DNA from: Psilocybe cubensis
Lineage: Eukaryota
Direction: 5' to 3'
Length of the DNA stretch: 64,000 bases
NCBI GenBank assembly: GCA_017499595.2
Contig: CM039003.1
Location: forward strand, 806,001-870,000
Part shown: piece after piece, positions 1-64,000 of the stretch
How the letters are laid out: the number at the start of each line of letters is the position of its first letter
Numbering within the stretch: position 1 is the stretch's first letter
Position numbers and translations under genes: made by a program
Notes under the pieces: generated by a model
Seen by the model: only the letters and a program-made list of their open reading frames with translations
Databases searched by the model: none
What the model was told of the DNA's origin: nothing

Positions 1-1508
1 GGAATAAAATTTTAACTTCTTCAGCTAACGCTAAACATAAATTGAATGTAAGAACATCGATTCAACTTCGACGGGACTGCTTTAATGTGGCTTGGCGCCT
101 AATTCAAACCTGATTCAAACTGCGCCTGAAAGTTTGAGACATGTGTCACGTGACTGCCTAACAGCTGGCACCGTGCTGCATTTTCTCCTTGCAAACTGCG
201 TTGAACCCAAGTTGAACCGGCATCCGACTCTGAGTACAGCTTTGGTCACAGCACCCCTTTGCCATAAATCACTCTTCTAATCTTTCGACTCGCGGCCCTG
301 GACAGAATTCTAGAAGGTGCAACTCCGGGGTTTGATTTCGTCGATGGTGTCAAAGCAATGGGATCTAAATCCCGCACTGTGGTTCGCAGAAACTCGAGAT
401 ATAAACTGTGTGGGATTTGCAACCTTGGTTTTCTGTTGTTTTTATTATTTTCTTAGCAAGCTCGCTTAACAACAATGCATTGTGGGCAGTTTGGTTCATT
501 GGGCCTACCTAGAGTCGGCTGCGAAGGTTGTCTGTCTTGGTGGAGTCCTCCGGGGACATGAACATTATTCAATGAACTAGAAGATAGTTGAAAACAGGGC
601 TACTCCTATAAGAAGATCACTTATTCATTTTCGGGATCTCTAGCGGCTGTTGCATACGGCTGACAACCTTTTCAGTTCTGTCCCATGTGGCCATATGTGA
701 CGCGGAAAGGCGAACGATAAGGCGCTTACTTTTTGTCTATCCAACTATAATTTTTATTCACCTAAAACTTGGATGGCATGCCTTGGACCCTTGGAAAAAA
801 CTCACGCAACCCCTTGTTTAGGGCTTAAAACGGCGGCTCAGATGCGGAAAGCATGTTTATTTCAATCCTCTGTCGGTTTATCTTTAATGACCAACTCACA
901 ACCTCTCTGTTGCCTTGTATTGCCCAGGTCTGATGCGAGTTCCCGGAGAATATCGAATCACCACATCCATGGCGCCATAAATCAGTGAGCAACAGTTTGC
1001 TTCGATATGTTGGTAAATGAATAAGCTCGGTGCGAGTGGTCGGAAGGATATTGTACAATATACCAAAGGGTTTGATACCGGCCGTGGTAGCATATTGTGG
1101 CCATGTCGTTTAACCGCTCTATTTCGGACGAAGCTCGGTGCGACGAAACGGATGGAAGCAAAAGAAAGTCTAATCGTCGACGAAAGAGCGCTTGTAAATT
1201 TGAAATGAGTGCATTAAATCAATGGTACGTTGTAATTTGATGTAGAAGTGCTTCTATTGGTTTATAACATATCATTCATTCAAGGTAACCAACTTTGCAG
1301 CATCATGTCCCACACCTCTGTGTACTGCGCAATGGCGCAGGGACTTTTCTCCACCACATGGCTCATCAATCACAGACCCCGTTGAAGGACGGACTGGTTC
1401 TCTTTTAAACCCTTATTTTGAACCTTTATATATTTTGGCAGCCACCTCTATTTCAAGTCTGACTTGTGTTTTTCCTACGTTCGAAGGACAAAAGGACTCT
1501 GCACAGCT

Positions 1509-2905
1509 ATGCGCTTAACCTCTTCGTTTTCCATCCTCGCTTTACTCTCGGCGGTACTCGCCCACCCTGGGGAGATTGAAGAGCATGATACCCCTGCAAA
1601 ACACGAATTCCTGCGCTATGCGCAACGCTCTATTGCCGACTGCAAACAACCGCTTTACCTTGAAGGATACGAGACTGCCGCCGTGCAGCGTCGTGCCAAC
1701 CTTGCCAAGGTCCTTCGTGAAGAACGCGGCCTTCCTTCGCGAGAATTCCTTGACAAGCGTGACTTCGAAACTGTGCTCAACACCAGCCACCACTCCAACA
1801 AAACCAACCTTTCTCTCCTCAGCCCATCCAAGGATATCTTCACCGGAGAGTTGCAATGTGTTCTTCAGTCCGAGACTACCGAGGGTCCTTACTGTATGTA
1901 AAATTCCTCCTAAACCAACATTCCTTTACTGATAATCTGTCTCAAGACGTCAAGGGAGAGCTGATCCGTACAAATATCCGGGAGCGCCAGAAGGGCATTC
2001 CCCTTTATATTGATTACCAGATTGTGGACGTCAATACTTGCAAACCTGTACCAAACGTTCACCTTGATTCGTGGCACAGTGAGTCTCTCACTGTACGATA
2101 GTTTCACTTCCCAAATATTAATATCGAGATTTCAAGCAAATGCAACTGGTGTTTACGCTGGTGTTGTCGCACGTGGAAACGGCAATATCAACGACCTCTC
2201 GAATATTGTCAGTGAAGACTTCCAATAAACAGTATTAATTATCTGTTTACCGTTAATAATTTCCTTCTAGAATGCCACCTTTGCTCGTGGAATCACCAAG
2301 ACTGACCGTCATGGCGTTACATTCTTAGAGACACTCTTTCCTGGACATTACACAGGACGTACCACCCACATTCATGTCCTTGTTACTGTTAATGCCACAG
2401 TCGCAAGAAACGGAACTCTTATTGGCGGGAACGTTGCACACGTCGGTCAAGTACGCTGTTAAACTTCATACCCGCCATTCATCCACTCATAAATTGATAA
2501 ACTCGATAGGTCTTCTTCGACCAAGATCTGATCAATAAGGTCGAGGCCTATTCTCCATACACGACCAATCAGCAACCGCTTCTGCTCAATAAGGACGACT
2601 TTATCTTTGCTGAAGAAGCAGCCTCTTCTGACCCAGTGCTCAACTATGTCTGGCTCGGCAGCAAGCCGACAGACGGCATTCTCGCGTGGATCACGATCGG
2701 CATCGACACAAAGGCAAGCTACAACCCGTCGGCTGCTGTCTTCTGGACAAAGAATGGCGGCGTCGTTAACCCTGACGCTCCCTCTGGCCCACCAGGAGGC
2801 CCTGGAGGTCCCGGTGGACCACCCCCTAGTGGCTTCCCTACTGGCCTCCCTCCCCCTAGCAGCACTGTCTCAGCGACCTCTGATCCGACATCTACTTCTG
2901 CTTGA
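1509..2905 (+). CDS. Secreted intradiol ring-cleavage dioxygenase-like protein (multi-exon)
   Basis: Signal-peptide-like start MRLTSSFSILALLSAVLAHP. Spliced motifs TEGPYY, D-x-W-H...NATGVY and FPGHYTGRTTHIHV. Pro/Gly/Ser-rich tail. Canonical introns. Confidence 0.88.
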
Positions 2906-3718
2906 ATTTACAATGGCGGACGACTAATATGGAACCTCCTTTCACACTGTACGTAGCAGCTAGGTACTGGCTGGTACACGGTGGTTGTAAATATAAACTT
3001 TTATGTTCTGAAATTGGAGTAAATGACTGAAGTGATTCCAGTCTGTCGCGTGCTTTACCTGTTCTGCATAGACTGCGCATTGGAATTCGGATTTCTTCTT
3101 TGTATGTGCCTGGTTCTCGTGCTGTATTTCAATATAATTCTGCAGACTTCCCGCGGAATGTATACTGTGCTCGGACTTGCTGATATCCTGTGCCAACCAC
3201 CCGTTGGATCAAAGGATATGTACACGCGACCCAAGCTTTCGATATTGCACGATCACGGAACTCCAGTGATACAAGATACAGCGCCAATCCTTTACAGATA
3301 TTTACTTCCTTGTATGCATAATCATACATTCAATCCGAAGCCTGCCCGTTTGAGGCCCCGACGGACCGAATGTCCTCCACCACCGCCATCACATGCCCAC
3401 ACTCGCAATACGACATAGACCATAGCCGTACTCTCACTCCCCACAGCACCTTGACTCGTTCCAAAAATAAACGCGTCGTTCTGCACCCATTTCCCAATCT
3501 TGCCAAAGATGAAAGCAAAACAAATGGCACTTTGGCTTCTCCTGTCAGATCACTCTTCAATCACCTTCTGGCAGACTTAAATTTATCCCGGCACGTAATC
3601 ATTCCTTCCTTACGTTCTGTTTGCAGTCAGTCAGTTGCCAGTTGGATGGTATATAAGCAGCGCACCGGGCATGGAAGATGAATACTCGTTGCCATCTCAA
3701 GCTACTCGAGCATTAAAT

Positions 3719-5952
3719 ATGCTTCTCCCACTTCTCATTTTTCTGCTGCCCAGTCTACCTTTTTCTGCCAGCCTCAGCGTCACAAGGTCTACAGATTCGT
3801 CGGCGTCGCTCGTCGGGCCCTCAGTAACACTCGATTGTACGCACCCTAGCACTCTTCGCAAAAGCTAACTGATATACGTTACTAGATGGGACGTTCAACG
3901 GGCAGAGTGACGAAACGACGGGTATAATATCTTTCCGTGGTGTACGCTTCGCAGATGCTCCAACTGGTGATCTAAGATGGAGAGAGGCAGTATCTCCACC
4001 TTCGAAACATCTTGGAAAAGTTGATGCAACAAAGGTATTATTGAACATTGATTGGCCCCCTCTTCCTGAGAAATAAATTTGAACATATGTTTTGTCTCTA
4101 GTTTGCAGACGGGTGCATTGAAACGCCTCAAAGCTCGGTTACAGCGGGAACGTCAGAAGACTGTCTATTTGGAAATGTACCTTCCTGGATTTCGAAACTA
4201 CCTTGTTCCCTGTGCTGAACCGTTCGATTTATCCAGGTGTTCATTCCTATCAACACTACTGTTAACGACCGGCTTCCTATCTTGGTGTGGTTCCATGGTG
4301 CGGATTACTGTACACTTGTCTTCACTGGGCTGATAAGTTTGATCTTTTTAGGCGGCGGTTTCCAACAAGGCAACACTCATAATGCTCCCCCGGAGCTCAT
4401 CATGCAATCGTCGACGCAGCCACTGATATTTGTCTCTTTCGAATATCGGCTGGGGCAATTCGGGTTTCTTGGTGAGATGAATCACATCAAGCAGGAACAT
4501 CATCTAATAGTTTACAATAAGGCGGACACCAGATCAGGGAGGACGGAGTAACAAATGCCGGTCTATTAGATCAGGTACGTTTTATCAATATGAACGAAAG
4601 TGTTCGGAGAGTTTTACCGCTGAGTTAGAGAACTGCGTTAAGATGGCTGCAAAGATACATTGGAAAATTCGGAGGCGATAAAAAGTAAGCCAGTGTCTCT
4701 TTATGTATTGTGGGAAATTCATTCATCAAGCGCCCAAATAGGCGGGTAACCATCTGGGGTGAATCTGCTGGTGCAGGGTCTACTATGTTCCAGGTAATCA
4801 ATTCTCCACGCCGTCCAGGGGGTTAAAGAAAATAAATTCTCCTATGTTTCTCTGTCCAGCTTGTCGCAAAAGGTGGCGACAACGAGGGCCTTTTCCATGC
4901 CGCCATGGGCGACAGTCCGTCGATGAGCTTCACTCCCGAGTTTGACCAAGCATACGACGAAGGAATATTCCAGCAGTTCGCAGATCTCGCGTACGCCTCT
5001 CAGTCTACTGAACCTCCTATTACTTCTCAGTAATCTTTCATCTCACTATCTAGGGGTTGCGCTGATAAAGGCGATGATACATTGGAATGCCTCCGCGCGG
5101 CAAGCTCGCAAGCACTCACCCTCGCAGGAAGCCAGCTTCTCGCTGCACGCCCTTCAACCCTCTTCGTCTTCGCACCGATATTCGACGAGACTTTCATCAA
5201 CGAACGTCCCGTAGAAGCCTTCAAAGCCGGGCGCTTCTCCAACGTACCGGTGCTCTTCGGGTCCAACACCAACGAGGGCGCCAACTGGTCTGCATCGCTC
5301 AAAGACGCAGCAGCAAACACTTCAATGCCAAACGCGACGGAGGTCACCGTGTTCAATTTCTTGCTAGGACAATATGCCAGTTTGACCAATGAGTCGTTTG
5401 CTCGCGCGATGGATTTGTACCCGTTAGAGACGTTTGGAAACTCTTTCAGTTTACAAGGGCAGCAGATGTATGGAGAGGCCCGGTATATTTGTACAGCAGC
5501 CATGATAACTGGTGCTGCAGCTCAGAAAAACAAAGCATATCAGTTCCAGTATGTCAAATATATCTTTCTTTTTGCACCTCTTATCTTATCATGTTTATCA
5601 GCTACAATAATCCTCACTTGGGATCAAATCACGGAGCGGAGCTGGATGCATTCTTCTCCCCGCCTTCAAACTCAGACAGTTCTGACCAAGATCTCTTCTC
5701 AAAAATGAGAGAATTCTGGACATCATTCGTCACCACAGGAATACCTACCTCGACAGACAGCACCACTTGGACGGTAAGCCCACCTCTATTTATTTATTCC
5801 GATTTCTAAAAAAGTTATTGTAGCCTGTAAGCGACAGTCTTGGTAATCCACGCATTCTCCTCCAGCCCAATGGCATTGCTATGGAGCAATTAGGATCACT
5901 CAGCGATAGATGTACTTTCTGGCATAGTCTTAGCAGTGAGATCCAGACTTAA
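3719..5952 (+). CDS. Type-B carboxylesterase/lipase (alpha/beta hydrolase), secreted, multi-exon
   Basis: Hydrophobic N-terminus MLLPLLIFLL. FRGVRFADAPTGDLRW, SEDCL, VWFHG-GGF, EYRLGQFGFL, nucleophile elbow WGESAGAGS (~4755-4781), GSNTNEG, NHGAEL. Stop TAA at 5950-5952. Confidence 0.9.
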
Positions 5953-6366
5953 GCTTGGGCCTGTTTTGACTTGATAGGTAGCAAAATATACATACTCTAT
6001 GTCTTTTTTTTTCGGTCTAAAATGACTGATAAATTTTGGATTAGAGCCCCTAACCAGGGAAACGCGTCGCGTTCAGGTGGTCGCGTCGTGGTGTGACTTG
6101 AAACATAAATGACGTCATACGCTAACTTTAAGCTCCGATGCCAATCAAGACCACACAGTGTCACACCGCCACTGCCACGCTGTCATATGTTGCGGGCGAG
6201 GCAGAGACATTCCCCAGCCACCGCAGATAAGATTTGTTTTGGACTTGTTAAAATCCACCAGATGATAGTTGATGATATTAGTTACATTTTGGATATGATA
6301 CAGCTTTGGGTATAGTACAGTGTTATTTTACATTCCTCCAACGGTGATCGTACACAGGATTGCCAC

Positions 6367-7547
6367 TCATTCAGAGTCGACTAGCTGGTCTTCACAATCC
6401 TCATACTGGCGAGAACAGACCATCAGCACAAAGTTTACAAAATGTAATTTTAAATCACCAACCTCATTTTTCCAAACATCCATAACCTCTCTCGTCTCCT
6501 CCATAAGGGAATCGCCCATATCACTCACATCCGTCCCATACCCCGTTTGTTCACACAGTAAACAACACCCTTTGGCAAGGGCGTGTTGTTGAGCACTGAT
6601 ACGCTGTGCGAGCCCAGGATTGTTCCGCCCACATTCAGCTTTATACCGCCGGACAGCGTCCGCCATTACTTTATCGATGGCCTTCAAAGCCTCCTCGGCG
6701 AGCTCCACAGCGTGCTCCGAGCGTTCATCAGTGGATGGATCCTTGGCCTCCTCAACGAGGGTCATAGTTGGTGGGTATAACGAGGTCGCAGAAGACCCTG
6801 AAATGGGGCGGTCATGATGGGCATTGACCTCATCAATGAACTCATCCACAAGGTTGTAGAGGATGGTATAGGAGACTCTGCCTAAGCCAGGTAGTCTTTT
6901 GCGTGTGTTGGGCACTTTGGCGTTCAAACAAGTCTTTTGAAAAGGAGAGAAAATTTAGAGGAAGATGACGACATGGAAGAGGTGCGACTCACCAGTAATG
7001 CAGTATGCACATATTCAAGCTCATTGAGCCAGTCGAGGTACAGCTCCGTCTCGAGAAGCTTGATTTTCTTCGACCCCTTTCGCTTCATCACAGCCGCCTT
7101 GGCAGAGTGCATCAGACGCCTGACCAACAGTCGAGGAGAGATTTCATCTACAAAGTACACAAGTTCAGCTGACGGCACACATCGAAGCACACCATCAACT
7201 GAGTCGCAGTACCTCTAGGCAAAGTCTTCAGAGCCGTAATCGCATCGTGGTTGGCGGGTTGGGCGACGATGCGCCGCAGAATCTTCTCCAGGTCCATCTC
7301 CTTTGATGGGCTTTTAGGAGTATCTACACGTTCTGTACCAAAGTTGTTAGATTGATATTGATAAAGCGGGTGGCCCGTACGTACGGCGTTTCCGAGGTGA
7401 CTTCCATACGCTAGGGGAGGACGAAGGTGAACTCTCATCTTCGTCAAGGGTGCGGTATCGTTTCCGCACTGGCGTCTGAAAGAGCTCTGTATCGCTGGAG
7501 CATGGTAGTTTGCGAGGGGAAACACTTTGCAGACGGGTGGAAGGCAT
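6367..7547 (-). CDS. Hypothetical protein; exon model uncertain, possibly disrupted
   Basis: Chain of protein-like minus-strand ORFs (7347-7547, 7148-7340, 6924-7190, 6367-6927) separated by intron-like segments. I could not join 7340-7150 cleanly in frame. Confidence 0.45.
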
Positions 7548-7624
7548 AGATGGTACAAGGCAAAGTGACAACAATGGACTGATGGCATTCAACAAAGTAA
7601 ATGACTTCTTTAGGGCAAGCTCAC

Positions 7625-7683
7625 ACGCGTTTCAACAGCACGTGACTCTCCTCCAATGGCATCCCACCAAACAAGGGACGCGT
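7625..7683. promoter_or_regulatory. Two ACGCGT (MCB-like) sites and a CACGTG site upstream of the minus-strand hypothetical gene
   Basis: ACGCGT at 7625-7630 and 7678-7683, and CACGTG near 7639, about 80-135 bp upstream of the ATG at 7547. Confidence 0.3.
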
Positions 7684-7821
7684 CAAACACGCCTTTCGGG
7701 AACTTTTTGTGCCACATTCTCAGAGAGGGTTTTCATTAACAAAATAGCATTTAGTACTTTACAGAGTCTAGGGAAGAACATGTTTACGTATCCTGATACC
7801 ATAAAGCTCCCCTGAACGAAA

Positions 7822-10800
7822 TCAAAGCTTAGCCTTGACCTTACGAAGCTCCTTTGCTTGATCGCGTAACACGCGACGAAGCAGCTTCCCGCTAGGCGAT
7901 GTTGGGATCGCCGACACAAACTCAACTCCCCCAACCAAATGCTTATAGTGAATCTTGTTTTGGGCAACGTGCTATGCAGAAAAACGCGTGTTCAAGGTAC
8001 GTGTCCAGCATCGAATCTTAGGCAGGAACTTACCTTGATAATTGACGCCTTGATTGCTTCAGCAGCAGCAGCGCTTTGGCTTGCCCGCTTTGACGCGTCT
8101 GCTGTGAGTACCACGTAAGCAAGGGGGACCTCCCCACCTATGTTCATACCTATCAGAATCGATGCAAATCAGGCATATTGAAATGTACACACTGTATTCA
8201 TCGGGAATGCCAACGACACAGGTGTTGGAGACGTCAGGGTGGTCAAGTAGGCAACCTTCCAGCTCCGCAGGTGCGACCTGGAATCCTTTTACCTTGACAT
8301 ATATGTTAGGTTTGCAGTCCCCATACCAATAACTAGCGAGCTAAAATTACCTTCATGATCTCCTAGCAAAACAGACATCAAGGATCCAAGCATTGAACAC
8401 AACGTAAACGGCCAGGTAGTCAATTGAGACACTAACCTTTAGCCTATCCAACACAATCATCTCCCCATCTTCCATAATCTTTACCTCATCCCCCGTTCTT
8501 ACCCATCTACAACGAGTTTAAATCGCGTCAATATAGATCCAATAGAGTTTGCTAATCTCGCCGCCAACGCGACCAATCTAGCAGGTTTACGATATAGCGG
8601 ATTAACTTACCCATCAAGAAATGTTTCTTTAGTCCTATAGATTAAAAATAAAGATGTGTTAACTCGAGCATAACAATCATAACACCGAGATAGATGCGAC
8701 CCAGGGTATATCCAAAGGGGGAGATAAATCATCATGAAGCAGAGGAAAAGGACGGTGTTTAAGGGGAGCAGCAAAGAAACGAGAAACTTACGCTTCAGCA
8801 TTATTTGCGTAGCCCAGCGCGACAGAAGGCGTCCATACGATCAGCTCCCCAGCCTCTCCATAGTCCGCCAACGTTCCATCCTGCTTAACGACGCGCGCTA
8901 CAATGCCAGGTAGCAGGTGTCCGCTACCTACAGCATTCCGAACATCAACACATTAGCTTTTTTCAAGACATAAACATAACAAGTAGTAAATATGCACGTA
9001 CTTCCGGACACACCTCGTTTTCGTGTAATAGGCCACATCGTAGTAGCAGTGCACGTTTCCGTCATTCCTGTATTGCAATGTTTAGATTATCAGAATTTGG
9101 TTCAAGATCACGTATAGACCCCCAAAACACAAAATACCGCAGACATACCATAAGCTTGACCAATATGCGCATCGGGGAACATGGAAAAGAGTTGTTGGTT
9201 CAGTTCATGCGAAAGCGGTGCAGCCCCACACATAATCATCCGGATGTGCTTTCGAAGATCATATTTCTTCGTCGCTGGATGCTACAACCAACTAGCGTCA
9301 ATTACCCCACTCCCCAAACCAAACGGCTCTCAACACCGCGTATCTACAAAAGGAAGGCTCACCTTGCACAGCAACACCACCTGCGGAGGCACAAGCCTAC
9401 ACAGAGAAATGATCGTCGACGTCGACTCGCAGTCAGCTAAAGATAGCCTATCTCGGAGTAGTGGTAGATCTTACAGGAGATGGCTAATCCGATGCCGAAC
9501 GATGCTATTCAGCATCTCTACGAAATTGAACTTCGGAATTACCACAAGAGACATCTAGATAGGGTGGTTGCGGGTAAAGGTTGTTGAGCATTACAGCAGC
9601 GCTCGCAACGCTATGTGACCAAAACGCATTGACTTACTCCACAGAACAAAATGTAGTGTAGCTAGAAATACCATCAATTAGCAAAAATAACGTTTTATTG
9701 GCGCCATTGCTCATGATTTGCTCTGACACAGAGGGGATAAAAGTAGACGCACATTAATGACAAGACCATATATATCTGAGAATGCAGTAATGAATGCTTA
9801 GCTCATGGCCGTAGAAAACGTCAAATCAAGCAAACTCACGATAGAAGGGCAACACTAGGCAAGAGTAAAAATATCCAAATGATCAATATAAAGACTTAGT
9901 ACTATATCACCGAGCCAGTGGCGTTGAAAGTTACAATACGCACCTCCTATCGCGACATCCCCAGGACGAAATCGTTGGTCATTCCAGTCGCAGTAATTTT
10001 GGTTCACCTTGTTGTGTGCTGCTATTTGAATGACATTCGCGATCAACGCGAAGTGAGGGATAGCGACAGCCTAGAATAACATACAAATTTCTCGGTCAAT
10101 GATCGCTTCAAATTGATTGATGATGCTGCAAGAATAAGATGAACAATTCACTGACCTTTGGTCGCCCAGTAGTGCCTGACGAAAAGCTCAGGAATGCCAA
10201 CTTGGTCTTCGCCTCGCCAGGAGCCAGCCGCCTCTCAACATACCCAACCTTATTCTTCATCCCAAACTCCACCAGGCTGCTGATTGTCTCGTGGCTGCTG
10301 CCCCGAAGCACCTCTCCGGAGGTAGTGTTATGACTTACGTCAAACAACACGACGCGCGCAGATGGGAGACCCGCCTCGCGTGCTGCGTCCAGTGCGATTG
10401 ACAACGACTCCGGGTGGACCATGATGACAGCGGCATTGGTCGCTTGCAATTGATACAGCAGCTCACTGCTCGTGTAATCTGGATTCGCGCCACTGGAAGG
10501 TAGACAAGATGGGAAGTAGGGTAGGTTCCATTTCAGCCCCCGCGTCCTGCCGCGGCGCACTAGATGGCGCGAAGAGAAGGGTAGGTTACTTACGATATGA
10601 CACCCCCGAGTCTGTGTACTGCCCAAATGGCGACAGGGTAGTCTGAGAATCATCACGTATCAGCGCCGGGAGAAGGATATGAAAGTTCTGTAGGAGTGGA
10701 TTCTGGAAAGCACGAGTATGTAGTACTTACCGACATGATTGCGGCTGAAGACGAGAACTTAACAAGGGAGAGCTTCCATGAGCAACATGAGGCATAGACG

Positions 10801-11221
10801 GTGAAACATTGCTCGTACCAACGTCGTTCTCTCCTGCAAGCACCATGTAAATGTTGAGTTCACGGTGGCAAGACCCACAATCGATAGTATGAATGCTACA
10901 CACCGATATTATACTTCAAATGTAGTCCATTCGCAAGCGCGTGAGTACGAGCTCGCAACTAGTCATTGGATTAGGACAATATCAGCAGAATATCCAACAA
11001 ATACGCACCTCTTCCTCTCCAAACTGCTTCCCATTGTCATCCTGAATCAGCCATGGCACTCCAGCACGCCTTTGTGGGCGACATTCATGATCCGACTCGA
11101 AGATAAACTGCGGTATCGTCATATTATCAGGAATAGGGGGTAGAGGTATACCCAGGGCACGTCGCTCCCTTGACTTCATCGATGCAGGCAGAGACGCGGT
11201 GGTGGTATCTATTGAAGGCAT
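7822..11221 (-). CDS. 4-coumarate:CoA-ligase-like / phenylacetyl-CoA-ligase-like AMP-binding enzyme 1, PTS1 (AKL)
   Basis: LPPIPDNMTIPQF start, FLSFSSGTTGRPK P-loop, KVKGFQVAPAELE, IPTSPSGKLLRRVLR, C-terminus ...KVKAKL* (TGA 7822-7824). TATAAA-like site ~11272. Confidence 0.9.
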
Positions 11222-11717
11222 TGTTGTTACAAACGTTTCAATCGAGAAAAGCGTCTTGTAGCTCTCTCGCGCTTTATATCAGCAAAGCAACGTTCAAACT
11301 ACCCTCTCCATTCCATGCCCATTTGGTCATCCTTCTTTAGGTGTGCACCCGGAACCGGCTTACTGGAGAAAAAAGGCAAGTTCCCTGACCTTACGTATCA
11401 GGTGGTCGGGCAGTCAGCAAAATGTGTGTGTGTCAGTATATCGACCAAAAAGAGACCGTGGATCACGCATATTGAAGTCAGCAGGGACGCGTCGACAGAA
11501 TACTCTCTTCCCACTTTTCGGTCTTTTCCGCAGTTGTGTAATTTTGAAGTCAGGTTGTCATGCTTAAGCAAATATATAACCAAGGCAAAGGGAGGCATAG
11601 GAATTATTGTGGATATTCAGTTGACCAAGAGTTGAATTGAAAGCTGAAGCGCTGACAGCTGAGGTAAAGGGTAAAATTAATAATTCGATAATATAACTTT
11701 AAACCGCTTCGGCAACT

Positions 11718-14697
11718 CTACAATTTTCCCCTCGCCAATGGAGGGTGAGAATCAACATTGGAAATCTGTGACATCACTGCTTGCCGTAAAATTCTCCTCA
11801 AGATTTTGCCACTGCCGTTCTTCTGTAAAATTCGGACGACAGGGTTAGTTACGCAACAGTTTCAAGTCTGAGGTGTCAACAAGAAAGATGATATCCGTGG
11901 ACTACTTACCGGAATCTCGTCGACGATGCGAACGCCGCCTCGTAGGTGTTTGTGTGTAGACTTTCTATTTTCCACATGCTAAACTCGAAACAATAGAGCA
12001 AGTCTCGATAAGCCTAAGAAAAGATCATTAAGAATAGTGCCGAACCTTGATTAGACTGTCAGTCAGATATGTCTCCACGCACGAGCCGTCTGTCAGTAGC
12101 TCCCTGGCTGCCGCTGTAAGCACAACCAAGGCCATTGGTGCCTCGCCACTACGATTGTTAGGGATCCCAATGACACATGCTTCGGCCACGTCGGGGTGAG
12201 ATAGAAGGCAATCTTCAAGCTCTGAGGGCGCCACCTGAAATCCGTTTACCTTCATAAACTCCTGAGAGTTTGTCAATTGTAAGCCACTCATTATGGACCG
12301 TGAACGACTTGAGTCGTAATAGTGTATACCTTAAGTCGATCGTGTACGAATACCTCTTGATCATCCGTCATGGTAACTTCGTCTCCTGTATGAACCCAGC
12401 TTGAAGAAATGAACGTTATCAGCCAGTCAGATAGTTATTGCAGACAAATTACCCATCAATGAAAGTCTCCCTCGTGCTGAAGCAAAGATAAGTCAAATCA
12501 AAAATACCAGTGAGAAATTCAGTGACTCGAAGTACGTACGCTGCACTATTGTGGAGGTAGCCCAGTGCCATACCAGGACCTTTGACCACCAGTTCTCCTC
12601 TTTCGCCGTATCGAGCAAGGCTACCGTCGGGCTTCAGAACTCGAGCATGGATTCCTGGGAGTAGTTTACCACTGCCTGGTGTATTTCAGTTTCTGCAGTT
12701 ATTTTGGGCCATATCAAAAATAACCCACTTCCCAAAGAGCCGCGTTTTTGAGAGCCAGAAACCATTGCCAATGACACAGTCATTTCAGTAAGACCTACTG
12801 TAAAGTCAACTAGAAGTATGATAGCCATACAAACCTCACGTACCGTAAGCCTGTCCAATCTGTGCAGCAGGAAAGACATCACACAGTCTATTATGTATAT
12901 CCATTGATAGAGGAGCAGCGCCTAAGTATGAGGTCAATCTATACTCAATAACAGATAAAACATGCGCCTTGTCACCTATCAGAACATATTTGATGTGCGT
13001 GAAATTGTACCGTTTAGCTACCGGATTCTACGCTGACCTCATTACAGTCGGGTATTAATTAGCTGATACAGACACGAACCTTGGTAAAATGGATCGCTAT
13101 CGGTGGAACAATACTTAATTGAATTTTGCCTTCAGTGAGTCTCGACACAGAAGGCGCTACTTGCAAAAATGTGGCACATACATCAGGTGAGATATTCTAT
13201 GCTTGAATATACTCTGGCACAATGCAGGAAAGTCGTATTTTGGTACGACCACAACAGTCATCTAGATCTTATTAGGCAAATAGACTCTTTCTTACATATA
13301 GCAGTCAACTTACTGCACAGAATAGTGCCAAGTGAAGCTAGATTGACGAAGTTCAGCCGAGTTAGCCGGGCGAATGACGTAGGTAAATGCAACCACTGCA
13401 ACTCACAGAGATAATCAATCCTGCGACGTCTGATCGTGTTTGGTTCAGCGAATCTATTGGAGTATTATCACGTTCTCAAGACCCACGATAGAAAGGCAGA
13501 ACTATAATTCAGCCTAGTTAACACCGAGCAATTAAATATCGACATTTGGTAAGAATTCTTACCTCCTAATGAGACATCACCTGGTCGATACGTCCAAAGC
13601 TCACGCTGGCATGGTGCTCTGTCGACGTGATTGTGAACTGCCATTTGAATGATATTCGCAATGAGAGCATGGTGTGGAATCGCGACAGCCTATAGCAGAT
13701 ATAGAATGGATCCGTTACGATCAATCAGGAAGACGGATGGATGTGCTGAAAAATCGTGCCTTTGGCATCCCTGTAGTACCCGATGACCAGCATAGGATCG
13801 CTATCTTTGTCTTGCCTTCCCCTTTTCTTAACTTCGTCTCATGAAATGCCCTAGGATGAACTCTGCCTTGCCGTATAAGGTCAGGCACATTTCGAAAGAT
13901 CTGATAGTCGTAGATGACACCGAAATTAGTGTTAGGATTGTCAAGAATGATGATTCTGTTAGTTGGCACCCCAGCCAGACTTGCCGCCAGCACCGCTACT
14001 CCGAGAAGGGTCGAGTGTACGAAAATGTAGGTTACCCTTGCGGTCGTCAACTGATAGGCCACTTCTTCCGGTTTGAATTGAGGATTTGAAAATCTTTATG
14101 TTGGATAGATATATGAGAGCTTCAGAAATGTAACGATTGGCAAATTAACGTACGAGACAACGCCGCCTAGTTTGTGAAAAGCCCATACAGCGACTGGGTA
14201 ATCTATAAGCGCTCGCATGAGCTCAGTGTTCGGATGTAGAATGTCCATGCATACATATATCATTTGGGCTCAGAATCAAAGCTAAATAATCGTAAGTGCT
14301 AAATCCATGGCTATGAGTAGAGGATAAACCTACCTATATCCTTTTCCCCTGCAAAATAGACACGATTGTGGGTTTGAGCGCTTGTGCCGGTGTTCAAATT
14401 TAAATAGTTGTATACAGACCGAGATTGAAAGCCAAATAAAGGCCGTTCGCAAGATCGTCGGTCTGAGCTTTGAGCTGATCAAATTTAGCCTTTAGTTGCC
14501 GACTCAAGGTCCACAAAATTGTATTCACTCACCGATTCAAAGCTCACCGACCGTCCTGAAGTATCATCTATGAGGCAGGGCATAAGGTTGCTCCTCGTTG
14601 GCCGTATATCATGTTCATAATCCAGCATAAATTGAGCGATAGTGAGGTTATCAGGGATATGAGGGAGAAGCTCCTTGTCTGTGTGAAGCTCAGCCAT
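11718..14697 (-). CDS. 4-coumarate:CoA-ligase-like AMP-binding enzyme 2, PTS1-like (GKL)
   Basis: LPHIPDNLTIAQF, LCWSSGTTGMPK, WVHTGDEV, MKVNGFQVAPSELE, KNGSGKILRRILR, C-terminus ...LARGKL* (TAG 11718-11720). Confidence 0.88.
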
Positions 14698-15407
14698 CTT
14701 CGGCTGGAATTCGCGTCGCAGGGGAGAAACAATTGACGTTGAAATGTTCCTACTCTTCTTTATACATTGTGTATTTGCCGGCCACGAGCCTGCTTAGAAG
14801 ATGTTAACTAACGCCAAAAGGAAAAGGGCTCAATAAGATCTGGCCAGATCTGACAATAAAAGCTCATCCTCGAAGACTTCGGGTCCCTGAGGTTTACTAT
14901 CCTCCCTCTGTCGGTTTAAGGACTGAAAAAAACAAGGCTGATTAATGAGCCGAGGTAGACGAAATAAGACAAATGCTCACACCAACCTCCCTCAGGAGAC
15001 GGTGCATCTTTTCGTCAAATCGCGAGCACTCGAGAATAGATGGATAATTGCCATTAACGAGATTAAAGGTAAAATATGTTCATCACAGGGAGAATCATCC
15101 ATCCGGTGTCTTACGGCTGCTAATAGAATTGGCCGGAGGCTGAATTCTTCAGAGGAGTCATGAACGCCGGAAAGACCGAAGCTGATGCTGAAGGTTGTGT
15201 AAAGTCGAAGACGTTTAAGATAAGTTGAGGAAGCAAAGCCACAGTTGGGTAAGAACCTGTAGGAAGTTCTCTAGTTCAGATTTGGCAAATTAAACCATGC
15301 GTTGTGATATCGGGCGAGTCACAGGGTCTCGGAAGGAAAAAAAAACCAGCAATCAAGTGGTTCGTGGACCGCTGCATTTGAGTGCCATCGCTACAAGTAC
15401 ATCGTGT

Positions 15408-18400
15408 TCATAAACGCGATAAAATGGGGGTCTCCGATTGGGGCTCTCTCTCCCCAGTGTCCTTCACACCACTCCCATTGTCATTCCCCTTCAGGCCCTT
15501 GAACCATGACAGGAGCGTTCCTGGCCTTCCATCTTCTTCCTGAACCTTGGCTTCTGCGATAAGCATCGGCCGGTGTTTATACCACCATCGCATCGCAGCT
15601 TCCTTCTCGCGATCTCCAGTCTTCTCAAGCAATTCACTGAAGAGGGCAGCTACCAATTCGGCCTTTTTTCCTTTTCCTTCCGGAGTAGTAGTGTCGCGAG
15701 TATCGTCTTGGGGGTATTCCAAGATCAATGACCGAATTCGATCCAGAGCTCGCAGTATCAGAGAAAGAGGTAATGAGGATACGGTCGAGATCAACACCAA
15801 GTGTAGTCGATACAGTCGTTCGGCATTTTGGTCATTGTCGTCAGATCGTGCCTTTCCTTTACCTTTCGCATCTTTTGGTAGAGGCGATAGTTCATGAATC
15901 GTATCCAAAATTAATTGGATGCAGTACCAGGCGAGTGTATATGAATCATCGGGTCGTTCATCTGAGGTGACAGTGCTTGCGCTCACGCTGGCACTCCGCA
16001 CAAGAGCCGAATATGCCAGCCGTAGCTGTGGTGTGCTAAGCTTCCCATCCACCGAATTCTAACAGAAAAGTAAATCCAAGGGATAGTGATCAGATTTCTG
16101 CGGTAGAAAGAAGAAAGGTAAGGCTAAAATATAGCTATAGCACCGGTTGAATCGGTAGGAAGTGTGCGTCGCATTAACAATTTTCCCAGTCTGGGATTGC
16201 TCCAGTATAGCAAACCGCAACTTTTGTAACGCAGGCCGACACCAAGGTAGAGAAAAGAAACCATACACAAAAGCAAAAATAACACTCACGTCAATCAGGC
16301 ACGAAGCGTAGAATGGAATCATGCGCTTCACAAACGTTGCTGAGAGAACAGATTCCTGGTTTGTACTAGTCGCAAAATCCGCCTCGGGTCCGACATTTTT
16401 GTTCTCGTTATCAGAGCTAATCACACTTGATAACACCCTGGCAGCAAAAGATTGCTCAATCATGGGCTTTTGTTTGCCTAAAGAGCCACCCGAGTCCTTT
16501 GGAGACAGTTGAACTGGTTCGGTACTCTGATTTCCGGGAAGGTATTGCTGTTGACGCTGAGCGTGCGATGCAAATATGGCAAGGATGACCGAATGAGCAG
16601 ACTCATACGTCTCCCGATGAGATGGGTCGGAAAGATGCCTATGAAAGACCCGTAAGTAAAAAGCCATAATCTTGTGAAGGTTTGTGAAGAGAAGATGAAA
16701 CCCTATGGCTACCCGCTAGGTAGCCAGTCAGACGAGAACCTCCCAATGCAGCTCAGTCAATTCAACTTTGACTAATAGTGCACTATATGACTAACGCATC
16801 CGCTTTGGTCATAAAATGAAGGCAATTTGGATCATAAAATCAAGACGCCCCTTTACTGGGTAGCTACTCGGTGGCGCAGGTTGTGAGGAAAGTAAAAGGT
16901 CAACCGACTCACGGATAGCATACGCCCCATACCCAGTCTCTGATGCATTTATCACTTAAAACTGGGACTAACTGCTCAATACTTGCGAGTACAAAAGCCT
17001 GCTTGGCTTGGCGTGGGGATGTTGCCGCTATTGAAAGGTCGGGTCAACCCCCGCAATTTTGATGAAATATGACGTTAAAACCTACCACTTTCCGCCCTTT
17101 GAGAGTTAAGAGTGAAGCATATTTGTTGGACATAGGCCTCGGCCTTGAGACCAGAATCCCCAGTTGCTCCATCGCCTTGAGCAAGTATATCTAGGGCGAG
17201 ATAAAAGGTTTTCTTCAGTTGTTCGAAACCTTGAGATGTCGTAGTAACACCCCCGAACTCTGAGATCACGAAAGAGAGATGGGATAAAATGTGTAATGTT
17301 TGCAGTGCCAAAGAAGCAGGGGTGACCTCGAAGGATTGAGGCGATAGGTAAATGGCCGCCGAAAGCACCGAATCGGTCAGCATGATGGTGGTAAAAAGAA
17401 GGGTTTTCAGGGTCATCCATATCGACTTGGTAATAGCCTTCGAATCCGATGCTAAAGAAAGCTTATCAGTAGATGGTGAGCTGCGATGGTAGCATCTTCC
17501 TACCAATATCAAGATCCGTGAAGCTTGCTAATGGACATGCAATCCAATCGCGTTCGACAACCTTGGTGAGCTCTTGCAGAGTGTCCAATGTTTCAGATAT
17601 AGTACAAAGTCCATCGGACAGTCTTGATAGAGATGGTGAGTCGATGAGGAGCTCCAAAACATATGCGGTAAATCTTGAAACTGATGCCATAGACTTTGTC
17701 AACGGAGAAGATGACATTGATTGCAATGTTTGAGAAAGAGGGGATGTAGGCTAAGGTTCGAGATTTCTCAGTTATGACAGTAAACAAATTGTATGATGAG
17801 TTCACCTACCGATATGTGGACTTGGTGATTTGGAGATAGAGTAACAGAGGCGGATACAGATGACAAGAATGTTCCAGCCTTGAAGGCGGATGAAATCGTA
17901 GAAGTCAAAAGACGGGCAAGAATGGGCAGAGGAAGTGCCTTCAGTTTATGCCGTGCGACTAGGGGTAGAGACTGGGAAGCAAGAATCAGAACCAATGACA
18001 GGATATCTGTCGTGGATATGAGGCAAATGTGTAAGCTGGGAGAGGAAGAACTCGCCTTGACCTGCGGGTTGGAACTCTTTCTCCCATTCCTCAATTCCGC
18101 TCGAAGACGGAGAAGTGCTGAAACCATGAGCATACGTATCCATGACTTCGGCGAGAGAAACGACCGTCTCATCTTCTACTCCCGACCTCGCGCTCCCAAT
18201 GTCCACACCCTCTTTCTTCTCGCCCTTCTGTCCGACTTTCAAGTCCTCAACCCCCAGAAGCAGTCCAGAACACGAGGCAAGCCTCAACACAGGATGTCCG
18301 CCTTGAACACCTTTGAGCACATCCGAAACCCACTGACTCATTGTTGTCTGGAGGCTCCTTCCAAGAAGCGTGCTGACTGTTGAACGCGTCTTCGCCGCTT

Positions 18401-18653
18401 CAGTCAAAGCTCGGTATTTAAGATGTATTCCATGTCGGAAAGCGGTCGAAAATGACTGTAATTTATCATAGGTAAAAGGTTGTGACAAGTAGAAAGGAGA
18501 AGATATGGCTGTTGCCGCCAAAGCTGTTGGAAGGGGCCATGCAGTCGCCAGATGGTGTGCTAGAGCTCCTTGAAGTGTCGAAAGGGGGAGTTTGGACGAC
18601 GTATCATGAAGGTGCGATAGTAAAATAGTATACCCTCGATCTTGAGATGCCAT
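15408..18653 (-). CDS. PEX8: PEX8-like peroxin (alpha-helical, C-terminal PTS1 SRL)
   Basis: Long helical multi-exon protein. Segments GGHPVLRLASCSGLLLG, IWMTLKTLLFTTIML, YESAHSVILAIF and LSTPQLRLAYSALV resemble fungal Pex8 as I recall it. Ends ...PILSRL*. Confidence 0.65.
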
Positions 18654-18983
18654 TCCTGGGTTATTTGCACACTTTTTCAGTGTCGATAGGGTATATTATT
18701 GAGAAGAAAGAAAATGGAGGTGGAGGTTGGAAGGGAGTAACGCAACTGGGGTTTCGAGCGAAACTATCCGGTTATCAAACCGGGTGTTTACCGGTATGAG
18801 TTACCGATTCCCTAAAGATTATTGTAGGTCATTGTAGGTGCAACGATTCAACAAATTCATTGTATCACAAAAATGTTTCCTCTTATGACCCTGGTGTGTT
18901 AAGGCTAAGTAGCACAAGTTGTATAGGTACGTCCTATGTGTACATAAAATCCAGAAATCCACATTGTATATCCAAAATCTTCG

Positions 18984-21254
18984 TCAAGTCAAATTTTCAT
19001 TCGTTATGCCATGCCAGAAATTACAGCGAGAAACCAGTGCGTCGTCAACTCGTTCCATCACAGAATTTTGTGGATTAAAGAGGATGCGTGAAAAGCTAGA
19101 ATCACTGTTGACGGGCTATATGACCAGTTCGATATTCAGTCATCTGGTGTCAGTGAGAATTGTACAGTACTAACCTGCCACTCTGGGCCAGATTTGGAAA
19201 CAGGCTTGCCCGTAGTTACGAATGATGTCAAATACTCTCGCATGATTTCAAAGAGTGCTAGATCATTATGGTCTGCATCTGTAGGGGGGTTAAAGAACGC
19301 CTGCAGCTCGTCCTCATGGTTGGAACCCAGGTGAGGATTATCGTAACTATGACGTGGGTCAGGGTCTGCAGGATCCTTAAATTCGCACAAAAGGCGTACT
19401 GGTATTGGTATGCAGAATCCCCGAAAGCCGGAACGGCAGGAGTTGCCATTAAAGCACTGCAAATATATCTAGCCTCACCATACATTTGCTGACCTTGCAG
19501 GCTAACATTACCACCGAAGTCGTTCAACGGATACAAAGAGAATCCGGTGTTGATGATACTTTCACTAGTCAGATTAGGATACTGTCCAATAAGGAAATTA
19601 AAGACAGTGGTTTCTGTTGCGTTTGCCAAAGATGTATTGGCCGCAGGATCCGGGATGGTGGAAGCCCAATGAGCACCTTCATTTGTATTCGAGCCTGAAA
19701 TGACGGGAATATGGGCGAACCGACCAGCTTGGTAGGCTTCGACTGGCCTTTCCTGAATCAGGGCATTATCGACAACTGGAGCAAAAAGAAATAAAGTATC
19801 CGGCCGGGCATCGAGTAGTTTGCTTCCGGCTTTTGCCACCGCAGTGCTGGTGAGTCCGCGAAGGCAGCTTAGTTGTCCTTTTTTGGCGGCGCTCGTTCCG
19901 CTTCCGCATCCTCTAGAATGAAGGTTAAAAATAAGAATATAAGAAGGTATATTTAACCCACGCAAGCTGTGCGAATTGCTGAAAGATATCTTCATCGTAG
20001 GCATCATTGAATGCAGGCGTGTAGACAAGAGGTGGACTGTCCATTATTGCCGCATGAAAGAGGCCTTCAGTATCTCCACCGTTTGCCATGAGCTGACGGA
20101 CAGGATCAACGACTGCAGTTACAGTGATATCTACATGAACTTACATGGTACATTATGGATCCTGCTCCTGCAGACTGACCCCACACTGTGACGTGGCTGG
20201 TATTAAATTAACATCAAGATGAAACTTATTGATCAGATTTTTTTAGATTTTGCGGGACGCTGCTTACCCGCTGTCCCCTCCAAATTGACCGATGTATCTT
20301 TGGACCCATTTCAGAGCAGCCCTCTTGTAACCATATTTAGTAACGTTATGTTTCCCTGAAGAGTGCATGCATCAGATGACATACCTGATCCAAGAGCCCA
20401 GCGTTTATTGACCCGTTGCTAGCAATTTCTGATCCTCCTGCAACGTATGACATTATCTTCTGGGGCAATTTATTTGGATATTAGTTGCTACAAACCCAAG
20501 AATCCAAATTGGCCGAGACGGTATTCAAAAGAAGCAAATACGAATGGTTGAGAACTTGATGCCATAAGTAAATCGGGAAGAAAGCTATGCGTGCTGCCAG
20601 ATTGGAATCCCCCACCTACATAGCTGACATGAGATCGACGATCATGGCATCAAAAGTAGGGACTGCTATACCATGGAACCATACTAGTACTGGAAGATTG
20701 TCGCCCACATGTGTATTGTTAGGCACAAAGATCTATCAGGCATTTGCTCAATTACGCTCTGGAGCATAGCGCAAAAATTCAGACTGACATTGCCGAAAAG
20801 GCAATCCTCAGATGTTTTAGTCGCCACAGTAGTTTGAGTCGTCCGAATGCATTCGGCGCCAAACTTGAAAACAGAAAATCAGGCCCATCCCAGAAAGCAT
20901 GATAAAGCATAACTTACCTTACTCGCATCCACAGTACCCAAATTCTTGGAAGGAGGAGAAATAGGGGCTGCCCATCGTAGATTTTTCGTCGGAGCGTCTG
21001 CAAACTTGACACCTCGGAATGAAATTATCCCATTCGTAGTATTCTGCTTTCCCTTGAATTTCCCGTCTACCAATGCCGATGAAAGATGGTTAGCGTCGAT
21101 GCCAATATATTAAGGAGCAAAAAAACATACAATCCAACGTCACTGTGGAGCCAATAAGAGCACCCATACTTCTTGTTGTGAGGTCGCATAGTACTAAACG
21201 TTGGAGAAAGAAGAGAAGCAGCAGCGACAGTATATAGTGCGTCCTGTCTGCCAT
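18984..21254 (-). CDS. Type-B carboxylesterase/lipase paralog 2, secreted, multi-exon
   Basis: Signal-like MADRTHYILSLLLLFFLQRLVLC, FRGVKFADAPTKNLRW, WGQSAGAGS, GSNTNEGAHW, SLQGQQMYGEARYIC (shared with paralog 1), NHEDEL. Stop at 18984-18986. Confidence 0.9.
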
Positions 21255-22394
21255 TGATCACCGTGAACAGCCTCAAAAGTGATGCAAAAGCAGGAGGCGA
21301 TACAATTTAGTTGGAAACTTGGGAGAAATGGAGGTGCGTGGAGATAAGGGCCCTATGTAAAATACATGGACTCTACTGCAGCCACAGGCAGCACGCAACT
21401 TCCCATGGTAAGAATTCTGAAATAGATACCCAAAAAAAGGTTGACAGTCTTTGTTCGCTCGGTTGGTTGTCGATATGCTTCATAGATATCAAGCTCTATA
21501 AAGACCCAGAATTTGTTGCGAGGAATACACAGCAAGATCTTTTTACTGTCGTTTTATATGAAATTTTAGGGAACTAAGGCCTCGACAACTTTCGGGAGTC
21601 TGCAAACTGGAGAACAACTCCACTGTGTTCTGACAATAGCGCAGGATAAAAACAGCCGGAACAAACATCCGAAATGCCTGTTGAAGGAGGGTAAAACCGT
21701 GGCATATCGGTGTAAAAGATAAGAAAAAGCAGTCTCAAGTCCCGTGGATTGTGTCAGGCTGGGTGCTAGAAGATAGGTTTGAAGAAGAGATTTCAAGTTG
21801 AAGTTGCAAGTCGTGCGAAATCGGACAAACACGCGATTACATGCGCCAGTCACATGCTTCTACGCGTCATTTAGACTTTCTTGGCCTTGCCTTGGCCTCG
21901 ATCGAATGCGAATGGTCTCCAGTGTCAATCATCCAGTCGAGCTAGATCTCAAGTAAAAGAGATAATCTCTCAGAGGAACTGGTAAGCCTTAGACATATAC
22001 AAAAAAATTTCCCGCTGTATTTTATGTGAGTTCTCCGACTTTGGCCCAAAAAAGGTGCGACAAGAGGCAGAAATATCTATTTTTGGAATGTCTAATATTA
22101 GGTCAAACCTCTAAAATTATGTCACTGGCAGTTGTTCTCTTTTGCCAAGCACCGATGGACACCTAGTAATTCGAAGATGGGAGGAACCACACCATGGCCT
22201 GACAGAGGAAAACGTTGATGAACTTCTATCTCGCCTACCTAGACAACTTACCGCGCACTCTGAGATAATGGCCACTGCAGTTATTGTGTGCTCGGAGCCT
22301 ATCTCGTGGATAATCCGTCGGATGCGCAGCTCCCACCTACAGCATATGATTGGATGTCCAGATAAAATTGCAGAAGCTATGGTCATGACTAACA

Positions 22395-22402
22395 TTGTAA
22401 CC
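22395..22402. repeat. Left 8-bp target-site duplication TTGTAACC
   Basis: Identical to 30681-30688. Confidence 0.85.
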
Positions 22403-22430
22403 GAGGACAGGTGGTTTGCGAAAAAAAATG

Positions 22431-22476
22431 GCGCGGACTGTCCGCCAGACTGTCCGCCGGACTGTCCGCCGGACTC
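22431..22476. repeat. Left subterminal array of 12-bp quasi-palindromic units (GGACTGTCCGCC)
   Basis: GCGCGGACTGTCCGCCAGACTGTCCGCCGGACTGTCCGCCGGACTC read directly from the sequence. Confidence 0.9.
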
Positions 22477-22808
22477 ATAGGCCTTTGGGTGGGCCTGTGT
22501 GACTTGGGTGAGTGACAGCCGTGCTCACTCTGCTCTACAGCGATCAGTGGCCTTCCCCGACACATTACCGCCCTCCGCCCCCCGCCCCCGACCTGGCCAT
22601 GAGAATGCTAAGTGCCACTGGTTAATATTTTAATGGCACCCCGCCTCTCCTGTATTTTTCCGCCTTTTCCACCAGTTACTCCTGCGGTGTGCTACTTCCA
22701 TAGACAAGGCCCGTTTAGGTAGTATTTATTGTAGCTGTTTTAGTAGACAATAGATGTAAAATGCTAATACAATTACATCGTTGAACAACTTCTAACCTTG
22801 CAACCATT

Positions 22809-25096
22809 ATGTCCTCTTCATCTAGTGCATATTCTTCATCTACTCTCCAATCAATCCTTCAAATCCAAGCTAGTATTGCCAAATATTTGGACTTTGAAGG
22901 ATGTTTGAAGTTCATTGAACTTATCCAACTCCTAAAGCCAACAATCTGTCTGTCACAACAACCAGGACTAGCAGAATCTGATGCGGGTGAAGACAAATGT
23001 CCAGCACGGTTGCGTCTGAACGTACACACTTTTCTCGCACAATCTTTAAGTGTCGATCATGAGGCTATGAAGATTATTTGGCGTGCAATGGCCAATATTG
23101 CGTGGAATTTTAGGGTTGATGAAAGCTGTGTTCATTCCTTTGGTCAACGTCATATTCAATGCTTTCTTGACTATGGAAGACAGAATGGCATAGGTGAGTT
23201 AGCATATATATCAAGCTAAAACCACTACTAATTCTAAAATCGGAGCCTTTTATCATCTAATGCCTCCTGTTCGTCATTGCCTTGATCCACGATGTGTTAT
23301 CAAGCCCAAGACTTCTAAAAAGGATGAGCTCCATCGACGTCCACTGAAAGAAGCACATAGCCGTTCTGTTACTGTTTTTACACAATCATTTGGACCCATC
23401 CCGGGTATTTCTACTTCAATGTTTTGTTCGGGTATGTGTTTAGTATTGTTATTTTGTTGAAACTCCCCCTTCTAACAATAATAAACGCAGGATGCCAAAC
23501 TCGATACTACCCTAACTACTGGGTAGATAGAGCACAATCCACTCGGACATTTTACCGTATACATCGCACCTTTCTGCATGTTACAGAAGGAATTTTTATG
23601 GACATTGCCACGTTGGAATTGTTTACGACAATGATGTTGACGTCTTGGTAGCTTCTTTCTTTTGTTGTGAATTTCTTCCATTAACTTGGAGTGTACAGGA
23701 CTTCTGCTTCAAATTGTGCCCGCATCTATAATGAAGCAATAGCTTCAAAGTCCCTGTCATCCTCTCTTCCTGCAGCATATTCCAAAAGCATGGTGCTAGA
23801 ACACAATGACGTATGGAATGGTCTTAGTCTCTTCTGGCTTCTTGAAGACTCGGAAGAAGAAGATGAGGTCTTACAAATTGACCATGTAGCGCCTAGTCAA
23901 GCCATCCGCCTCAGAAAAGCCTTAAAGAGACGGAACCTTCGGATGGCAGGGACTGGTCAGGAAGCTTGGAACCATGTATGTGATTTATGCTGCTGGTATA
24001 ATGATTTGCCCGATGGAACACAGAGTAAATTTTGAAAATTTATGATTCTAGTGATATATAACTCATGCTTGATTCTAGCTTTCCTTCGTTCTGTGGTTAC
24101 TGATGGCATAACTATTGGACGGCCTACCTGCTCTATTCATGACTGCGATATTCCTTTGGATTCCGTCAAACATCGGTTCTGCCCTACACATAAAGATCAG
24201 AACCTTATCTGTGCGGTTACTAGCTGCTCAGCTCCCATTGATGAGGGCTATCAAACGTGCAGTCTGAAGGATCACCGAGCTCTTGAAGCATACAACGATA
24301 TCCACAATAAAGCAATGTTTCAATTAAAACTTCGGCTTGCCCGTCTCAAAACCTCACAGCCCACTGATGCCTTTTCCACTGATGATGGCCAGTCAACCAT
24401 ATTTGGCGATGAAGAGGTTTTGATTGACGCCAATGGTGTCTGTGACGAGAAGTCAGAGAAGGGTAATCAAACATTGCGAGCTCGGTTTGGAAGGCGACGC
24501 ACTCATAATGAAGAGCTGTGTGTGGCATCGTGTGGTGTAATTCTTGGACGAGCAACATTCTATGGTTCAGAGGCCCCAAACGGAGTACGGGTGCGTCATT
24601 TTTCTTGCTTCTAGAGAATTGTTGCTTATTTAATTTTCAGACATTTTGGAAGACTTTGTTTCCTACCCAAAAGTCTCTTCCAGGAGTTCTTTGGCACGAC
24701 AATAACTGTCGAATTATGTTAATGCTTGAAAAGGAGAAAGACACGTACTTTTCCCACTCAGCATTACCCGTTGACGTATTCCATTTCAAGTGTAAACATA
24801 AAGCTCAAGACGACAAATGTAATGCCAATTGTAACCCAGCAAAATGGCCCGAGCTTATGACGCCTGATGGGAAGTGGCGTTTTAACTCATCTGCAGCAGA
24901 ACAAGCCAACGCTTGGCTAGGAGGGTATCAAGCCATTGTTCGTGAGATGCAGGCCGACAGATATGAATTCTTTTTGGACGAGTTAATCAAGAGGCGAAAT
25001 CGAAACATCATTAAGGATTTGGAGAAAAAAGGGAAAAATCCACATGAAATCCCAAGGGATTTTTTACTCAAGCCAGATACACCCAGAGTCGATTAG
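22809..25096 (+). CDS. KDZ-type transposase with CxC5 and CxC6 cysteine clusters (6 exons, apparently intact)
   Basis: CxC5-like PPVRHCLDPRC...SMFCSGCQTRYYPNYWV. CxC6-like CSIHDC...RFCPTH...CAVTSC...TCSLKDH. Core motifs VVTDG, RRRTHNE..CGVI, HDNNC, VDVFHFKCKH, FNSSAAEQANAW. Exons join in frame at GT-AG sites. Confidence 0.88.
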
Positions 25097-25921
25097 TGAT
25101 ATGTAGGAAGTTGTAATAAAGAGCATTAGAAATCATGTTGGAACCTACATTAGTTGTTGTGAACAAGCAGCAATCCGGGTTTAGTTGTTGCTCTGTGTCT
25201 TGAAAGCCTGCCGCTCGCACGATAACCCCGGCCCAGGGGTGATCCTTGGTGTTATCAAACAAGCGGCAGTTTTTCAAAACATGCATCCAGTATTGCCTCG
25301 CTACCCCACAACAATAAGCTGTAATAAGCTTTGCCACTGATGAAACTGAGAAACACATATGGGCACGGCGTCAACAAAGTGTGAAGTGTGAATGCCAGTT
25401 TATTGAAAGCTAGGGTGCTAACACTCGATCAATAACCAGACCCAGAACAAACGTGAATCAAAAACATTGAAACTGAAGGCAGGAAATCGCATTAACATGC
25501 CGAAAACTCACCGCGTCATATATCAACCCATGCTGATCCCACACCTTGACTTGACTCGCAGCACCTCCGCAACGCCCAACATCCTTCACACGCGCTGTTG
25601 TCACGCATGTCTACCACCTCATCCTCATCCTCCTTTCCTAAGTATTGATGCGCATACATGCTTCCGGGGTACATTGGCATTTCGTGTTCTACATCACTCT
25701 GGCACACTGAGGTCGAGTTGAGAAACGTTCGTCCGGTTGATGAGAGAGATGAGGTTGTGGGGTTGTGGGCAGCATTGTGGAGACAATATTGAACGGGAGT
25801 CGCAAAAGGGAAGAGACCGATTCTGAATACCACTTTTGAGTTGTACAGAGAACAGGATTGCGCTGAGCTCTGAGTCCGTCGGCGTCCGCGTGAGCGCACC
25901 CATGACATCTGCGAGCTCGTT

Positions 25922-26736
25922 AATAAGTAGCCGCTTCTCCCCAATCCACCGAGTAACTCTGTCAGCGTCTATTAATTCCAACAGCTCAGGATCATCCTTC
26001 ATTTGCTCGCGGGTCAGCATAATGCGATATGCAGCCTGTCCAGAATCCACCACATGATCCGTCGAACCAAGTTCCTTCAGCATTGCTGCTCGAGTGAGCG
26101 ACTTGATACCATCGGCGGCTAATATGATATCAGCCTCGACTCGCACGGCTGGACCTACTAATGGCGTAGCCAAGAACGATGGCTTCCTGTCATCCCCGCC
26201 AAAATTCACTTCAGATACGGCAGTCGAGAAGTGAAAGGTAATGGCAGATTGTGCTTTGCAGCCTTCGTAAAGGCTCCCAGCGAGCGAGGCACGGTGTCCT
26301 ACCATGTGAGCGTAGCCATATTTATCTTTGACGGAGTCGAACTCGACAAAGCCGAGCTCTTTGTCGGTTGTTCCCTCTGGGAAGATTTAAGCACATTGAT
26401 TTACTATGTCAAGAACTGATATTACTTACGTCTGATGCTCGTGCTCTTGACTAAGACAGCCTCGGACTCGATCTTTTTCCAAACGCCGAGTTTATCGAGA
26501 ATGCGTGCCATATTGGGGGCAAGTTGAATTCCTGCTCCTACAAAACCTAGGTTGGGCGCAGTTTCGTAGACATCGATATAGAGAAACCCTTCGTGTGCTA
26601 ACGAGAGGGCACAAGTGAGGCCACCCATGCCTTGATACTAGCTATGAGTTCATCATGTGAGTCAACTAACCGGAGGAAGGAGCTCACCTGCTCCAAAGAC
26701 CGCGACTCTCAACCGTCTGACGTCGTCGAAGGTCAT
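25922..26736 (-). pseudogene. 3'-truncated FAD-dependent monooxygenase (salicylate-hydroxylase-like) inside the transposon
   Basis: MTFDDVRRLRVAVFGAG|MGGL Rossmann motif, GAGIQLAPN, ADGIKS, GQAAYRI. Similarity ends at RWIGEKRLLI and no GD(A)xH motif follows. The frame runs on into unrelated sequence to a stop at 25694. Two introns are retained. Confidence 0.82.
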
Positions 26737-26745
26737 CGTTATCAG

Positions 26746-26913
26746 ACCTAGAGAAAGACACAAGACTCAGTGAACATGATGCATGAACGACTATGTTCCA
26801 ATCTACCTAGAGAAAGACACGAGACTAGATAATAGTGTAGTTAGTGACTAGGCGAGAGGATGCTAAAGGGAGAGTGGAAACTTTACCTCAGTGAACATGA
26901 TGCATGAACGACT
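26746..26913 (-). repeat. 47-bp duplication: intronless copy at 26746-26792; second copy at 26805-26824 + 26887-26913, split by a 62-nt GT-AG intron (26825-26886)
   Basis: Direct comparison shows one mismatch. On the minus strand the intron reads GTAAAG...CACTAAC...TATCTAG. Confidence 0.85.
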
Positions 26914-27431
26914 GAGGGAAAGAGGGCCGATGGATTTATTGAGACGGAAGCTATGAGCGCAATGAGCAGGTCATTCCTTGGGGAAGAGTGCTGTAGACAT
27001 ACCACAATTAAAAAACTCGCACTTGTTTCCGGCTACAAATACAAGCCAGAGCCCGTTGTCATCCAAAAAATTTCGATGGAGTGATTTGACGGACTTACAG
27101 CACGGATTTTGAGGTCGGGTCTTGCAGGGAGTCTTGACGTTGACGAGCGAGCTGTTCTACTCGCCTCTCAGTGACCGGGGGTTGTTGATGTGGTTTTGAG
27201 TATGTTGCCAGTGTATTTCCGTGCCCGAAAATTCCTGGTAACATACTCTCTGCCTCTTGGTTGGTGGAAACAGCGAACGGGTGTGTTGGGAGGTGTAAAC
27301 GATGGATGTGCACACGGTCATGTGACTACACGCGCCCTCACGACTTCGTCAATTTCTGGGTCGTCGGATTGGCATTAACTGTAAATTTGTTCAATTGTAA
27401 TATAAGTAATCGTTACAAAGTGCTACTGTAG

Positions 27432-30224
27432 CTACAGAGAATCAGGCTCTAAAGTCAAGTCAATGATTTCCCAGGTACCAAAAGCAATGCCAGGATGAGC
27501 AGAAACATCCTGCTTGATAGGTTTTTGGCCTGGAGAATCCACGGTCAGGTCAATAATATCACCGCTGATAACAGCACGCTCTTTTCCTTTTGCAGAGCCA
27601 GTGAGGGTAATACTATCACTCTTCTCTTCTTTTATAGTAGGAGTAGATATTGCTGCATCCTTGGTGATAGCATGCTTGTCTTGCAAAAGTTGCATTACTT
27701 CTAGCATAGAAATCCGAAGATCTTCTTGAATGAGAAGTGTCACTGTTTCAGGAAAAAGCACCTCTTCAATAACTGAATCATAGGTGAGAGGCTGTAGAAT
27801 TGACATATCTATGTCTTCTGAATCTTCAGGAAACATTTCTCTTAGCTCAGAAATAATAAGAGCTTGTATCTCTGGACCATAGCTTTGTAGAAGATACAAA
27901 TTAGTAAATCTAGCCATCTAAGAGCAGTATAAAATTACTTACTAGGCAATGCAATCTAAAAGAAGTTGATTCTTTGATTTATCCGGAGTTTGACTGCAGC
28001 TAGCTTCAAAGGTTTTTCTGGAATTACAGAAAAACATGCTTTCTTCAGGGTCCATAAGAACGTAACAAAGTAATTCTTTATCACCCTGGATTTGATGACG
28101 GAGACTGGATATCTTTTCTTTGGTCAATAATCCACCATTGACATTAGACTGAGCTATATGAGGCAAGGAAATATGGGAAAGAGGGCTGACACGAGCACTA
28201 GGACTGATGTTTTCTGAAGAACTTGAGTCATCCAAGCTGTCTGAAGAGGAGGACTCAGAAAAGGTATCTGGAATATCCTGGGGGTTTTTTAAGGCAGCCT
28301 GTAATGACCTATATGTTGCCTGTTTCGAGTTGCCCATGTCCACAAAATAGCCAACAATATCTTTGTCATATGTTTTCCAATAAGATTTGTGTTCATAAAA
28401 TGTGGATTTGTGAAAAGAAGCATCTGGAAAAGCAGCATAGAAAGCATCTTTGACACTTATACGAGATCTTGGACGAATAGATAATGCAGATTTCTTGGAT
28501 GACTTCATATAAGGGTTGCTTCTAGAGGTTTGAGATTTGGATAGTGTTTCTTGCATTTGAAGAAATCCATTGTGAATTTGATAGACCTTGAAATCAAACG
28601 GCCACTGCTTTGTAGAGTTATGAGATTTCTTTAGAACCTTTGGTGGTGGTGGTAAGTTATGAGATTTCTTTAGAACTTTTGGTGGTGGGGGTAAATCACT
28701 GTCTGATGAATTTGGGGTTCTATATCCATGTGGGCGCTTCTTCCTAGGAATATGGATATGATTTGATAAAATTGGACTAGCAGACCGATTTCTTGAGGTA
28801 GAATGTGTAATTGTTAGAGAAGATGCTTCCTGTATTGCAGATTGACGAATAGGCGACACTAATGTGGTGTGTTGTTGGGCTAACAAAGCTTGTGATGTCT
28901 TTGGTTGTAGTTTGAGCTCATCTTCAATTCCAGGACAGTGCTCTAATGTTTCTCTAAGGCTTGGACGGATTTTTAAAATCAGTCTTTGGCCCTTTTCAAC
29001 AGTAAGAACACTTTCCATGGTGAGAGTTACCCATTCTCCTTTCCAGTAATCCAGTTTGGTTGTTGGCTGAAGCTCCAAGTTTTTCATTAACTCAGCAGAG
29101 TCTGACAAGCGAAAATGGGGAAAGGATTGTATATAATATTCAAGCCTAATAGGAGGCTGTCCATTCTAGAAGAATATTATTAACTGCTTGAATATAAACA
29201 AGAATATGAACTCACAGTGTGATATACAACCAAAATACATGTTCTTTTTCGTTGTTCATCCATTTCATGTTGTTTAACTTTTAGAGATTTGAGGTTTCGG
29301 GTATGACTAAGTAATCCTGTTCGCTTTTGTGCCCATGTACCTCCTACAGGTTGAGCCAGGCCTCTTGGAATAACCTGTCCAAGTCCGAACTGAGTAGCAG
29401 GTGGTGTAGAAATAACCATATCCTGGTTTGGGGATTGATTTGGAGAGACCTGAGAAGCAGAAATATTGAAAGGGCTCGGTGGTGGTGAGATAGAAATGTT
29501 TTGGGTAACAGATTGGGTAGAAAGAGGAGGAAGAGGAGGAGAATGAACTTGAGAGATTCTTTCTGGAGAAGCAGGAGTTGAAATATCAGGAGCATAAGGT
29601 ACATTTTCGGGCTGGCGATGGGCATGACATGCCTTTCTAAAAGCTTGCTTAGAAATGGCATCTTTGCAAGCTTTGGTACAACAGGTCTTGCATTTATTTT
29701 CAATGCAAGTTCTACTCCCTTGAGTTCGGGTTCCTGACTTTGTAAAGCATGTAGAAACTGTGCAGAGTAGTTTATCTGATATTGGAATAGGAATAACACC
29801 AGTAGAGTTGGACTGAGCTCGTCTTTGTTGAGTCTGATTTGGCTGAGAAGAAGAATGATTGGCAGTGTTTGAAATGGAAATATAAGGTCTAAGAGTGCGA
29901 GGATAGCCCTGTGGATCATCAGGAAAATTAATTCGGTGCAAAAGACGTTGGGCATCCTCATATATATATGCAGGAGTATGATGATAGGTGTACAAACACC
30001 TATAATCAGAACACTAGACAATTAATTAGACTTGCACAATAAGCTAAGTTAATAACACATACAGTTTGACAGAGAGATCCTTTCAAATGCCTCTTGGAAG
30101 GAGATCCAGTAGCTTTGTATATAGCTATAGGTGGCATAGGTCTTCCACATGGGCGGTTGGATCTTCCTGGACAAAGACCAATAGGTGATATAGTAGGATC
30201 AGGAGGTAGGTTATCTGGGTTCAT
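27432..30224 (-). CDS. Transposon partner protein with Cys-rich N-terminal clusters and a C-terminal RTC4-like domain (4 exons)
   Basis: Exons join in frame (CQT|CSDYRC, VVYHT|NGQPP, CIAY|YGPE). Cys cluster CTVSTC...CIENKCKTCCTKAC...CHAH. Motif WPFDF...GF...STFYEHKSYW. C-terminal YYGP...PLTYDSVIEEVLFPETVTLLIQEDL resembles the RTC4 domain. Confidence 0.7.
28616..28693. repeat. 39-bp tandem duplication encoding LPPPPKVLKKSHN twice
   Basis: AGTTATGAGATTTCTTTAGAAC(C/T)TTTGGTGGTGG(T/G)GGTA occurs twice in tandem. Confidence 0.9.
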
Positions 30225-30618
30225 TGCTAAAACTATGCTCTAAAACTCAAGAACTTGTGCCAAATTTATAGATTTTCGGTTGTCATATTACATATATCTC
30301 CCTATAGAGAGCTACATAGTATGTCAATGCAGAGATTTCTAGCTTTGGCGCTACAAAGCGCGTCTAAACACGAGTGGCTGCGTTGGGCCAGCCACAATAT
30401 CCAAAAATGGAAAAGAAGCCGCAATAAGCCGGCCCAATTCTCACGTGTTTGGCAGTAGTGTCAAGTGGCAACAACAATGCGTGCGCCGTGTAGCGCATCA
30501 AGCGGCGGGGCATTGTTGGAAAGCATTGAGCTCGCTGCCTCGAACAGTGACCATGCAAGTGGGCCCCCGACGTGGCCCGGAGGTCACACTATGGTCACAA
30601 ATACCCACGATACACCCA

Positions 30619-30652
30619 GAGTCCGGCGGACTGTCCGCCAGACTGTCCGCGC
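30619..30652. repeat. Right subterminal array of quasi-palindromic units
   Basis: GAGTCCGGCGGACTGTCCGCCAGACTGTCCGCGC, ending 28 nt before the element end. Confidence 0.9.
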
Positions 30653-30680
30653 GAAAAAAACTCGTGGACGAACCTTTCTG

Positions 30681-30688
30681 TTGTAACC
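30681..30688. repeat. Right 8-bp target-site duplication TTGTAACC
   Basis: Identical to 22395-22402. Confidence 0.85.
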
Positions 30689-30819
30689 TTGTGCTGAGCT
30701 CCGAAACAGTGAAATGAGCCCATGTGATGACAACTGAATTACCATCTGCCAAAGGGGCCCCTATAGGCACTGACAAATCTCATACCACAAACGACTGACA
30801 CTTCATACTTATGCGACCA

Positions 30820-33666
30820 CTACAGCTTGGACTTGACCTTCCGGAGCTCCCTTGCTTGTTCACGCAAAACACGTCGAAGTAACTTTCCGCTCGGGGTGGT
30901 CGGAATGCTTGAGACAAATTCCACGCCGCCTGCCAAATGCTTATATTGTGTTTTGTGGGTTTTGACGTGCTGGACGAGACATATGATTAGACGAAAAGAA
31001 CCTTGTTGCGTTTCGGACGGACATTCTTACCTTAATGATAGATGCCTTGATTTCATCTGCAGCTGTCTTGCTCATTTTCGCTCTATTCGCGGCGTCTACT
31101 GTCAACGTAACAAATGCAAGTGGAATCTCTCCGCCTCATCATTATGGTCAGAATTATTATTAACACGCATGAACAAATTGCTCACTGTAATCATCTGGAA
31201 CCCCAACAACGCAGGTACCAGACACGTCGGGATGATCCAAAATACATCCTTCGAGTTCCGCTGGAGCAACCTGAAATCCTTTCACCTGATTGACATGGAT
31301 GTCAGGATCTATCCGCCCGGCATTTAATATTACATACCTTCAAAAACTCCTGATAGTTAACATAGTCAGTGTGAATTTCGTCCCAACCAAGGAAAATCAC
31401 ACCTTCAACCGATCAATCACCATCATCTCTCCGTCTTCTCCGATTTTTACCAAATCACCTGTCCTTACCCAACTGAAATGCAAAAGACTATTCAGATTCA
31501 TTTTATTGCCGTACGGAAAATTGTATATACCCATCGACAAACGTTTCTTTTGTTCTGGGAAAAAGAATAGAGAAAGTCAAAGTCGACGCCAACAATGACA
31601 ACGGAGTGCTCACGCTTCATGGTTGTTTAGGTACCCCAATGCAACTGAAGGAGTTTTTATGACCAATTCACCAGCTTCGTCGAAACCGGCCAAAGACCCA
31701 TCGCTTTTGACTACCCGGGCCACCATTCCAGGGATAAGTTGACCACTGCCTAGGTTTACACAATTTAGCCCATTACGTGACAGGTAAGTATTGTGAGCCT
31801 TACTTCCAGCGACTCCTCTTTTCTGCGTGGTGGGCCACAAAGTGGTGATTGTTGCGGTTTCGGTCGTTCCTTCATATGGTGTTCCAATAGTTTGAGGATT
31901 AAGCATACACAGTCACGTACCATGTCCTTGACCGATTTGGGCATCAGGGAACATTTCGAAGAGTCGTTGATTCAGCTCATGAGAGAGGGGAGCTGCTCCG
32001 CACATTATCACTCGAATATACCTGCGAAGGTTGTAATCCTTGACGGCAGGATGCTGAAAGATATAATCCAACGTTCAGTATCGACATATGCTTCAAAAAC
32101 CTTATGGATACCTTGCATAATAAGACCACTTGAGGAGGTACAAGCCTATAGAAAGGTTATCAAATTTTTCAAAGAAAGCTAGAAAGAAAATACATAAGGT
32201 GAGTAATTCGATGGCGCTCGATGCTTTTGAGGAACTCGATGAAGTTAAATGTCGGAAACACGACCAAAGACATCTGGTTGATTCGTTCGTTTCTCTGTCA
32301 CAATAAATGAAGTTGAAATCTCGAATTTGACATACCCCAAAAAACAATGTATAATGAAGCTGCAATGATCACACCCATTAACGAGCTGAACAAGACCTAA
32401 AGGGAACAAAATTACGTTCATGGCAAGGCCATACATATCTGTAGTATAGTGTTAGTTTACATACAAGGCATCAAGGTCTCTGTAAGATTTCACATACGAT
32501 AAAACGGGAGTACTGGTAGTAGTGTGAGTCATCTACGCCTTCAACACTTAGGAAATTAAACTAACCTGCACTAGCCACATCTCCAGGTCTGTATCGTTGG
32601 TCCTTCCAATCACAATAATTTTGATTGAGTTTATTATGAGCAGCCACCTGGATAGTATTCGCAATTATTGAATAATGAGGTATAGCTACGGCCTAAAGTT
32701 TCAAAGCTCAGTCATAAACCGTCTATTTTCAGAGTATTAACTCCACCTTTGGGCGGCCTGTTGTACCGGATGAAAAAGAGAGAAATGCAAGTTTGGTTTT
32801 GGCTTCTCCAGGAGCAAAGGTTCGTTCCGTGAATGCGAGGTTACTTCTTAAACCCAGTTCAACAAGGCTATCGACTGTTTCGTGACCCTCGGAGGGCTTT
32901 TCAGTGCCATCATTCGCACTGAACAAGATTATTCGGTCTGAAGGCAACCCGGCTTGCTTTGCAACCTCGAGTGCAACATCCAGGGAGTCGGGATGAACAA
33001 TCATGAGAGATGCCTTTGTTTCATGAAATTGATACAGCAATTCGCTGCTCAGGAAATCAGGATTTGCTCCTCTACAAAAGTCGGATTTTAGAGCCGTTAG
33101 AGGTAGATGATTAGCTGTGGGACGTACGATATAATCCCTCCAAGCTTCAGTACCGCCCAAATCGCAACAGGATAATCTAAATATACCAACGTAAGATGTT
33201 AGCTCAGGGGAAAAGGATGTACATACCCATCTGATTACGACAGTATAAAAGAACTGTGGAACGAACGCATCGTTGTCATGTATAATAGTCAACTACAGAT
33301 GATAGGGATTAACCCACCAACTTCGTCTTCTCCTGCTCTTCGTTTTAATTAAAAATTTCACAGATACCAATGGCGTAGACAACACACCTAGACCAAACCT
33401 GGATTTCAACCCACGCGCAAGTGAATCCGTTCTAAACCGCAACTGACGCACGAAAGGGGTCAAACAAATAGGTAGACATAGACCTAGTATTGTTATCCTA
33501 CCTCCCCTTCCGTGAAAGTCTTCCCAGTTTTATCGTGAATTAGCCAAGGAACACCATTTCGTCTGCCCGGACGCATTGGATGATTAGTCTCAAACATAAA
33601 TTGAGGGATCGTGACATCGTCAGGAATGTAGGGCAGTTCTATTCCTTCAATTGGATACCGTTCCAT
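30820..33666 (-). CDS. 4-coumarate:CoA-ligase-like AMP-binding enzyme 3, PTS1 (SKL)
   Basis: LPYIPDDVTIPQF, FLSFSSGTTGRPK, WVRTGDLV, VKGFQVAPAELE, IPTTPSGKLLRRVLR, C-terminus ...KVKSKL* (TAG 30820-30822). Confidence 0.9.
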
Positions 33667-35354
33667 GGTTGGTTGCCAGTGTAATGAGCTCGGAAACACG
33701 AATGAGATGCGATGAATTCCGTTGAACCTGAGCGTTTGTAATATATAGCAGATTTTGCGAAATTAGCGACTGATTACCTACAGTAGTACTCCGATATCAT
33801 GCCACGGCAGTGGAGTCGTTATGCCCGTCTTACGCTACATTAGGATATAGCCGATACATATGTGCGACACTCCGAGATACTTCGATGACTAATGCCGTCG
33901 AAGTCATTCGCGTCGATGTGTTCATACAAGAATTCAAGCAGGGTTACAGTGCGAAGTTTGAACAATTAGAACGCTTCATAGAAGCGAGAAACCACTGATT
34001 GGCAGGAAGCGTCTGCGCGACTTGGGCTATGAAGCAGCGTACAAGGTTAAGGGGAAGGTTCGAGCTCGAATGACAATTGCAACTTTGCAAGCTGTATTCG
34101 TTGCTTTCGCCTTGCACTTTCCTATATTGGTATCTCTTCTTCCGAATATTGCAACACAGTTTCAAATTTGGGATGTGCCGGTTACAAGTAACCTCCATTG
34201 CAAAACCAGGTTAACGGAGAGGAGGATGATGACGATGGTCGTAACGACCCGAGTTCAATAAATCTGCAGTGCAGATGCCATTAAATACGACGGCGAAGTC
34301 GGTGGTATAGGTGATCAGCCTATAAAGCTTACAGCGCAGATAGCCTATGAAGAGGTTTGTTAGAGAAACCAGCTCGATTTGTGTAATTCAAAGGAGGATT
34401 TCTACTGGTGATTTGGTCGCTGACCCGGTGCCACCGATTTCGCTTGGTAGAATAGACAGAGGGTAGAATTAAGTCCTTGATATACTAGCTCAAAAAAAAA
34501 ACCGTAGATAGATCGTATATTTCTACATCGTTTCTATATCCACTTTACTCTAAACATGATGAATAGAAGGTGGTAATAATGCGGTAACGGATTCTCACCT
34601 TATCAAATGCGATATAATCCTCTATGGGTTTTGCTTTGTCGGATATTGTGTTGGGATAATACCTGGTAAACGGTGGCGCATTGTACATCTAGCAGAAACA
34701 CACACAATGGATCAGAGCACGCACCATGCGACGTCCTTGAAAACCTTCCCTTCGATCACAGCGTTGTAGTAAGAGGCCGTCCTGGTGATTCGCAATTTGT
34801 CAAGATGATTCGCAGGATTGCCTCACGAAGAAGCCACATACCCTTTCCATGGACATACCGTAGTCGTATCTGAAGGGGTGAGAATCGTTTTCCTCACAAA
34901 TGCACGTGGAAAGTAGTGATTCCCTTCTATAAGGATAGTTTCATTTGATTCCGCAAGGAGACGGCCATAAAGTGATACGCGAATCATGGTTTAATTCGTT
35001 TAAAGTGATAGTCGTGATGAGAGTTGCGAGCAATGTGCGAATAATCCTCCATCGACATGTTTCAGAGAAAAGTCTTACCGATTTGACTAATGATTATTGA
35101 GGTAGGATCGAAACAGATAAAAATGGAAAGGCACCCTCTGGCCTCGTGATCGAAGTAGAATCGCGCCGGTGATTGGGTTTCGAGATCGTTCATAAATCTG
35201 TTGGAATATGGTGTTAAATGTGCAAAATAGGCGTTATTTGATACGACCCGAGAAATCGTATAAAACTGCCGGAGAATATAACAAAGTCCAACTCAACTTA
35301 TGTTCACGGTAAAGCTATTAAAACACATACCATAAAAACCATTGGTGATATCAC

Positions 35355-36182
35355 TCAAAGGAGCCGCTTTGGGGTTGTCAGTCTAGTCCAAAGGCAGTCT
35401 TCTTTTCTTGCCCTTCCACACCATAGCACAAATTCTCCTGGTTCTTGGTATCCGAAGTATACGACTCTTAATCTCTGGTCGAGTTCCATAATCATCGTCG
35501 TCCGCATATCCACCGGTTCCTCTGCCCAAAAGAAAGTTGTGACAACAATTTGAACGAGGTTTGCCAGCCCATGAATTCCGACTAAATGGTCAAGCAAAGA
35601 CGAAGCTGTTATTTGATGACCGGAATAGGAATAGTGAGTCAATGAAGGAAATAGTTGGGCGTTAAAGTCGGGCGTTAACTGTTCGTGTAATCGAAGGTGT
35701 GTGATCTGATGGCAAAGTTCAAAGCCGTATTGCTGAGTGATTCGTTGGAGATGGGCCCACGCATTATAGTTATCGAATAGAGTAAGCTCGACAAGCCTCC
35801 TGTGACGATTTTTGCCAGAGCATATGGAATATAAAATGGCCTTGGAGCAGGCTAGTGACACCACGTTGGTACATTCTTGAGCGACCGCAATACAGATACT
35901 TGAGAACCCGTTGAGCCAAAGATAGCGAACGCAACCGGCAAGCCCGGGTTCGCTACTGATAAACCGGAAAAATGACAGCGCTGTATTCGTATTCAAACGG
36001 ATCGGAATATATGGTAGCCTTTCGTATTTTACCAGCCGGTGGAGGCGTTTGCACACCAGAAGTAAGGAACGATACATGGACTGGGACCCGCAAGCCAGAG
36101 CAAAGATATCAATGAGGAGCTCATTGGGTAGAAATTCTAATCCACTTATATCTGGAGTCCTTGTCGACAGAGAGTCCGTCAT
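35355..36182 (-). CDS. Single-exon F-box-like protein (275 aa)
   Basis: N-terminal LPNELLIDIF...LLLVCKRLHRLV F-box-like pattern, followed by LRR-like ITHLRL/FPSLTH segments. Confidence 0.6.
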   Translation of the reverse strand: MTDSLSTRTPDISGLEFLPNELLIDIFALACGSQSMYRSLLLVCKRLHRLVKYERLPYIPIRLNTNTALSFFRFISSEPGLAGCVRYLWLNGFSSICIAVAQECTNVVSLACSKAILYSICSGKNRHRRLVELTLFDNYNAWAHLQRITQQYGFELCHQITHLRLHEQLTPDFNAQLFPSLTHYSYSGHQITASSLLDHLVGIHGLANLVQIVVTTFFWAEEPVDMRTTMIMELDQRLRVVYFGYQEPGEFVLWCGRARKEDCLWTRLTTPKRLL

Positions 36183-36701
36183 TCAAAGTTGGAAGGAGTG
36201 TATGTACAGGTCGAGAGACAGTGCGGGCGATGTGGTGAACTGGCACTGGTCCAGGCGAACATTGTCAACACTCCTGTCAACCACCAGGGTAAATTTACAT
36301 TGCGGCAAATTCCGGTATAAACTTTAATTTTAATGCCCTCAGAAGTAAATATGACCAAATACATTCTATGATGATGTGATCGCTTACATCATGAGTCATT
36401 GGCTCAACCCAAACTTAGGGGCCTCTTGCTGTTCAGTTAATCTTAGCTTGACTCTGTACCGGCAAAGTTCCCACTGCAGTCTGCATCTCTTCTGGCAACA
36501 AGCCACATCCAACTCCTCGCACTCTACTCTATCAGTTCCTGAACGTGGCCCATCTGAACCAGCGGTGTCTCTAGGCCGTCACTTGCAGTATTAGTAAATC
36601 ATTGTGAATATTCCACTCATCGACTCAACAAAACTCGAGAGCTCAGCGAGCTGCTCTAGATTCTGTGAACATATCTGTCTTGATCAAGATAAAGACCTGG
36701 C

Positions 36702-38426
36702 ATGACTCTCTTCAGAGGTACCTTCGTGCATAGTCCTCGATTGGATTATCTTGAAATATTGCACGATCACATCATAGGTAGACATCGTAAGTGCCACCCC
36801 TTGTTGTCACTGTTGGAAAATGCATCTCTAATCCTCCACGGACTCAGATATTATTATCATTTCCCACTTCTATTTATGCAATGTTTTTCTGAGAATTGGA
36901 CGGTCATGGGATTATCAAAGCTTTGGCACCTGTGAACACACCAGAAGCTAAAAGTATCGTCCAAAAATACTCTCGGGAGGACATTGTAGTTCTCCCACAA
37001 GGAAGCTTCTTTCTGCCAACTTTCTGTGACATACATCTCCATGCACCCCAATTTTTGTATCAAGGAACGGGATTGGACCTCCCGCTGATGCAATGGCTCG
37101 ATACGTATGCGCTCAAGGCGGAGGCGCGCATGGATGACGATCCCGCCCTGGCGCGCAAAGTTTACACACGCCTTGCTCAGCGTTTGATCGAAAATGGAAC
37201 TGGCACCTCTCTCCTTTTTGGAACTATCAAAGAGGAAACCAAGTACGTACTGAATTTCGTCGATTGGAATTTCTACTTACTACAATCAATATAAAACATA
37301 ACATTTGACTTGGATAGTTTGATCCTTGCGGAATGCATGCAATCTGCCGGGTGTCGCGCCTTCGTCGGCAAGCTTTCGATGGATATTGATATTACCTCTC
37401 CCGACTCGAAAACAATCACGTATGTCGAGCCATCAGCATCAGCCTCTCTCGGCGCCGCTCAGTCGTTTATCAACCATTGCCATGGGCTTGTATCACATCT
37501 TCACGAGTCGCAGCGGCTGGTGGAGCCAGTGCTTACCCCGCGCTTTGTCCCGACATGCACCGACGAGTTGCTAAAGGGGCTAGGGGAAATATCACGCACA
37601 GAGGGAGTTAAAATTCAAAGCCATCTGGCGGAAGCGAAAGATCAAGTTGAATGGGTGCGCGCAGAACGTGGGATAGAGGACATCGACGTATTCGACAAGG
37701 TAAGTCAATCAATGCGCTCGCTCATATTCTGATGACGAACAAAACCTTCAAATATAGCACAATCTACTCACACCGAGAACGGTGCAAGCTCACTGTACTT
37801 TCCTTACCGCACCGGATTTTGCTCGAATCTCCGAGAGTGGAACAGCGATTGCGCACTGTCCATTGTCGAATGCATATTTTTCTGCAAAGCCCTTTCCACT
37901 ACGAGAGGCACTAGATGCACAGGTAACAGTCGGGCTTGGAACTGATGTGGCTGGCGGATATAGCCTAGACATGATGAGCTCAATGCGACATGCTGTTGCT
38001 GTCTCACGAATGCGTGAAGGCGACCGCGTCATGAAATCTGACGGCAATGCGAACGTTGATTCACGGAATTTCGTGATTGATTGGAAGGAATCTCTATATC
38101 TTGCGACCAGAGGCGGTTCTCTTGCACTAGGTCTCCAGGGATTCTTCCGCGTCGGAGGTCCGTTTGATGCTCAAGAAAGTAAGTCGCTATGTCATTTACG
38201 TTCTGACGCGATTCTCAACTTTCCAGTTCGAATATACGATCCTGTCTCGGGAAGTGGAATTGGCCCTCTTGATTATTTTGATCTGGAGAGTCAATTTAGC
38301 GATCAGCGATCAGGTCCATCTAGCTCGCTGTTAACAGTCGAAGAAATTGAAAAATGGTGGTGCATTGGGGACTTAAGAAACCGCGGGGCGGTCTGGATAC
38401 AGGGAAAGAAGGTGCGGTCGACATGA
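36702..38426 (+). CDS. GUD1: Guanine deaminase (amidohydrolase superfamily)
   Basis: FRGTFVHS, PTFCDIHLHAPQF, LDLPLMQWL, TPRFVPTCT, IQSHLAE, QAHC, AHCPLSN, VGLGTDVAGG. Confidence 0.9.
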
Positions 38427-40549
38427 AGTCTTCTGCAGAGCTTTCCACCGGGATCTCAGTCACAGCCTTACTATTTCAATGTCGAAGGATGTCCAGAGAA
38501 CGATTAGACATGTTTCCAATTCATTCCAACAAAATGTATAACATCCTATTTTCGGAACCACCGTGGAGCCGGGAGCAAAGTAACAAAAGTACGGCTGAGG
38601 AAATGAAAAGAAATAACTGGCCACTGCTTCGTTGACACGAGCATCGCGGGGGTCGTTCTTTATATATAGGCTTTACCATGATACATGTCAATATTTGGAC
38701 CATCAGAAGGCAAGGTCTTTTCCGTCCGGCCAGCGAACACATCGTTTTGACCTTCATCCTCACTTATGTCTGGAGTGAGTAGGTTTTTCGTGCGTGACTC
38801 GAAGCAAAAGCGACATCCCTTAGTAGACAGTGTACACACATCACCTACCTGGGTCCGCCCCCGTAAAACTCGGAAAGTCCATGAAAGTGTTTAGATCCAT
38901 ACGTCCTTTGGACCCTGGTCTAATCTTTATTGCCCTCCGGCCGATTTATCGGCCTGGGCTTACCGAGGATAGGTAGAGATTATGCCACCCTAACCCCGAT
39001 TAGCAATGAGCTTATTCATAGTTTACGAGGTGAGAACCTTTTTTAGGGAACAGAGCTTCCTAAATTGATTGTCACATAAAACATTGAACTCCGAAAATAG
39101 TGGAACTTGAATTTAATGCCCATTTCTAATGTTTTGCCCTCGATTACAGCACCGATAAGCTGATTAGATGACAATTTATAAGAAACATTGTCACTTTGAT
39201 TAGTATCTAACGCTGACCCCCCTGTGACGCAGCTGCCATAGGTTCGTCATCGGGAGAAGACGTGAAATCGGTAACAGTCTTGCGAGCAGGCTCGTTTGCT
39301 TCAGCAACGATGCCGCCAGAGTAAAAGGCTCTTTTTCGTCGAGTTTGAGCTCGACGACTTTAAGTTTTACTATGTCACGTGGAAGTAACATTTTAAACAG
39401 CAAATTTCATGAAGATGTTGCCACTGACCAACGTCAATCTTCCACACGTTAAGCTCAACGTAATGACCGGCAGTCTGTCAATGGACATGTAGGCTTCAAC
39501 CGAGTACTGGAATGCATCTCCTTTAACGTTCTATAAACCGTCTAACCAGCGAGTGATTGTGGTGGCGTTTCTAAGAACAACCTCAAGAACCACGATATCA
39601 CCCGCGAAATCTCCGGACGTCCACAGCGATGAGAGACCGTCCTCTGGAACAATTCTCTGTGAGCATTTGCAGAATATAATATGACGCCGGAAACATATAA
39701 CTCGACATAATACAGATACGGGCATCATACTGTTCTCTATTCATTAGCTACGATTCATCATTGACGTACACGAACATCCCCTGCCAGTATCTACGCGCAT
39801 CCGAGAGTTTAATTTCGTTTGATTCCTCTTCTCTTCGTTCTATAAACTCGTCGAGAATACGCAAAAGGACCCACGACGAATTCCCGACTCCCGAGGCATC
39901 ACCGCCGCTGGCCAATGTTACACACGCGCATTCCTAGCAAAAGTTGAATTGTCAAAACTACAGCGACGTATATCCTACAGTCGATGACTAGGGCTAATGC
40001 CGAAGACAGACCGCTGCAAATGGAGAAGGTGTGTTGTGAATGAAGTAGTGCACGAGTATGACATCCTCTAAAGGTCCACTCTAATGCCTGCGGCATGGGC
40101 AATTATATGGAGGTCAGGGGGGTTTTCCTCATGCATGACTTTATCTTCCATCATTCATTTCTGTGGTATCAATGATGGCTTGGTGGGAGCTATTCTTAGA
40201 AGCAGCACGCTTAACGAGAACTTAACAAGCAGACCCAGCAGCCTGACAAGTGGTGGGAGAGTTTACCACAAACATGGCTCTGTCCAAATGGCAACTGATG
40301 TTTCCGCAGCTTTTCAGTCGGGGATGGTCTCCCAGGACAATTCCTGAGAGGGAAAGTTCATATCGGGGCTCAGTCGATTACTCAATTCCTATTGGACTAA
40401 CTCAGAGATCACGCCGAGGTGTATCTGGCATTCTGATCTGTTCATACTATATGTACGTGCCTTTGTCTATAGGAAGCCTCTTTTCTGATCTCCGTCACCC
40501 ACAGCTTATCCTCCTGCCACCTAGGGCCCCTTCCGAATTCCACGCACCC

Positions 40550-43500
40550 ATGGCTCCCACTGTGGCGACCCTCGACTTTGAGCATAGTCAATCGCCCCGA
40601 CCTCTCAAACGAGCTCGAAAGTCTAGTACGGTCGCTCACAACCCGTCTACGGAACCCGAGGAGCACCATTTTATCAACAATGCGCCCCTTGATCACATTT
40701 TCATCGCTGACGGGATAGCCTCCAAGAAAGCTGGCGGTAAAAAGGTTTGTCGTGATGAACAATCTATCCCTCTCGTACAAGCTCATTCGCGGTGCTATAG
40801 GCGCCTTTATCATGCTGCGAATGCCGTCGGTAAGTACTTAGGTCTCCAGTCTGGTGTTACGGGGCTCAATGAGTCGTCCTTCGGAGTCTAGGTTGAAGTT
40901 AAAGGTAGGCGACTTAATTAGCCTCTGCCCTGCTTTCAGCTGAAGTATAGGGATCATAGTGCGACCGTAGCTTCCCTTGTGCTTCATGCAAGGTACATTG
41001 ATTCTCTCTCTCTTCTCAGCTCGCTCTCTGAACCCTGGAATAGAAAAGAGGATGCGCAGAAATTTGCCCGGATGGTTCGCTGTTATGTCCCATTAAATTA
41101 TTACGATATTGATTGCGTTTTAGGTGTGCTTGTCTCAGGGAAAGGGACACGATTTATCTTGGCCAACACTGAGCAGCTGCATAGCAAAATACAGGAAATG
41201 AGTGACCGAATTCGTAGTTTAGAGGATGGCCTGCAGGCTTTGCACAGCGAGCGCTCACCCGAGCCAGATCAGCCTCACCCTCTACTGCTGCCTGAACTGC
41301 TGGGGATCAAGAGCACGATGGGGTTGTACAGCGGCACGCAAGCGCATTCCTCTTCGGATCCTGCGGCACAGGCTAACTCCAACAGTGGCAAGTCACCACG
41401 ACACATGGAGGTAGATCGACGTCCTATGGAACGGGGATCCAGCGAGGACACGATCACTGCTCCAGATCACTTACATGCACCCCAAGTGAGTTGTTGTAGG
41501 GTATGTTTACTGCCTCAGAAACTAACCAGCATCAGACCGTGAAGGAGGATCACTCTGAGGCATACTATGCTGCTGAGATTGCACGTCTCAGTCACAACTT
41601 CCCTCTATCGGACACGATTTCTCCAGAACCGAACCTCGGACTCAGGGAATTTATTCGTTCAAACCTTCCTCCGCGCGAAGAAGCCGATCATCTCTGGGAA
41701 CAAGCTCGTCAAAATGCTCTCTGGCAATACAACCCTCATCCGAGCTCGACATTCTATCCAAATCTAGCATACCACTGTTACAGTTCGCCAACAGAAAACT
41801 TGTCTCCTCGTAGACTTTCACTGCTGCTCATGATATTGGCTGTTGGTTGTTTGGTTGACATTCCAAATCGCGAGCCAGATCACCCTGATGCTGAGAAGTA
41901 CCATCAGCTCGCTCGTGCGAGCCTCTGCGAGATCCCTGTTATGGAAGAAACAAACGTAGAGACAATAACGGCTCTTTTCTACGAAATATGGTATCTCTTG
42001 GTGTTCTCCGACAAAAAGAAGGCTGCAGGCTATGCATGGGGTCTGATGGGCCTCACCGCCAAGTTGGCCCAGAGTGTAAGTTTCTGAACAATTATCATTA
42101 GCAGCGTCACTAACATCTGTATCCTTCATCAGATTGGACTACGTACGACAGTGTTTCCATCTTTCCTGTTTGCATTTCTGAATAAATTTTCACACAGATC
42201 GAGGAAGTGGGAAGTCCAAGGTTATTCCGGAAGAGGTCGAAATACGCAGGTCTCTATTCTGGGAACTGCTTTATCTTGACGCGCGTCTGGTTAGTTGTCG
42301 TCGATTCAAGGAATCTTCTCGGTGTTCTGACCTTTTGAGAAGTCTTTGTCATTAGGTCGACCTCCTTCTCTGACATTCAGCCACACCGACTGTCCTCCAC
42401 CGTCCTACACCCCAGATGATGATTGCAACCCAACAGAGAGTCTTCATTACTGTAAGTTTTTCATTATTGCCCCTTCGGTATAAAACTCATTTTTCTCAAT
42501 ATTAGATCAACAATGGAAGCATTCTTGTTACTCTAACTGCCTAGAGCCAGTATTGGATGCGATATCGAAGCCATCTCAGGCTTTGAACTATGATACTGTG
42601 CTAGACCTTGATAAACGGATTCGTGACTTCTCAATCCCTCCCCTTTTGCGAAACAAAGATATCCTTTCAAGGTCCATTGTCATGCAAAGAGCGTCTCTCT
42701 CCACTGCGCTAGAAGCTGGTGAGCGCTTCCCTGCTAACTAATTGCTCATGAACATCGTCATAACTGATTATTGTGTCCCCAGTCCTCCTACAGCTTCACC
42801 GCCAGTTCTTTACCCGAGCACTCAGCGGGCCAGAAGTGGCATTTAATAGAAGGCATCAGTATGCACCATCAGTGGTGGCGGTCTTCCTCAGTGCCTCGCG
42901 CATGATAGCAAATGTACACGACCTCTACACCCGTGAGCCACTCTTGACTGCCCGAATCCTTGGCTACTGGTCCAACGCTTTTTCCGCCGCTGTAAGTACA
43001 TTCCTGCGACTTTTCTCCCGCTTTTTCCGCAACGCCGTCACTAGCCACGCTCGAATTGATACCGACTAGAGGCGTGGGTGTGCGAATCGTATGCGGAATA
43101 TCGGGGACTTCGTCAGCGTTTTGTGACAAATGCACTAAATCGTCCTTTTTATCAATTCTTAGGTCGCTTTGTGTCTACTGGTGTCCCGCGCGCCATTTAC
43201 ATGTCTATCTCCAGCTGCATTGCAAGAACTCGAAAGAGCTCGAATTCTATTCCGCGCGGCCAAGGATACATGTCCGCGGGCCTTGCAGGTGTTGGTGCGT
43301 AAATACACTCTTTTCTGTGTCATCTGTTTGAACTTTTGGGTTTTCAGCCGATGCTGGAAAAGATGATTGACAAAGCACGGTACATCTTTGATCAGTGGTC
43401 CACTGGTCAAGAGCTGCCCACGATTGTGCTTAGGCATATCACGGACGATACCACGGACCACCCAGACTCTGCCAATGGCATGCAAAATCACAACGGCACC

Positions 43501-44088
43501 ATCGAACTGTCACATGCGAATAAATACGCTCGCCCGAATCAATATGCTCCGGCGACAGTATCACAACCGCAGTCCGATTCCTTCGTGAAATCACATCAAA
43601 GTCTAACGCAATGCATCGTCGAGGTACACCAGCGTGCAAAAGCATTATTCCCACTCAGAAAGCCATGCCAATGCTCTGTCAATACCCAAAGTTGTCCTCC
43701 CTCGCACTCGTGGAGTCCTGTTCCCAACATTGGCTCGCAGACATCGCCGGTTCTCCCGCCCGAGACTGTACCTATTACTGTAAATACCCCTAGGCTATCT
43801 CCCGCGCCTGGTCCCTTCTCTGCCAGTTTAACATCCAAGCTTGATATGAGCCCGCCGGGATTCCCAGCACAGAGGCAACCAATCTCCCGCCACCATGTAC
43901 ACTATCCGCCACAAGGTACTGGAGAAGGGCTTTACTCGAGCACTGTTCTTCCATCTGGCGGCCCATCCATCCCCCCGATACCCATGACTTTATCCCCTAC
44001 GTCCAAAATGGCGGTCGTAGACACTTTGAACTTTGAACTAGGGGCACTCCAATCATCGAGCGACCAAAATTGGATGGCCTTCTTCTGA
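40550..44088 (+). CDS. Zn(II)2Cys6 fungal transcription factor 1 with fungal TF middle-homology region
   Basis: Spliced LSCCECRRLKLKCDRSFPCASCKKRGCAEICPDG, RFILANTEQLH, AKLAQSIGL, RRSLFWEL, SLGRPPS. Ends MAFF*. Confidence 0.9.
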
Positions 44089-45463
44089 TACTCAGGGCCT
44101 GCTAACACTTCCGTGGACATTTTTGCCGATTTCATGATACCATACTTGCTTTTTTTGAAAGAACTGTGGCGAATGTTTTTCAATTCAAGCCATTCATTTG
44201 ACTTCTCGCCTCGAGTAGTTGTAATTTCTGTAAATATTGTAACTTTACGTGTACAAGTAACGACTCATCGCTCCTACTGATTACACTGCTGTATCTACTT
44301 GGCATTGGAAAGCCCGCCTTGCGCCTTTTGTGTTGTGGTGATTGACCTCCTAAAATGGGCAAACATTATCCGATGCTGGGAGGGAGTTAAGCTTTTTCAA
44401 TGACACAGCCGATACAAACCGCCTTGTCCCTTTGGTCCAAGTTGTCATTGTCATTGAAATGGAAGAAAAATTAGCAGTTATCGGAGATGTATACATCTTC
44501 CTCCACATCGAATCTAAATTGGAGTTGAACTTCGACAGATCCCTCTTCTCTGCACCATGTCCCAGAAAAACCCATAATTGTTCACTTTAGAGCACTCAAT
44601 ATTGGCCTCCTATTTGTCCATGGCTCTAAGAGGCTGATTTCTGACGACTTTTAGGCGAGTTTTGCGACTCTAAAATAGCCCAGGCACTCGATACCGATGC
44701 TCTGTACATGTAAATCGAATTCGAGAATTCTATCTTACGGTCAGCACGGTGCACCCAACATTGTTGTTACGGTCAAACTTCCGCGAGTTACGGCATCTGC
44801 TTTTGCTTCCGTTGTCACGCACTTGTTACGTTGCTACCAAATTGGGCAATCCCTGCACCGTTCAAGAAAAAATAAAACAGTTGTCAATGAACTTGTTGAA
44901 GACATACAATCAGTGATTCTCAACAAGTTCAAAACCTGGTCAGTTTTAACATTGTAATTTCTTGATTAAATCACTCCTAAACTTATGGAACTCATCTCCA
45001 TTCATTAATCCGTCCCCTTTTCTCCTTTGGCAACGGATTAAACGGCTTATTCAAAGCAGGAATTCACGACCAGGATCAGGAAGGCAGGGATCGATCTTAC
45101 AGGATCACAATCAAGTTCCCTGGTATTCAAGGGCAGAAAAAATGAGCAAGATACCTGTATGGGCAAAAATAGTGTTACCGTCTGCTTCGTTCAGACGCCG
45201 GGAACGTTTAATATTCGACCCCCGGAAGTCACGGGTTGGTTATCGGTTCTTAACTCTAATCTACGCCCCCTTCCGTTCCACATCCATCGTATCCTTGACC
45301 TGCGACCGTGACCAAGCGTTGAAAAATGTTTGGGAGCTCCTTGGAGTACAATCTGCGACAAGACTCTCGACCAACAAAACGACCCCGGAACACGTCTCTT
45401 ACTGCCGAGCTACAACAAGCAACTTCGACATCCAATGCATTTTCAGATGATCACAGTATTAAC

Positions 45464-48400
45464 ATGGAGATGGCGGGTGATCGCATTTCAGCAGCAACAA
45501 GAACGGACGACACACCTCCCCGCGGACCAACAGGAGCCAGAGCACGAAATGAGGAAAAGAACAATCGAACGCTCTCTTGCAAAGAATGTCGTAGGCAAGT
45601 TACCGAAATATACCCTACCGTTATTTCTTTCATTGCTCATTCCATGTTGAAATATTCTTTTTTGCAGACTGAAACTCAGAGTAAGACGCCATCTCAACCT
45701 GTGTCTAAACGTTGCAACACTATTAATCATTGAGCTGCAGTGTGATCGTGTGTTTCCATGCCAGGTGGATGTTTTGTCCTCGCTTATTAATTCACTTTCT
45801 CAACATTTGACAGTCTTGCATCAAGCGAGGTTGTGGGACCTTGTGTCCCGATGGTTCGGCTTTTTTAACGTTTATTTTTGTCTGTTTTACATTGTTGTCT
45901 TCCAGGCGCTCTTACCTCGGGACGAGGCAGCAGGTACATTCTGATTGCTATCAAGTGTCATTATCGCTCACCAAATATCTCAGGTTTATACTAGCAGGCG
46001 CCGAACAACTTCACGAAAAAATTCTTGAATTAAGCGACCGTATAAAGCAGCTCGAAGAAGCTCTAGAGGCTGAGCGAGCGCTGACATCAAGTCATCCTCA
46101 CCCTTTGCTCGCACCCGACCTTCTCAAGATCAAGACCTCACAAGAGATATACAGTCCGCCCACTGTGTCTAACCTACCATCTAGTTCATCAAATTCTGAC
46201 ATTTCTAATGCCAGAGATGAACATCTAAGGCAGTCAATTGGAGCGATGTCATTACATTCTCAACCACCTTACGCGGAGGGCTCGCGTCCCCCGCATCCTG
46301 AAGCATTGTCAAATATGAACGTTGCTCCAGATATTTTGCAACTCAGCACTACGTTTCCTTTCCCTTGGGCTGTTGATATAACCATTAGAAAACGAATTCG
46401 GGACTCGCTTCCCCCAAGGGCCGAAGCCTTGCGATTGTGCGAAGAAGCGAGGAATAATGCACTCTGGCAGTATGTCATTCATCGATCATTTTTGTTATAT
46501 TTGTTTAATCACTGTTCTAGGTTTACGATCGACTCTTCGAAGACCTTCTTACCCAACCTTTTACGATATTGCTACGAGACACCAATCGAAGCTTTGAGTC
46601 CCCGCAGACTTGCATTACTTTTAATGCATCTCTCAATAGGTTCATTGGTGGATCTCAACAGTCCTCTGGGTTCATTGAATGGTGAAGCGTATCATCATTT
46701 GGCCCGTGCGTCAGTTTGCGAAATTCCCTTGATGGAGGAACCCGATTTTGATGTACTTCATGCACTGGTTAGTCCTCCTAAACTGGTTGGCCAGACTGCT
46801 AAGCATTCACAATCACAAACTCTAGTTCTTCATGATTTGGTATCATTTAATTTTTTCGGACAACAAGAAGGCCGTCGGTTACGCCTGGAATCTGATGGGA
46901 TTCGTTGCTAAACTAGCTCAAGGAGTATGTTTATTCCATGCATTCGACTACATCTTCTAACCCACTATTCGACATATCACAGCTTGGACTTCGTATGTCA
47001 CAGTGTTCTTACTCGTTGACCACTGATCACATTCTACCTCGTTGCAGACAAAGAAGCACCTAAAACGAAAACGTTACCGGAAGAACACGAAAAACGACGT
47101 GCAGTATTTTGGGAGCTGCTTAATATGGATTGCCGTATGGTGAGTCTTCATAAAGGATTAAAGTTGTGTACTCTACTCATTCCTTTCGTGTTACCCAGTC
47201 GCTATCTTTGGGGAGACCACCATCCATATCTTTACGACACGTTGATATAAAGCCACCCACATGTGTGGGCCCAGGTCTATATGTACCCAGAGAAGAGATC
47301 GTTTGTACGTGTCAACCTCTCACGAAGTGTTCATTTTCATTCCGCTCAACCTCGTTGCAATCATATTAATAACGGATGGTCTATTTCTACGCAGATCACG
47401 AATGGAAAAATTCTTTCTTCATTCAGTGTCTCTCACCCATGCTAGAAGCCATGGTTGCCGTGGATCGACCGGAATACAGTCGAATCATCATTTTGGACAA
47501 ATCCGTCCGAGATTTTGGTGTTCCGACTCTCCTTGACGAACACCAATCTCATGACGTAAATCCTCGTTTCCTCGTCATGCAAAGAGGACTTGTTTCGATC
47601 AGTCGTGAGATCGGTATGCACTACCCTGAACCTTTTTGATTAATGAGTTTACCAGGCTTCCTAATTGGTCCACTATTTCACAGCTCTTCTACAGTTGCAT
47701 CGTCGCTATTTTACGGAGGCCATGAACGGACCAGAGAGCTTCGATCTCGGCCACCCCTACGCACCCTCCGTTATCGCGACTTATCTAGGAGCATCGAATT
47801 TGATATCGGCTGTGGAAACTCTTTTCGAACAGGAGGCTCAACTTACTGCAAGGTTCCTACATTTCTGGTTTAATTCATTTTCCGCAATGGTAAATTCACG
47901 TAGACGCCATCTTGTTTACGTTTCTATTTCACCTATAAATCGTTACAGGTTACTCTGTCGTTGCTCATCTCTCGGGCGCCATCAACATCACTGGCTTCTT
48001 ACGCTTTCCAGGACTTGGGTAAAGGCTGTCGCCTATTTAAATTGGCTGCTGCTATTCTCCCCTTTAGTGGAAAGGCTTTGGTAAGTTATTTTTACTCGTT
48101 ATGGCTCAGTCGGCCTGTTAATTATGTATTGGATAGCCCGTTGTTCAAAAGCTTTTGGACAAGTCTCAGCGTGTTTTGTTACAAAGGCGGGCAATGGATC
48201 CTTCCCAAACCCATGATATGATATATCCCCAACCCCAGCCCCAATTGCCACCATCATTTATGAATGTTCACTTCATTTTATCTCAACTTGCCGAACGAAT
48301 CGAGGCTCGTGATCCTTGCAAGCGCCTAGCTTCCAGCTCATCGGCAGACTTGCAGCACTCTTCTTTGAATACTGAGCAGGAGTCATGGCCGTCCGATATC

Positions 48401-48577
48401 TACCAGTTTTCGTCTGTAGGTCTCAACGTAGAGGAACGATATTCAATTGCCTCCACTCAACCGACGCCATTTATTCCTTCATCACCTCGGGTTGCACAAA
48501 ACGAGAAATTCAATTTTGATCATGGTGCACTCAGGGCTGGATTGGTAGAGGAAACAAGTTATATGGCGTGGTTTTAA
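45464..48577 (+). CDS. Zn(II)2Cys6 fungal transcription factor 2 (tandem paralog)
   Basis: Spliced LSCKECRRLKLRCDRVFPCQSCIKRGCGTLCPDG, RRAVFWEL, SLGRPPSI. First intron uses a GC donor (45595). Ends MAWF*. Start codon uncertain. Confidence 0.88.
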
Positions 48578-48987
48578 ACGCTTCTTTTCTATTTTCTCTC
48601 GATCCGCGTTCCTTGTATACTTATTTTCTGTATCATACCATTTCTTGTCAATTTTTGGAGGCTTCACTTTCATTATTCGGAATATAATCAGGTCAAATTT
48701 GAGTCTCAAAATCTTTTTTAATCTTTCCTGCATTACCGGTGCTTTTTTTTGGCTTTTAAGCACAGCTTTAAGCTTCTGTCCTCGATTGTTAAAATGAAGA
48801 TCCATCCCGCCGGCTACTGGAACGAATCATTCCAAGTTGGTGGCAATACATTAAATTTATACAAATATTTAATTATGTAGCTTATCGCAAGCAAGTAAAA
48901 TTATGTAATTAATCCTGTAACGTTCGTAAGCTTCATTGCTCTCCCGGCGACTCCAGCACCAAACTTGTCCTCTACCTTTTGTCCTCC

Positions 48988-50335
48988 ATGACGGGAATAC
49001 GCGACGTATGGGCGCCTAATCTAGAGGCGGAAATGAGGGTCATCCGCGATCTGATAGAACATTTCCCGTATGTCGCAATGGTCGTATCTCAGTCCACATA
49101 TATTTTCAACACATTGCTCATCCAATGCCACTAGTAGGACACCGAATTTCCGGGAGTCGTCGCTCGTCCAATAGGAAACTTTAAGACTTCCTCGGACTAC
49201 CATTATCAAACTATGCGGTGTAATGTTGACCTGCTCAAGATCATTCAAGTTGGTATCACGCTGGCGAACGAGGACGGGGAGTTTCCACAGGAAATCTCAA
49301 CATGGCAGTTTAATTTTCGATTCAGTTTGACGTGTGTTCTTCTGTTCTGTTTGTACTGTAAGCACACTGACGAACCTGTTGTTGAACAACCTAGTGATGA
49401 TATGTTCACGCCTGACTCCGTGGAACAATTGCAAAAAGCTGGTATCGATTTCGGACGCCATGAGGAATTTGGGATCCTTCCCAATGATTTCGCCGAACTT
49501 ATGATTACGTCGGGCATGGTGCTATCGCACGATACAAAATGGATATCTTTCCACAGGTGTGTGGTCTGCCCTCACTAGTTGCTGTTAGCCATTCCGACTT
49601 CCACCGCATAACGCGCTATTGGAAGAGCCTTCTTTAGGCTTCATGTCTTCTGATCAGTTTGTTTTACAGAGCTCGCTGACAATTATTGGATTCTAGCGGC
49701 TATGATTTCGGATATTTCGTGAAACTTTTGACAGCGGAATCTCTACCGACAAACGAAGATGCCTTCTTTTCACTTCTCAAAATATGGTTTCCCACCGTTT
49801 ACGACATCAAGTTCCTGATGAGGGCGTCTAAGGCCCTCAAAGGTGGCTTGCAAGAAGTTGCAGACGACCTCGGCGTACGTATTCAAACATGATTTATTTA
49901 TTGATATCTCAAAAACCATCATAGGTCATGCGCATCAGCACGGGTCAGCATGAGCAAACTGGCTCTGACTCTCTCCTGACAGCTTCAACTTTCTTCAAGA
50001 TGCGAGAAATTTACTTCGATGATCACATTGATGACGCAGAGTATTCAGGGAAGCTATACGGTCTTGGACAAACCTTCTCGATGTCAAATGGGTTGACTGA
50101 TCCCGCAAGAGGAGGGGTTACGATCGCCGAGAGAGAAGACAGAGGTTCAGTAAGGGACGCTCACAACCAAACACCTGGACCCAACAATGGTAGCAGCCAG
50201 CAAACACAGCCGACGTCGATGACGTTGGGTCCTATGACAGCTGGTATACAATCTGCCATGACACCTGGTGGATATGGCTCCATGAACAATGGACCACAAG
50301 CATACATGCGGACGATGGTAGGGGGAGGGCGTTAA
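48988..50335 (+). CDS. CAF1: CCR4-NOT deadenylase subunit CAF1/POP2 (DEDD RNase)
   Basis: IRDVWAPNLEAEM, AM|DTEFPGVVARPIG, YQTMRCNVDLLKIIQVG, WQFNF, SFH|SGYDFGY, YDIKFLM, GSDSLLT. Confidence 0.95.
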
Positions 50336-50799
50336 TGTATACCTGGGCTACCCCATCGCGTATTTCTACTCTCGGAATTGTGTGGCATGTATATCTGTAT
50401 TACTGTATTGCTAGATAGATAAATGGCATTTTCTGTAAATTCCTAACCGCGCGAAATTGGCCATACTTATGTCAGGACATGTTATGTACAAGAACCATTC
50501 TCAAACGATCCGGATTTCATCTACTTGTCCACCGTAGTGGTTCACGTGACAATCAAACTCTAACTTTACATCGACCAAAGTCCCGAAATTTTCCAAAAAG
50601 AAAATAATACAATTGAGCCTAATAAATTATGAGTGTTAGAACCCTAAATAGGGCCACTTTTTCTGTATATGCAAGCTCCCTAAAAACCAGCTTCAAATAT
50701 CTTTTCTCTCTCCATTCTAAGGGCAAGATACCTTCAAGGTGACATCCAATCAGAGTAACAAAATATTGCTTGTGAGAGCGCCTCAGTGCCGGTCATTAG

Positions 50800-53500
50800 G
50801 AAGAAAGGTATGAGAAAGGAGCTTCTCAGGACAGGTGTACATTCCTTTATCTCCCGCCATTTGCCATTCAATTTCCTACCTGTGAGTGAACAAACAAATC
50901 ATAGTCAGTGAAAGCTCTTTGCGAGAAAGAATATTCTTACCAGATACATTTCCTAGCCTTTCATACAGAAATCGACGTTGCTGTCAGGAGTAGTCTGAAA
51001 ACGATTGAAGTTGAAGAAGATAACACCTACCGACAGACTCTTGACCTGTAGTTTTTCGAGCTTGTCAGGTCCAAGACGCTTGAGGAGTAGGACAATAACG
51101 AACACGGCCAAACCCTGTATTTGACACTGGACAATCCTTGTTGCACAACATCGGGAACGGTCCTATGGCAATGGCTTATTCGATAGACCGATTCCTTGTT
51201 TGGAAGAACAGCAAGAATTACATGGAGAAAACATACAAGAAGAACCCAATGGACGACCCAATGCGACACCAGTATTGTAACTGGCAGCCTAGCCCTCGTC
51301 GTTTATCATCTGGAATGATGCCGGGGTGGTTGCCCAATCGATGGCGCCCCACAATTTCTCGTTGGAGAGCACAGCAAAGGCAAAGCAAAAAAACCAACTG
51401 GAGACCAGGCGAACAAAAAAGGAACTGGCCTAGGATGGATGGCGTGGAGAGCACTTGGAAAGCAGATAAACTGGACCAACCGAAAGCGAAGATCTTCATC
51501 CTTTGTCCATTTTCCCAATGTACAGATGAATCTACACATCGGTTACGCACTCCCTTATCCAAGGAGGCGTCATCGCAGTCATCCATCGCAAGAGTACCGG
51601 GATCTGACATTCTGGATACAGATTATTAAGGTGCACATAGTATTCGGGACTGTGACTACGTTGACGCTACGTTGGAAATGAGGAGCAACGCGGGCGCTGG
51701 AATATAGGTCAGTGGTAGGACAGTTGGGTCCTCGATGCTGGCTATACTAGGCTGAGGGCTCAAGATGCTGCCAGAGGATATCAAGAATGGTCACTGCTGG
51801 TATCAGCTACAACTGTTATCAAATACCTTGGGATGCTGGGCTGTCATACAATCAGCAGCAAACTTCATGGGCTCGAGACACTGACTGGATATGGGCTGAT
51901 GGGTTGGAGATGGACAGGGACGCACGAATTGGAGACTGTCGGTATTGGTCCTGCTAGTAGATTCTGGTTGTTGACTGTCCTGGATTAGACCCCAAGCGCT
52001 GCTGAAGGATCTAAACAATGATCACTGTCAGTGCCAACTACAGTCGTTACTCAATACCTAGGCAATGGCGGGATGAGCTGTCTGGAATCAGCAGTAAAGC
52101 CTGTTCAATGCAATAGAAGGGGCAGGCCGGCATGGACAACGTGGGTGGCATGCCTGTCATAATGCCAGACACCTTTGACTAACTTGCCCCCGAGGTTGTC
52201 AGAGTATACTTGCACTGGGATTTGGGCACTGTCATTCGATCATTGTTAAATTTGTCCCTCATTATAACAGACACAGAAAGCATACCGCCTAGACAGCAGC
52301 AAGGGCACAGCGTCCGATGGCTGGGGGAAACCCAAAGCTAGAATATCGGTGAGAAATGCCTTCACTCCTAGGAACCCTTTGCCTGTGAGAGTAAGGGGAT
52401 CTGTTGACCTTGACTATACCTCGTCTTGTCCTCTTTATGCTCCAGAAAATTTTGGCCTGTCATCTGTGTTCAGGAAACGCATACCCCGTGTGATAGAATT
52501 TCAGGAAGGACCCCGTTTTCCCCATCTGCAATCCACCTACCTTTCGTGGCCTATAATGACCGCAATGCAGTTCAGCCACACCTGTTGGAGACAAGGCTGC
52601 ATCCCCATCAATATGACCAAGGTTTTGTTCCTTTCCCTGGCTTTGGAGTGTTCCAAGAAAAGAATTCTATGTCACCAATTAGGGTGCCTCTCATACGCTT
52701 TATGGTGTATTGTGTGCCATGAATTTTTAGCTCGCTGTGTTACTGGACCATATGACAGAAGAGGGAAAGGAACGAGGTGTGGACAAGAGATCATTGTTCA
52801 TTGAGGGGCACGGCAAGGTTTCACAATCAATCCCTAGAACGGCATATTGAAATCATATGGTGACACAATTCATTCTTACCTGAAGCCTGTGGATAATTCT
52901 TTCAGACCAAAAATTGGTAAAAAATGCTTCCTCTCTCGGAGACAATCCAGCAACGACTAGCACGTACGTCAAGACTAGAAGACCAACAAACGCTCCACTT
53001 GCGCCAACTGCCCGCCTGGCTGTAATTCGTCAATGACTGTGGCCTTCTCTTGCTTATCTTGAAATTCACGCTTATTTCAACTTGCAGGTGTGGTTCCAAA
53101 CTTTCGGCAAACACATGTGAGCTGTAGCTTCTTCTTCCTTCTGTAATTTCAAGAAAGCAGATTGGTTTTTCAGCCTCACTCGGCAAACGACAAAACGGGC
53201 AAAAAAAAAATTTACCCTGAGGCTGATTGCATATTGTGCAGTCTAGTAACTGTCAACACTTGAGAAGCTCTGTCATTGCTGTTCCTTGAGATCATCGGCA
53301 TTTCCCCAAAAACCATACAATTGCTTAGGCAAATGGTGATATGGCGATCTATGTGTGCTGGCCACAATTGTAAAAGACTGGCCATCAACACGACCTTTAT
53401 CCATAGACATGTTCTGTCTATGGGTGGTTAAATTAAAGGACCTTTTGCAGTCCCTTCTGTGTCAGGGTTTGGGTACTGCTTATCTTGTGGCTGAACGGTT
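50800..53500 (-). pseudogene. Decayed spliced gene or transposon relic; family not recognised
   Basis: Several minus-strand splice donors and acceptors (~50880, 50941, 51030, 52880, 53215). Exon-like frames are interrupted by TAA/TGA codons that fit CAA/CGA decay. Boundaries approximate. Confidence 0.35.
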
Positions 53501-53834
53501 GGTGAATGTACTTTCAAAAAGATAATATTTAATTGTTTAGTTTGACTCATCCTCCTTATAGAATCAGACATAGAAAAACATCCCACAATAAGGTTAATTT
53601 CTGCCCACCTGGCTTATCCTTCATGGCTAAAACCAACCTTGGGTCGCTACTTGTTTTCACCCGCTGGCATTGCCTTTAACTTATTCTTTTCTGGCTAGGG
53701 CACGGACAAGGGGCACTAAGGCGCTTATGTTCAAATGTGAACAATTGAAATCGGATTTCTTTCTCTCAAGACTTAAGCGGATAACGAGCCACACGTTTCC
53801 CCAGACTATCTACAAGGACTACATTTACTCTACT

Positions 53835-56800
53835 CTACATTGATTCAACCTACGAAGCATGTAAGTCTTGTCATCCTTGTTGTGTAAAATTTAATTTGAC
53901 AACAGGGCAACTCACATAGTTGCTCGGAAAAATACCCTTCTTTCCATGTGCATCAAAACCTAGATTGCCAGTCAGCAAGGTTCCTGCGCTCCGTAATTCA
54001 TACATATCTTCTCACTACCCATTACCATAGTTCTCGCCACCCATCGTCAGCATCAGTACATCCCCTGGCTCAATACTGAGTTCGTCACTTCCTTGGGATA
54101 TATAAGAGTATAACGCCCAAACTGGGACATGAACGGTCAGCTGTCTGCTAGTTTACCTTCTGACTTGGTTTATTATGACATACCCCGCCTTACAACACCC
54201 TCTTCAGGAGTTCCTTTTTGCCTCTGATCGTCATGGATTGTTTCTATGTATGAGGCCGGTACCAACCCACTATCCCCTGTGCCATCAGATACTTTCACCC
54301 ACCCAGACCCGTTGTCTGGTTCAACTACACGGACAATTGTGCCCTCTGATCCACCAATTGTCAACACGTCATAATTCCCGGACTAGTGGCCCATATTGGT
54401 ACTACAGTGACGCACCATGTACTCCAAGTTTGAATTCGGACGTGGGCATGAAATTAAACAAAACCTTCGCATTAATATCTTCTTCAGAAAGCTGGTTGGA
54501 TGAAATCAATTGAACAAAAAACAACGCTGACAGTGTTATCGCCGGTGTGGATTCTATTAATTCATGTTAGCGGGAGCTTATCATAATTTCAATTTGAAGG
54601 TATTTTTACCACCCGGACCAATGTCTACACTTCTCCTGAGAAACAAGGTCGCCTTTTTTTCTGCTCCTTTTTCGCAGTTTGCAGGGATCTGGCCAATTGC
54701 CAAATTTTCGGTTTGTGGCGCTTGATCCAGAGACAGAAATCAACTTGCCTTGAGCTCACATTTAGCATGTACAGAAACTCTGCACGTTCGACAGATTTTC
54801 CCCTGTTTGCTGAGACCCCATATTTATGACTGAGAAGCATTTTAGGTTCATCAGACATCTAAATATTAGCTGGGGTTACCCACCTTACAATAAGTACATG
54901 AAGTTGGAATTGAAAATAAAGAACTTTTGAAGGAATGAGGGTGAGAGGCTCCTTCGTCATCTAAAATAGTTTGAATAAAGATTGACAAAGAAGACATTTC
55001 ATGACATCCAAGTGAGACCTACCACCAAGTATATTGGCGATTGTTTCAATTTCCATCTTCAAGATTCGTTCCGACATTGTGTAAAATACCAGCTGGTGTT
55101 CAGCTTCCAAATGATTCTATCCAGGTCAGTAAAGGCACCAAAAATAAGTATGTTTTTAGTTACATCTGTCAAATTGTCAATAGGTCCCACTGAGATATCT
55201 GCTGTGTAGGACAACAGTTGTAACGACAATTGATTGTATTTGGCACCTAAGGATCAGTTTAGTCAGTGCGCAGTAATCATAATTATGTCTTTTTCCATAC
55301 ACTTAGACTCCGTCAAGGGTGTGAGTTCCTCCAATTTTTCCTGGGTACATCTCAATTTATTCTGGATGAAGACCTTCGGCGCCGGTTCTGTACTCATTGC
55401 ATCCTAGATAAAGTGTTAAAATTATGCTACTGTATTATTGGAAAGAATTACTGTGTCATAGTGCACAGAACAGGGTTCAAAAGTCCAATCTTCAGGCGCA
55501 ATGAACACCCTTCTGTTATGGTCAATAAAAAGATCCTGATCCTTGACAATGTCAACTTGTTCAAATTTGGCAAGTGTATCAGTGATTTGCGATTTGAGTG
55601 TGTCAAGATGCGTCAATTGCAAATTTTGACAATGAACGACAATCTTGACAAAATGTTCTATGAGACAGCGCTGAAGAGACTCTAGCAATAAAAAGTCAGG
55701 GTCCAGAAACATTTCACATAACACAACCTACGAAGCTCCTGATTTTGATTGCGGAAGTTAGCCTGGAGTAGTAATCTTCCAAATTGAACCATAGTATATC
55801 CATATTCTCAAAAGTAGGCACGTCTTCATTGTAAAATTTTCCCTTTGCTTGATTAGCAATGGCAATCGAAATCAAGTAAGAGCTTGAATGTCCAAAATGT
55901 CGACTTTAGCTCACACATTATTAATGGTATCGCGTTTACTTACTTCTTAGAGTTCAACATATTGTTTTGTTGCTGTTCGGCTTGCCTCACTGCACGTTTG
56001 GTGTGTTTATCATCGCTTGCATGCCCCTAATAACAACCAAGAAAGAGGGGTTAGAAGAAGGTAATTCCCGAAGTAATTGCCTGTCTACCTGCTTCTGTTG
56101 GAATGATTCAACTTCAGCGCAATCTTTGTTGTACTAAGATAAAGAGTTAGAAGTCATCCCTGTGGTTATCTATAATCGCGGATTACTTGCCTTCTGTTTA
56201 TTCTATTAAATGAAGTATTCAGGGTTTGACAGACCATTGATCAGAGAAAGACCTACAAACCTTAATGCGGTCGGCATAAACACGATCCCAATCAGAAAGC
56301 AACTTTTGGAAAAATGCCATCTCCTGTACAAGGAGAAAGATTGGACATATTAGATGAAATGCCTGACAATGACGCACTTTTTTCTTTGATTCTTTGTTTC
56401 TCTTCTCAAGAATTCTTAAGATTTCAACTGTCTGGGATGTCATCCCGTCCGCAAAGTTAATATGATCTTGAGCAGTGGTACTTAAGGACATTATGAGTCC
56501 CTCATAAGCGTTTTCTAGGGTGCTTCTATGAATGTTCAGTTTCTTGGATAAATGACAATAGATGAAACCCGTTTTCTAACCATTGTTTGAGCATATTGGT
56601 ATCCCATGATTTGGTGGGATCGCTTCCAAAGACGTAAACCGACAACGCTTTAGCTTTCTTCTCCAATGCTTTACGAGCCAAAACCTGAAGCTTGGATGCA
56701 AACTCGCGTTCCAAGGCGATGCGGGCCGTGTAAAGCTCCCATATCTGTATGTTGCATTGCGATGTCAGTAGTTTATTGAAATGAAGTTGTGTCAGACTAC

Positions 56801-56963
56801 TTGCATTGCTAATGACCTCAAGATGTGCGTCAAAGAAACAGGATATCCTCTCTACTTGATCCTAAGAATAGACCAAGTAAGGATGAAGTTTGTTTAATGT
56901 GGAGTACTTTACCGGAAGAGCCACGCCAAAACTTTGCCCCTGTGAAGCGTTTTGATCGACCAT
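53835..56963 (-). pseudogene. BZZ1: BZZ1-like F-BAR + C1 + tandem SH3 gene with in-frame stop codons
   Basis: F-BAR (LEREFASKLQVLARK), C1 (HSFKSS.FSIPTSCTYCK..IWGLSKQGKICRTCRVSVHAKC), SH3 motifs (GSGWVKV...GLVPASYI and GKKGIFPSNYV). Stops at 54824-54826, 54015-54017 and 54012-54014. A splice donor reads ATATGT at 54007. Confidence 0.85.
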
Positions 56964-58862
56964 TTGATTTCTATTGATGTTAATAGATTCAAATTGTGTA
57001 CAGTGTTCCGAAGCTTAAAGTTCTGGGGTTGTTGAAGTTGAGAATGTCGATGATGGCGTCCAGGATCGTTGTTAGTCCTTTAGAGAATCCGGTGTTGCTA
57101 CATATTTGCATCATGTGATCACATTAGGGGTTAATTAGATTTAGAGTCTAGACTGACGTCACGCGTTCGCCGCACCGTCATTACTAGACTCCAGCTAAAC
57201 GGTCATCTACCAGTCGATGGTCCTCTAAGGTCAATAGATAATGTTTTTAGCTCAGTGATAGTTGTCAAGTATTTTGGTATTGAAAAATAAATGGAAATGA
57301 TATCACAGACATGAATACTGTCATTATGTGCAAGCTCTATGCATCCAAGATGTTATTTGTCGTGGCAATATGATTCGTGAGATACTATGTCATTCATATA
57401 GCAGTGTGTTCTATAACACACAAGTTGACACAAATAGCATAGCATCCATGCTAACTCTATCCAGATCATGGATATAGCCGCTTGCAGTTCTTTGTGCTCG
57501 CTGTCAACTTATTTTGGAAGTTCAATTAAAACCTATGGTCTGAGGCATGACATTGCATCCGCATTTTCCTGAAAATAATTTATGGTGCGCTAAGTGTACA
57601 AATTTTACCAGCTGTGCATGTCATTCCATCTTCAGTATGGGGTCGCCTTCCAGGTGTTCCAGAATGAATAATTCTTTCGATTTAGAAAGCAACGAGAAAT
57701 ATTGCTGAGTATTAAAAGAAGTTTCTCCAAGCGAGTATTCAACGTACAAGGTCACCTTGGAAGTCGGATGCTCAGCCATCTGACAAGTACGTTCAAAAGA
57801 AAAGACATGCCTCAAAAGAACAATGCAAATTACAGGTAGATGAGGTTAGCACGTTCTGATTGTCAAGTTCCGAATTGGGAAGACTCATACCACGAATTTA
57901 AATTTTCCACACGGTCTCATCGTGAGGAAAAACCACGACTAGATCCACCTGTCGCGCACCTTGGTCAATCAATCACGCGTCCATACCTCATGCTTTGTGC
58001 GAGGCCGCCGACCCAGCAGCAAAGGTATGAAGACAGATTGAAATCAGTTTATAAAACAGAACATACCCACGCATCAGCGGGCTTTCTAGGCAGAAAAGAG
58101 GGTACTCCGACATTCGTCTGGACTCTTGAGTCCAGAACTGGATGAATTTAGCATGGAAAACCAACCGGAGCTGCATTTGCCAGTGAGTGGATAATCCGGA
58201 GAACATTCCAAGCTTACATATTCTTGAAAGGAGGATTTTTTTGGGGATCAAAATTTTCCTGTCGGTGCATCGTGTGGAAGGGGAGGCATTCCACAGGGTG
58301 AGTTCTTGTTTCCATTTTCGTGCAATTTTATCCTCCGGCAAATGCCGCGATTAGATTCCATGATTATCTATTCTGGAGCCTCTCACCTCTTCGTTCCCAT
58401 CGCTTCTCGAGTGGTAACACCGCAGGTCGTCAACAAAGTCTACATAACCATGTTCTCGACAATCACCACAAGATCCTATTGGCTATAGATGGACGCCAAG
58501 CGTCTATCATTCTCAAGTTTGGTAAATTTTGAGGTCCGGAGTTCGTGTTTGAGGGTTACAAAACTATTCTTGCCATTTTACTGCCTCCTGCCTACTTTGC
58601 GCGTTGCGTTACGACCTCTTTCGGGACTAATGCCTGTCGACCAATAAGATCTGCAGGCGGCGCTCCCCAGTTTCATTAATCCGAGGTGTGCTGTCTGTGC
58701 CTTGCGGTTATTTGAGTGCACAGCTCCGAGCACGATGCTTTGCGTAATACAAGCTTTCTTGCGGATATAAAAGGGATACAGATTTTGGCTTTGAAGAATC
58801 TGTCTGTCGAGTGTCCTACCTGCTACATTTGCAACCTCTCAGAATCCCGTCGATCCAACATC

Positions 58863-59515
58863 ATGTCGCGCATTGCTCTCGTATTCTTCGCGTTATTCGC
58901 TTCTATCATGATGACCATCGCTGTACCAGTACCTGTTGCAAATGGCGAGCTAGTGAACGTTGAAAGGCGAATCACTCACGTCGGTCGAGTGAGTGCATCC
59001 TCTTTATTATTCAAATTCAAAAATTTATCAGAAATTTTTAGGGGACATGGTTTTATCCTGGTTAGTTTTTTGTCTTGTATTTGAATGAATTTATTCTGAT
59101 AATCAATAACAGGTCTTGGAAATTGTGGATGGCGCAATGGCAATAACGACCTCATCCTTGCCATTGGCAAAGGATTTTATGACCGTAACGGCGGGGGAAA
59201 TTGTGGCCAAGTGAGCGCTAGTGCAACTTTCCGACAACGTGTTCATGAACTGACATCGACCCGAAGTACGTTCAAATCACCAACACAGCTAACGGCAAGA
59301 CAGCCTACGGCTTGACTGTGGACAGTTGTCAATCCTGCGGCGATAATGACATTGGTCTGTTCCAATCTTTGCATCTAACGACGACAGATTAAGACTAAAC
59401 CGTTTTTTGTTTTGTTTTAGACATGTCCCCTGGTCTCTTCTCTCAGATTTCCACGCTCGCGACAGGGCAAATCCAAGTATCATGGCATTTTATGGCAATG
59501 GGCTGGCATCCGTGA
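58863..59515 (+). CDS. Small secreted RlpA-like double-psi beta-barrel (expansin/loosenin-like) protein
   Basis: Signal peptide. Spliced GRGTWFYPGLGNCG...IGKGFYD...NCGQYVQIT...TVDSCQSCGDNDIDMSPGLF...VSWHF. TATAAA near 58766. Confidence 0.9.
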
Positions 59516-62500
59516 TTACTTCCGCTCCGTCGCAGCGCTTCCTCCCTTCACGACCTCTTTCTACGTTTCTTCCTTTCTTCGAATCTCACGTGAAACATCT
59601 ACGACCACGACAAATTCCCATCACCAAACAAACGAACCCCATAGACGACGGCCCACACGAAATGATAAATCGCCCACATAGAAGACGTCATCAAATCCAA
59701 AATTTTGTAACATTATTCTTGTTCTATCATCATTTATGACGGCTCGTGAAACCTCGACGGGGAGCGACCCAACCATTCCATATCATTCTAACGACTACTG
59801 TAGAAGTTTTTCTCTTCGAATTCTAAAGCGCCAAGACGCAACTCATACTATACACCTTTCATGTCTTTGCGGTGGCTCAACCCTGCCCAAATGTTACTTG
59901 TTCAATGTACAAACTAGAAGTGTTTCCTTGTACTACATTCGGGGTTATTCGGATTGTGACTCTAGTGTACTTTATCAAATCAAACTTGTGTGTTCCACAG
60001 TTTTGAATTCTCTTCAGAGTCGCGTCTTCTAGTTCAATACACAGGCTGTACATGCTCTGACCATCACTAAGTTGCAGGGTGGGTGATCCTCGGAAAATCG
60101 ATCCGAGTGGTGCTTACACATTAAAAAAATCGCACAAGTGACAGAGGGTTGCAAGGCATTACCCTCAAAATTCTCATAACAAGTTCCGGCCTCTAGACTC
60201 AACGCCAGTGCGCCGTGATCGGAACGGGTGCGTACCAACGCGCGCGGGTGGCACCCCATAAAAAAACACACAAAAGAAAACGCTACAGCAACCCACCTGC
60301 AGACCGGCGCGTGGCTGCGGCTACAAAGATGTGTCATGGGCTTCGTAATTATTAATCGAGAATGAAAATAAATTTTTCAAGCCGCTCCAGCACCATTCGG
60401 AACGGTGGCTTTTTTGCAAGTCGCCGCCAATTGGGTTCTACTTCATGCTCCAGGCAAAGACGACTCGGCGAGGGTGATTGCCACGCCCACGCCTTTCGAA
60501 AAAAAATGCGTACAAAATGAAGTCACGCCGGAGCGGACGTATAGCGGCTGCTATGCTACCTTGCGTGGCGTGGGACGGCGTCACCGGTACCTAGGTCCAA
60601 ACTTCCGGGGACGCTTGGACTGTAGCACTGTGGGAGTCGAAGTGCGCTGCCTTTGGAAAGTATAACAAAATGAAAAATCATTGAGGTTGTAAGATAGATG
60701 AAATGTACTGTGTGTGAGCGATGTGGCGCGCACAGCAAAGATGAGCAGGTACCATGAAATCTATCCTAACAAGGGACCCTTGGAAACGACGGGATCATAC
60801 AGCTCGGCCTTCTCGAGGAGAGGTCGTCTATTTGTCGAAACTCTAAAAACGGACTTTTAGTAAGAAAAGTTGAAACATAAAGGCTACTTCCTCCTAGAAT
60901 ATTTCGAGCTCTTTTTGATTCTGGTTCCCCGGAACGGGTTTTCGCTGTCGTGAGAAAAGTGAGGTAGCCGACGATGTGGTGCAGTTGACCCAGATTTTAT
61001 GTCTATCAGAAAAATCGAACGCTTGAACACCACGTCCCATCAAGCTTCCTATGAGAACGGAAAAAAAGGGGAAGAGATGGATTATGGCCATAGCAGTCGT
61101 CTTCAGTGGCAAAACCGGGAACCGGTTGGTGCATATGGCATCCAACTATGCGTTCTCAAAAAACGAGGCAAGTTTGGTTGACCAATGGTGATCATAAAGG
61201 CACGAGTAAGACAAAAGATCCGAACCAAATTTATGAAGGCACTTGAGTGCGAATAGTCATTGTGCGAATAACGCTGCATCGAACAGGCGTAATGAAAGCT
61301 ATGTGGCCATCGTATATTCTTGTCGAGCTCGTTCATTAAAAGTCCGTAGAGGTCGGCATCCAGATCGATGTCCTTCGGTTTGAGTATTCGAATGGACTAT
61401 GCAAGTTCGATGGATGAGGCTGGCAGCCTGCTTAGAGAAGGCTGATTGACAATAGACAAAAGTCATAAATGGGCGCCGCCGCCGAGTACGAAAAAGAAAC
61501 AAATATACACTGACTGTTCTACACCTATCAACACATAGATGGTGATAGTGGCCGACCTGTAGGAGATGATATCCAGTGAAAATCTTCATTGGTGCCGACA
61601 GAAGGTTCAATAACCACCCAGGAACGCACAGTTAAACTGAAATCGGATATAACAAAGGTTGATATAAACATAGGACACTCTTCATCGACAGCTCTATCTG
61701 TGGTATGTCGTAACTCCGTTACCAGAGATATACATTTCTGCGACAAGTCCCAAAGGCAACCGTCTGTCAGCGTACAATGCACATAAGTTAAATGGGTCCT
61801 ATGTGCTCTGGTACTGTTTAGCGCTAAATATGACTGTGTGACGGCAGGGATCCAAGTAGATCGTTGCCAGAGCTATGGCGGCAATGCGTAGCTTGATGTA
61901 GAATCAAAATAATGCACTTGAAAGGGCCCATGACAAGGTCCAAGGAAGGACAAACGATTCGACCAAGACGATTGTTCTGTATCTGTGTGTTAGATCGACA
62001 GGAGCGCCGTCGCTGATATGGGGCCAAGTCGGTCGTTTGAAAGCCTGACAAAATACAGCTGTGACACAAATGTAGACAGATCATATAGAGGTACACGATA
62101 TCGAAGATCCATTGCAAGTGGCTGAAGTCTGAAGCAAATTGAATTCCAGTAGAGAAACAAGAGAAGGATGGTCCGTCGAAGCTCGAATTCTGAATAGACA
62201 AGATGCGACGTGGAGAGCCTTGGAAGAGGCGGAGTTAGGCCGATGCTTGGGTGGGTGGGAAAAGTGAAACTCGCGTCACGTGCAAGACACGATGGGCGAG
62301 ATGACAGATAGGGGCCACCCCGAAAGGCGGCTAGGTTCCAGGCAAGTTCCAGGGCCAAAATCCATTTGTACTTCGTGAATTAGACCTAGTATGCCATACT
62401 TAAGAGGGAGATCTCTCCGTTAGTTATGGCTCAAGTAGGTTGACAATTTACGATTCGATTACTTAGCATGTCATATGGCAATTGCAAGCAGTATGAACAA

Positions 62501-62746
62501 GGAAATCAAGACCGAAAAAAATTTATGAGGTGGGTGAGGGTAGATACATTGAGTGAAAGGATATTGTAATCAAACTAATGTAGGATGTAAGCTAGTCGAA
62601 GGTGTCGAAAATATGATACAAGATCCAAAGACAGTATTACCAGTACATGACGAGTGACGATACACAAAGAAAATAAAAAAAGAAATAAAGTCAGTTCTGT
62701 ATAGTAAGTATACCACAAAAAAACGTAGAGATAAAATATCTCTCCC

Positions 62747-64000
62747 TCACTGGAACGTCCTGCCAATACCTCCGCAAACAGGACATGTTATTCTATCCAG
62801 AAGCATGAAACTCGTGTTGCCCTTCCCGTCGCACCTCCAACACAGCCTCCCTCCAATCCTTGGGTCTCCCGCAGAATATACAACAGCTCCAGACCCATTC
62901 GGGGGTCTAGGGATGCCTGCCCCAAGCCTAGTCTGCCATGGGTGAACACCAGTCGGCGGTGTCGTGAATCCACCGTGGTGATTGGTCATATACCCACCGG
63001 GAGCGAAGTGTGCAGGCGGCGCGTTAAACGATATGGCTGGTGGAATCGGAGGCGGTTTGGGCGGCGGTGGGTGAGGCAAAGGACGTTGGAGGTTCTGCGC
63101 AGCTGTATTGGGGGAAGTGGGAGAAGGAGGCGAAAAGGAGTAAACGAGCGGCCCGGTAAATGGTTTTGCGTATTTAGACCAGCATTTCTTGCATGGGCGC
63201 AGTGGGTCGGCGTCTTTATATCCTATGTTATGGCCTGTTACAAATGAGTAAATGGAACAACAAGTGAAGATTAGTATATCTATTTATCAATATACATCGC
63301 GCCGAGGACGGCTTGGCGGTGCAAGAGGAGCTGCGGACGCACATTTTGGGCATTCGAAGCCTTTGGGATACACGAGCAATTTCCCATCCTTTAGCAATGG
63401 GTGTCCGATCGAAGGATGATTTGTGGGTCGACCATCATTTGGCGTAGATGATGCAGCAGAAGATGTGGACGCTGTGCTGATATTACTTGGACGCTGTGGT
63501 AGGTTCTGAGGTGGAGACCCGGGTGGCGGCATGTACGTTCCAGTTGCATTCGCATTAACACTTGATTCATCAACAGCGCCTGCGGCGTAGAAATCACGCG
63601 CAAACTCGGACGACCGTCGAGATATAGTGGAAGAAGGGTGCAAGGGTGGTGGCCCTCCAGGCGGTCGATAGCTCTGAGCTGACTGAGATGGTGCTGGTGG
63701 AGCCAATGAATGTTGTTGCTGCGGCTGTCGGCCAGGGTAAGACGCCCATGATTGCTGCGATACAGGACGAGGAGGAGGAGGAGGTGTATTGAGACTGTTC
63801 ATGGCAGCGTTGACAGAGTTGGTGAGTGAGGTTGTAAGTTGATGTAGAACAGATCCGGCAGAGCGATTCACTGAAGACGCAGATGTCGAGAAAGACGAGG
63901 TGCCCGTTGCCTGAGGTGTCAGATATGGCCTTTGTTGTGCTGGTGGCCTAGGAGCCGGTTGGAAAGGTCTTGAAGGACCTTGTTCTAATGTTGTTTCTCC
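62747..64000 (-). CDS. HUA1: HUA1-like proline-rich zinc-finger protein; 5' end outside the window
   Basis: Pro-rich N-terminal region, GHPLLKDGKLLVYPKGFECPKC|HNIGYK..PCKKCW, AGDPRIGGRLCWRCDGKG...CPVCGGIGR. Confidence 0.75.

Follow-up and report, generated by a model that had tools for sequence, protein, structure and literature searches.

The locus considered here, an 8278-bp unit lying between two copies of the word TTGTAACC in a 64-kb window of Psilocybe cubensis DNA (the whole stretch that was analysed), raises the question of whether this unit is a complete mobile element in its own right and, if so, which machinery moves it and to which group of DNA transposons that machinery belongs. 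Our reading, to which we assign a probability of roughly 0.85, is that of a complete CxC5/CxC6 DNA transposon which is autonomous, moves by cut and paste and was active recently; its lineage is most likely a compact and divergent branch of the Kyakuja-Dileera-Zisupton (KDZ) group. Everything expected of an autonomous cut-and-paste element was found: the ends are defined and flanked by a target-site duplication (TSD), an unoccupied site exists, further copies lie in different flanks, the transposase is intact and derivatives with internal deletions occur (feature positions are collected in Table 1).

In the four public runs, which represent four studies and two organism labels and were compared with window positions 17000-36000, a joint connects 22394 directly to 30681, skipping 8286 bases (the 8278 bp of the element plus the 8 bp of the TSD) with eight letters that fit on either side, so that the empty site holds a single TTGTAACC. 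The joint is carried by a 5537-nt contig in run X5, a 6201-nt contig in run X9, a spliced contig in run X10 and 17 raw reads with 16 different starts in run X15. The word TTGTAACC alone would be weak proof, as it occurs six times in the window against 1.8 expected. A Kyakuja-like 7-bp duplication (TTGTAAC or TGTAACC) was rejected, given that the joint shares eight letters and that the 8-bp duplications of related elements cannot be extended. The element is real and exactly bounded, and constitutes a polymorphic insertion with a clean empty site in other strains; the bounds and 8-bp TSD claimed by the earlier note, as well as the empty site it proposed to look for, are confirmed to the base. 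The gene to the right encodes a host AMP-binding enzyme (AMP-binding Pfam match at 32732-33292), and its stop codon at 30820-30822 places the insertion approximately 130 nt downstream, in the 3'UTR; the X10 contig, spliced with CT..AC introns, spans the empty site.

Table 1. Positions of the element, its genes and its surroundings within the window.
Feature	Position	Strand	Basis or detail
Left TSD copy, 8 bp, TTGTAACC	22395..22402		Single copy at empty site in 4/4 runs
Whole element, 8278 bp	22403..30680	+	Empty-site joint and loose ends of other copies
Left terminus, start 5'-GAGGACAGG, 28 nt before first subterminal repeat	22403..22430	+	GAG[GA] start in 5 related elements
Left subterminal repeats, three 12-bp units GGACTGTCCGCC, near-palindromic core CGGACNGTCCG	22431..22476	+	Motif search
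Transposase gene, 6 exons, 673 aa	22809..25096	+	Exons 22809-23193, 23246-23431, 23491-23647, 23699-24024, 24079-24590, 24641-25096
Predicted RNase H-like DDE region, residues ~338-663, two introns included	23982..25063	+	Structure match
CxC6 zinc cluster, residues 358-422, inserted after first strand of the predicted catalytic fold	24096..24290	+	Pfam residues mapped through exons
Spacer between the two 3' ends, 2335 bp	25097..27431		Exon maps
Captured 5' fragment of host FAD-dependent monooxygenase gene, first ~235 codons, one intron	25922..26736	-	Match to P0272
Partner gene, 4 exons, 877 aa	27432..30224	-	Exons 30224-30063, 30013-29216, 29165-27943, 27882-27432
RTC4-like domain of partner, residues 695-796, intron included	27678..28043	-	PF14474
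Right subterminal repeats, 12-bp units as on left	30619..30652	+	Inverted-repeat and motif search
Right terminus, end ..CCTTTCTG-3' (reverse complement CAGAAAGG), 28 nt as on left	30653..30680	+	CAG[GA]AA end in L004, L013, L063, L008
Right TSD copy, 8 bp, TTGTAACC	30681..30688		Empty-site joint
Last exon of host AMP-binding-enzyme gene, ending ..KSKL	30689..30969	-	Translation

Concerning the ends themselves, the outermost bases form a very short inverted repeat with imperfect pairing (GAGGACAGGT versus CAGAA-AGGT, with about seven of the first ten bases matching and one gap), and next to it an A-run at the left end stands opposite a T-run at the right end. Further inwards, the right subterminal repeats pair with 22431-22463 as a 33-nt inverted arm of 85% identity, and a search with the 12-bp motif at no more than one mismatch returned five matches, all of them at the two element ends, against 0.06 expected. 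Four related metagenome loci (L004, L013, L063 and L008, of the 24 put through the filter) display 8-bp TSDs with GAG[GA]/CAG[GA] ends, against one of 552 cross-locus control pairs, and L052 also has an 8-bp TSD, making five related complete elements, all with short palindromic subterminal repeats and ends of the 5'-GAG..CTG-3' type; L004 and L052 each have CGGACNGTCCG units at the left and the right end. In 23/23 related metagenome loci with enough sequence, at least 3 kb downstream, the transposase faces a convergent partner homologue (15 by tblastn and the other eight of eight by profile search), and overall the homologue is on the opposite strand in 49 of the 50 loci with a partner match, which shows that the two-gene layout is conserved across the CxC5/CxC6 family.

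Within the element, two genes run inward from the termini, transposase on the plus and partner on the minus strand, with their 3' ends facing, as had been claimed from the letters alone, and the accompanying claim of intact spliced frames held letter for letter: the plus-strand gene, spliced at GT..AG introns, yields the 673-aa database protein P0392, and the minus-strand gene the 877-aa protein P0122. Pfam identified both CxC5 (PF18718) and CxC6 (PF18721) in all 42 family members, the near-identical P0001 matching them at 2.5e-30 and 2.8e-26, respectively. The transposase model (pLDDT 85.8) places an RNase H-like DDE fold in the 673-aa protein. When model residues 338-663 were compared by VIA-align, the structural matches were DDE transposases or integrases throughout, namely ISCth4 (Z 11.4 with 319 residues aligned, and 11.1), Tn5 (Z 9.4), TnsB (Z 9.3-9.4) and integrase cores, retroviral ones among them (Z 8-9, rmsd 3.0-3.6 over 126-146 residues); a Foldseek search of the PDB with the same model gave no match at E<=0.001. 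In an alignment of 42 sequences D360 is invariant and D542 and E609 reach a conservation of 90% or more, and these three residues are candidates for the catalytic triad, which, judging from the order of strands and helices and not from coordinates, would share one active site.

Membership of the CxC5/CxC6 transposase in KDZ is probable. The earlier note had applied the KDZ label and proposed a Pfam scan for CxC5, CxC6 and KDZ: the two zinc clusters were recovered in 42/42 members, and the label is further favoured by the predicted fold and by language-model and structure leads to PF18758, whereas PF18758, the Pfam KDZ model, matches none of the 42 members even at E<=10 (hmmscan) and is absent among the 120 homologues listed. 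For residues 330-673, with CxC5/CxC6 clusters excluded, all of the nearest named ESM Atlas clusters carry PF18758, at scores of 0.82-0.88 which, being under 0.9, constitute a lead only. A rotifer cluster in the same atlas (CxC5 58%, KDZ 25%, CxC6 24%) aligned over its PF18758 part at TM 0.55 across 221 residues. As in KDZ elements, a CxC-type zinc cluster lies N-terminal to or within the transposase, and the modelled catalytic part is an RNase H-like DDE domain. The window and its five relatives show the 8-bp TSD of Zisupton and Dileera; in Pfam the 42 members match neither the CxC4 cluster nor the SWIM zinc finger of Zisupton. Kyakuja elements are defined by a 7-bp TSD, 5'-CA..TG-3' ends and no terminal inverted repeats (TIRs), as opposed to the 8-bp TSD and the GAG..CTG ends of the window and four relatives. 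In place of long TIRs (139-241 bp, as in KDZ1-3), a few matching terminal bases and the 33-nt subterminal arm were detected.

These mixed indications leave one alternative of some weight, unlikely as we judge it: that the unit is a real transposon whose transposase is not KDZ but forms a DDE lineage of its own, such as one closer to the IS256/MULE type, and merely has CxC-type clusters in common with KDZ. Such a lineage would account for the lack of PF18758 in all 42 members and for the higher scores of the IS256-type ISCth4 and of Tn5 relative to the integrases. PDB matches cannot, however, discriminate here without a solved KDZ structure, and to our knowledge none has been solved, while the ESM Atlas neighbours and the rotifer alignment both lead back to PF18758. 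The 8-bp TSD is likewise that of Zisupton and Dileera in the accessible portions of Kojima 2025 (PMC12730594), although the same portions name a TET/JBP dioxygenase as the usual fungal KDZ companion, and that is not what the partner is. The basidiomycete KDZ-group elements described there, Kyakuja-1_LB and Kyakuja-2_LB as well as the Dileera element 'Zisupton-1_PGr', resemble the present one in that a second gene travels with the transposase; the Dileera and Zisupton TSDs of 8 bp agree with ours, in contrast to the 7-bp TSDs, CA..TG ends and lack of TIRs given for Kyakuja, whose companion is the TET/JBP dioxygenase for which our partner has no match (PMC12730594, in the text available).

A similar mixture of likeness and difference emerges from Cryptococcus, where, in the sections available of the reports (Huang et al. 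2024, 10.1101/2024.08.15.608186; 10.1101/2025.05.19.654958), KDZ1, KDZ2 and KDZ3 belong to the Dileera clade and KDZx1 to Zisupton. Like these 9-11 kb elements, the unit in the window is a large fungal DNA transposon with several genes and an 8-bp TSD (KDZ2 and KDZ3 range from 4 to 8 bp). In both cases zinc clusters lie on the N-terminal side of the catalytic part, additional genes without an assigned function are present, and mobility within a species has been seen or inferred. The present element differs from KDZ1-3, with their TIRs of the length given above, CxC1 and a PF18758 match, in having just a few matching terminal bases plus 12-bp subterminal repeats, CxC5 plus CxC6 and no PF18758 match; from KDZx1, which carries CxC4 plus SWIM, in its CxC5 and CxC6 clusters; and from all of them in its 673-aa transposase and conserved RTC4-like partner.

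Recency of movement can be judged from the other copies. Reads and contigs derived from these break exactly at 22402/22403 and at 30680 and continue into many different flanks; in X15 the loose ends comprise 60 and 120 reads at 22402/22403 (agreement 0.44-0.54) and 187 reads at 30680 (agreement 0.45). In X5, a strain of another study, contigs over 22403-24823, 24799-25608 and 27230-30680 show 0 differences (6.7 kb, 100% identical) at a depth of 70-79 versus 21.7 in the flanks. The published annotation lists one transposase sequence under three NCBI accessions on three contigs, plus a one-residue variant, and in the locus-tag pairs 0003995/0003997 and 0011944/0011942 one gene is left between transposase and partner. 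BLAST revealed no second copy within the 64-kb window, the matches being confined to the element's own end repeats and a 27-nt internal repeat. Two internal-deletion derivatives were recovered from X15, with joints 22454->30483 (+TGGC, 15 reads) and 22582->30655 (+GAGCTG, 9 reads), the outcome expected when the gap left by excision is misrepaired. The copies that the earlier note had suggested seeking are thus present with the same two end bases, different flanks and identical sequence, and its claim of recency is upheld: the polymorphic insertion and the identical copies demonstrate recent, as distinct from present, activity.

Whether the element can still move is a separate matter, and the target-site data, which record past insertion only, would suit an element that moved recently and is now silent or dead in this strain through host silencing or loss of a trans factor, its copies being young fossils. 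This we consider improbable, and somewhat more so than the non-KDZ alternative, in view of two intact frames identical to those of other copies, the X5 copies without a difference over 6.7 kb, the polymorphic insertion and the deletion derivatives. Identical copies, polymorphic insertion and deletion derivatives together suggest that this cultivated basidiomycete has a mobile element which is usable at present. The X10 run, guessed to be RNA, contains no contig on the transposase or partner genes, which says nothing on expression either way.

Members of the same protein family have been met before in a sporeless Pleurotus ostreatus, where a 6,792-bp 'insert' disrupted the gene poMSH4 (Lavrijssen et al. 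2020, PMC7641404; described likewise in PMC12568894; both in the parts at hand). Like the unit in the window, this insert is a multi-copy unit of similar size around a CxC5/CxC6 ORF (739 aa in that case), of which the genome contains further identical copies and which has small repeats inside it; unlike the present unit, neither a TSD nor terminal repeats are reported and no KDZ domain was found in the accessible text of that study, which ascribes mobility to Copia retrotransposons (PMC7641404). By extension, the CxC5/CxC6 gene of the present unit could be a passenger moved by other machinery, such as neighbouring Copia-type retrotransposons, a notion to which the frequent position of CxC5/CxC6 regions beside Copia, with no KDZ domain near (PMC7641404, same portions), lends some weight. 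It is nevertheless very improbable here: the TSD is exact at 8 bp, the ends are defined and non-LTR, with no LTR or second end copy within the window, relatives drawn from many samples keep the ends and the convergent partner together with the CxC5/CxC6 gene, the protein itself is modelled with a DDE fold, and the internal-deletion derivatives keep both ends. We predict that the poMSH4 insert will prove to have GAG..CTG-type ends with short subterminal repeats, an 8-bp TSD made of poMSH4 sequence and a convergent, RTC4-like partner gene.

Least credible of all is a deletion history, in which the filled state is ancestral and recombination between the two TTGTAACC copies produced the empty alleles. 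Either history leaves one TTGTAACC behind, but the 8278-bp unit also occurs elsewhere, in other flanks and with the same end bases, the empty form occurs in all four runs (four studies, two organism labels) and is crossed by a spliced host-gene transcript, and relatives carry different 8-bp duplications.

For the autonomous, recently active transposon that we favour, the spacer between the two genes merits separate consideration. Its length agrees with the approximately 2.3 kb first estimated, but it is not foreign, as its appearance had suggested to the earlier note: at least 815 bp represent a truncated copy of a host FAD-monooxygenase gene, in keeping with that note's further claim that the element carries host DNA. 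Residues 1-84 of the host protein P0272 match 26736-26428 and residues 84-235 match 26377-25922 at 98.7% protein identity (2 mismatches in 152), after which the two diverge. The X10 spliced contig matches 25922-26741 only and X15 shows loose ends at 26926, and by these read break-points the monooxygenase similarity may reach on to ~26926. As read from the sequence, the spacer content is a gene-fragment capture and not a working cargo gene; because the captured fragment is truncated, 'cargo' should not be taken to mean a working passenger gene. Spacer length in relatives ranges from about 80 bp to 2.8 kb. In the long plus-strand ORFs that the spacers of L013, L063, L052 and L008 contain, Pfam recognised nothing beyond a kynureninase fragment in L008, and a third family gene in the spacer was rejected since spacer ORFs are not conserved between elements. 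Pack-MULE, CACTA and Helitron captures similarly consist of a truncated, near-identical piece of a host gene inside a mobile element that is copied along with it. The present case is like them in that a 5' gene end with its intron is carried inside the element, and unlike them in that capture occurs at one fixed place, the spacer between convergent genes, while the element stays autonomous; the monooxygenase fragment illustrates one route by which such elements reshuffle host sequence.

As regards mechanism, we propose that the N-terminal CxC5 region of the 673-aa protein would bind the near-palindromic 12-bp repeats, of which the left end has three and the right end two or three, starting 28 nt in from each terminus, and that the D360/D542/E609 site would cut at 5'-GAG..CTG-3' and join the ends to the target with an 8-bp stagger. 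The convergent 877-aa partner may be a required, non-catalytic second protein, to which the Myb-like second protein of PIF/Harbinger is likened, and the variable spacer between the 3' ends would be the site at which the element acquires host DNA and then transports it.

The partner combines zinc clusters, a beta-grasp domain and an RTC4-like domain, and its model contains confident domains at residues 10-95, 135-195, 280-410, 500-625 and 665-805. PF14474 matches P0122 at 1.7e-6 and is matched by seven of the ten homologues scanned, the best at 4.6e-27. VIA-align against 48,161 chains retrieved beta-grasp folds only (DIX, PB1 and ubiquitin-like) at residues 307-395 with a best Z of 6.8, the whole 877-aa model having served as query such that other domains were barely probed; the beta-grasp fold is a common arrangement. 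Foldseek against the PDB returned no match at E<=0.001 for the partner model and ESM Atlas no usable feature match. No TET/JBP domain was found in the partner or nine homologues, which at Pfam E<=0.01 show PF14474 or nothing, nor did any element ORF match TET/JBP in Pfam, and a literature search linking RTC4 with transposases found nothing relevant.

More tentatively, the element may represent a distinct two-protein lineage of superfamily or deep-clade rank, in which the RNase H fold accommodates CxC6 behind its first strand, the convergent partner with its zinc clusters, beta-grasp and RTC4-like domains is obligate and acts as second transposition protein, short palindromic subterminal repeats specific to each subfamily serve for recognition and the spacer is a standing capture site for host gene fragments; we hold this to be possible but on balance doubtful. 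If it were true, RTC4-domain proteins of cells could be related to the partner or derived from it by domestication, and the sporeless mutation of Pleurotus would come down to a normal insertion by an element of this kind.

The literature searched, Repbase and Dfam being outside the search and possibly cataloguing this lineage under another name, yielded no description of the ends of CxC5/CxC6 elements and treats CxC5/CxC6 only as an unexplained companion of Copia elements. The window and its relatives supply exact ends, TSD length, candidate binding sites, a predicted DDE fold and an invariably linked second gene, thereby making a transposition system that can be tested out of what had been a cysteine-cluster ORF without a known role, and offering a ready account of a mushroom mutation in commercial use, the sporeless trait of Pleurotus. 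CxC5/CxC6 proteins are very common in mushroom genomes: our protein search returned 140 matches, and 44-60 CxC5/CxC6 copies are given for a single genome in the available text of the Pleurotus paper (PMC7641404).

That an 8278-bp unit lies between the two copies of an 8-bp target site duplication (TSD), as the earlier note had proposed, is borne out by comparison with public sequencing data, and the finding is real, with its interpretation upheld overall. The duplicated word turns up six times across the window (expectation, 1.8) and is by itself weak proof. Four public runs, picked because they contain the flank and part of the element, were compared with window positions 17000-36000 at 90% likeness, and all four hold a joint 22394->30681 at which 8286 bases are skipped and 8 letters fit both sides; this is the empty site with a single TTGTAACC. 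It is carried by a 5537-nt contig in run X5, by a 6201-nt contig in X9 (which bears another organism label), by 17 raw reads from 16 starts in X15, and in X10 by a contig with GT..AG-type introns, which therefore derives from spliced RNA.

The element is also present elsewhere in the same runs. X5 contigs covering 22403-24823, 24799-25608 and 27230-30680 show 0 differences from the window, while depth is 70-79 across the element and 21.7 in the flanks (approximately 70 and 32, respectively, in the raw reads of X15). Break-points of X15 reads fall exactly at 22402/22403 (60 + 120 reads) and 30680 (187 reads), and consensus agreement beyond them is low (0.44-0.54), indicating many different flanks. 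The outcomes that the earlier note had named as contrary to its reading, namely copies extending past these ends or lacking TSDs and loci with no clean empty site, were each tested and none was seen, given the empty-site joints, copy ends and flanks in the four runs. Two further X15 joints, 22454->30483 (15 reads, TGGC at the junction) and 22582->30655 (9 reads, GAGCTG at the junction), are internal-deletion derivatives that keep the two ends, the expected product of faulty gap repair after excision. In the Psilocybe cubensis annotation the transposase (P0392) is found under three NCBI accessions on three contigs, and a one-residue variant (P0001) at a fourth locus.

On its right the element borders on the final exon of an AMP-binding-enzyme gene of the minus strand, the frame of which ends in ..SGKLLRRVLREQARELRKVKSKL, and the insertion lies approximately 130 nt beyond its stop codon. 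The spliced X10 contig extends 39 nt past the empty site and thus crosses it, placing the element in the 3'UTR of this gene. Carboxylesterase and AMP-binding-enzyme ORFs (Pfam) each occur twice in the window, which suggests a duplicated gene pair around the insertion site.

Features of the element and its surroundings (window coordinates) and of related metagenome loci
Feature	Position	Strand	Length	Detail
Carboxylesterase ORFs	5034-5705; 10111-10659	+; -		
AMP-binding-enzyme ORFs	19261-20043; 32732-33292	-; -		
TSD copies	22395-22402; 30681-30688		8 bp	TTGTAACC
Element	22403-30680		8278 bp	
Triple 12-bp repeat	22436-22469			
Transposase gene	22809-25096	+	673 aa	six exons; P0392
Spacer	25097-27431		2335 bp	
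Spacer part with raised X5 depth	25242-25875			
Query in captured fragment	25694-26386	-		
Monooxygenase copy	at least 25922-26736			of host gene P0272
Partner gene	30224-27432	-	877 aa	four exons; P0122
39-nt tandem copies	28616-28693			two, 95% alike
Stop codon, AMP-binding-enzyme gene	30820-30822	-		
L004 element			7196 bp	TSD CCCTGATG; right end, reverse complement, CAG[GA]AA
L013 element			9050 bp	TSD GGCAATTT; right end, reverse complement, CAG[GA]AA
L063 element			8554 bp	TSD TTCCGAAC; right end, reverse complement, CAG[GA]AA
L008 element			9992 bp	TSD GCGAAACG; right end, reverse complement, CAG[GA]AA
L052 element			8368 bp	TSD ATGTGAAT; right end, reverse complement, ATGGAA
L008 kynureninase fragment	5389-5859	+		PF22580, 1.2e-6
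L058 partner homologue	2-1375	+		

Exactly 28 nt inward of the duplication, at both ends, starts the stretch GCGCGGAC, the first part of a series of 12-bp units GGACTGTCCGCC that number three at the left end and two or three at the right. With at most one mismatch allowed, the unit is matched five times in the 64 kb of the window (expectation, 0.06), each time at one of the element's ends. The outermost bases show a weak likeness (GAGGACAGGT versus CAGAA-AGGT). When the transposase alignment was used to scan metagenome contigs, 218 relatives were recovered, from which 80 loci were kept. Complete elements were sought by looking for an 8-mer that recurs beyond the two genes and has [GC]AG[GA] next to it, on the element side, at both ends; four of 24 loci, most of which lack one flank, passed this filter, and a control pairing left and right windows from different loci gave one match in 552 pairs. 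A fifth element, L052, was picked by eye and its right end fails the filter. The left end begins GAG[GA] in all five. Units of the CGGACNGTCCG kind, as in the window, are found at both ends of L004 and L052, and TTCGCGAA-type units take their place in L063 and L008; thus the position of the repeat is conserved and its sequence is subfamily-specific. Judged by sequence, these short palindromic subterminal repeats behave as would be expected of transposase binding sites, for which they are candidates. Some reads and contigs of X5, X9 and X15 match nothing but the triple repeat and continue on each side into one other sequence (agreement 0.98-1). The right-hand continuation ends in a form that resembles an L004-type terminus read as its reverse complement (..CCAGTAAACGAGAT..), and a sibling element family with the same subterminal units seems to reside in these genomes.

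The two inward genes were said to splice into intact frames, and their translations equal P0392 and P0122 letter for letter. All 42 aligned members of the transposase family carry CxC5 and CxC6 (Pfam), and none matches the KDZ domain PF18758 even at E<=10; that the transposase belongs to a separate lineage outside KDZ is possible. A confident AlphaFold model from the 42-member alignment (pLDDT 85.8, pTM 0.84) found no PDB match at E<=0.001 with Foldseek alone, the weak top rows being integrases and transposases. Re-scoring of those rows with VIA-align gave Z values of 11.4 and 11.1 for the ISCth4 transposase (best: 319 residues aligned), 9.4 for Tn5, 9.3-9.4 for TnsB, and 8-9 for the integrase cores of ASV, RSV, PFV and HIV (126-146 residues at rmsd 3.0-3.6); each of these alignments falls in the 338-663 region of the model. 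The invariant D360 (VTDGITIG) lies on the first strand, with the CxC6 cluster (358-422) and then a disordered loop behind it, the fourth strand is directly followed by D542 (WHDNNC), and a later helix carries E609 (SAAEQ); from this strand and helix order, rather than from model distances, we infer a candidate D-D-E site. For residues 330-673 with the CxC5/CxC6 clusters excluded, the nearest named ESM Atlas clusters are all PF18758, at scores of 0.82-0.88 that have the standing of a lead, and a rotifer cluster with mixed CxC5, KDZ and CxC6 annotations aligned across its KDZ part (TM 0.55). We read the transposase as a compact, divergent KDZ-type enzyme.

For the partner, a search of 1.84 billion representatives at E<=0.001 recovers 342 relatives. 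The protein's sole Pfam match, in seven of ten scanned homologues, is an RTC4-like domain near the C-terminus. Its model comprises five domains predicted with confidence, with disordered linkers between them; of these domains, only the one at residues 307-395 matches a known fold, a beta-grasp of the DIX/PB1/ubiquitin kind (best Z 6.8, middling); no enzyme fold was recognised by the fold search, which barely covered the other domains. The tandem copies within the gene duplicate a proline/lysine-rich stretch (..LPPPPKVLKKSHN..) of a disordered linker. Of the 23 loci that include the C-terminus of the transposase and 3 kb or more of sequence beyond it, every one has a convergent partner homologue (15 by tblastn, eight by partner-alignment profile), and the profile match is on the strand opposite to the transposase in 49 of 50 loci having one. 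In the remaining locus, L058, it lies upstream on the same strand and may represent a neighbouring or a rearranged element. The 3' ends of the two genes are separated by from approximately 80 bp (L010) to 2.8 kb in relatives. At two other loci (tags 0003995/0003997 and 0011944/0011942) transposase and partner are two genes apart, consistent with an annotated gene model within the spacer at those loci as well.

Fungal KDZ-type elements that are large and make 8-bp TSDs are a kind already known. Kojima 2025 (PMC12730594) describes 8-bp TSDs in Zisupton and Dileera, 7-bp TSDs and CA..TG ends without TIRs in Kyakuja, and TET/JBP dioxygenases as fungal companion genes. Work on Cryptococcus (10.1101/2024.08.15.608186; 10.1101/2025.05.19.654958) reports jumping of KDZ1-3 (CxC1, TIRs of 139-241 bp, 9-11 kb) and KDZx1 (CxC4 + SWIM). 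CxC5/CxC6 domains appeared in the searched literature solely in the Pleurotus ostreatus poMSH4 insert (PMC7641404, PMC12568894), a 6,792-bp disrupting unit with a CxC5/CxC6 ORF in which a KDZ domain was not found; PMC7641404 connects it with Copia elements and uses neither 'target site' nor 'inverted repeat' in its text, and the 2025 paper (PMC12568894) gives the same description. In the literature searched, which extends neither to Repbase or Dfam nor to Iyer et al. 2014 or supplements, the full anatomy, ends and subterminal repeats of the CxC5/CxC6 lineage, and a DDE fold with an inserted CxC6 cluster such as the model predicts, are undescribed, as is the invariably linked RTC4-like partner; no connection between an RTC4-like protein and a transposon was found there.

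The proposal that the element transports host DNA stands: the spacer holds a copy of the first ~235 codons, intron included, of a host gene entitled 'FAD-dependent monooxygenase OpS4 [Psilocybe cubensis]', being 98.7% identical over residues 84-235 (two mismatches in 152) and divergent beyond, but the middle described as foreign-looking is thereby partly host-derived. As the fragment is truncated, it is captured host DNA and no working passenger gene. The spacer match of the spliced X10 contig is restricted to 25922-26741, and X15 DNA reads and X9 contigs stop matching near 26917-26926. In X5 as in X15, depth across the fragment slightly exceeds that of the element, and together with the locus-tag spacing this indicates that it is shared with, and moves along in, other copies. 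The L008 spacer holds a kynureninase C-terminal fragment, absent from its close relative L063 (near-identical ends), and this looks like a second host-fragment capture in the family. No third gene conserved among the spacers of the compared elements was found, and a role of the spacer in the capture of gene fragments is likewise undescribed in the literature searched. The best matches of the captured fragment after Psilocybe cubensis bear ascomycete names, chiefly of Dothideomycetes (59-66% identity, with 66% of the query aligned), and a Psilocybe cf. subviscida homologue reaches just 48%, an odd taxonomy for a host gene. To the left of the fragment X5 depth rises to 125 against 70-79 across the remaining element, so this part of the spacer is repeated elsewhere in the genome; one X5 contig has small deletions at 25544 and 25569.

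Follow-up and report, generated by a model that had tools for sequence, protein, structure and literature searches.

A DNA transposon of the mushroom Psilocybe cubensis, designated element A, carries a mosaic of sequence copied from other loci between the 3' ends of its two genes, including the 5' part of an FAD monooxygenase gene. A sister transposon in the same genome, element B, holds an unrelated mosaic at the same position, and a cargo slot, filled or empty, recurs in CxC5/CxC6 KDZ-type elements of mushroom fungi. The reading favored here, to which a probability of roughly two in three is attached, is that the slot is neutral and that host fragments are captured in it stepwise and passively, as filler, within an active and presumably autonomous transposon. 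Element A lies in a window of 64,000 nucleotides (assembly GCA_017499595.2, contig CM039003.1, positions 806,001 to 870,000), which is the whole stretch of DNA analyzed and to which bare positions refer; C labels denote contigs of this genome (G000), L labels loci and X labels public sequencing runs. Public sets assign identical proteins to Psilocybe cubensis. The features of element A are collected in Table 1.

Table 1. Element A, its genes, the pieces of its cargo and its surroundings, in window coordinates.
Feature	Positions	Strand	Details
Left 8-bp target site duplication (TSD), TTGTAACC	22395..22402	.	fits both sides of the empty-site joint
Element A	22403..30680	+	8278 bp; ends 5'-GAG...CTG-3'; imperfect subterminal inverted repeats
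Transposase gene	22809..25096	+	6 exons, 673 aa, CxC5 and CxC6 domains, open frame
Cargo slot	25097..27431	.	between the stop codons of two convergent genes; 2335 bp, of which 1946 bp traced to other loci
Hairpin	25194..25279	.	86 nt; 80-85% to 12 other loci in several unrelated repeat families
Degenerate repeat piece	25336..25851	-	516 nt; C10:47731-48236 (91%), C14 (90%); donor orientation not assignable
Predicted chimeric ORF after splicing	25694..26736	-	310 aa: 235 monooxygenase, about 23 calmodulin-like, about 52 repeat-derived
Calmodulin-like EF-hand gene, exon piece	25853..25920	-	68 nt; C11:910699-910766, 61/68; joined in the donor's reading frame
FAD monooxygenase fragment	25922..26741	-	5 nt of 5' UTR, exons 1-2, most of exon 3, two introns; C8:2271105-2271924, 811/820
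Retained coding intron 2	26377..26429	-	53 nt; spliced in a donor-allele contig of X11
Retained coding intron 1	26631..26687	-	57 nt; spliced in a donor-allele contig of X11
Copia LTR piece	26740..26922	-	positions 66-242 of a 242-bp LTR; 75% to C9 copies
RPS10 5'-UTR intron, 3' part	26924..27077	-	C5:334626-334780, 88%; stops 3 nt short of the donor ATG
RPS10 upstream/5'-UTR exon and intron donor site	27078..27198	-	C5:334848-334968, 93%; the next piece follows after a skip of 67 donor nt
3' region of gene 2	27199..27431	.	
Second element gene	27432..30224	-	convergent; RTC4-like domain near the end; exon model provisional
Right 8-bp TSD	30681..30688	.	
Host AMP-binding-enzyme gene ending SKL	30681..33292	-	element A in its 3' UTR, about 140 nt past the stop

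The donor of the monooxygenase fragment is an intact gene for a 444-residue FAD monooxygenase with three introns (G000:C8:2270414-2271919). Its last exon occurs only once in the genome, and its exon 3 matches solved monooxygenases. Fragment and donor are identical except at nine sites. The fragment begins 5 nt before the start codon and ends within exon 3 at codon 235, and thus corresponds to the N-terminal 235 residues. Class A flavoprotein monooxygenases are characterized by three motifs, GxGxxG, DG and GD. The donor has all three; the fragment keeps GxGxxG (residue 15) and DG (residue 172) and lacks GD (donor residue 319) together with the C-terminal 209 residues. This agrees with a first-pass annotation made from the sequence, which had described two coding introns and the N-terminal part of a flavoprotein without its GD motif and had proposed that a full-length donor be sought and its identity to the fragment measured. 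The X11 contigs in which the introns are spliced carry donor alleles and continue into the donor flanks. Of six donor differences one is missing from the X9 contig, and X13 contains one donor allele at less than its share; this suggests that some differences between fragment and donor segregate at the donor.

The first-pass annotation had also assigned an upstream region and a 5'-UTR intron to the monooxygenase gene. This assignment failed: similarity to the donor stops at 26741, which rules out the upstream region as monooxygenase DNA, and 26740-27198 consists of a copia LTR (C9) and the 5' UTR of RPS10 (C5). On the downstream side, the calmodulin-like piece and the 516-nt repeat piece had not been noticed. 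Read along the minus strand, the mosaic consists of two RPS10 pieces (93% and 88% identity), the copia LTR (75%), the monooxygenase (99%), the calmodulin-like exon (90%) and the repeat (91%). Five donor loci, all on other contigs, abut here; of the successive joints the first two measure 0 and +1 nt, the third overlaps by a few bases and the last two each measure +1 nt. At 27098 the intron donor site belongs to RPS10, whose acceptor was not captured. The LTR piece starts about 22 nt past a TATA-like word and stops at the last base of the LTR, an R-U5-like extent, and in a closer LTR family reads diverge at the same point. Neither a coding frame nor a direction could be assigned to the C10/C14 repeat. 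A donor search with 27190-27445 matched only the four copies of element A, and Rfam gave no match over the slot.

The element itself was assigned from its genes and its ends. The transposase agrees at 672 of 673 positions with a public protein (P0171) on which Pfam recognizes the CxC5 and CxC6 cysteine clusters (PF18718, E 2.5e-30; PF18721, E 2.8e-26). The Pfam KDZ profile had no match on the full-length transposase. Four acidic residues, D360, D542, D567 and E609, are invariant in 28 homologues and would fit a DDE core. Homologues of the second gene sit downstream of related transposases. CxC5/CxC6 transposases are taken here to be Dileera-type members of the KDZ group, and Iyer and colleagues are said to have described these clusters in 2014 as the mark of Dileera. 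The TSD is 8 bp in the copies of element A, in its short derivatives and in element B, the length given for Dileera in PMC12730594. Element A is accordingly described as a putative Dileera-type KDZ DNA transposon, autonomous as judged from its sequence. A Helitron is contradicted by the 8-bp TSD and by the lack of a Rep/helicase domain in the ORFs of element A that were scanned.

Four full copies of element A are present on four contigs, three of them identical and the fourth with a single-base difference, and each has its own 8-bp TSD. Nine short derivatives (580-631 bp) have the same ends, all with an 8-bp TSD, and no cargo was seen in them. The ends are only imperfect, with an inverted repeat of 33 nt (85%) in subterminal position. 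Of four public runs, three (X9, X11 and X13, from three studies) contain the empty site as a joint from 22394 to 30681 with eight letters fitting both sides; X10 gave only low-depth pieces and was left out. The insertion is therefore recent, and presence or absence of the element is polymorphic at this site, as expected of a mobile element. An assembly artefact was ruled out by the four copies with distinct TSDs and by coverage across element A in X9 and X13. The first-pass annotation had called the element TSD-bounded, which is correct, and had proposed transduplication by a KDZ-type element; the traced donor, breakpoints inside genes, four transposed copies and an empty site free of the fragment support this. 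The contrary outcome that it had named, no intact donor and a fragment resident at this position in strains lacking the element, was not what was found, since the donor is intact and the empty site of other runs is without the fragment.

Several further observations concern the copies and their surroundings. The C5 copy (flanks in L043, G000:C5 about 651155-659433) appears to interrupt an exon of a P450-like gene, according to our reading of the ORF at the reconstructed empty site. This insertion and the one in the window run in opposite directions relative to host transcription. Reads of X9 across 22748-29677 contain joints that skip 1799, 339, 111 and 508 nt at 85% likeness, which suggests that this sample contains a relative of element A that has diverged or suffered deletions. 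Across the left half of the window, paralogous genes for carboxylesterases and AMP-binding enzymes occur in repeated copies (4627-4690 and 20262-20325; 7826-7958 and 30824-30956).

Element B (C11:1293847-1300900, L063/L064) is present as a single full copy with an 8-bp TSD and the same GAG...CTG ends. Its CxC5/CxC6 transposase is intron-poor and 41% identical to that of element A, and the layout of two convergent genes is the same. Direct comparison of the two second genes gave a weak match (E 0.007), and they are linked through third elements that match both. The slot of 2123 bp, again between transposase and second gene, contains a mosaic of at least nine loci. Donors include eIF4E, a 2-oxoglutarate dioxygenase, a PLP decarboxylase-like gene (weak match), dynactin p62 in three pieces and a vacuolar protease; four further loci have no Pfam matches. 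Comparison of cargo among copies, as proposed in the first-pass annotation, thus shows near-identical cargo in the four full copies of element A and a different mosaic in the sister element. The view that metabolic gene fragments are captured proved too narrow, the donors including RPS10, a calmodulin-like gene, eIF4E, dynactin p62, kinases and an LTR. The right end of element B has a 650-bp copy at C3:2042338. To its left, outside the TSD, lies a TET/JBP-like ORF (PF12851, E 8.8e-6; L063:630-1541, G000:C11 about 1289.6-1290.5 kb) that probably belongs to another element; no TET/JBP gene was found inside element A or B. Degenerate relatives occur at C11:1027k and C5:1773k, and distant families, with ORFs listed, on C6, C8, C9 and C13.

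Relatives in metagenomes were surveyed among the best 80 of 353 confirmed loci, in 44 of which both stop codons could be placed. The slot measured 55-443 bp in 34 of these 44 and 1.4-4.2 kb in the other 10, and no extended similarity was found among the long slots. Host genes were matched in five of the ten: an SRPK-like kinase, an aldo-keto reductase (weak) and a kynureninase in L135; a kinase (weak) and a lyase domain in L183; a sugar transporter and an AAA ATPase (weak) in L162; a gene of the P. cubensis genome studied, at 67-76%, in L127; and a weak match in L181. No host-gene match was obtained in the other five. The donors so named are presumptive, and the kynureninase piece of L135 had no match in a DNA search of the P. 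cubensis genome. Pfam, run on 272 ORFs from 12 candidate spacers, recognized only the domains in L162 and L183 and the RTC4 domains of L137, L138 and L164 (the slots of L137 and L164 were short on measurement); nothing was recognized in L121, L127, L132, L146, L150, L181 or L142. Complete TSD-bounded elements with the same ends and an 8-bp TSD were recovered for three of seven loci tested (L127, L132 and L181). The slot of L132 (L132:3727-5142), one of the closest relatives of element A, has no Pfam match and to our eye looks like a piece of a broken hAT transposase.

The 86-nt hairpin within the slot was considered separately. It has a conserved loop, and L074:5394-5487, L075:5377-5471, L076:5652-5746, L077:5125-5218 and L115:4761-4855 are among the 12 other loci. 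The z-scores range from -4.2 to -6.6, and 5 of 28 pairs show compensatory change across six sequences. There was no Rfam match and no match in the 80 metagenome loci. The hairpin is possibly a structured RNA or a DNA signal passed between transposons. Three copies of a 1.3-kb repeat that contains it are 99.6-100% identical (L115:4558-5892, L116:4488-5822, L117:4605-5941) and probably represent a young non-autonomous element. Beside the hairpin in L074 (about 5100-5700, G000:C10:1304 kb) lies a serine hydroxymethyltransferase fragment (PF00464) in what seems to be a different transposon, which indicates that other transposon families of this genome also carry host scraps.

A shorter form of the predicted chimeric ORF, of 293 aa (P0001), is publicly annotated as "FAD-dependent monooxygenase OpS4", and is likely a false enzyme gene. 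It might instead be a functional gene in which the RPS10 5' UTR and the LTR drive a spliced 310-aa chimera of benefit to element or host. The ATG and splice sites are intact, the calmodulin-like piece continues in its native frame, the public record treats the ORF as a gene, and the monooxygenase piece, whose spliced frame is open, differs from its donor by five silent and two replacement changes. This silent excess gives P=0.01 against full neutrality; the value becomes P=0.08 once purifying selection on the donor is allowed for, and some of the differences appear to segregate at the donor. Joining in frame has a one-in-three chance, the missing GD motif and C-terminal residues argue against an enzyme, and the same fusion of monooxygenase and calmodulin was absent among the best 120 of 397 protein matches. 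X11, whose status as RNA is a guess, has the empty site, donor alleles and donor flanks and is uninformative on the chimera. Neighboring pieces are decaying. In element A, CpG sites have been lost 18 times in the cargo and twice in the donors (P=4e-4, with C14 left out as a duplicate of C10); the corresponding counts for element B, 21 and 12, do not differ significantly (P=0.16). The coding pieces of element B and the calmodulin-like piece of element A have many replacement changes. A functional gene is thus highly improbable, although the excess of silent changes and open frame of the monooxygenase piece do count against a passive reading. Most likely the cargo is passive, and neither a function nor a preference for metabolic genes is evident.

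Under passive filler capture, a neutral slot would lie between the 3' ends of two convergent element genes, and unspliced host stretches of about 40-800 bp would be patched into it one by one. Patching would most likely occur as filler when end-joining or short template switches repair an internal break left by excision or arising at a fragile site. Insertions in the slot alone would spare both genes, and only elements with such insertions would keep transposing. The monooxygenase piece would be the newest addition, set among older pieces, and the cargo would decay passively with the chimeric ORF as a by-product. The anatomy, the donors, the mobility and the recurrence of filled and empty slots are observed directly; the stepwise order, the repair mechanism and the neutrality are deduced from them. 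Earlier work offers precedents: end-joining in yeast captures two to four joined fragments at breaks, including retrotransposon LTR cDNA (PMC11372161), and gap-filling is a model for animal Pack-TIRs (PMC8277862). In both elements the pieces most similar to their donors are in the middle of the mosaic, which fits insertion at internal breaks, with the proviso that ages are less certain where donors are multi-copy: the order is read from identities, and the LTR and kinase-like pieces come from multi-copy families and may have been compared with the wrong paralogue. No joint expected of a precursor of element A without the monooxygenase piece was present in the four public runs. What random filler does not predict is the orientation. 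Leaving aside one unassigned piece in A and two in B, every piece, 4 of 4 in element A and 7 of 7 in element B, reads in sense and in a common direction, with a chance of about 0.002, or 0.016 if only Pfam-assigned genes are counted. The shared direction follows the second gene in A and the transposase in B. A further cause must therefore be invoked for the sense co-orientation: fragments from a strand-biased source (R-loop or nascent RNA), or selection against antisense captures.

An RNA-templated assembly is one rival. A reverse transcriptase, from copia or a host polymerase, would copy nascent unspliced transcripts and jump between them, and the cDNA would be patched into the slot. Head-to-tail sense order extends to L135 (3 of 3) and L183 (2 of 2), single extra bases occur at three joints of element A, pieces from one donor skip forward by 67, 238, 56, 257 and 34 nt, and the LTR piece spans an apparent R-U5, the extent of a strong-stop cDNA. 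Yet none of these skips is a precise intron, every intron that was spanned is kept (two in the monooxygenase, one in dynactin, partial introns in RPS10 and others), no poly(A) remnants were seen at the joints, and the pieces of L162 lie on both strands; the model is considered improbable. The first-pass annotation had taken the retained introns to indicate capture at the DNA level: they do point to an unspliced template, but they do not establish a strictly DNA template. A wider form of the idea, in which CxC5/CxC6 KDZ elements of mushroom fungi have a recurring capture site that stitches transcription-linked, strand-specific host copies (nascent RNA or R-loop, perhaps with copia reverse transcriptase) head-to-tail in sense, is possible if on balance unlikely. 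If true, it would make an autonomous, currently mobile DNA transposon a mobile exon-shuffling platform able to yield in-frame chimeric genes. Two tandem insertions in a host gene, resolved into a hybrid by complementary deletions as shown for Pack-CACTA (PMC6379663), would explain cargo between intact left and right halves, and element A does insert into genes, here a 3' UTR and on C5 the P450-like exon. This route is very unlikely, given that pieces of 44-150 bp would require very close insertions, that the joints have no element remnants and the C8 donor no footprint, and that the two genic insertions are oppositely directed. Least expected, on a par with a functional gene, is nesting, the mosaic being a non-autonomous element or Helitron of its own that lies inside the KDZ element. 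Direct repeats of 8 bp at 25111 and 27395 do flank the slot of A, and other repeat families share the hairpin, but repeats of 7-8 bp arise by chance in the AT-rich borders of the element B slot too, no inverted repeat of at least 8 bp flanks the slot of A, and no nested ends beyond chance-level repeats were found. The restriction of the mosaic to the four copies of element A largely refutes nesting for the P. cubensis genome, and relatives hold different cargo in the same slot. Passive filler capture, supplemented by a cause for the strand bias, is therefore preferred.

Comparison with known systems places the finding close to Pack-like transduplication, here in autonomous KDZ-type elements of mushroom fungi. 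As in the Pack-TYPE elements of plants (Pack-MULE, Pack-CACTA), which spread multi-locus host fragments by cut-and-paste with a TSD (PMC8903248, PMC6379663, PMC5861414), element A has host gene fragments between its ends and donors elsewhere in the genome. Pack-TYPE elements are, however, non-autonomous by definition (PMC8903248), and element A, in a fungus and of the KDZ group, combines a fixed slot with an open 673-aa transposase and an intact second gene. The label Pack-type used in the first-pass annotation consequently does not apply as it stands, the fragment being one piece of a multi-donor mosaic in an element autonomous by sequence. Animal Pack-TIRs, for which gap-filling and FoSTeST models were proposed, likewise have internal breakpoints, short or no microhomology and unspliced donors, but are mostly single-copy and near their donor (cis bias), unlike the many unlinked, co-oriented donors per element in A and B (PMC8277862). 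Maize Helitrons also build stepwise multi-donor mosaics, including in putative autonomous copies, but they are rolling-circle elements without a TSD (PMC3288121), whereas A and B have an 8-bp TSD and their newest pieces in the middle.

Among fungal elements, the hAT transposon of Pyrenophora tritici-repentis that transduplicated histone H3 is likely autonomous and carries a host-derived gene, but one whole, old H3-like gene (PMC3538342), not many short recent fragments with donors at 75-100%. The nearest published element is a CxC5/CxC6 insert of 6,792 bp in MSH4 of Pleurotus ostreatus, which resembles element A in domains, size, recent genic insertion and the presence of copia LTRs inside some copies (PMC7641404); its authors tied it to copia, and neither a TSD nor host-gene cargo is reported in the passages describing it. 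Fungal KDZ elements share the 8-bp TSD, given for both Dileera and Zisupton, and multigene organization (Kojima 2025, PMC12730594; Cryptococcus KDZ1-3, 10.1101/2025.05.19.654958). Their cargo is described as whole TET/JBP or helper genes, and the word "fragment" is absent from the main text of Kojima (PMC12730594). No account of host-gene mosaics in KDZ or CxC5/CxC6 elements was found in the literature, on which Repbase, Iyer 2014 and supplements may bear.

Capture of gene fragments by DNA transposons has been argued mainly from old or non-autonomous elements of plants and animals, and Pleurotus Helitrons are reported not to capture host fragments (PMC4289320). The present elements add the KDZ group, and mushroom fungi, to the range of Pack-like capture. 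Element A is autonomous by sequence, polymorphic among isolates, and small; its host fungus is culturable and its genome compact, and relatives with empty slots provide a natural control. Because donors can be traced at 75-100% identity, the order of capture, the chemistry of the joints and the strand bias lend themselves to measurement, and laboratory selection for new captures is conceivable. Cargo of this kind has already been annotated as a monooxygenase gene, and such slots can thus inflate counts of enzyme families. Copies of RPS10, eIF4E and dynactin inside silenced elements could give rise to small RNAs that act against host genes. The orientation bias, which the favored model alone does not predict, offers the best handle for a test.

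What the first reader, a model, noticed from the sequence alone, without database searches (positions are those of the whole stretch)
26746..26913. A precisely spliced copy of an exon-exon junction sits in tandem with its intron-containing original
Seen, on the minus strand: AGTCGTTCATGCATCATGTTCACTGAG, then a 62-nt intron [GTAAAG...CACTAAC...TATCTAG], then TCTCGTGTCTTTCTCTAGGT. After a 12-nt spacer comes AGTCGTTCATGCATCATGTTCACTGAG|TCTTGTGTCTTTCTCTAGGT, ending 9 nt before the monooxygenase ATG. The second copy lacks exactly the canonical intron and differs by one CpG-type transition. Inference: a 47-nt mRNA- or cDNA-templated patch (RNA-templated break repair), a rarely visible intermediate of intron loss. 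Alternatives are intron gain in one copy, or a deletion guided by the 2-nt AG microhomology.
Basis: partly seen in the sequence, partly recalled or inferred. Interest (0 to 1): 0.75.

Follow-up and report, generated by a model that had tools for sequence, protein, structure and literature searches.

The report
Spliced mini-copy beside its intron-bearing source
In a mushroom (Psilocybe cubensis) genome, a 47-base copy of two short exon pieces with the intron exactly missing sits next to the intron-containing original, inside a patchwork of captured gene fragments; it looks like a scar of DNA repair that copied a spliced RNA, but no RNA data show this.

Summary
On the minus strand the order is A (27 nt), a 62-nt GT..CTAAC..AG segment, B (20 nt), 12 nt, A' (27/27 identical), B' (19/20), 9 nt, then ATG. 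An independent assembly contig and raw reads carry the same structure.

- The "monooxygenase" is a truncated ~820-bp duplicate (25922-26741, introns retained) of a full-length, expressed gene.
- That gene's transcript has a different 5' leader, so A/B are not this gene's own UTR.
- The region is a mosaic of short fragments between KDZ-associated CxC5/CxC6 ORFs and an RTC4-like gene. The whole 8.2-kb block is bounded by arrays of a 12-nt palindromic motif.
- A plus its GTAAAG donor is a small dispersed family. Elsewhere A is also followed by this donor, so the intron-bearing state looks ancestral.

Best reading (about 0.5): A'B' is a short patch templated by spliced RNA or cDNA and laid down during end-joining. 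It has no poly(A) and no target duplication, and 3-4 unmatched letters sit at each junction.

Not shown: that the 62 nt is spliced, where transcription starts, or when the event happened. An A-like element follows the same spacer at another locus, and A'B' seems to occur in a second context.

The parts
26914..26926 (-). CT-rich tract directly upstream of A. It is part of the core shared with other loci.
   Evidence: sequence. In one search, X13 loose ends begin behind 26917 (46 reads), 26922 (122 reads) and 26926 (50 reads), and all continue as pyrimidine-rich sequence on the minus strand. Two of them then reach a TATA-like box.
26887..26913 (-). A: 27-nt upstream exon piece of copy 1. It ends in GAG just before the donor.
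   Evidence: In one search the depth at 26902 is 275 in X13, against about 68 in the next bin upstream, and 109.1 in X9, against 7.8 for the window-type contig. A is therefore multi-locus.
26825..26886 (-). 62-nt intron-shaped segment: GTAAAG donor, CACTAAC branch motif with its branch A 17 nt before the final G, and a TAG acceptor. It is absent from copy 2.
   Evidence: Splicing is not shown: no RNA contig covers it.
26805..26824 (-). B: 20-nt downstream exon piece of copy 1. It ends in CTAG|GT.
26793..26804 (-). 12-nt spacer. The 9 nt at 26804-26796 still belong to the source homology. The 3 nt at 26795-26793 match nothing and look like junction filler.
   Evidence: In one search, 58 X13 reads match the window from 26796 upward and then diverge. 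In one search, no source of 8 or more letters lies within +-4 kb.
26766..26792 (-). A': an identical second copy of A, joined directly to B'.
26746..26765 (-). B': second copy of B, with one difference at 26762 (TG here, CG in B).
   Evidence: In one search, 69 of 151 X13 reads and one of two X9 contigs have the B-like letter at 26762.
26742..26745 (-). 4 letters between B' and the start of monooxygenase homology (junction filler or ambiguous).
   Evidence: In one search, RNA contig record 9 matches up to 26741 and then runs on for 132 unlike letters.
25922..26741 (-). Truncated duplicate of the 5' part of a FAD-dependent monooxygenase gene (residues 1 to about 235). Both introns are retained (26631-26687 and 26377-26429).
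   Evidence: P0001 is 100% identical and 293 aa long; P0002 is 99% identical. P0002 continues as a normal full-length enzyme; no significant homology after 25922 (E = 0.28); both introns are spliced in RNA contigs that carry donor-type letters.
25853..25920 (.). 68-nt patch abutting the monooxygenase fragment, with 1 unmatched letter between them. It is about 90% like an internal part of another, highly covered RNA contig.
   Evidence: record 6: 1237 nt, depth 478, 7 other letters in 68, unlike sequence on both sides.
26943..27195 (.). Stretch of about 250 nt that also exists at another locus (about 98% alike).
   Evidence: X9 record 16: a 1515-nt contig, depth 14.6, 5 differences, that matches only over 26943-27195.
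22428..22481 (.). Left array of the 12-nt palindromic motif; possible end of an 8.2-kb mobile block.
   Evidence: Of 10 motif matches in the window (<=2 mismatches), 8 fall in the two arrays at 22.4 and 30.6 kb; the other 2 are isolated 2-mismatch matches at 4907 and 42386.
30609..30662 (.). Right array of the same motif.
23203..24611 (+). ORFs with CxC5 and CxC6 cysteine clusters, the families associated with KDZ transposases.
   Evidence: CxC6 E = 3.6e-27; CxC5 E = 1.1e-11 and 4.2e-06. No KDZ catalytic domain was found.
27435..30013 (-). Upstream ORFs on the same strand (277 + 407 + 161 aa) ending in an RTC4-like domain.
   Evidence: RTC4 E = 4.8e-05; 12 homologues at 25-43% identity, none named.

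Best explanation
A'B' (26746-26792) is a 47-nt patch copied from a spliced RNA, either directly or through a short cDNA. The RNA came from the neighbouring A-intron-B unit or from a near-identical member of its small family. The patch was fixed by end-joining while a break was being repaired inside a mosaic of captured gene fragments in a KDZ-associated mobile block.

Proposed course (inferred): a broken DNA end primed on the transcript just 3' of B. Synthesis then ran to the RNA's 5' end, which would be the first base of A. The new end was joined to the other break end with a few unmatched letters.

The monooxygenase ATG downstream belongs to an unrelated, truncated captured fragment. The patch is therefore a repair scar, not a step in the evolution of a working gene.

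Shown: the structure, its reality in DNA, the fragment nature of the monooxygenase, and the multi-locus nature of A plus its donor. Inferred: the RNA template, the start of transcription at A, and the order of events.
For: 1. The piece missing from copy 2 has exactly the shape of an intron (GT, CTAAC branch motif, AG). Only 10 to 39 of 127,876 random 62-mers of the window do.
2. The two copies are 46/47 identical in the window, and 47/47 in 69 of 151 X13 reads, so the event is recent.
3. In other loci A is also followed by the same donor. Reads and contigs stay aligned 6-12 nt into the 62-nt segment: X13 diverges at 26875 (91 reads), X9 at 26879 (2 records) and 26881 (1 record). The 91-read consensus is still partly like the window's intron. 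The intron-bearing state is therefore the family norm.
4. The duplication starts exactly at the first base of A, 4-13 nt inside the family-conserved core. In two family variants a TATA-like box lies about 33 nt upstream of that base, and in the window an AATAAAT lies 27 nt upstream. This is where transcription would be expected to start, and it fits run-off at an RNA 5' end.
5. There is no poly(A) and no target-site duplication. Unmatched letters sit at each junction: 3 nt before A', 4 nt after B', and 1 nt between the monooxygenase fragment and the next 68-nt patch. These are the features described for class 2 templated sequence insertions (PMC5110952, passages read).
6. The surrounding sequence is a chain of short fragments with sources elsewhere (records 6, 9, 14 and 16), so the region has a history of patch-type repair or capture.
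Against: 1. No RNA data cover A, B or the 62 nt, so splicing of this segment is not shown. The donor GTAAAG lacks the usual G at position +5, whereas the two RNA-verified introns nearby start GTAAGT and GTGAGC.
2. The large neighbouring fragment (monooxygenase) kept both introns, so it was copied from DNA. Capture in this region is not generally RNA-based.
3. 58 X13 reads match the window from 26796 upward (no variant row among the 40 shown of 123) and then continue with 4 other letters plus an A-like element that differs from A at about 4-5 of 26 positions. A second A after the same spacer may therefore be older than, or independent of, this locus.
4. Depth at 26762 (151) is about twice that at 26701 (86). 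The B-like variant makes up the excess, so A'B' probably also exists in a context without this monooxygenase fragment.
5. One X9 contig carrying that variant joins 26792 to 26883 in a way I could not resolve.
Confidence: 0.5

Rival explanations
1. DNA-only route. The unit A-intron-B(-spacer) was first duplicated in tandem as DNA. The intron of the downstream copy was then removed by a genomic deletion between the two AG dinucleotides (microhomology-mediated end joining). The downstream spacer was later replaced when the monooxygenase fragment arrived.
For: A 2-nt AG microhomology flanks the missing piece (the 22-nt D2 repeat). Microhomology at exon-intron junctions has been proposed to drive exact intron loss (PMC3698931; search listing and start of abstract only). 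The neighbouring captured fragment is DNA-derived, with its introns kept.
Against: It needs two or three separate events within a very short time (0-1 differences in 47 nt). The letters after B' do not resemble the spacer after B. A 2-nt microhomology offers hundreds of alternative deletions in a unit of about 120 nt, yet the one seen removes exactly a GT..branch..AG segment. No read or contig shows a tandem form with two introns (table 5).
Confidence: 0.15
2. The arrangement was inherited, not made here. The source gene family already carries an A-like element downstream of B in its second exon (an old internal repeat), or an intronless family member exists. The mobile block simply copied that DNA. 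The near-identity of A and A' would then reflect later conversion.
For: In one search, 58 X13 reads show the same intron-B-spacer followed by a diverged A-like element at another place. The A'B' junction has about double depth and two variants. The A core is present at roughly 4 times (X13) to 14 times (X9) the local baseline depth.
Against: A and B (27 and 20 nt) are very short substrates for conversion, and conversion from DNA would bring the intron along. A'B' equals the spliced product of the adjacent unit letter for letter in the B-like variant. Even under this reading, the first origin of an exactly intron-less junction still needs an explanation, and the RNA route is the likeliest.
Confidence: 0.2
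3. Intron gain. A short intronless 59-nt tandem duplication came first, and the 62-nt segment was inserted later into the upstream copy (intron transposition, an introner-like element, or filler DNA that happens to be spliceable).
For: The spliced-form period is 59 nt. Nothing in the window alone fixes the direction of the change.
Against: Other loci have the same donor directly after A, with diverged but related sequence beyond it, so the intron predates this locus. There is no second copy of the 62 nt in the window. Estimated depth in the interior of the 62-nt segment is only about 1.5 times the baseline (my arithmetic, table 2), unlike a proliferating introner.
Confidence: 0.08
4. Assembly or chance artefact.
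For: None found.
Against: An identical 283-nt contig from another run, study and species label spans the whole structure (record 15). Raw reads cover it continuously. 0 of 100 shuffles reproduce the repeat.
Confidence: 0.01

Closest known systems
Class 2 templated sequence insertions / TSIPs: short reverse-transcribed RNA patches used to repair double-strand breaks (PMC5110952, passages read; mouse-zygote capture of reverse-transcribed spliced mRNA at Cas9 breaks, PMC4516963, listing and start of abstract)
   Same: A short insert that matches a transcribed sequence with the intron exactly missing. No poly(A), no target-site duplication, and a few unmatched letters at the junctions. It lies in a region with other patch-like inserts.
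   Different: The source sits 12 nt away on the same strand rather than at a distant locus, which gives a tandem arrangement. The patch is only 47 nt and appears to start at the transcript's 5' end. The host is a basidiomycete. The RNA origin is inferred, not shown.
Transcript-RNA-templated or RNA-guided break repair in cis (yeast and human experiments: PMC11390984, abstract read; PMC12065846, listing only)
   Same: A gene's own spliced transcript supplies the sequence information at a break in or near that gene. The intron-less state is transferred to DNA.
   Different: The experiments restore or delete sequence in place. Here the copy was added beside the original (misaligned), and it is a natural, inherited event with no experimental proof.
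cDNA-mediated (reverse-transcriptase model) intron loss (PMC3652778, listing and start of abstract)
   Same: Exact removal of a spliceosomal intron through a spliced RNA intermediate.
   Different: The intron of the original copy is still present. Nothing was lost from a gene; a second, intron-less mini-copy was added in non-coding mosaic DNA.
Gene-fragment capture by DNA transposons (Pack-MULE or CACTA-type capture; recalled, not checked in a paper here)
   Same: A block with transposase-associated ORFs (CxC5/CxC6 of KDZ elements), bounded by repeat arrays, carries pieces of unrelated host genes with their introns retained.
   Different: The element's ends and a catalytic transposase were not established. 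The 47-nt piece lacks its intron, which DNA-level capture does not explain.
Rogers' tandem-duplication model of intron gain (recalled)
   Same: The duplicated unit contains AG|GT at the end of B. The stretch 26806-26748 (59 nt, GT..AG, pyrimidine-rich 3' end) could itself be spliced out and hide the duplication in RNA.
   Different: This concerns a possible consequence of the duplication, not the origin of the missing 62 nt, and it is untested.

Membership tests
RNA-derived templated patch at a break (class 2 TSI type) | The insert matches a transcribed source sequence. | tested here: inconclusive
   The source is identified in DNA: A and B lie 12 nt upstream, 46-47/47 identical. Transcription of A/B is not shown, because no RNA contig covers them.
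RNA-derived templated patch at a break (class 2 TSI type) | The intron is exactly absent at canonical splice boundaries. | tested here: met
   GT..CACTAAC..AG, 62 nt; 7.8e-5 to 3e-4 of random 62-mers have this shape.
RNA-derived templated patch at a break (class 2 TSI type) | No poly(A) tail and no target-site duplication; end-joining junctions with microhomology or unmatched letters. | tested here: met
   no A-run after B' and no repeated flank; 3 and 4 letters at the two junctions are not matched by either neighbour's source.
RNA-derived templated patch at a break (class 2 TSI type) | An empty-site allele without the patch. | tested here: not met
   no joint skipping 59 or 121 nt in X13 reads or X9 contigs. 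Only 2 DNA runs gave information here; X10 did not cover the place.
Processed retrocopy (retrotransposon-mediated) | A 3' end of the mRNA with poly(A), flanked by target-site duplications. | tested here: not met
   the copy holds only the first 47 nt of the spliced form, with no poly(A) and no duplication of the flanks.
Introner-like element (intron gain) | Many near-identical copies of the intron sequence across the genome. | tested here: not met
   1 copy in 64 kb; estimated interior depth is about 1.5 times baseline, and other loci diverge after 6-12 nt. The whole genome was not available.
Native 5' UTR intron of the downstream monooxygenase | Transcripts of the gene carry A/B as their leader. 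| tested here: not met
   record 9: the transcript with spliced introns 1 and 2 has 132 unlike letters upstream of 26741; the window copy is truncated.
KDZ-type DNA transposon carrying captured fragments | Transposase gene, defined termini, and host gene fragments inside. | tested here: inconclusive
   CxC5/CxC6 domains are present, but no catalytic KDZ domain was found. Palindromic 12-nt arrays lie 8.2 kb apart, but they are mirror-like rather than clean inverted repeats, and no target duplication was identified. Fragments of at least 3 other loci lie inside.

The most novel reading that the evidence does not exclude
This would be a natural, heritable footprint of transcript-templated break repair in cis in a mushroom-forming fungus. 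A broken end primed on the locus's own spliced transcript, copied it to the capped 5' end (run-off at the first base of A), and was end-joined 12 nt downstream of the template's own exon. The RNA-derived copy and its intron-containing template are thereby preserved side by side, and the site is still polymorphic among strains at 26762. Such a pair would allow direct measurement of what RNA-templated repair leaves behind in a wild genome.
Probability: 0.3. Interest if true: 0.7.

Novelty: new member of a known kind. Interest (0 to 1): 0.45.

Why it matters
Exact intron loss and RNA-templated repair are well supported in experiments and by comparative statistics. Natural cases in which the spliced copy and its intron-bearing template lie next to each other, almost unmutated, are rarely seen. 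If RNA data confirm splicing and a transcription start at A, this locus would be a clean natural example in a basidiomycete, and it would show that RNA can feed into the fragment mosaics that build up inside DNA transposons. In practical terms, the publicly annotated 293-aa "monooxygenase OpS4" at this place is a truncated captured fragment, not a working gene.

Tried and rejected
- Whole-genome search: none is held for this window.
- RNA evidence: no RNA holder is listed for the A/B part. The one RNA-like run laid (X11) covers only 25853-26741 and comes from the full-length donor gene and one other transcript. Splicing of 26825-26886 therefore remains untested.
- Run X10 held only five short low-depth pieces, none over the finding.
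- Metagenome scan for the 26-nt A core: 0 matches.
- Rfam on 26300-27500 and 25100-26000: no hit on 26300-27500; on 25100-26000 three matches, all below their gathering scores (E = 0.6-3.7).
- Sensitive blastn of 26740-26960 against the window: no further A, B or intron copy.
- Self-blast of the window: only this repeat and a 39-nt tandem.
- Search for a nearby template of the 12-nt spacer: none of 8 letters or more within +-4 kb.
- ORF-continuity intron finder, meant to calibrate donor usage: too noisy (116 candidates, many of them false), so it is not used beyond noting that none starts GTAAAG.
- Apparent homology of the window to the enzyme's C-terminal half after 25922: not significant (E = 0.28).
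- Earlier findings of this scan: nothing by place, sequence or words.
- Homologues of the upstream 407-aa ORF: 12 unnamed relatives at 25-43% identity, uninformative for this question.
- I considered spliced-leader-type or snRNA-type genes for the conserved exon-plus-donor core. I dropped the idea: Rfam gives no match, no Sm-like site was seen, and a TATA-like box upstream fits an ordinary promoter.

Full report
OBSERVATION. On the minus strand the window reads as follows:
- A, 27 nt, 26913-26887.
- A 62-nt segment, 26886-26825, that starts GTAAAG, contains CACTAAC and ends TCTAG.
- B, 20 nt, 26824-26805.
- A 12-nt spacer, 26804-26793.
- A', 26792-26766, identical to A in 27 of 27 positions.
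- B', 26765-26746, identical to B in 19 of 20 positions; the difference is at 26762.
- 9 nt, then ATG at 26736-26734.

The repeat is not a chance match. The 27-mer, allowing up to 3 mismatches, occurs twice in the window and never in 100 shuffles. The 62-mer occurs once. The segment missing from copy 2 has the shape of an intron far beyond expectation. Only 10 of 127,876 62-mers of this window (strict CTAAC), or 39 of 127,876 (CTRAY), start GT, end AG and carry a branch motif 8-35 nt from the 3' end. The 2-nt AG overlap allows three registers, and only one of them gives GT..AG.

IS IT REAL DNA? No whole genome is held for this window. Of 15 runs listed, 12 hold part of a 3-kb stretch around the finding, and 9 of those hold at least half of its sampled words; the holders come from 5 studies. 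I had one read-laying run and used it on four runs.
- A 283-nt contig of X9 (another study and species label; record 15) spans 26671-26953 with 0 differences and 0 gaps.
- Raw reads of X13 cover the region without any joint that removes the 62 nt or either copy.
- X10 did not cover the place.
The structure is therefore genuine.

WHAT GENE FOLLOWS IT. Exon 3 of the downstream ORF is 100% identical to a 293-aa protein of Psilocybe cubensis annotated as "FAD-dependent monooxygenase OpS4" (P0001). It is 99% identical to the N-terminal part of P0002, which comes from another assembly of the species. Typical relatives are 430-450 aa long.

P0002 continues past ...GEKRLLI as a normal full-length enzyme. 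The window loses homology after 25922: a tblastn of the enzyme's C-terminal half gives E = 0.28.

RNA-like contigs of X11 show both coding introns spliced (26377-26429 and 26631-27687 corrected to 26631-26687). These contigs carry donor-type letters. They leave the window sequence upstream of 26741 (132 unlike letters) and downstream of 25922 (153 unlike letters, which continue the intact reading frame).

The window therefore holds an ~820-bp DNA-level duplicate of the 5' part of an expressed full-length gene, with its introns retained. X9 record 14 shows 5 differences in 685 nt against the donor type. A and B are not that gene's leader.

THE SURROUNDINGS ARE A MOSAIC. One search shows further pieces whose sources lie elsewhere:
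- 26943-27195 is about 98% like part of a 1515-nt contig from another locus (record 16).
- 25853-25920 is about 90% like an internal part of a highly covered 1237-nt RNA contig (record 6). It abuts the monooxygenase fragment with one unmatched letter between them.
- 25384-25740 has diverged paralogues (records 11 and 13).

The mosaic lies between two sets of ORFs. On one side are ORFs with CxC5 and CxC6 clusters, the Pfam families associated with KDZ transposases (23203-24611, plus strand). On the other are ORFs ending in an RTC4-like domain (27435-30013, minus strand). The whole 8.2-kb block is bounded by arrays of a 12-nt palindromic motif. Of 10 motif matches in the 64 kb (<=2 mismatches), 8 lie in these two arrays and 2 are isolated 2-mismatch matches elsewhere. 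I read this as a probable KDZ-type mobile block with captured fragments. Its ends and a catalytic transposase are not established.

A IS MULTI-LOCUS.
- In X13, depth is 275 at 26902, against about 68 in the next bin upstream. In X9 it is 109.1, against 7.8 for the window-type contig.
- X13 reads leave the window behind 26917 (46 reads), 26922 (122 reads) and 26926 (50 reads). All continue into pyrimidine-rich sequence on the minus strand. Two of the three consensuses then show a TATA-like box about 33 nt upstream of the first base of A.
- On the other side, X13 reads leave at 26875 (91 reads), and X9 contigs leave at 26879 and 26881. That is 6-12 nt inside the 62-nt segment, and the 91-read consensus is still partly like the window's intron.
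- In other members, therefore, A is followed by the same donor, and the intron-bearing state is the family norm.

MECHANISM. The copies are 46/47 identical. In 69 of 151 X13 reads, and in one of two X9 contigs, the letter at 26762 is the B-like one, giving 47/47. The event is therefore recent, and the window's T is a later CpG-type change.

The best reading is a patch templated by spliced RNA or cDNA, for three reasons:
- The 47-nt copy begins exactly at the first base of A. This lies inside the family-conserved core and at the distance from a TATA-like box where transcription is expected to start (my inference).
- It lacks exactly an intron-shaped piece.
- It has no poly(A) and no target-site duplication, and its junctions carry 3 and 4 letters that neither neighbour's source explains.
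These are the features described for class 2 templated sequence insertions (PMC5110952, passages read).

A simple course would be this. A broken end primes on the transcript just 3' of B. Synthesis runs off at the RNA 5' end. End-joining then attaches the product to the other break end 12 nt downstream of the genomic B. Transcript RNA influencing or templating break repair in cis has experimental precedent (PMC11390984, abstract; PMC12065846 and PMC4516963, listing and abstract starts only).

WHAT SPEAKS AGAINST THIS OR COMPLICATES IT.
1. No RNA contig covers A, B or the 62 nt, so splicing here is unproven. The donor GTAAAG lacks the usual +5 G, whereas the two verified neighbouring introns start GTAAGT and GTGAGC.
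2. The big neighbouring fragment was copied from DNA.
3. 58 X13 reads agree with the window from 26796 upward; no variant row appears there among the 40 shown of 123. They then continue with four other letters and an A-like element that differs from A at about 4-5 of 26 positions. A second A after the same spacer therefore exists at another place, and the tandem layout may be older or recurrent.
4. Depth doubles between 26701 (86) and 26762 (151), and the B-like variant accounts for the excess. A'B' therefore probably also occurs without this monooxygenase fragment.
5. One X9 contig with the B-like variant joins 26792 to 26883 ("between: not known"), and I could not interpret it.
Only 30 letters of each loose end were visible. 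In addition, 83 variant rows, 50 loose-end rows and 24 pieces were not shown.

RIVALS.
- DNA tandem duplication followed by exact deletion at the AG microhomology (0.15). It needs several quick events and an unlikely exact deletion, and no two-intron form was seen.
- Inheritance of a pre-existing arrangement from the source family (0.2). The diverged A-like element and the double depth support it, but it still leaves the first origin of the intron-less junction to an RNA route.
- Intron gain in copy 1 (0.08). The family data speak against it.
- Artefact (0.01).

SIDE NOTE. Because B ends in CTAG|GT, the stretch 26806-26748 (59 nt, GT..AG, pyrimidine-rich 3' end) could itself be removed as an intron. 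That would hide the duplication in RNA. This is untested.

VERDICT. The RNA-patch idea is the best-supported reading but remains unproven. The framing as this gene's own exon junction and as an intermediate of intron loss is not supported. It is a new, tidy natural member of a known kind (RNA-derived repair patches), sitting in a transposon-associated mosaic of captured fragments.

Noticed in passing
window 22428-22481 and 30609-30662: Arrays of a 12-nt palindromic motif (core CGGACTGTCCGCC), each next to an A-run. Of 10 motif matches in the 64 kb (<=2 mismatches), 8 lie in these two arrays; the other 2 are isolated 2-mismatch matches at 4907 and 42386. They bound an 8.2-kb block that holds the CxC5/CxC6 ORFs, the fragment mosaic and the RTC4-like ORFs, and may be the ends of a mobile element. 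The layout is mirror-like rather than a clean inverted repeat.
   Followed up: partly
window 25853-25920: A 68-nt stretch about 90% like an internal part of a 1237-nt RNA contig with very high depth (478) in run X11, with unlike sequence on both sides. It looks like another short captured patch directly after the truncated monooxygenase fragment. The public 293-aa gene model reads through it.
   Followed up: partly
window 26943-27195: About 250 nt that are about 98% identical to part of a contig from another locus in run X9 (depth 14.6, about two haplotypes). The window-type contigs there have depth 7.8-8.4 (about one haplotype), so the mosaic may be hemizygous in that strain.
   Followed up: no
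window 26748-26806 (minus strand): The duplication itself creates a 59-nt GT..AG stretch with a pyrimidine-rich 3' end, running from B's CTAG|GT to B''s CTAG|GT. If spliced, it would restore a single-unit RNA (the tandem-duplication route to a new intron). Untested.
   Followed up: no
window 28616-28693: An exact-register 39-nt tandem duplication (95% identical) inside the 407-aa ORF upstream. It adds 13 codons in frame.
   Followed up: no
window 4219-5806 (+), 19139-20043 (-); 10111-10659, 13724-14095, 32732-33292 (-): Two carboxylesterase-like genes and three genes for AMP-binding enzymes lie around the mobile block. This suggests a locally duplicated metabolic gene neighbourhood.
   Followed up: no
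window 25931-26374 (monooxygenase exon 3): Apart from the species' own copies, the closest relatives of this basidiomycete enzyme are mostly Dothideomycete (ascomycete) proteins at 59-66% identity. A Psilocybe cf. subviscida protein is at 64%. This is too flat a pattern to infer transfer, but it was not examined with a tree.
   Followed up: no

Follow-up and report, generated by a model that had tools for sequence, protein, structure and literature searches.

A conserved RTC4-like gene is the second gene of a CxC5/CxC6 transposon in Psilocybe cubensis and other mushroom-forming fungi

En/Spm (CACTA) TnpA and the Myb-like ORF1 of PIF/Harbinger are accessory DNA-binding proteins of two-gene DNA transposons in plants and animals. 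The CxC clusters found in some transposon proteins were reportedly named by Iyer et al. in 2014 (PNAS). Yeast Rtc4 is a suppressor of telomere uncapping. The literature searched yielded neither a mechanism for RTC4 (restriction of telomere capping) nor a paper linking it to transposons; Repbase and Iyer et al. 2014 lay outside this search, and an earlier description is possible. For fungal DNA transposons, Kojima 2025 describes TET/JBP accessory genes and proposes an anti-silencing role for them (PMC12730594). In Pleurotus, dozens of copies of CxC5/CxC6 regions are reported, and one such copy, a 6,792-bp CxC5/CxC6 'insert' that disrupts MSH4, caused the mutation of the commercial sporeless P. 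ostreatus (PMC7641404). An unexplained expansion in rust fungi, with 45 'RTC4 proteins' in Puccinia novopanici, is mentioned in another report (PMC9370660).

The window analysed here, which is the whole stretch of 64,000 nucleotides from Psilocybe cubensis, contains a CxC5/CxC6 element whose second gene is RTC4-like. The boundaries, repeats, and genes of the element are as follows, with the strand given for the genes.

22403..30680, no strand: whole transposon, 8,278 bp, delimited by read-set contig ends and depth
22395..22402, no strand: left copy of the 8-bp target site duplication (TSD), TTGTAACC, from the letters and the empty-site joint
30681..30688, no strand: right copy of the 8-bp TSD, TTGTAACC, from the letters and the empty-site joint
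22431..22476, no strand: tandem 12-mers of the left subterminal region (GGACTGTCCGCC-like; CGG-N5-CCG palindrome), beginning 28 nt in from the element end
30620..30652, no strand: right subterminal 12-mers, stopping 28 nt short of the element end
22809..25096, plus strand: CxC5/CxC6 gene, 673 aa (P0274), presumed KDZ-type transposase, placed by tblastn of P0274 in four pieces
25694..26736, minus strand: 5' fragment of an FAD-dependent monooxygenase gene, cargo between the two element genes (weak Pfam NAD_binding_8 and FAD_binding_3 matches; start codon read)
27432..30224, minus strand: RTC4-like accessory gene, four exons, 877 aa

The ends and the copy number of the element were derived from public Psilocybe reads. 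The 8-bp TSD is perfect on both sides of the element. An empty-site joint (22394->30681), with 8 letters fitting both sides, was identified in all four Psilocybe read sets examined, supported by 17 reads in X14 and by one contig each in X9, X10, and X5. The contigs of X5 terminate exactly at 22403 and 30680, and the depth in this read set is 69.7-79.2 across the two element genes compared with 21.3-21.7 in the flanks, an approximately three-fold excess. In X14, 180 loose read ends gather at 22402/22403 and 187 at 30680; their agreement is low (0.44-0.54), indicating that several different flanks join the element ends. Internally deleted derivatives are also present, with joints 22454->30483 and 22582->30655. 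Furthermore, the P. cubensis CxC5/CxC6 protein is identical under three accessions on 3 contigs and differs by 1 residue in a fourth copy, and two RTC4-like copies are 1 residue apart, gene-model gaps aside. The paired element genes carry the locus tags 0003995/0003997 and 0011944/0011942. Collectively, the element is an insertion-polymorphic, multi-copy, TSD-flanked mobile unit with evidence of current activity in P. cubensis.

The termini of the element consist of an imperfect inverted repeat of around 30 nt together with the tandem 12-mers. Allowing at most 2 mismatches, the window contains 11 matches to the 12-mer where 2.9 would be expected, 8 of them in the element ends. The 12-mers bracket both genes, at both ends, in the relatives L017 and L028 as well. 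No Rfam RNA family was found in 22000-31000.

The earlier note had described an intact four-exon gene of roughly 870 aa that starts about 450 bp inside the right end, and this model proved accurate. The exons span 30224-30063, 30013-29216, 29165-27943, and 27882-27432 (stop included), separated by introns of 49, 50, and 60 nt, all GT..AG, and the product of 877 aa has no internal stop. Its ATG at 30224 lies 456 bp inside the right element end at 30680. The exon-3 query is matched with 100% identity by a publicly annotated 877-aa protein (P0001). The sequence motifs named in the earlier note are all located where it placed them, with WPxDF at aa 508, STFY at 574, YYGP at 728, VLFPE at 769, LLIQED at 777, and IIDLT at 837 and 867; the YYGP motif is created only by the splicing of intron 3. 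The AF2 model of the protein comprises five confidently folded blocks and a disordered tail. The features of the protein, all on the minus strand, are as follows.

29996..30173, minus strand: N-terminal zinc-type module (C18, C26, C55, C60; folded block aa 10-95; intron 1 in range), AF2 pLDDT 88-95 over aa 11-80
29618..29764, minus strand: second Cys cluster (C138, C143, C157, C162, C165, C166, C183, H186), AF2 pLDDT 93-97
28941..29257, minus strand: putative beta-grasp (ubiquitin/DIX/PB1-like) module, aa 307-395, with a long helix before it, aa 280-311 (intron 2 in range), from AF2 and weak fold matches
28266..28613, minus strand: helical WPxDF...TT..W domain, aa 505-620, AF2 pLDDT >90 over most of it
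27678..28043, minus strand: RTC4-like domain, aa 695-796 (intron 3 in range), Pfam PF14474
27543..27557, minus strand: first IIDLT (SIM-like) motif, aa 837-841, in the disordered tail (IIDLTVDS)
27453..27467, minus strand: second IIDLT (SIM-like) motif, aa 867-871, 6 residues before the C-terminus (IIDLTLEPDS)

The Cys-rich clusters noted earlier resolve into two conserved Cys/His sets in a protein with 19 Cys in total. C18, C26, C55, and C60 are kept in 20-24 of the 21-25 relatives that cover these sites, and the residues of the C138-H186 cluster in 25-30 of 28-31. The assignment of an RTC4-like domain is confirmed by Pfam: PF14474 matches aa 695-796 over profile positions 5-111 of 121 with 28.6 bits (E 1.7e-6), above the gathering cut-off of 23.7, and exon 4 alone reaches 23.9 bits. 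The same family is matched by 33 of 35 aligned relatives. The RTC4 core (YYG..G ... PL ... L.PE ... LI..D) is present, with Y728 and E773 found in 35/35 relatives and Y729, G730, P759, L760, L770, P772, I779, and D782 in 32-34 of 35; position 733 is Ile in P0001 and Gly in 32 of the 35. RTC4 is the only Pfam domain detected in P0001-P0005 (E <=0.1) and in the 35 relatives (E <=0.01), Myb/SANT being among the domains looked for. A CPFCD...C.RH motif upstream of the RTC4 core is found in P0004, P0005, and the consensus of the 35 relatives, that is, in most relatives, and is missing from P0001 and from the Flammula relative P0003. This is a lineage loss that leaves family membership unaffected.

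Structural comparison of the whole 877-aa model by Foldseek and VIA-align matched only aa 307-395 and barely probed the other domains (best Z 5.1-5.2, aa 672-807). For the putative beta-grasp module, all top Foldseek matches are beta-grasp domains, with a weak best E of 0.014. VIA-align gave a weak best Z of 7.1 (rmsd 3.2, 79 aligned residues), with the Dvl2 DIX domain at Z 6.6-6.9. Matches of this strength in a predicted model indicate the beta-grasp fold class only. The ESM-Atlas look-alikes of the N-terminal 200 residues (TM <=0.28) were uninformative, and profile searches of PDB sequences returned no match for either the RTC4-like or the CxC5/CxC6 protein family. A full-length word-indexed search gave only 3 hits, its candidates being crowded by low-complexity words. 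Among 15 long family members examined, no fusion to a transposon domain was identified; RTC4 is carried by 14 of them, seven of which have it in two stretches, and the low-complexity protein P0054 is a false relative. The two element proteins show no similarity to each other by hhalign (probability 0.15).

PIAS-type SUMO-interaction motifs have the form [VI][VI]DLT followed by acidic or Ser residues. The RTC4-like tail shares with them an identical IIDLT/VIDLT core followed by D/E/S in a disordered region, the likeness being one of sequence pattern only. At aa 837 and 867 a short aliphatic core precedes acidic or Ser residues, and the tail has pLDDT <50 over aa 805-872 in the AF2 model. Among 50 full-length relatives, 24 have the strict motif within their last 40 residues, compared with none of 120 control proteins and 0.46 of 50 shuffled tails; the other 26 relatives lack it. 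A looser definition was dropped as non-specific, since besides 33 of 50 tails it also matched the tails of 43 of 120 control proteins and 17% of internal windows taken at random. Whether the tail binds SUMO is, on this pattern, evenly balanced in our estimate.

The partner gene encodes the protein with the cysteine clusters for which the element is named. P0274 matches Pfam CxC5 with 105.5 bits and CxC6 with 92 bits, and both clusters occur in 34 of 34 relatives. The C-terminal 200 residues are its most conserved part, and the C-terminal part holds the invariant or nearly invariant residues D360, E496, E516, D542, D567, H570, H575, and E609. The nearest named ESM-Atlas clusters are all KDZ (score 0.88, with 170 of 256 features in common); we take this as no more than a lead. 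We infer from these features that the CxC5/CxC6 gene probably encodes a KDZ-type transposase. The opposite division of labour would make the RTC4-like protein the catalytic component, a nuclease or strand-transfer subunit, with the CxC5/CxC6 protein merely recognizing DNA. A Pfam catalytic or transposase domain, KDZ PF18758 included, was found in none of the 34 CxC5/CxC6 relatives at E <=1, RTC4 has no established function, and the RTC4 core contains an invariant Glu (E773) and a nearly invariant Asp (D782), all of which would suit such an arrangement. However, it is the C-terminal part of the CxC5/CxC6 protein that combines the strongest conservation with invariant or nearly invariant acidic and His residues, and the nearest named clusters of this part, as a lead, are KDZ transposases throughout. 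The 8-bp TSD also agrees with KDZ elements as described in PMC12730594 and bioRxiv 10.1101/2025.05.19.654958. In addition, the model of the RTC4 region shows a simple bundle of helices, and this region is the very part left unmatched in the most distant convergent genes. We regard a catalytic RTC4-like protein as very unlikely.

The recurrence of the gene pair was counted in 80 metagenome loci baited with the CxC5/CxC6 alignment, some of which are near-duplicates of each other. An RTC4-like match was found in 47 of the 80 loci, in every case downstream and on the opposite strand, which bears out the convergent arrangement that the earlier note had raised. By the length of downstream DNA, the match is present in 22 of 24 loci with at least 3 kb, in 34 of 39 with at least 2 kb, and in 1 of 18 with less than 500 bp. 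There are five misses among the loci with at least 2 kb; the two that were compared (L061 and L076) both hold a distant homologue (hhalign probability 94%, E 2e-7). The most distant convergent genes still match the beta-grasp and WPxDF domains but not the RTC4 region. In named Agaricomycete genomes, 15 of 20 further family representatives share a contig with a CxC5/CxC6 protein, as judged from organism and matching contig size rather than record names. Five of these 15 contigs are 6.7-18 kb long and four are 0.48-4.7 Mb, and in three pairs the locus tags differ by only one or two. In Flammula alnicola, two of three RTC4-like copies are on contigs with CxC5/CxC6 genes, one pair having adjacent accession numbers. 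The two genes also diverge together (Mantel r 0.57 over 17 pairs, reached in 0 of 5000 permutations), and the RTC4-like gene has a dN/dS of 0.21-0.28 (about 0.25) at dS 0.5-1.35, which indicates purifying selection. The RTC4-like gene is thus a conserved second gene of a transposon widespread in mushroom-forming fungi (Agaricomycetes). Because the gene resides in a polymorphic multi-copy element and the pair recurs, its homologues are not single-copy host genes unlinked to CxC5/CxC6. The RTC4 match and the recurrent linkage together support the proposal of the earlier note that the product is a dedicated accessory protein of a two-gene transposon; targeting, chromatin, and anti-silencing, which the note suggested as its functions, are candidate roles.

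These counts also bear on the simplest alternative, in which the RTC4-like gene does nothing for the element, being either passive cargo or a host gene that happens to sit close to transposons. RTC4-domain host genes exist in yeasts, and the same element does hold passive cargo in the form of the monooxygenase fragment. By contrast, none of the 80 related loci contains this fragment, and the RTC4-like gene equals its partner in depth (79.2 against 69.7, with flanks at 21.7). Linkage, orientation, co-divergence, and purifying selection all contradict the idea, which we find scarcely credible. Conversely, it is very likely that the RTC4-like gene is both part of the element and needed by it.

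A more substantial alternative concerns what the element needs it for. The RTC4-like protein may be an anti-silencing or host-interference factor that blunts SUMO-dependent heterochromatin or DNA-methylation silencing and is dispensable for the cut-and-paste chemistry, in parallel to the TET/JBP genes of KDZ, Plavaka, and EnSpm elements, for which such a role has been proposed. The SIM-like tail conserved in the family would fit this reading. The RTC4-like protein also evolves faster than its partner (mean p-distance 0.71 against 0.48), as expected under host conflict; at the level of whole exons, however, its dN/dS of 0.21-0.28 shows nothing of an arms race. The region that appeared CpG-poor by eye is indeed so, with an observed/expected ratio of 0.29 (31 CpG in 2793 bp) compared with 0.87 in the window and 0.70 in the CxC5/CxC6 gene of the same element, which suggests a particular relation to methylation. 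Yet CpG depletion was rejected as a family-wide trait of the accessory gene, the median being 0.70 against 0.76 in the partner, with the lower value on the accessory side in 19 of 26 loci (p = 0.16). TET/JBP genes are reported only in some lineages of each superfamily (PMC12730594), whereas the near-universal presence and fixed convergent position of the RTC4-like gene suit a core component better than optional cargo. We consider an anti-silencing role rather unlikely, although it is the most plausible of the alternatives.

It is instead reasonably likely, in our view, that an active cut-and-paste CxC5/CxC6 transposon has the RTC4-like gene as its obligatory second gene and that the product of this gene is a non-catalytic nuclear cofactor of transposition. 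Against this reading weigh the weak fold matches of the beta-grasp module, the missing CPFCD...C.RH motif in this copy and in the Flammula relative, and the lack of the strict tail motif in about half of the full-length relatives. More tentatively, and a little short of an even case, the protein may resemble En/Spm TnpA or Harbinger ORF1 in binding the element ends or assisting assembly. DNA binding would fall to the two conserved zinc-type modules, with the tandem CGG-N5-CCG 12-mers, located 28 nt in from either end, as the best candidate targets; these 12-mers might just as well be recognized by the CxC5/CxC6 clusters of the partner. The long helix and the beta-grasp module would mediate self-association, by which the ends or the transposase may be brought together. 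The RTC4 domain and the [VI]IDLT-acidic tail might then dock on SUMO-modified proteins of host chromatin or break repair. A wider conjecture, which we hold to be improbable, would make the whole class of RTC4-domain proteins transposon cofactors or domesticated descendants of such cofactors; CxC5/CxC6 elements would then rely on the RTC4-like protein to link their ends with the SUMO-dependent machinery of the host for break repair or chromatin. If this were true, yeast Rtc4 and the RTC4 expansions of rust fungi would reflect the same activity at DNA ends.

The fungal repeats described as CxC5/CxC6 regions can now be treated as a defined two-gene cut-and-paste transposon with exact ends, an 8-bp TSD, and 12-mers that are candidate protein-binding sites. 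For the RTC4 domain, a conserved transposon-encoded protein with a SUMO-interaction-like tail provides the first clear biological context and makes the function of the domain testable by a transposition assay. The RTC4-like protein adds a new kind to the short list of accessory proteins known in eukaryotic DNA transposons; to our knowledge, beta-grasp modules and SUMO docking have so far been absent from that list. Annotators no longer need to count such genes as host 'restriction of telomere capping' genes.

Among the described systems, the MSH4 insert of Pleurotus ostreatus resembles this element in being mobile and multi-copy, several kb long, and centred on a CxC5/CxC6 ORF of ~660-740 aa, and it evidently acts as an insertion mutagen in an Agaricales mushroom. 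In contrast to the present case, the accessible text of that report gives no TSD, ends, or second gene and proposes cooperation with a Copia retrotransposon (PMC7641404). The Kyakuja-Dileera-Zisupton (KDZ) elements share the N-terminal CxC-type cysteine clusters of the partner protein and an 8-bp TSD, as in Zisupton, Dileera, and the active Cryptococcus KDZ1-3 (PMC12730594; bioRxiv 10.1101/2025.05.19.654958). Fungal KDZ elements are likewise large (8.3 kb here), carry a second gene, and reside in basidiomycete hosts. The differences are that PF18758 is unmatched in the CxC5/CxC6 proteins (0/34), that the clusters are CxC5 and CxC6 instead of CxC1, CxC2, or CxC3, that an imperfect inverted repeat of ~30 nt plus 12-mers takes the place of 139-241-bp TIRs, and that the accessory gene is RTC4-like and not a TET/JBP dioxygenase. 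The CxC5/CxC6 family is probably a divergent branch of the KDZ superfamily.

TnpA and Harbinger ORF1 provide a working analogy: a second element-encoded protein, here proposed to be non-catalytic, and subterminal repeats at both ends as candidate binding sites. They have no sequence or domain relationship to the RTC4-like protein, which lacks a Myb/SANT domain. With Saccharomyces cerevisiae Rtc4 and PF14474, finally, it shares a C-terminal helical domain above the gathering score, as do 33 of 35 relatives. It differs from them in its length of 877 aa, with zinc-type, beta-grasp, and WPxDF parts outside Pfam coverage, and in being encoded by a gene that is transposon-borne and multi-copy.

The mobile unit that carries the RTC4-like gene was delimited by its empty form. 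Four public Psilocybe sequencing runs from three studies (one raw-read run and three Logan contig sets) were aligned to positions 19000-34000 of the window. A joint from 22394 to 30681, in which 8 letters fit either side, was found in all four, supported by 17 reads in run X14 and by one contig each in runs X9, X10, and X5. The empty-site joint, together with TTGTAACC at 22395-22402 and its repeat at 30681-30688, delimits an 8,278-bp element whose target-site duplication is 8 bp long.

Features of the element
22403-30680, complete element
22809-25096, plus strand, CxC5/CxC6 gene, whose 673-aa product (P0274) carries Pfam CxC5 and CxC6 clusters
25694-26736, minus strand, 5' fragment of an FAD-dependent monooxygenase gene between the two element genes, with weak Pfam matches
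30224-30063, 30013-29216, 29165-27943, 27882-27432, minus strand, exons of the RTC4-like gene

The element is multi-copy and insertion-polymorphic. In X5, the flanks are joined in one contig over the empty site at a depth of 21.7; the contigs covering the two element genes stop exactly at 22403 and 30680, with depths of 69.7-79.2 and zero differences. In X14, reads continue past the element ends (180 at the left, 187 at the right) into unlike DNA (agreement 0.44-0.54), and this low agreement indicates several different insertion sites. Within the annotated genome, three accessions from as many contigs hold an identical 673-aa CxC5/CxC6 protein, and a fourth copy has 1 residue changed. The RTC4-like protein is annotated twice (P0001 and P0002), with 1 residue different and 78 gap positions that are due to different gene models. 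The paired locus tags 0003995/0003997 and 0011944/0011942 show equal spacing with one gene between.

Each end of the element has an imperfect inverted repeat of about 30 nt and then, in tandem, two to four GGACTGTCCGCC-type 12-mers, which begin 28 nt from the terminus and hold the palindrome CGG-N5-CCG. The window contains 11 such 12-mers with at most 2 mismatches (2.9 expected), 8 of them in the element ends. Among metagenome contig loci baited with CxC5/CxC6, L017 and L028 carry the same 12-mers outside both genes and L029 outside its sole preserved end, and the termini are alignable with those of the window element. Additional joints, 22454 to 30483 and 22582 to 30655, each with 4-6 filler bases, look like internally deleted, non-autonomous, ends-only (MITE-like) derivatives or repair products.

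The genes on either side of the element are ordinary host genes: one encodes a carboxylesterase, and the other, which adjoins with its 3' end, encodes an AMP-binding enzyme. This pair occurs twice in the window (5034-5806/10111-10659 and 19261-21100/30820-33292), and 30824-30956 is 74% identical to 7826-7958 at the nucleotide level. The two pairs stem from an old segmental duplication; the element sits between the genes of the second pair. Elsewhere, the region 52001-58000 has low GC (0.41), lowered CpG (0.51-0.79), and two long ORFs matching no Pfam family, and may be another degraded repeat. Inside the element, the monooxygenase fragment runs for about 300 codons from a start codon, with a GxG-type N-terminus, and lacks the C-terminal half. 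It looks like a captured piece of a host gene, and its absence from all 80 related metagenome loci marks it as cargo specific to this lineage. The inter-gene spacer (25400-27230) differs among copies or strains, with joints 26369 to 27230 and 26792 to 26883, loose ends at 25384, 26881, 26917-26926, and 27151, and depth up to 128 in X5; its 230-bp piece 26924-27151 is very deep in X10, a mixed sample.

The earlier note had proposed an intact four-exon gene with an RTC4-like domain at 27432-30224, and this gene is real. It lies on the minus strand with its ATG 456 bp inward from the right end of the element (the CxC5/CxC6 gene starts at 22809, 406 bp inward from the left end). Its introns of 49, 50, and 60 nt are all bounded by GT..AG, the third containing a TACTAAT branch-point-like box, and the spliced product of 877 aa is free of internal stops. 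All motifs listed in that note lie in the order and place it gave, and YYGP arises only across the third splice junction, which confirms the exon model. The exon-3 query is 100% identical to P0001, a public annotation of exactly 877 aa labeled as a hypothetical protein of Psilocybe cubensis. The proposed family membership also holds: Pfam RTC4 matches residues 695-796 with 28.6 bits against a curated threshold of 23.7. A 39-nt tandem duplication (28616-28693, copies 95% identical) encodes LPPPPKVLKKSHN twice in the disordered linker adjoining a basic KKRP stretch.

The CpG-poor appearance of the gene was borne out by an observed/expected ratio of 0.29, against 0.87 for the window. The partner gene has a ratio of 0.70, the spacer 0.91, and the two ends 0.75 and 1.01, so the depletion is limited to the RTC4-like gene body and ends at the gene borders. 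It is not common to relatives among the metagenome loci compared. Since the genomic copies of the element are nearly identical, the depletion is older than the latest transposition burst. In two metagenome loci, L050 and L058, CpG is nearly absent from both element genes (0.17/0.23 and 0.08/0.07), as would be expected of dead copies that were long methylated or mutated in a RIP-like way.

The pairing of the two genes is general among Agaricomycetes. An exhaustive phmmer search with P0001 gave 342 cluster representatives at E ≤0.001, 175 of them at 1e-10 or better, and 33 of 35 aligned full-length relatives match RTC4 and no other Pfam family. When 20 representatives, looked up by exact sequence, were compared with the best 120 CxC5/CxC6 proteins, 15 shared a contig with one of them (contig identity inferred from organism and length). 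Five shared contigs are merely 6.7-18 kb long (two from Gymnopilus dilepis and one each from Arthromyces matolae, Agrocybe pediades, and Gloeophyllum trabeum), and four are long (0.48-4.7 Mb). Three pairs have locus tags one or two apart (CVT26_004185/004187, CVT26_000266/000268, and H0H93_016899/016900). The five representatives unmatched among those best 120 come from Pholiota molesta, Galerina marginata, Panaeolus cyanescens, Phanerochaete sordida, and a 3.6-kb Arthromyces contig. Flammula alnicola has three near-identical RTC4-like copies, two of which share contigs with CxC5/CxC6 copies, one pair having consecutive accessions.

JGI metagenome contigs were scanned with the CxC5/CxC6 alignment (228 pattern matches, 109 confirmed, 80 loci kept) and queried with 35 RTC4-like proteins (tblastn, E ≤1e-5). 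A match was found in 47 of the 80 loci, and every one of the 47 is downstream of, and on the strand opposite to, the CxC5/CxC6 gene, a convergent arrangement. Some loci are near-duplicates from related samples, so these counts are not all independent. The yield follows the amount of DNA downstream of the CxC5/CxC6 match.

RTC4-like matches by length of the available downstream DNA
at least 3 kb, 22 of 24 loci
at least 2 kb, 34 of 39 loci
at least 1 kb, 40 of 50 loci
less than 500 bp, 1 of 18 loci

No tblastn match was obtained in five of the loci that have at least 2 kb downstream (L061, L076, L077, L037, and L060). L061 and L076 have long convergent ORFs that fit the RTC4-like family profile over the beta-grasp and WPxDF regions (hhalign, probability 94%, E 2e-7), and L077 nearly duplicates L076. 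L037 and L060 belong to a clade with a 1.5-2.5-kb spacer and may be too short to reach the gene. Such a spacer is found in the Psilocybe/Flammula-like clade (L017, L028, and L029); in many lineages (L003, L013, L054, L016, and others) the gene ends are 100-400 bp apart in compact elements of about 6 kb.

The RTC4-like gene is an integral, selected, and co-evolving part of the element. The distance matrices of the two proteins correlate over 17 gene pairs (Mantel r 0.57, reached by 0 of 5000 permutations), and nearest neighbors are concordant in 8 of the 17, among them cross-species groupings; for instance, the second lineages of Gymnopilus and Lyophyllum group together in both genes. The RTC4-like protein evolves faster, with a mean p-distance of 0.71 versus 0.48 for its partner. 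By the Nei-Gojobori method, its longest exon gave dN/dS of 0.21-0.28 at dS of 0.5-1.35, and 0.53 for one very close pair, which indicates that the gene is maintained by selection acting on the element.

The AlphaFold2 model of the RTC4-like protein, built with a 35-row alignment (mean pLDDT 69.6, pTM 0.32), contains five confident blocks separated by disordered Pro/Ser-rich linkers.

Predicted blocks of the RTC4-like protein (AlphaFold2)
aa 10-95, block 1, with C18, C26, C55, and C60
aa 135-195, block 2, with C138, C143, C157, C162, C165, C166, C183, and H186
aa 280-410, block 3, a 30-residue helix followed by a beta-rich domain
aa 505-620, block 4, a helical domain with WPFDF and STFY
aa 670-805, block 5, the helical RTC4 domain

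The Cys/His sets are conserved in the relatives covering those positions. Fold searches with the whole model, which barely probed the other domains, returned solely beta-grasp matches (DIX, PB1, ubiquitin, and SUMO) at residues 307-395 with weak scores (Foldseek E at least 0.014; VIA-align best Z 7.1, rmsd 3.2, 79 aligned), and this region is likely of the beta-grasp class at the level of fold class alone. A CPFCD...C.RH motif precedes the RTC4 core in most relatives and is absent from the window protein and the Flammula relative. The C-terminal 70 residues are disordered in the model and contain both IIDLT motifs. Such IIDLT/VIDLT motifs with acidic residues presumably resemble PIAS-type SUMO-interaction motifs. 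Of 50 full-length relatives, 24 have the pattern [VILP][VIL]D[LIV][TS] within their final 40 residues; shuffled tails give 0.46 of 50, and CxC5/CxC6 proteins 0 of 120. Many motif-less relatives terminate in a different aliphatic run followed by acidic residues; a looser test for such tails was not specific.

The partner protein is probably the transposase. No catalytic Pfam domain was found in its 34 relatives, even at E up to 1, and the family matched no PDB sequence. Its most conserved part is the C-terminal 200 residues, and D360, E496, E516, D542, D567, H570, H575, and E609 are invariant or nearly so in the C-terminus. The named ESM-Atlas clusters nearest residues 340-673 are all KDZ transposases (score 0.88, 170 of 256 features), a match that serves as a lead. 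The 8-bp target-site duplication is shared with Zisupton, Dileera, and the active Cryptococcus KDZ1-3, for which this length is reported (PMC12730594; bioRxiv 10.1101/2025.05.19.654958). Together, the C-terminal conservation, the KDZ neighbors, and this duplication argue for a transposase.

The element class is already known, and the RTC4-like gene appears to be a new kind of accessory gene within it. The available text of a Pleurotus study describes a mobile 6.8-kb CxC5/CxC6 'insert', with 44 to about 60 CxC5/CxC6 regions per genome, and gives no ends, target-site duplication, or second gene for it (PMC7641404). The available text of a rust-genome paper leaves unexplained 45 'RTC4 proteins' in one Puccinia species (PMC9370660), and that of Kojima 2025 has 0 occurrences of CxC clusters (PMC12730594). 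Among the papers searched, none connects the RTC4 domain with mobile elements, and the matches listed for a second Zisupton ORF held nothing relevant.

We infer that the RTC4-like protein is a non-catalytic cofactor. Its zinc modules would bind DNA, for which the subterminal 12-mers are the obvious candidate sites; the helix and beta-grasp module would drive self-association; and the RTC4 domain with the SIM-like tail would anchor the complex on SUMO-modified proteins of the host, either at chromatin or at breaks. The main rival reading is that the protein may act in anti-silencing, by analogy with the role proposed for transposon-borne TET/JBP genes (PMC12730594), but the fixed position and near-universal presence of the gene favor a core role. 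The accessory status suggested by the earlier note is supported by the mobile unit, the convergent pairing, the co-divergence, and the selection; the cofactor mechanism is a proposal beyond that status. En/Spm TnpA and Harbinger ORF1 are working models for such action, and the RTC4-like protein, though unrelated to either, may operate in a similar mode.
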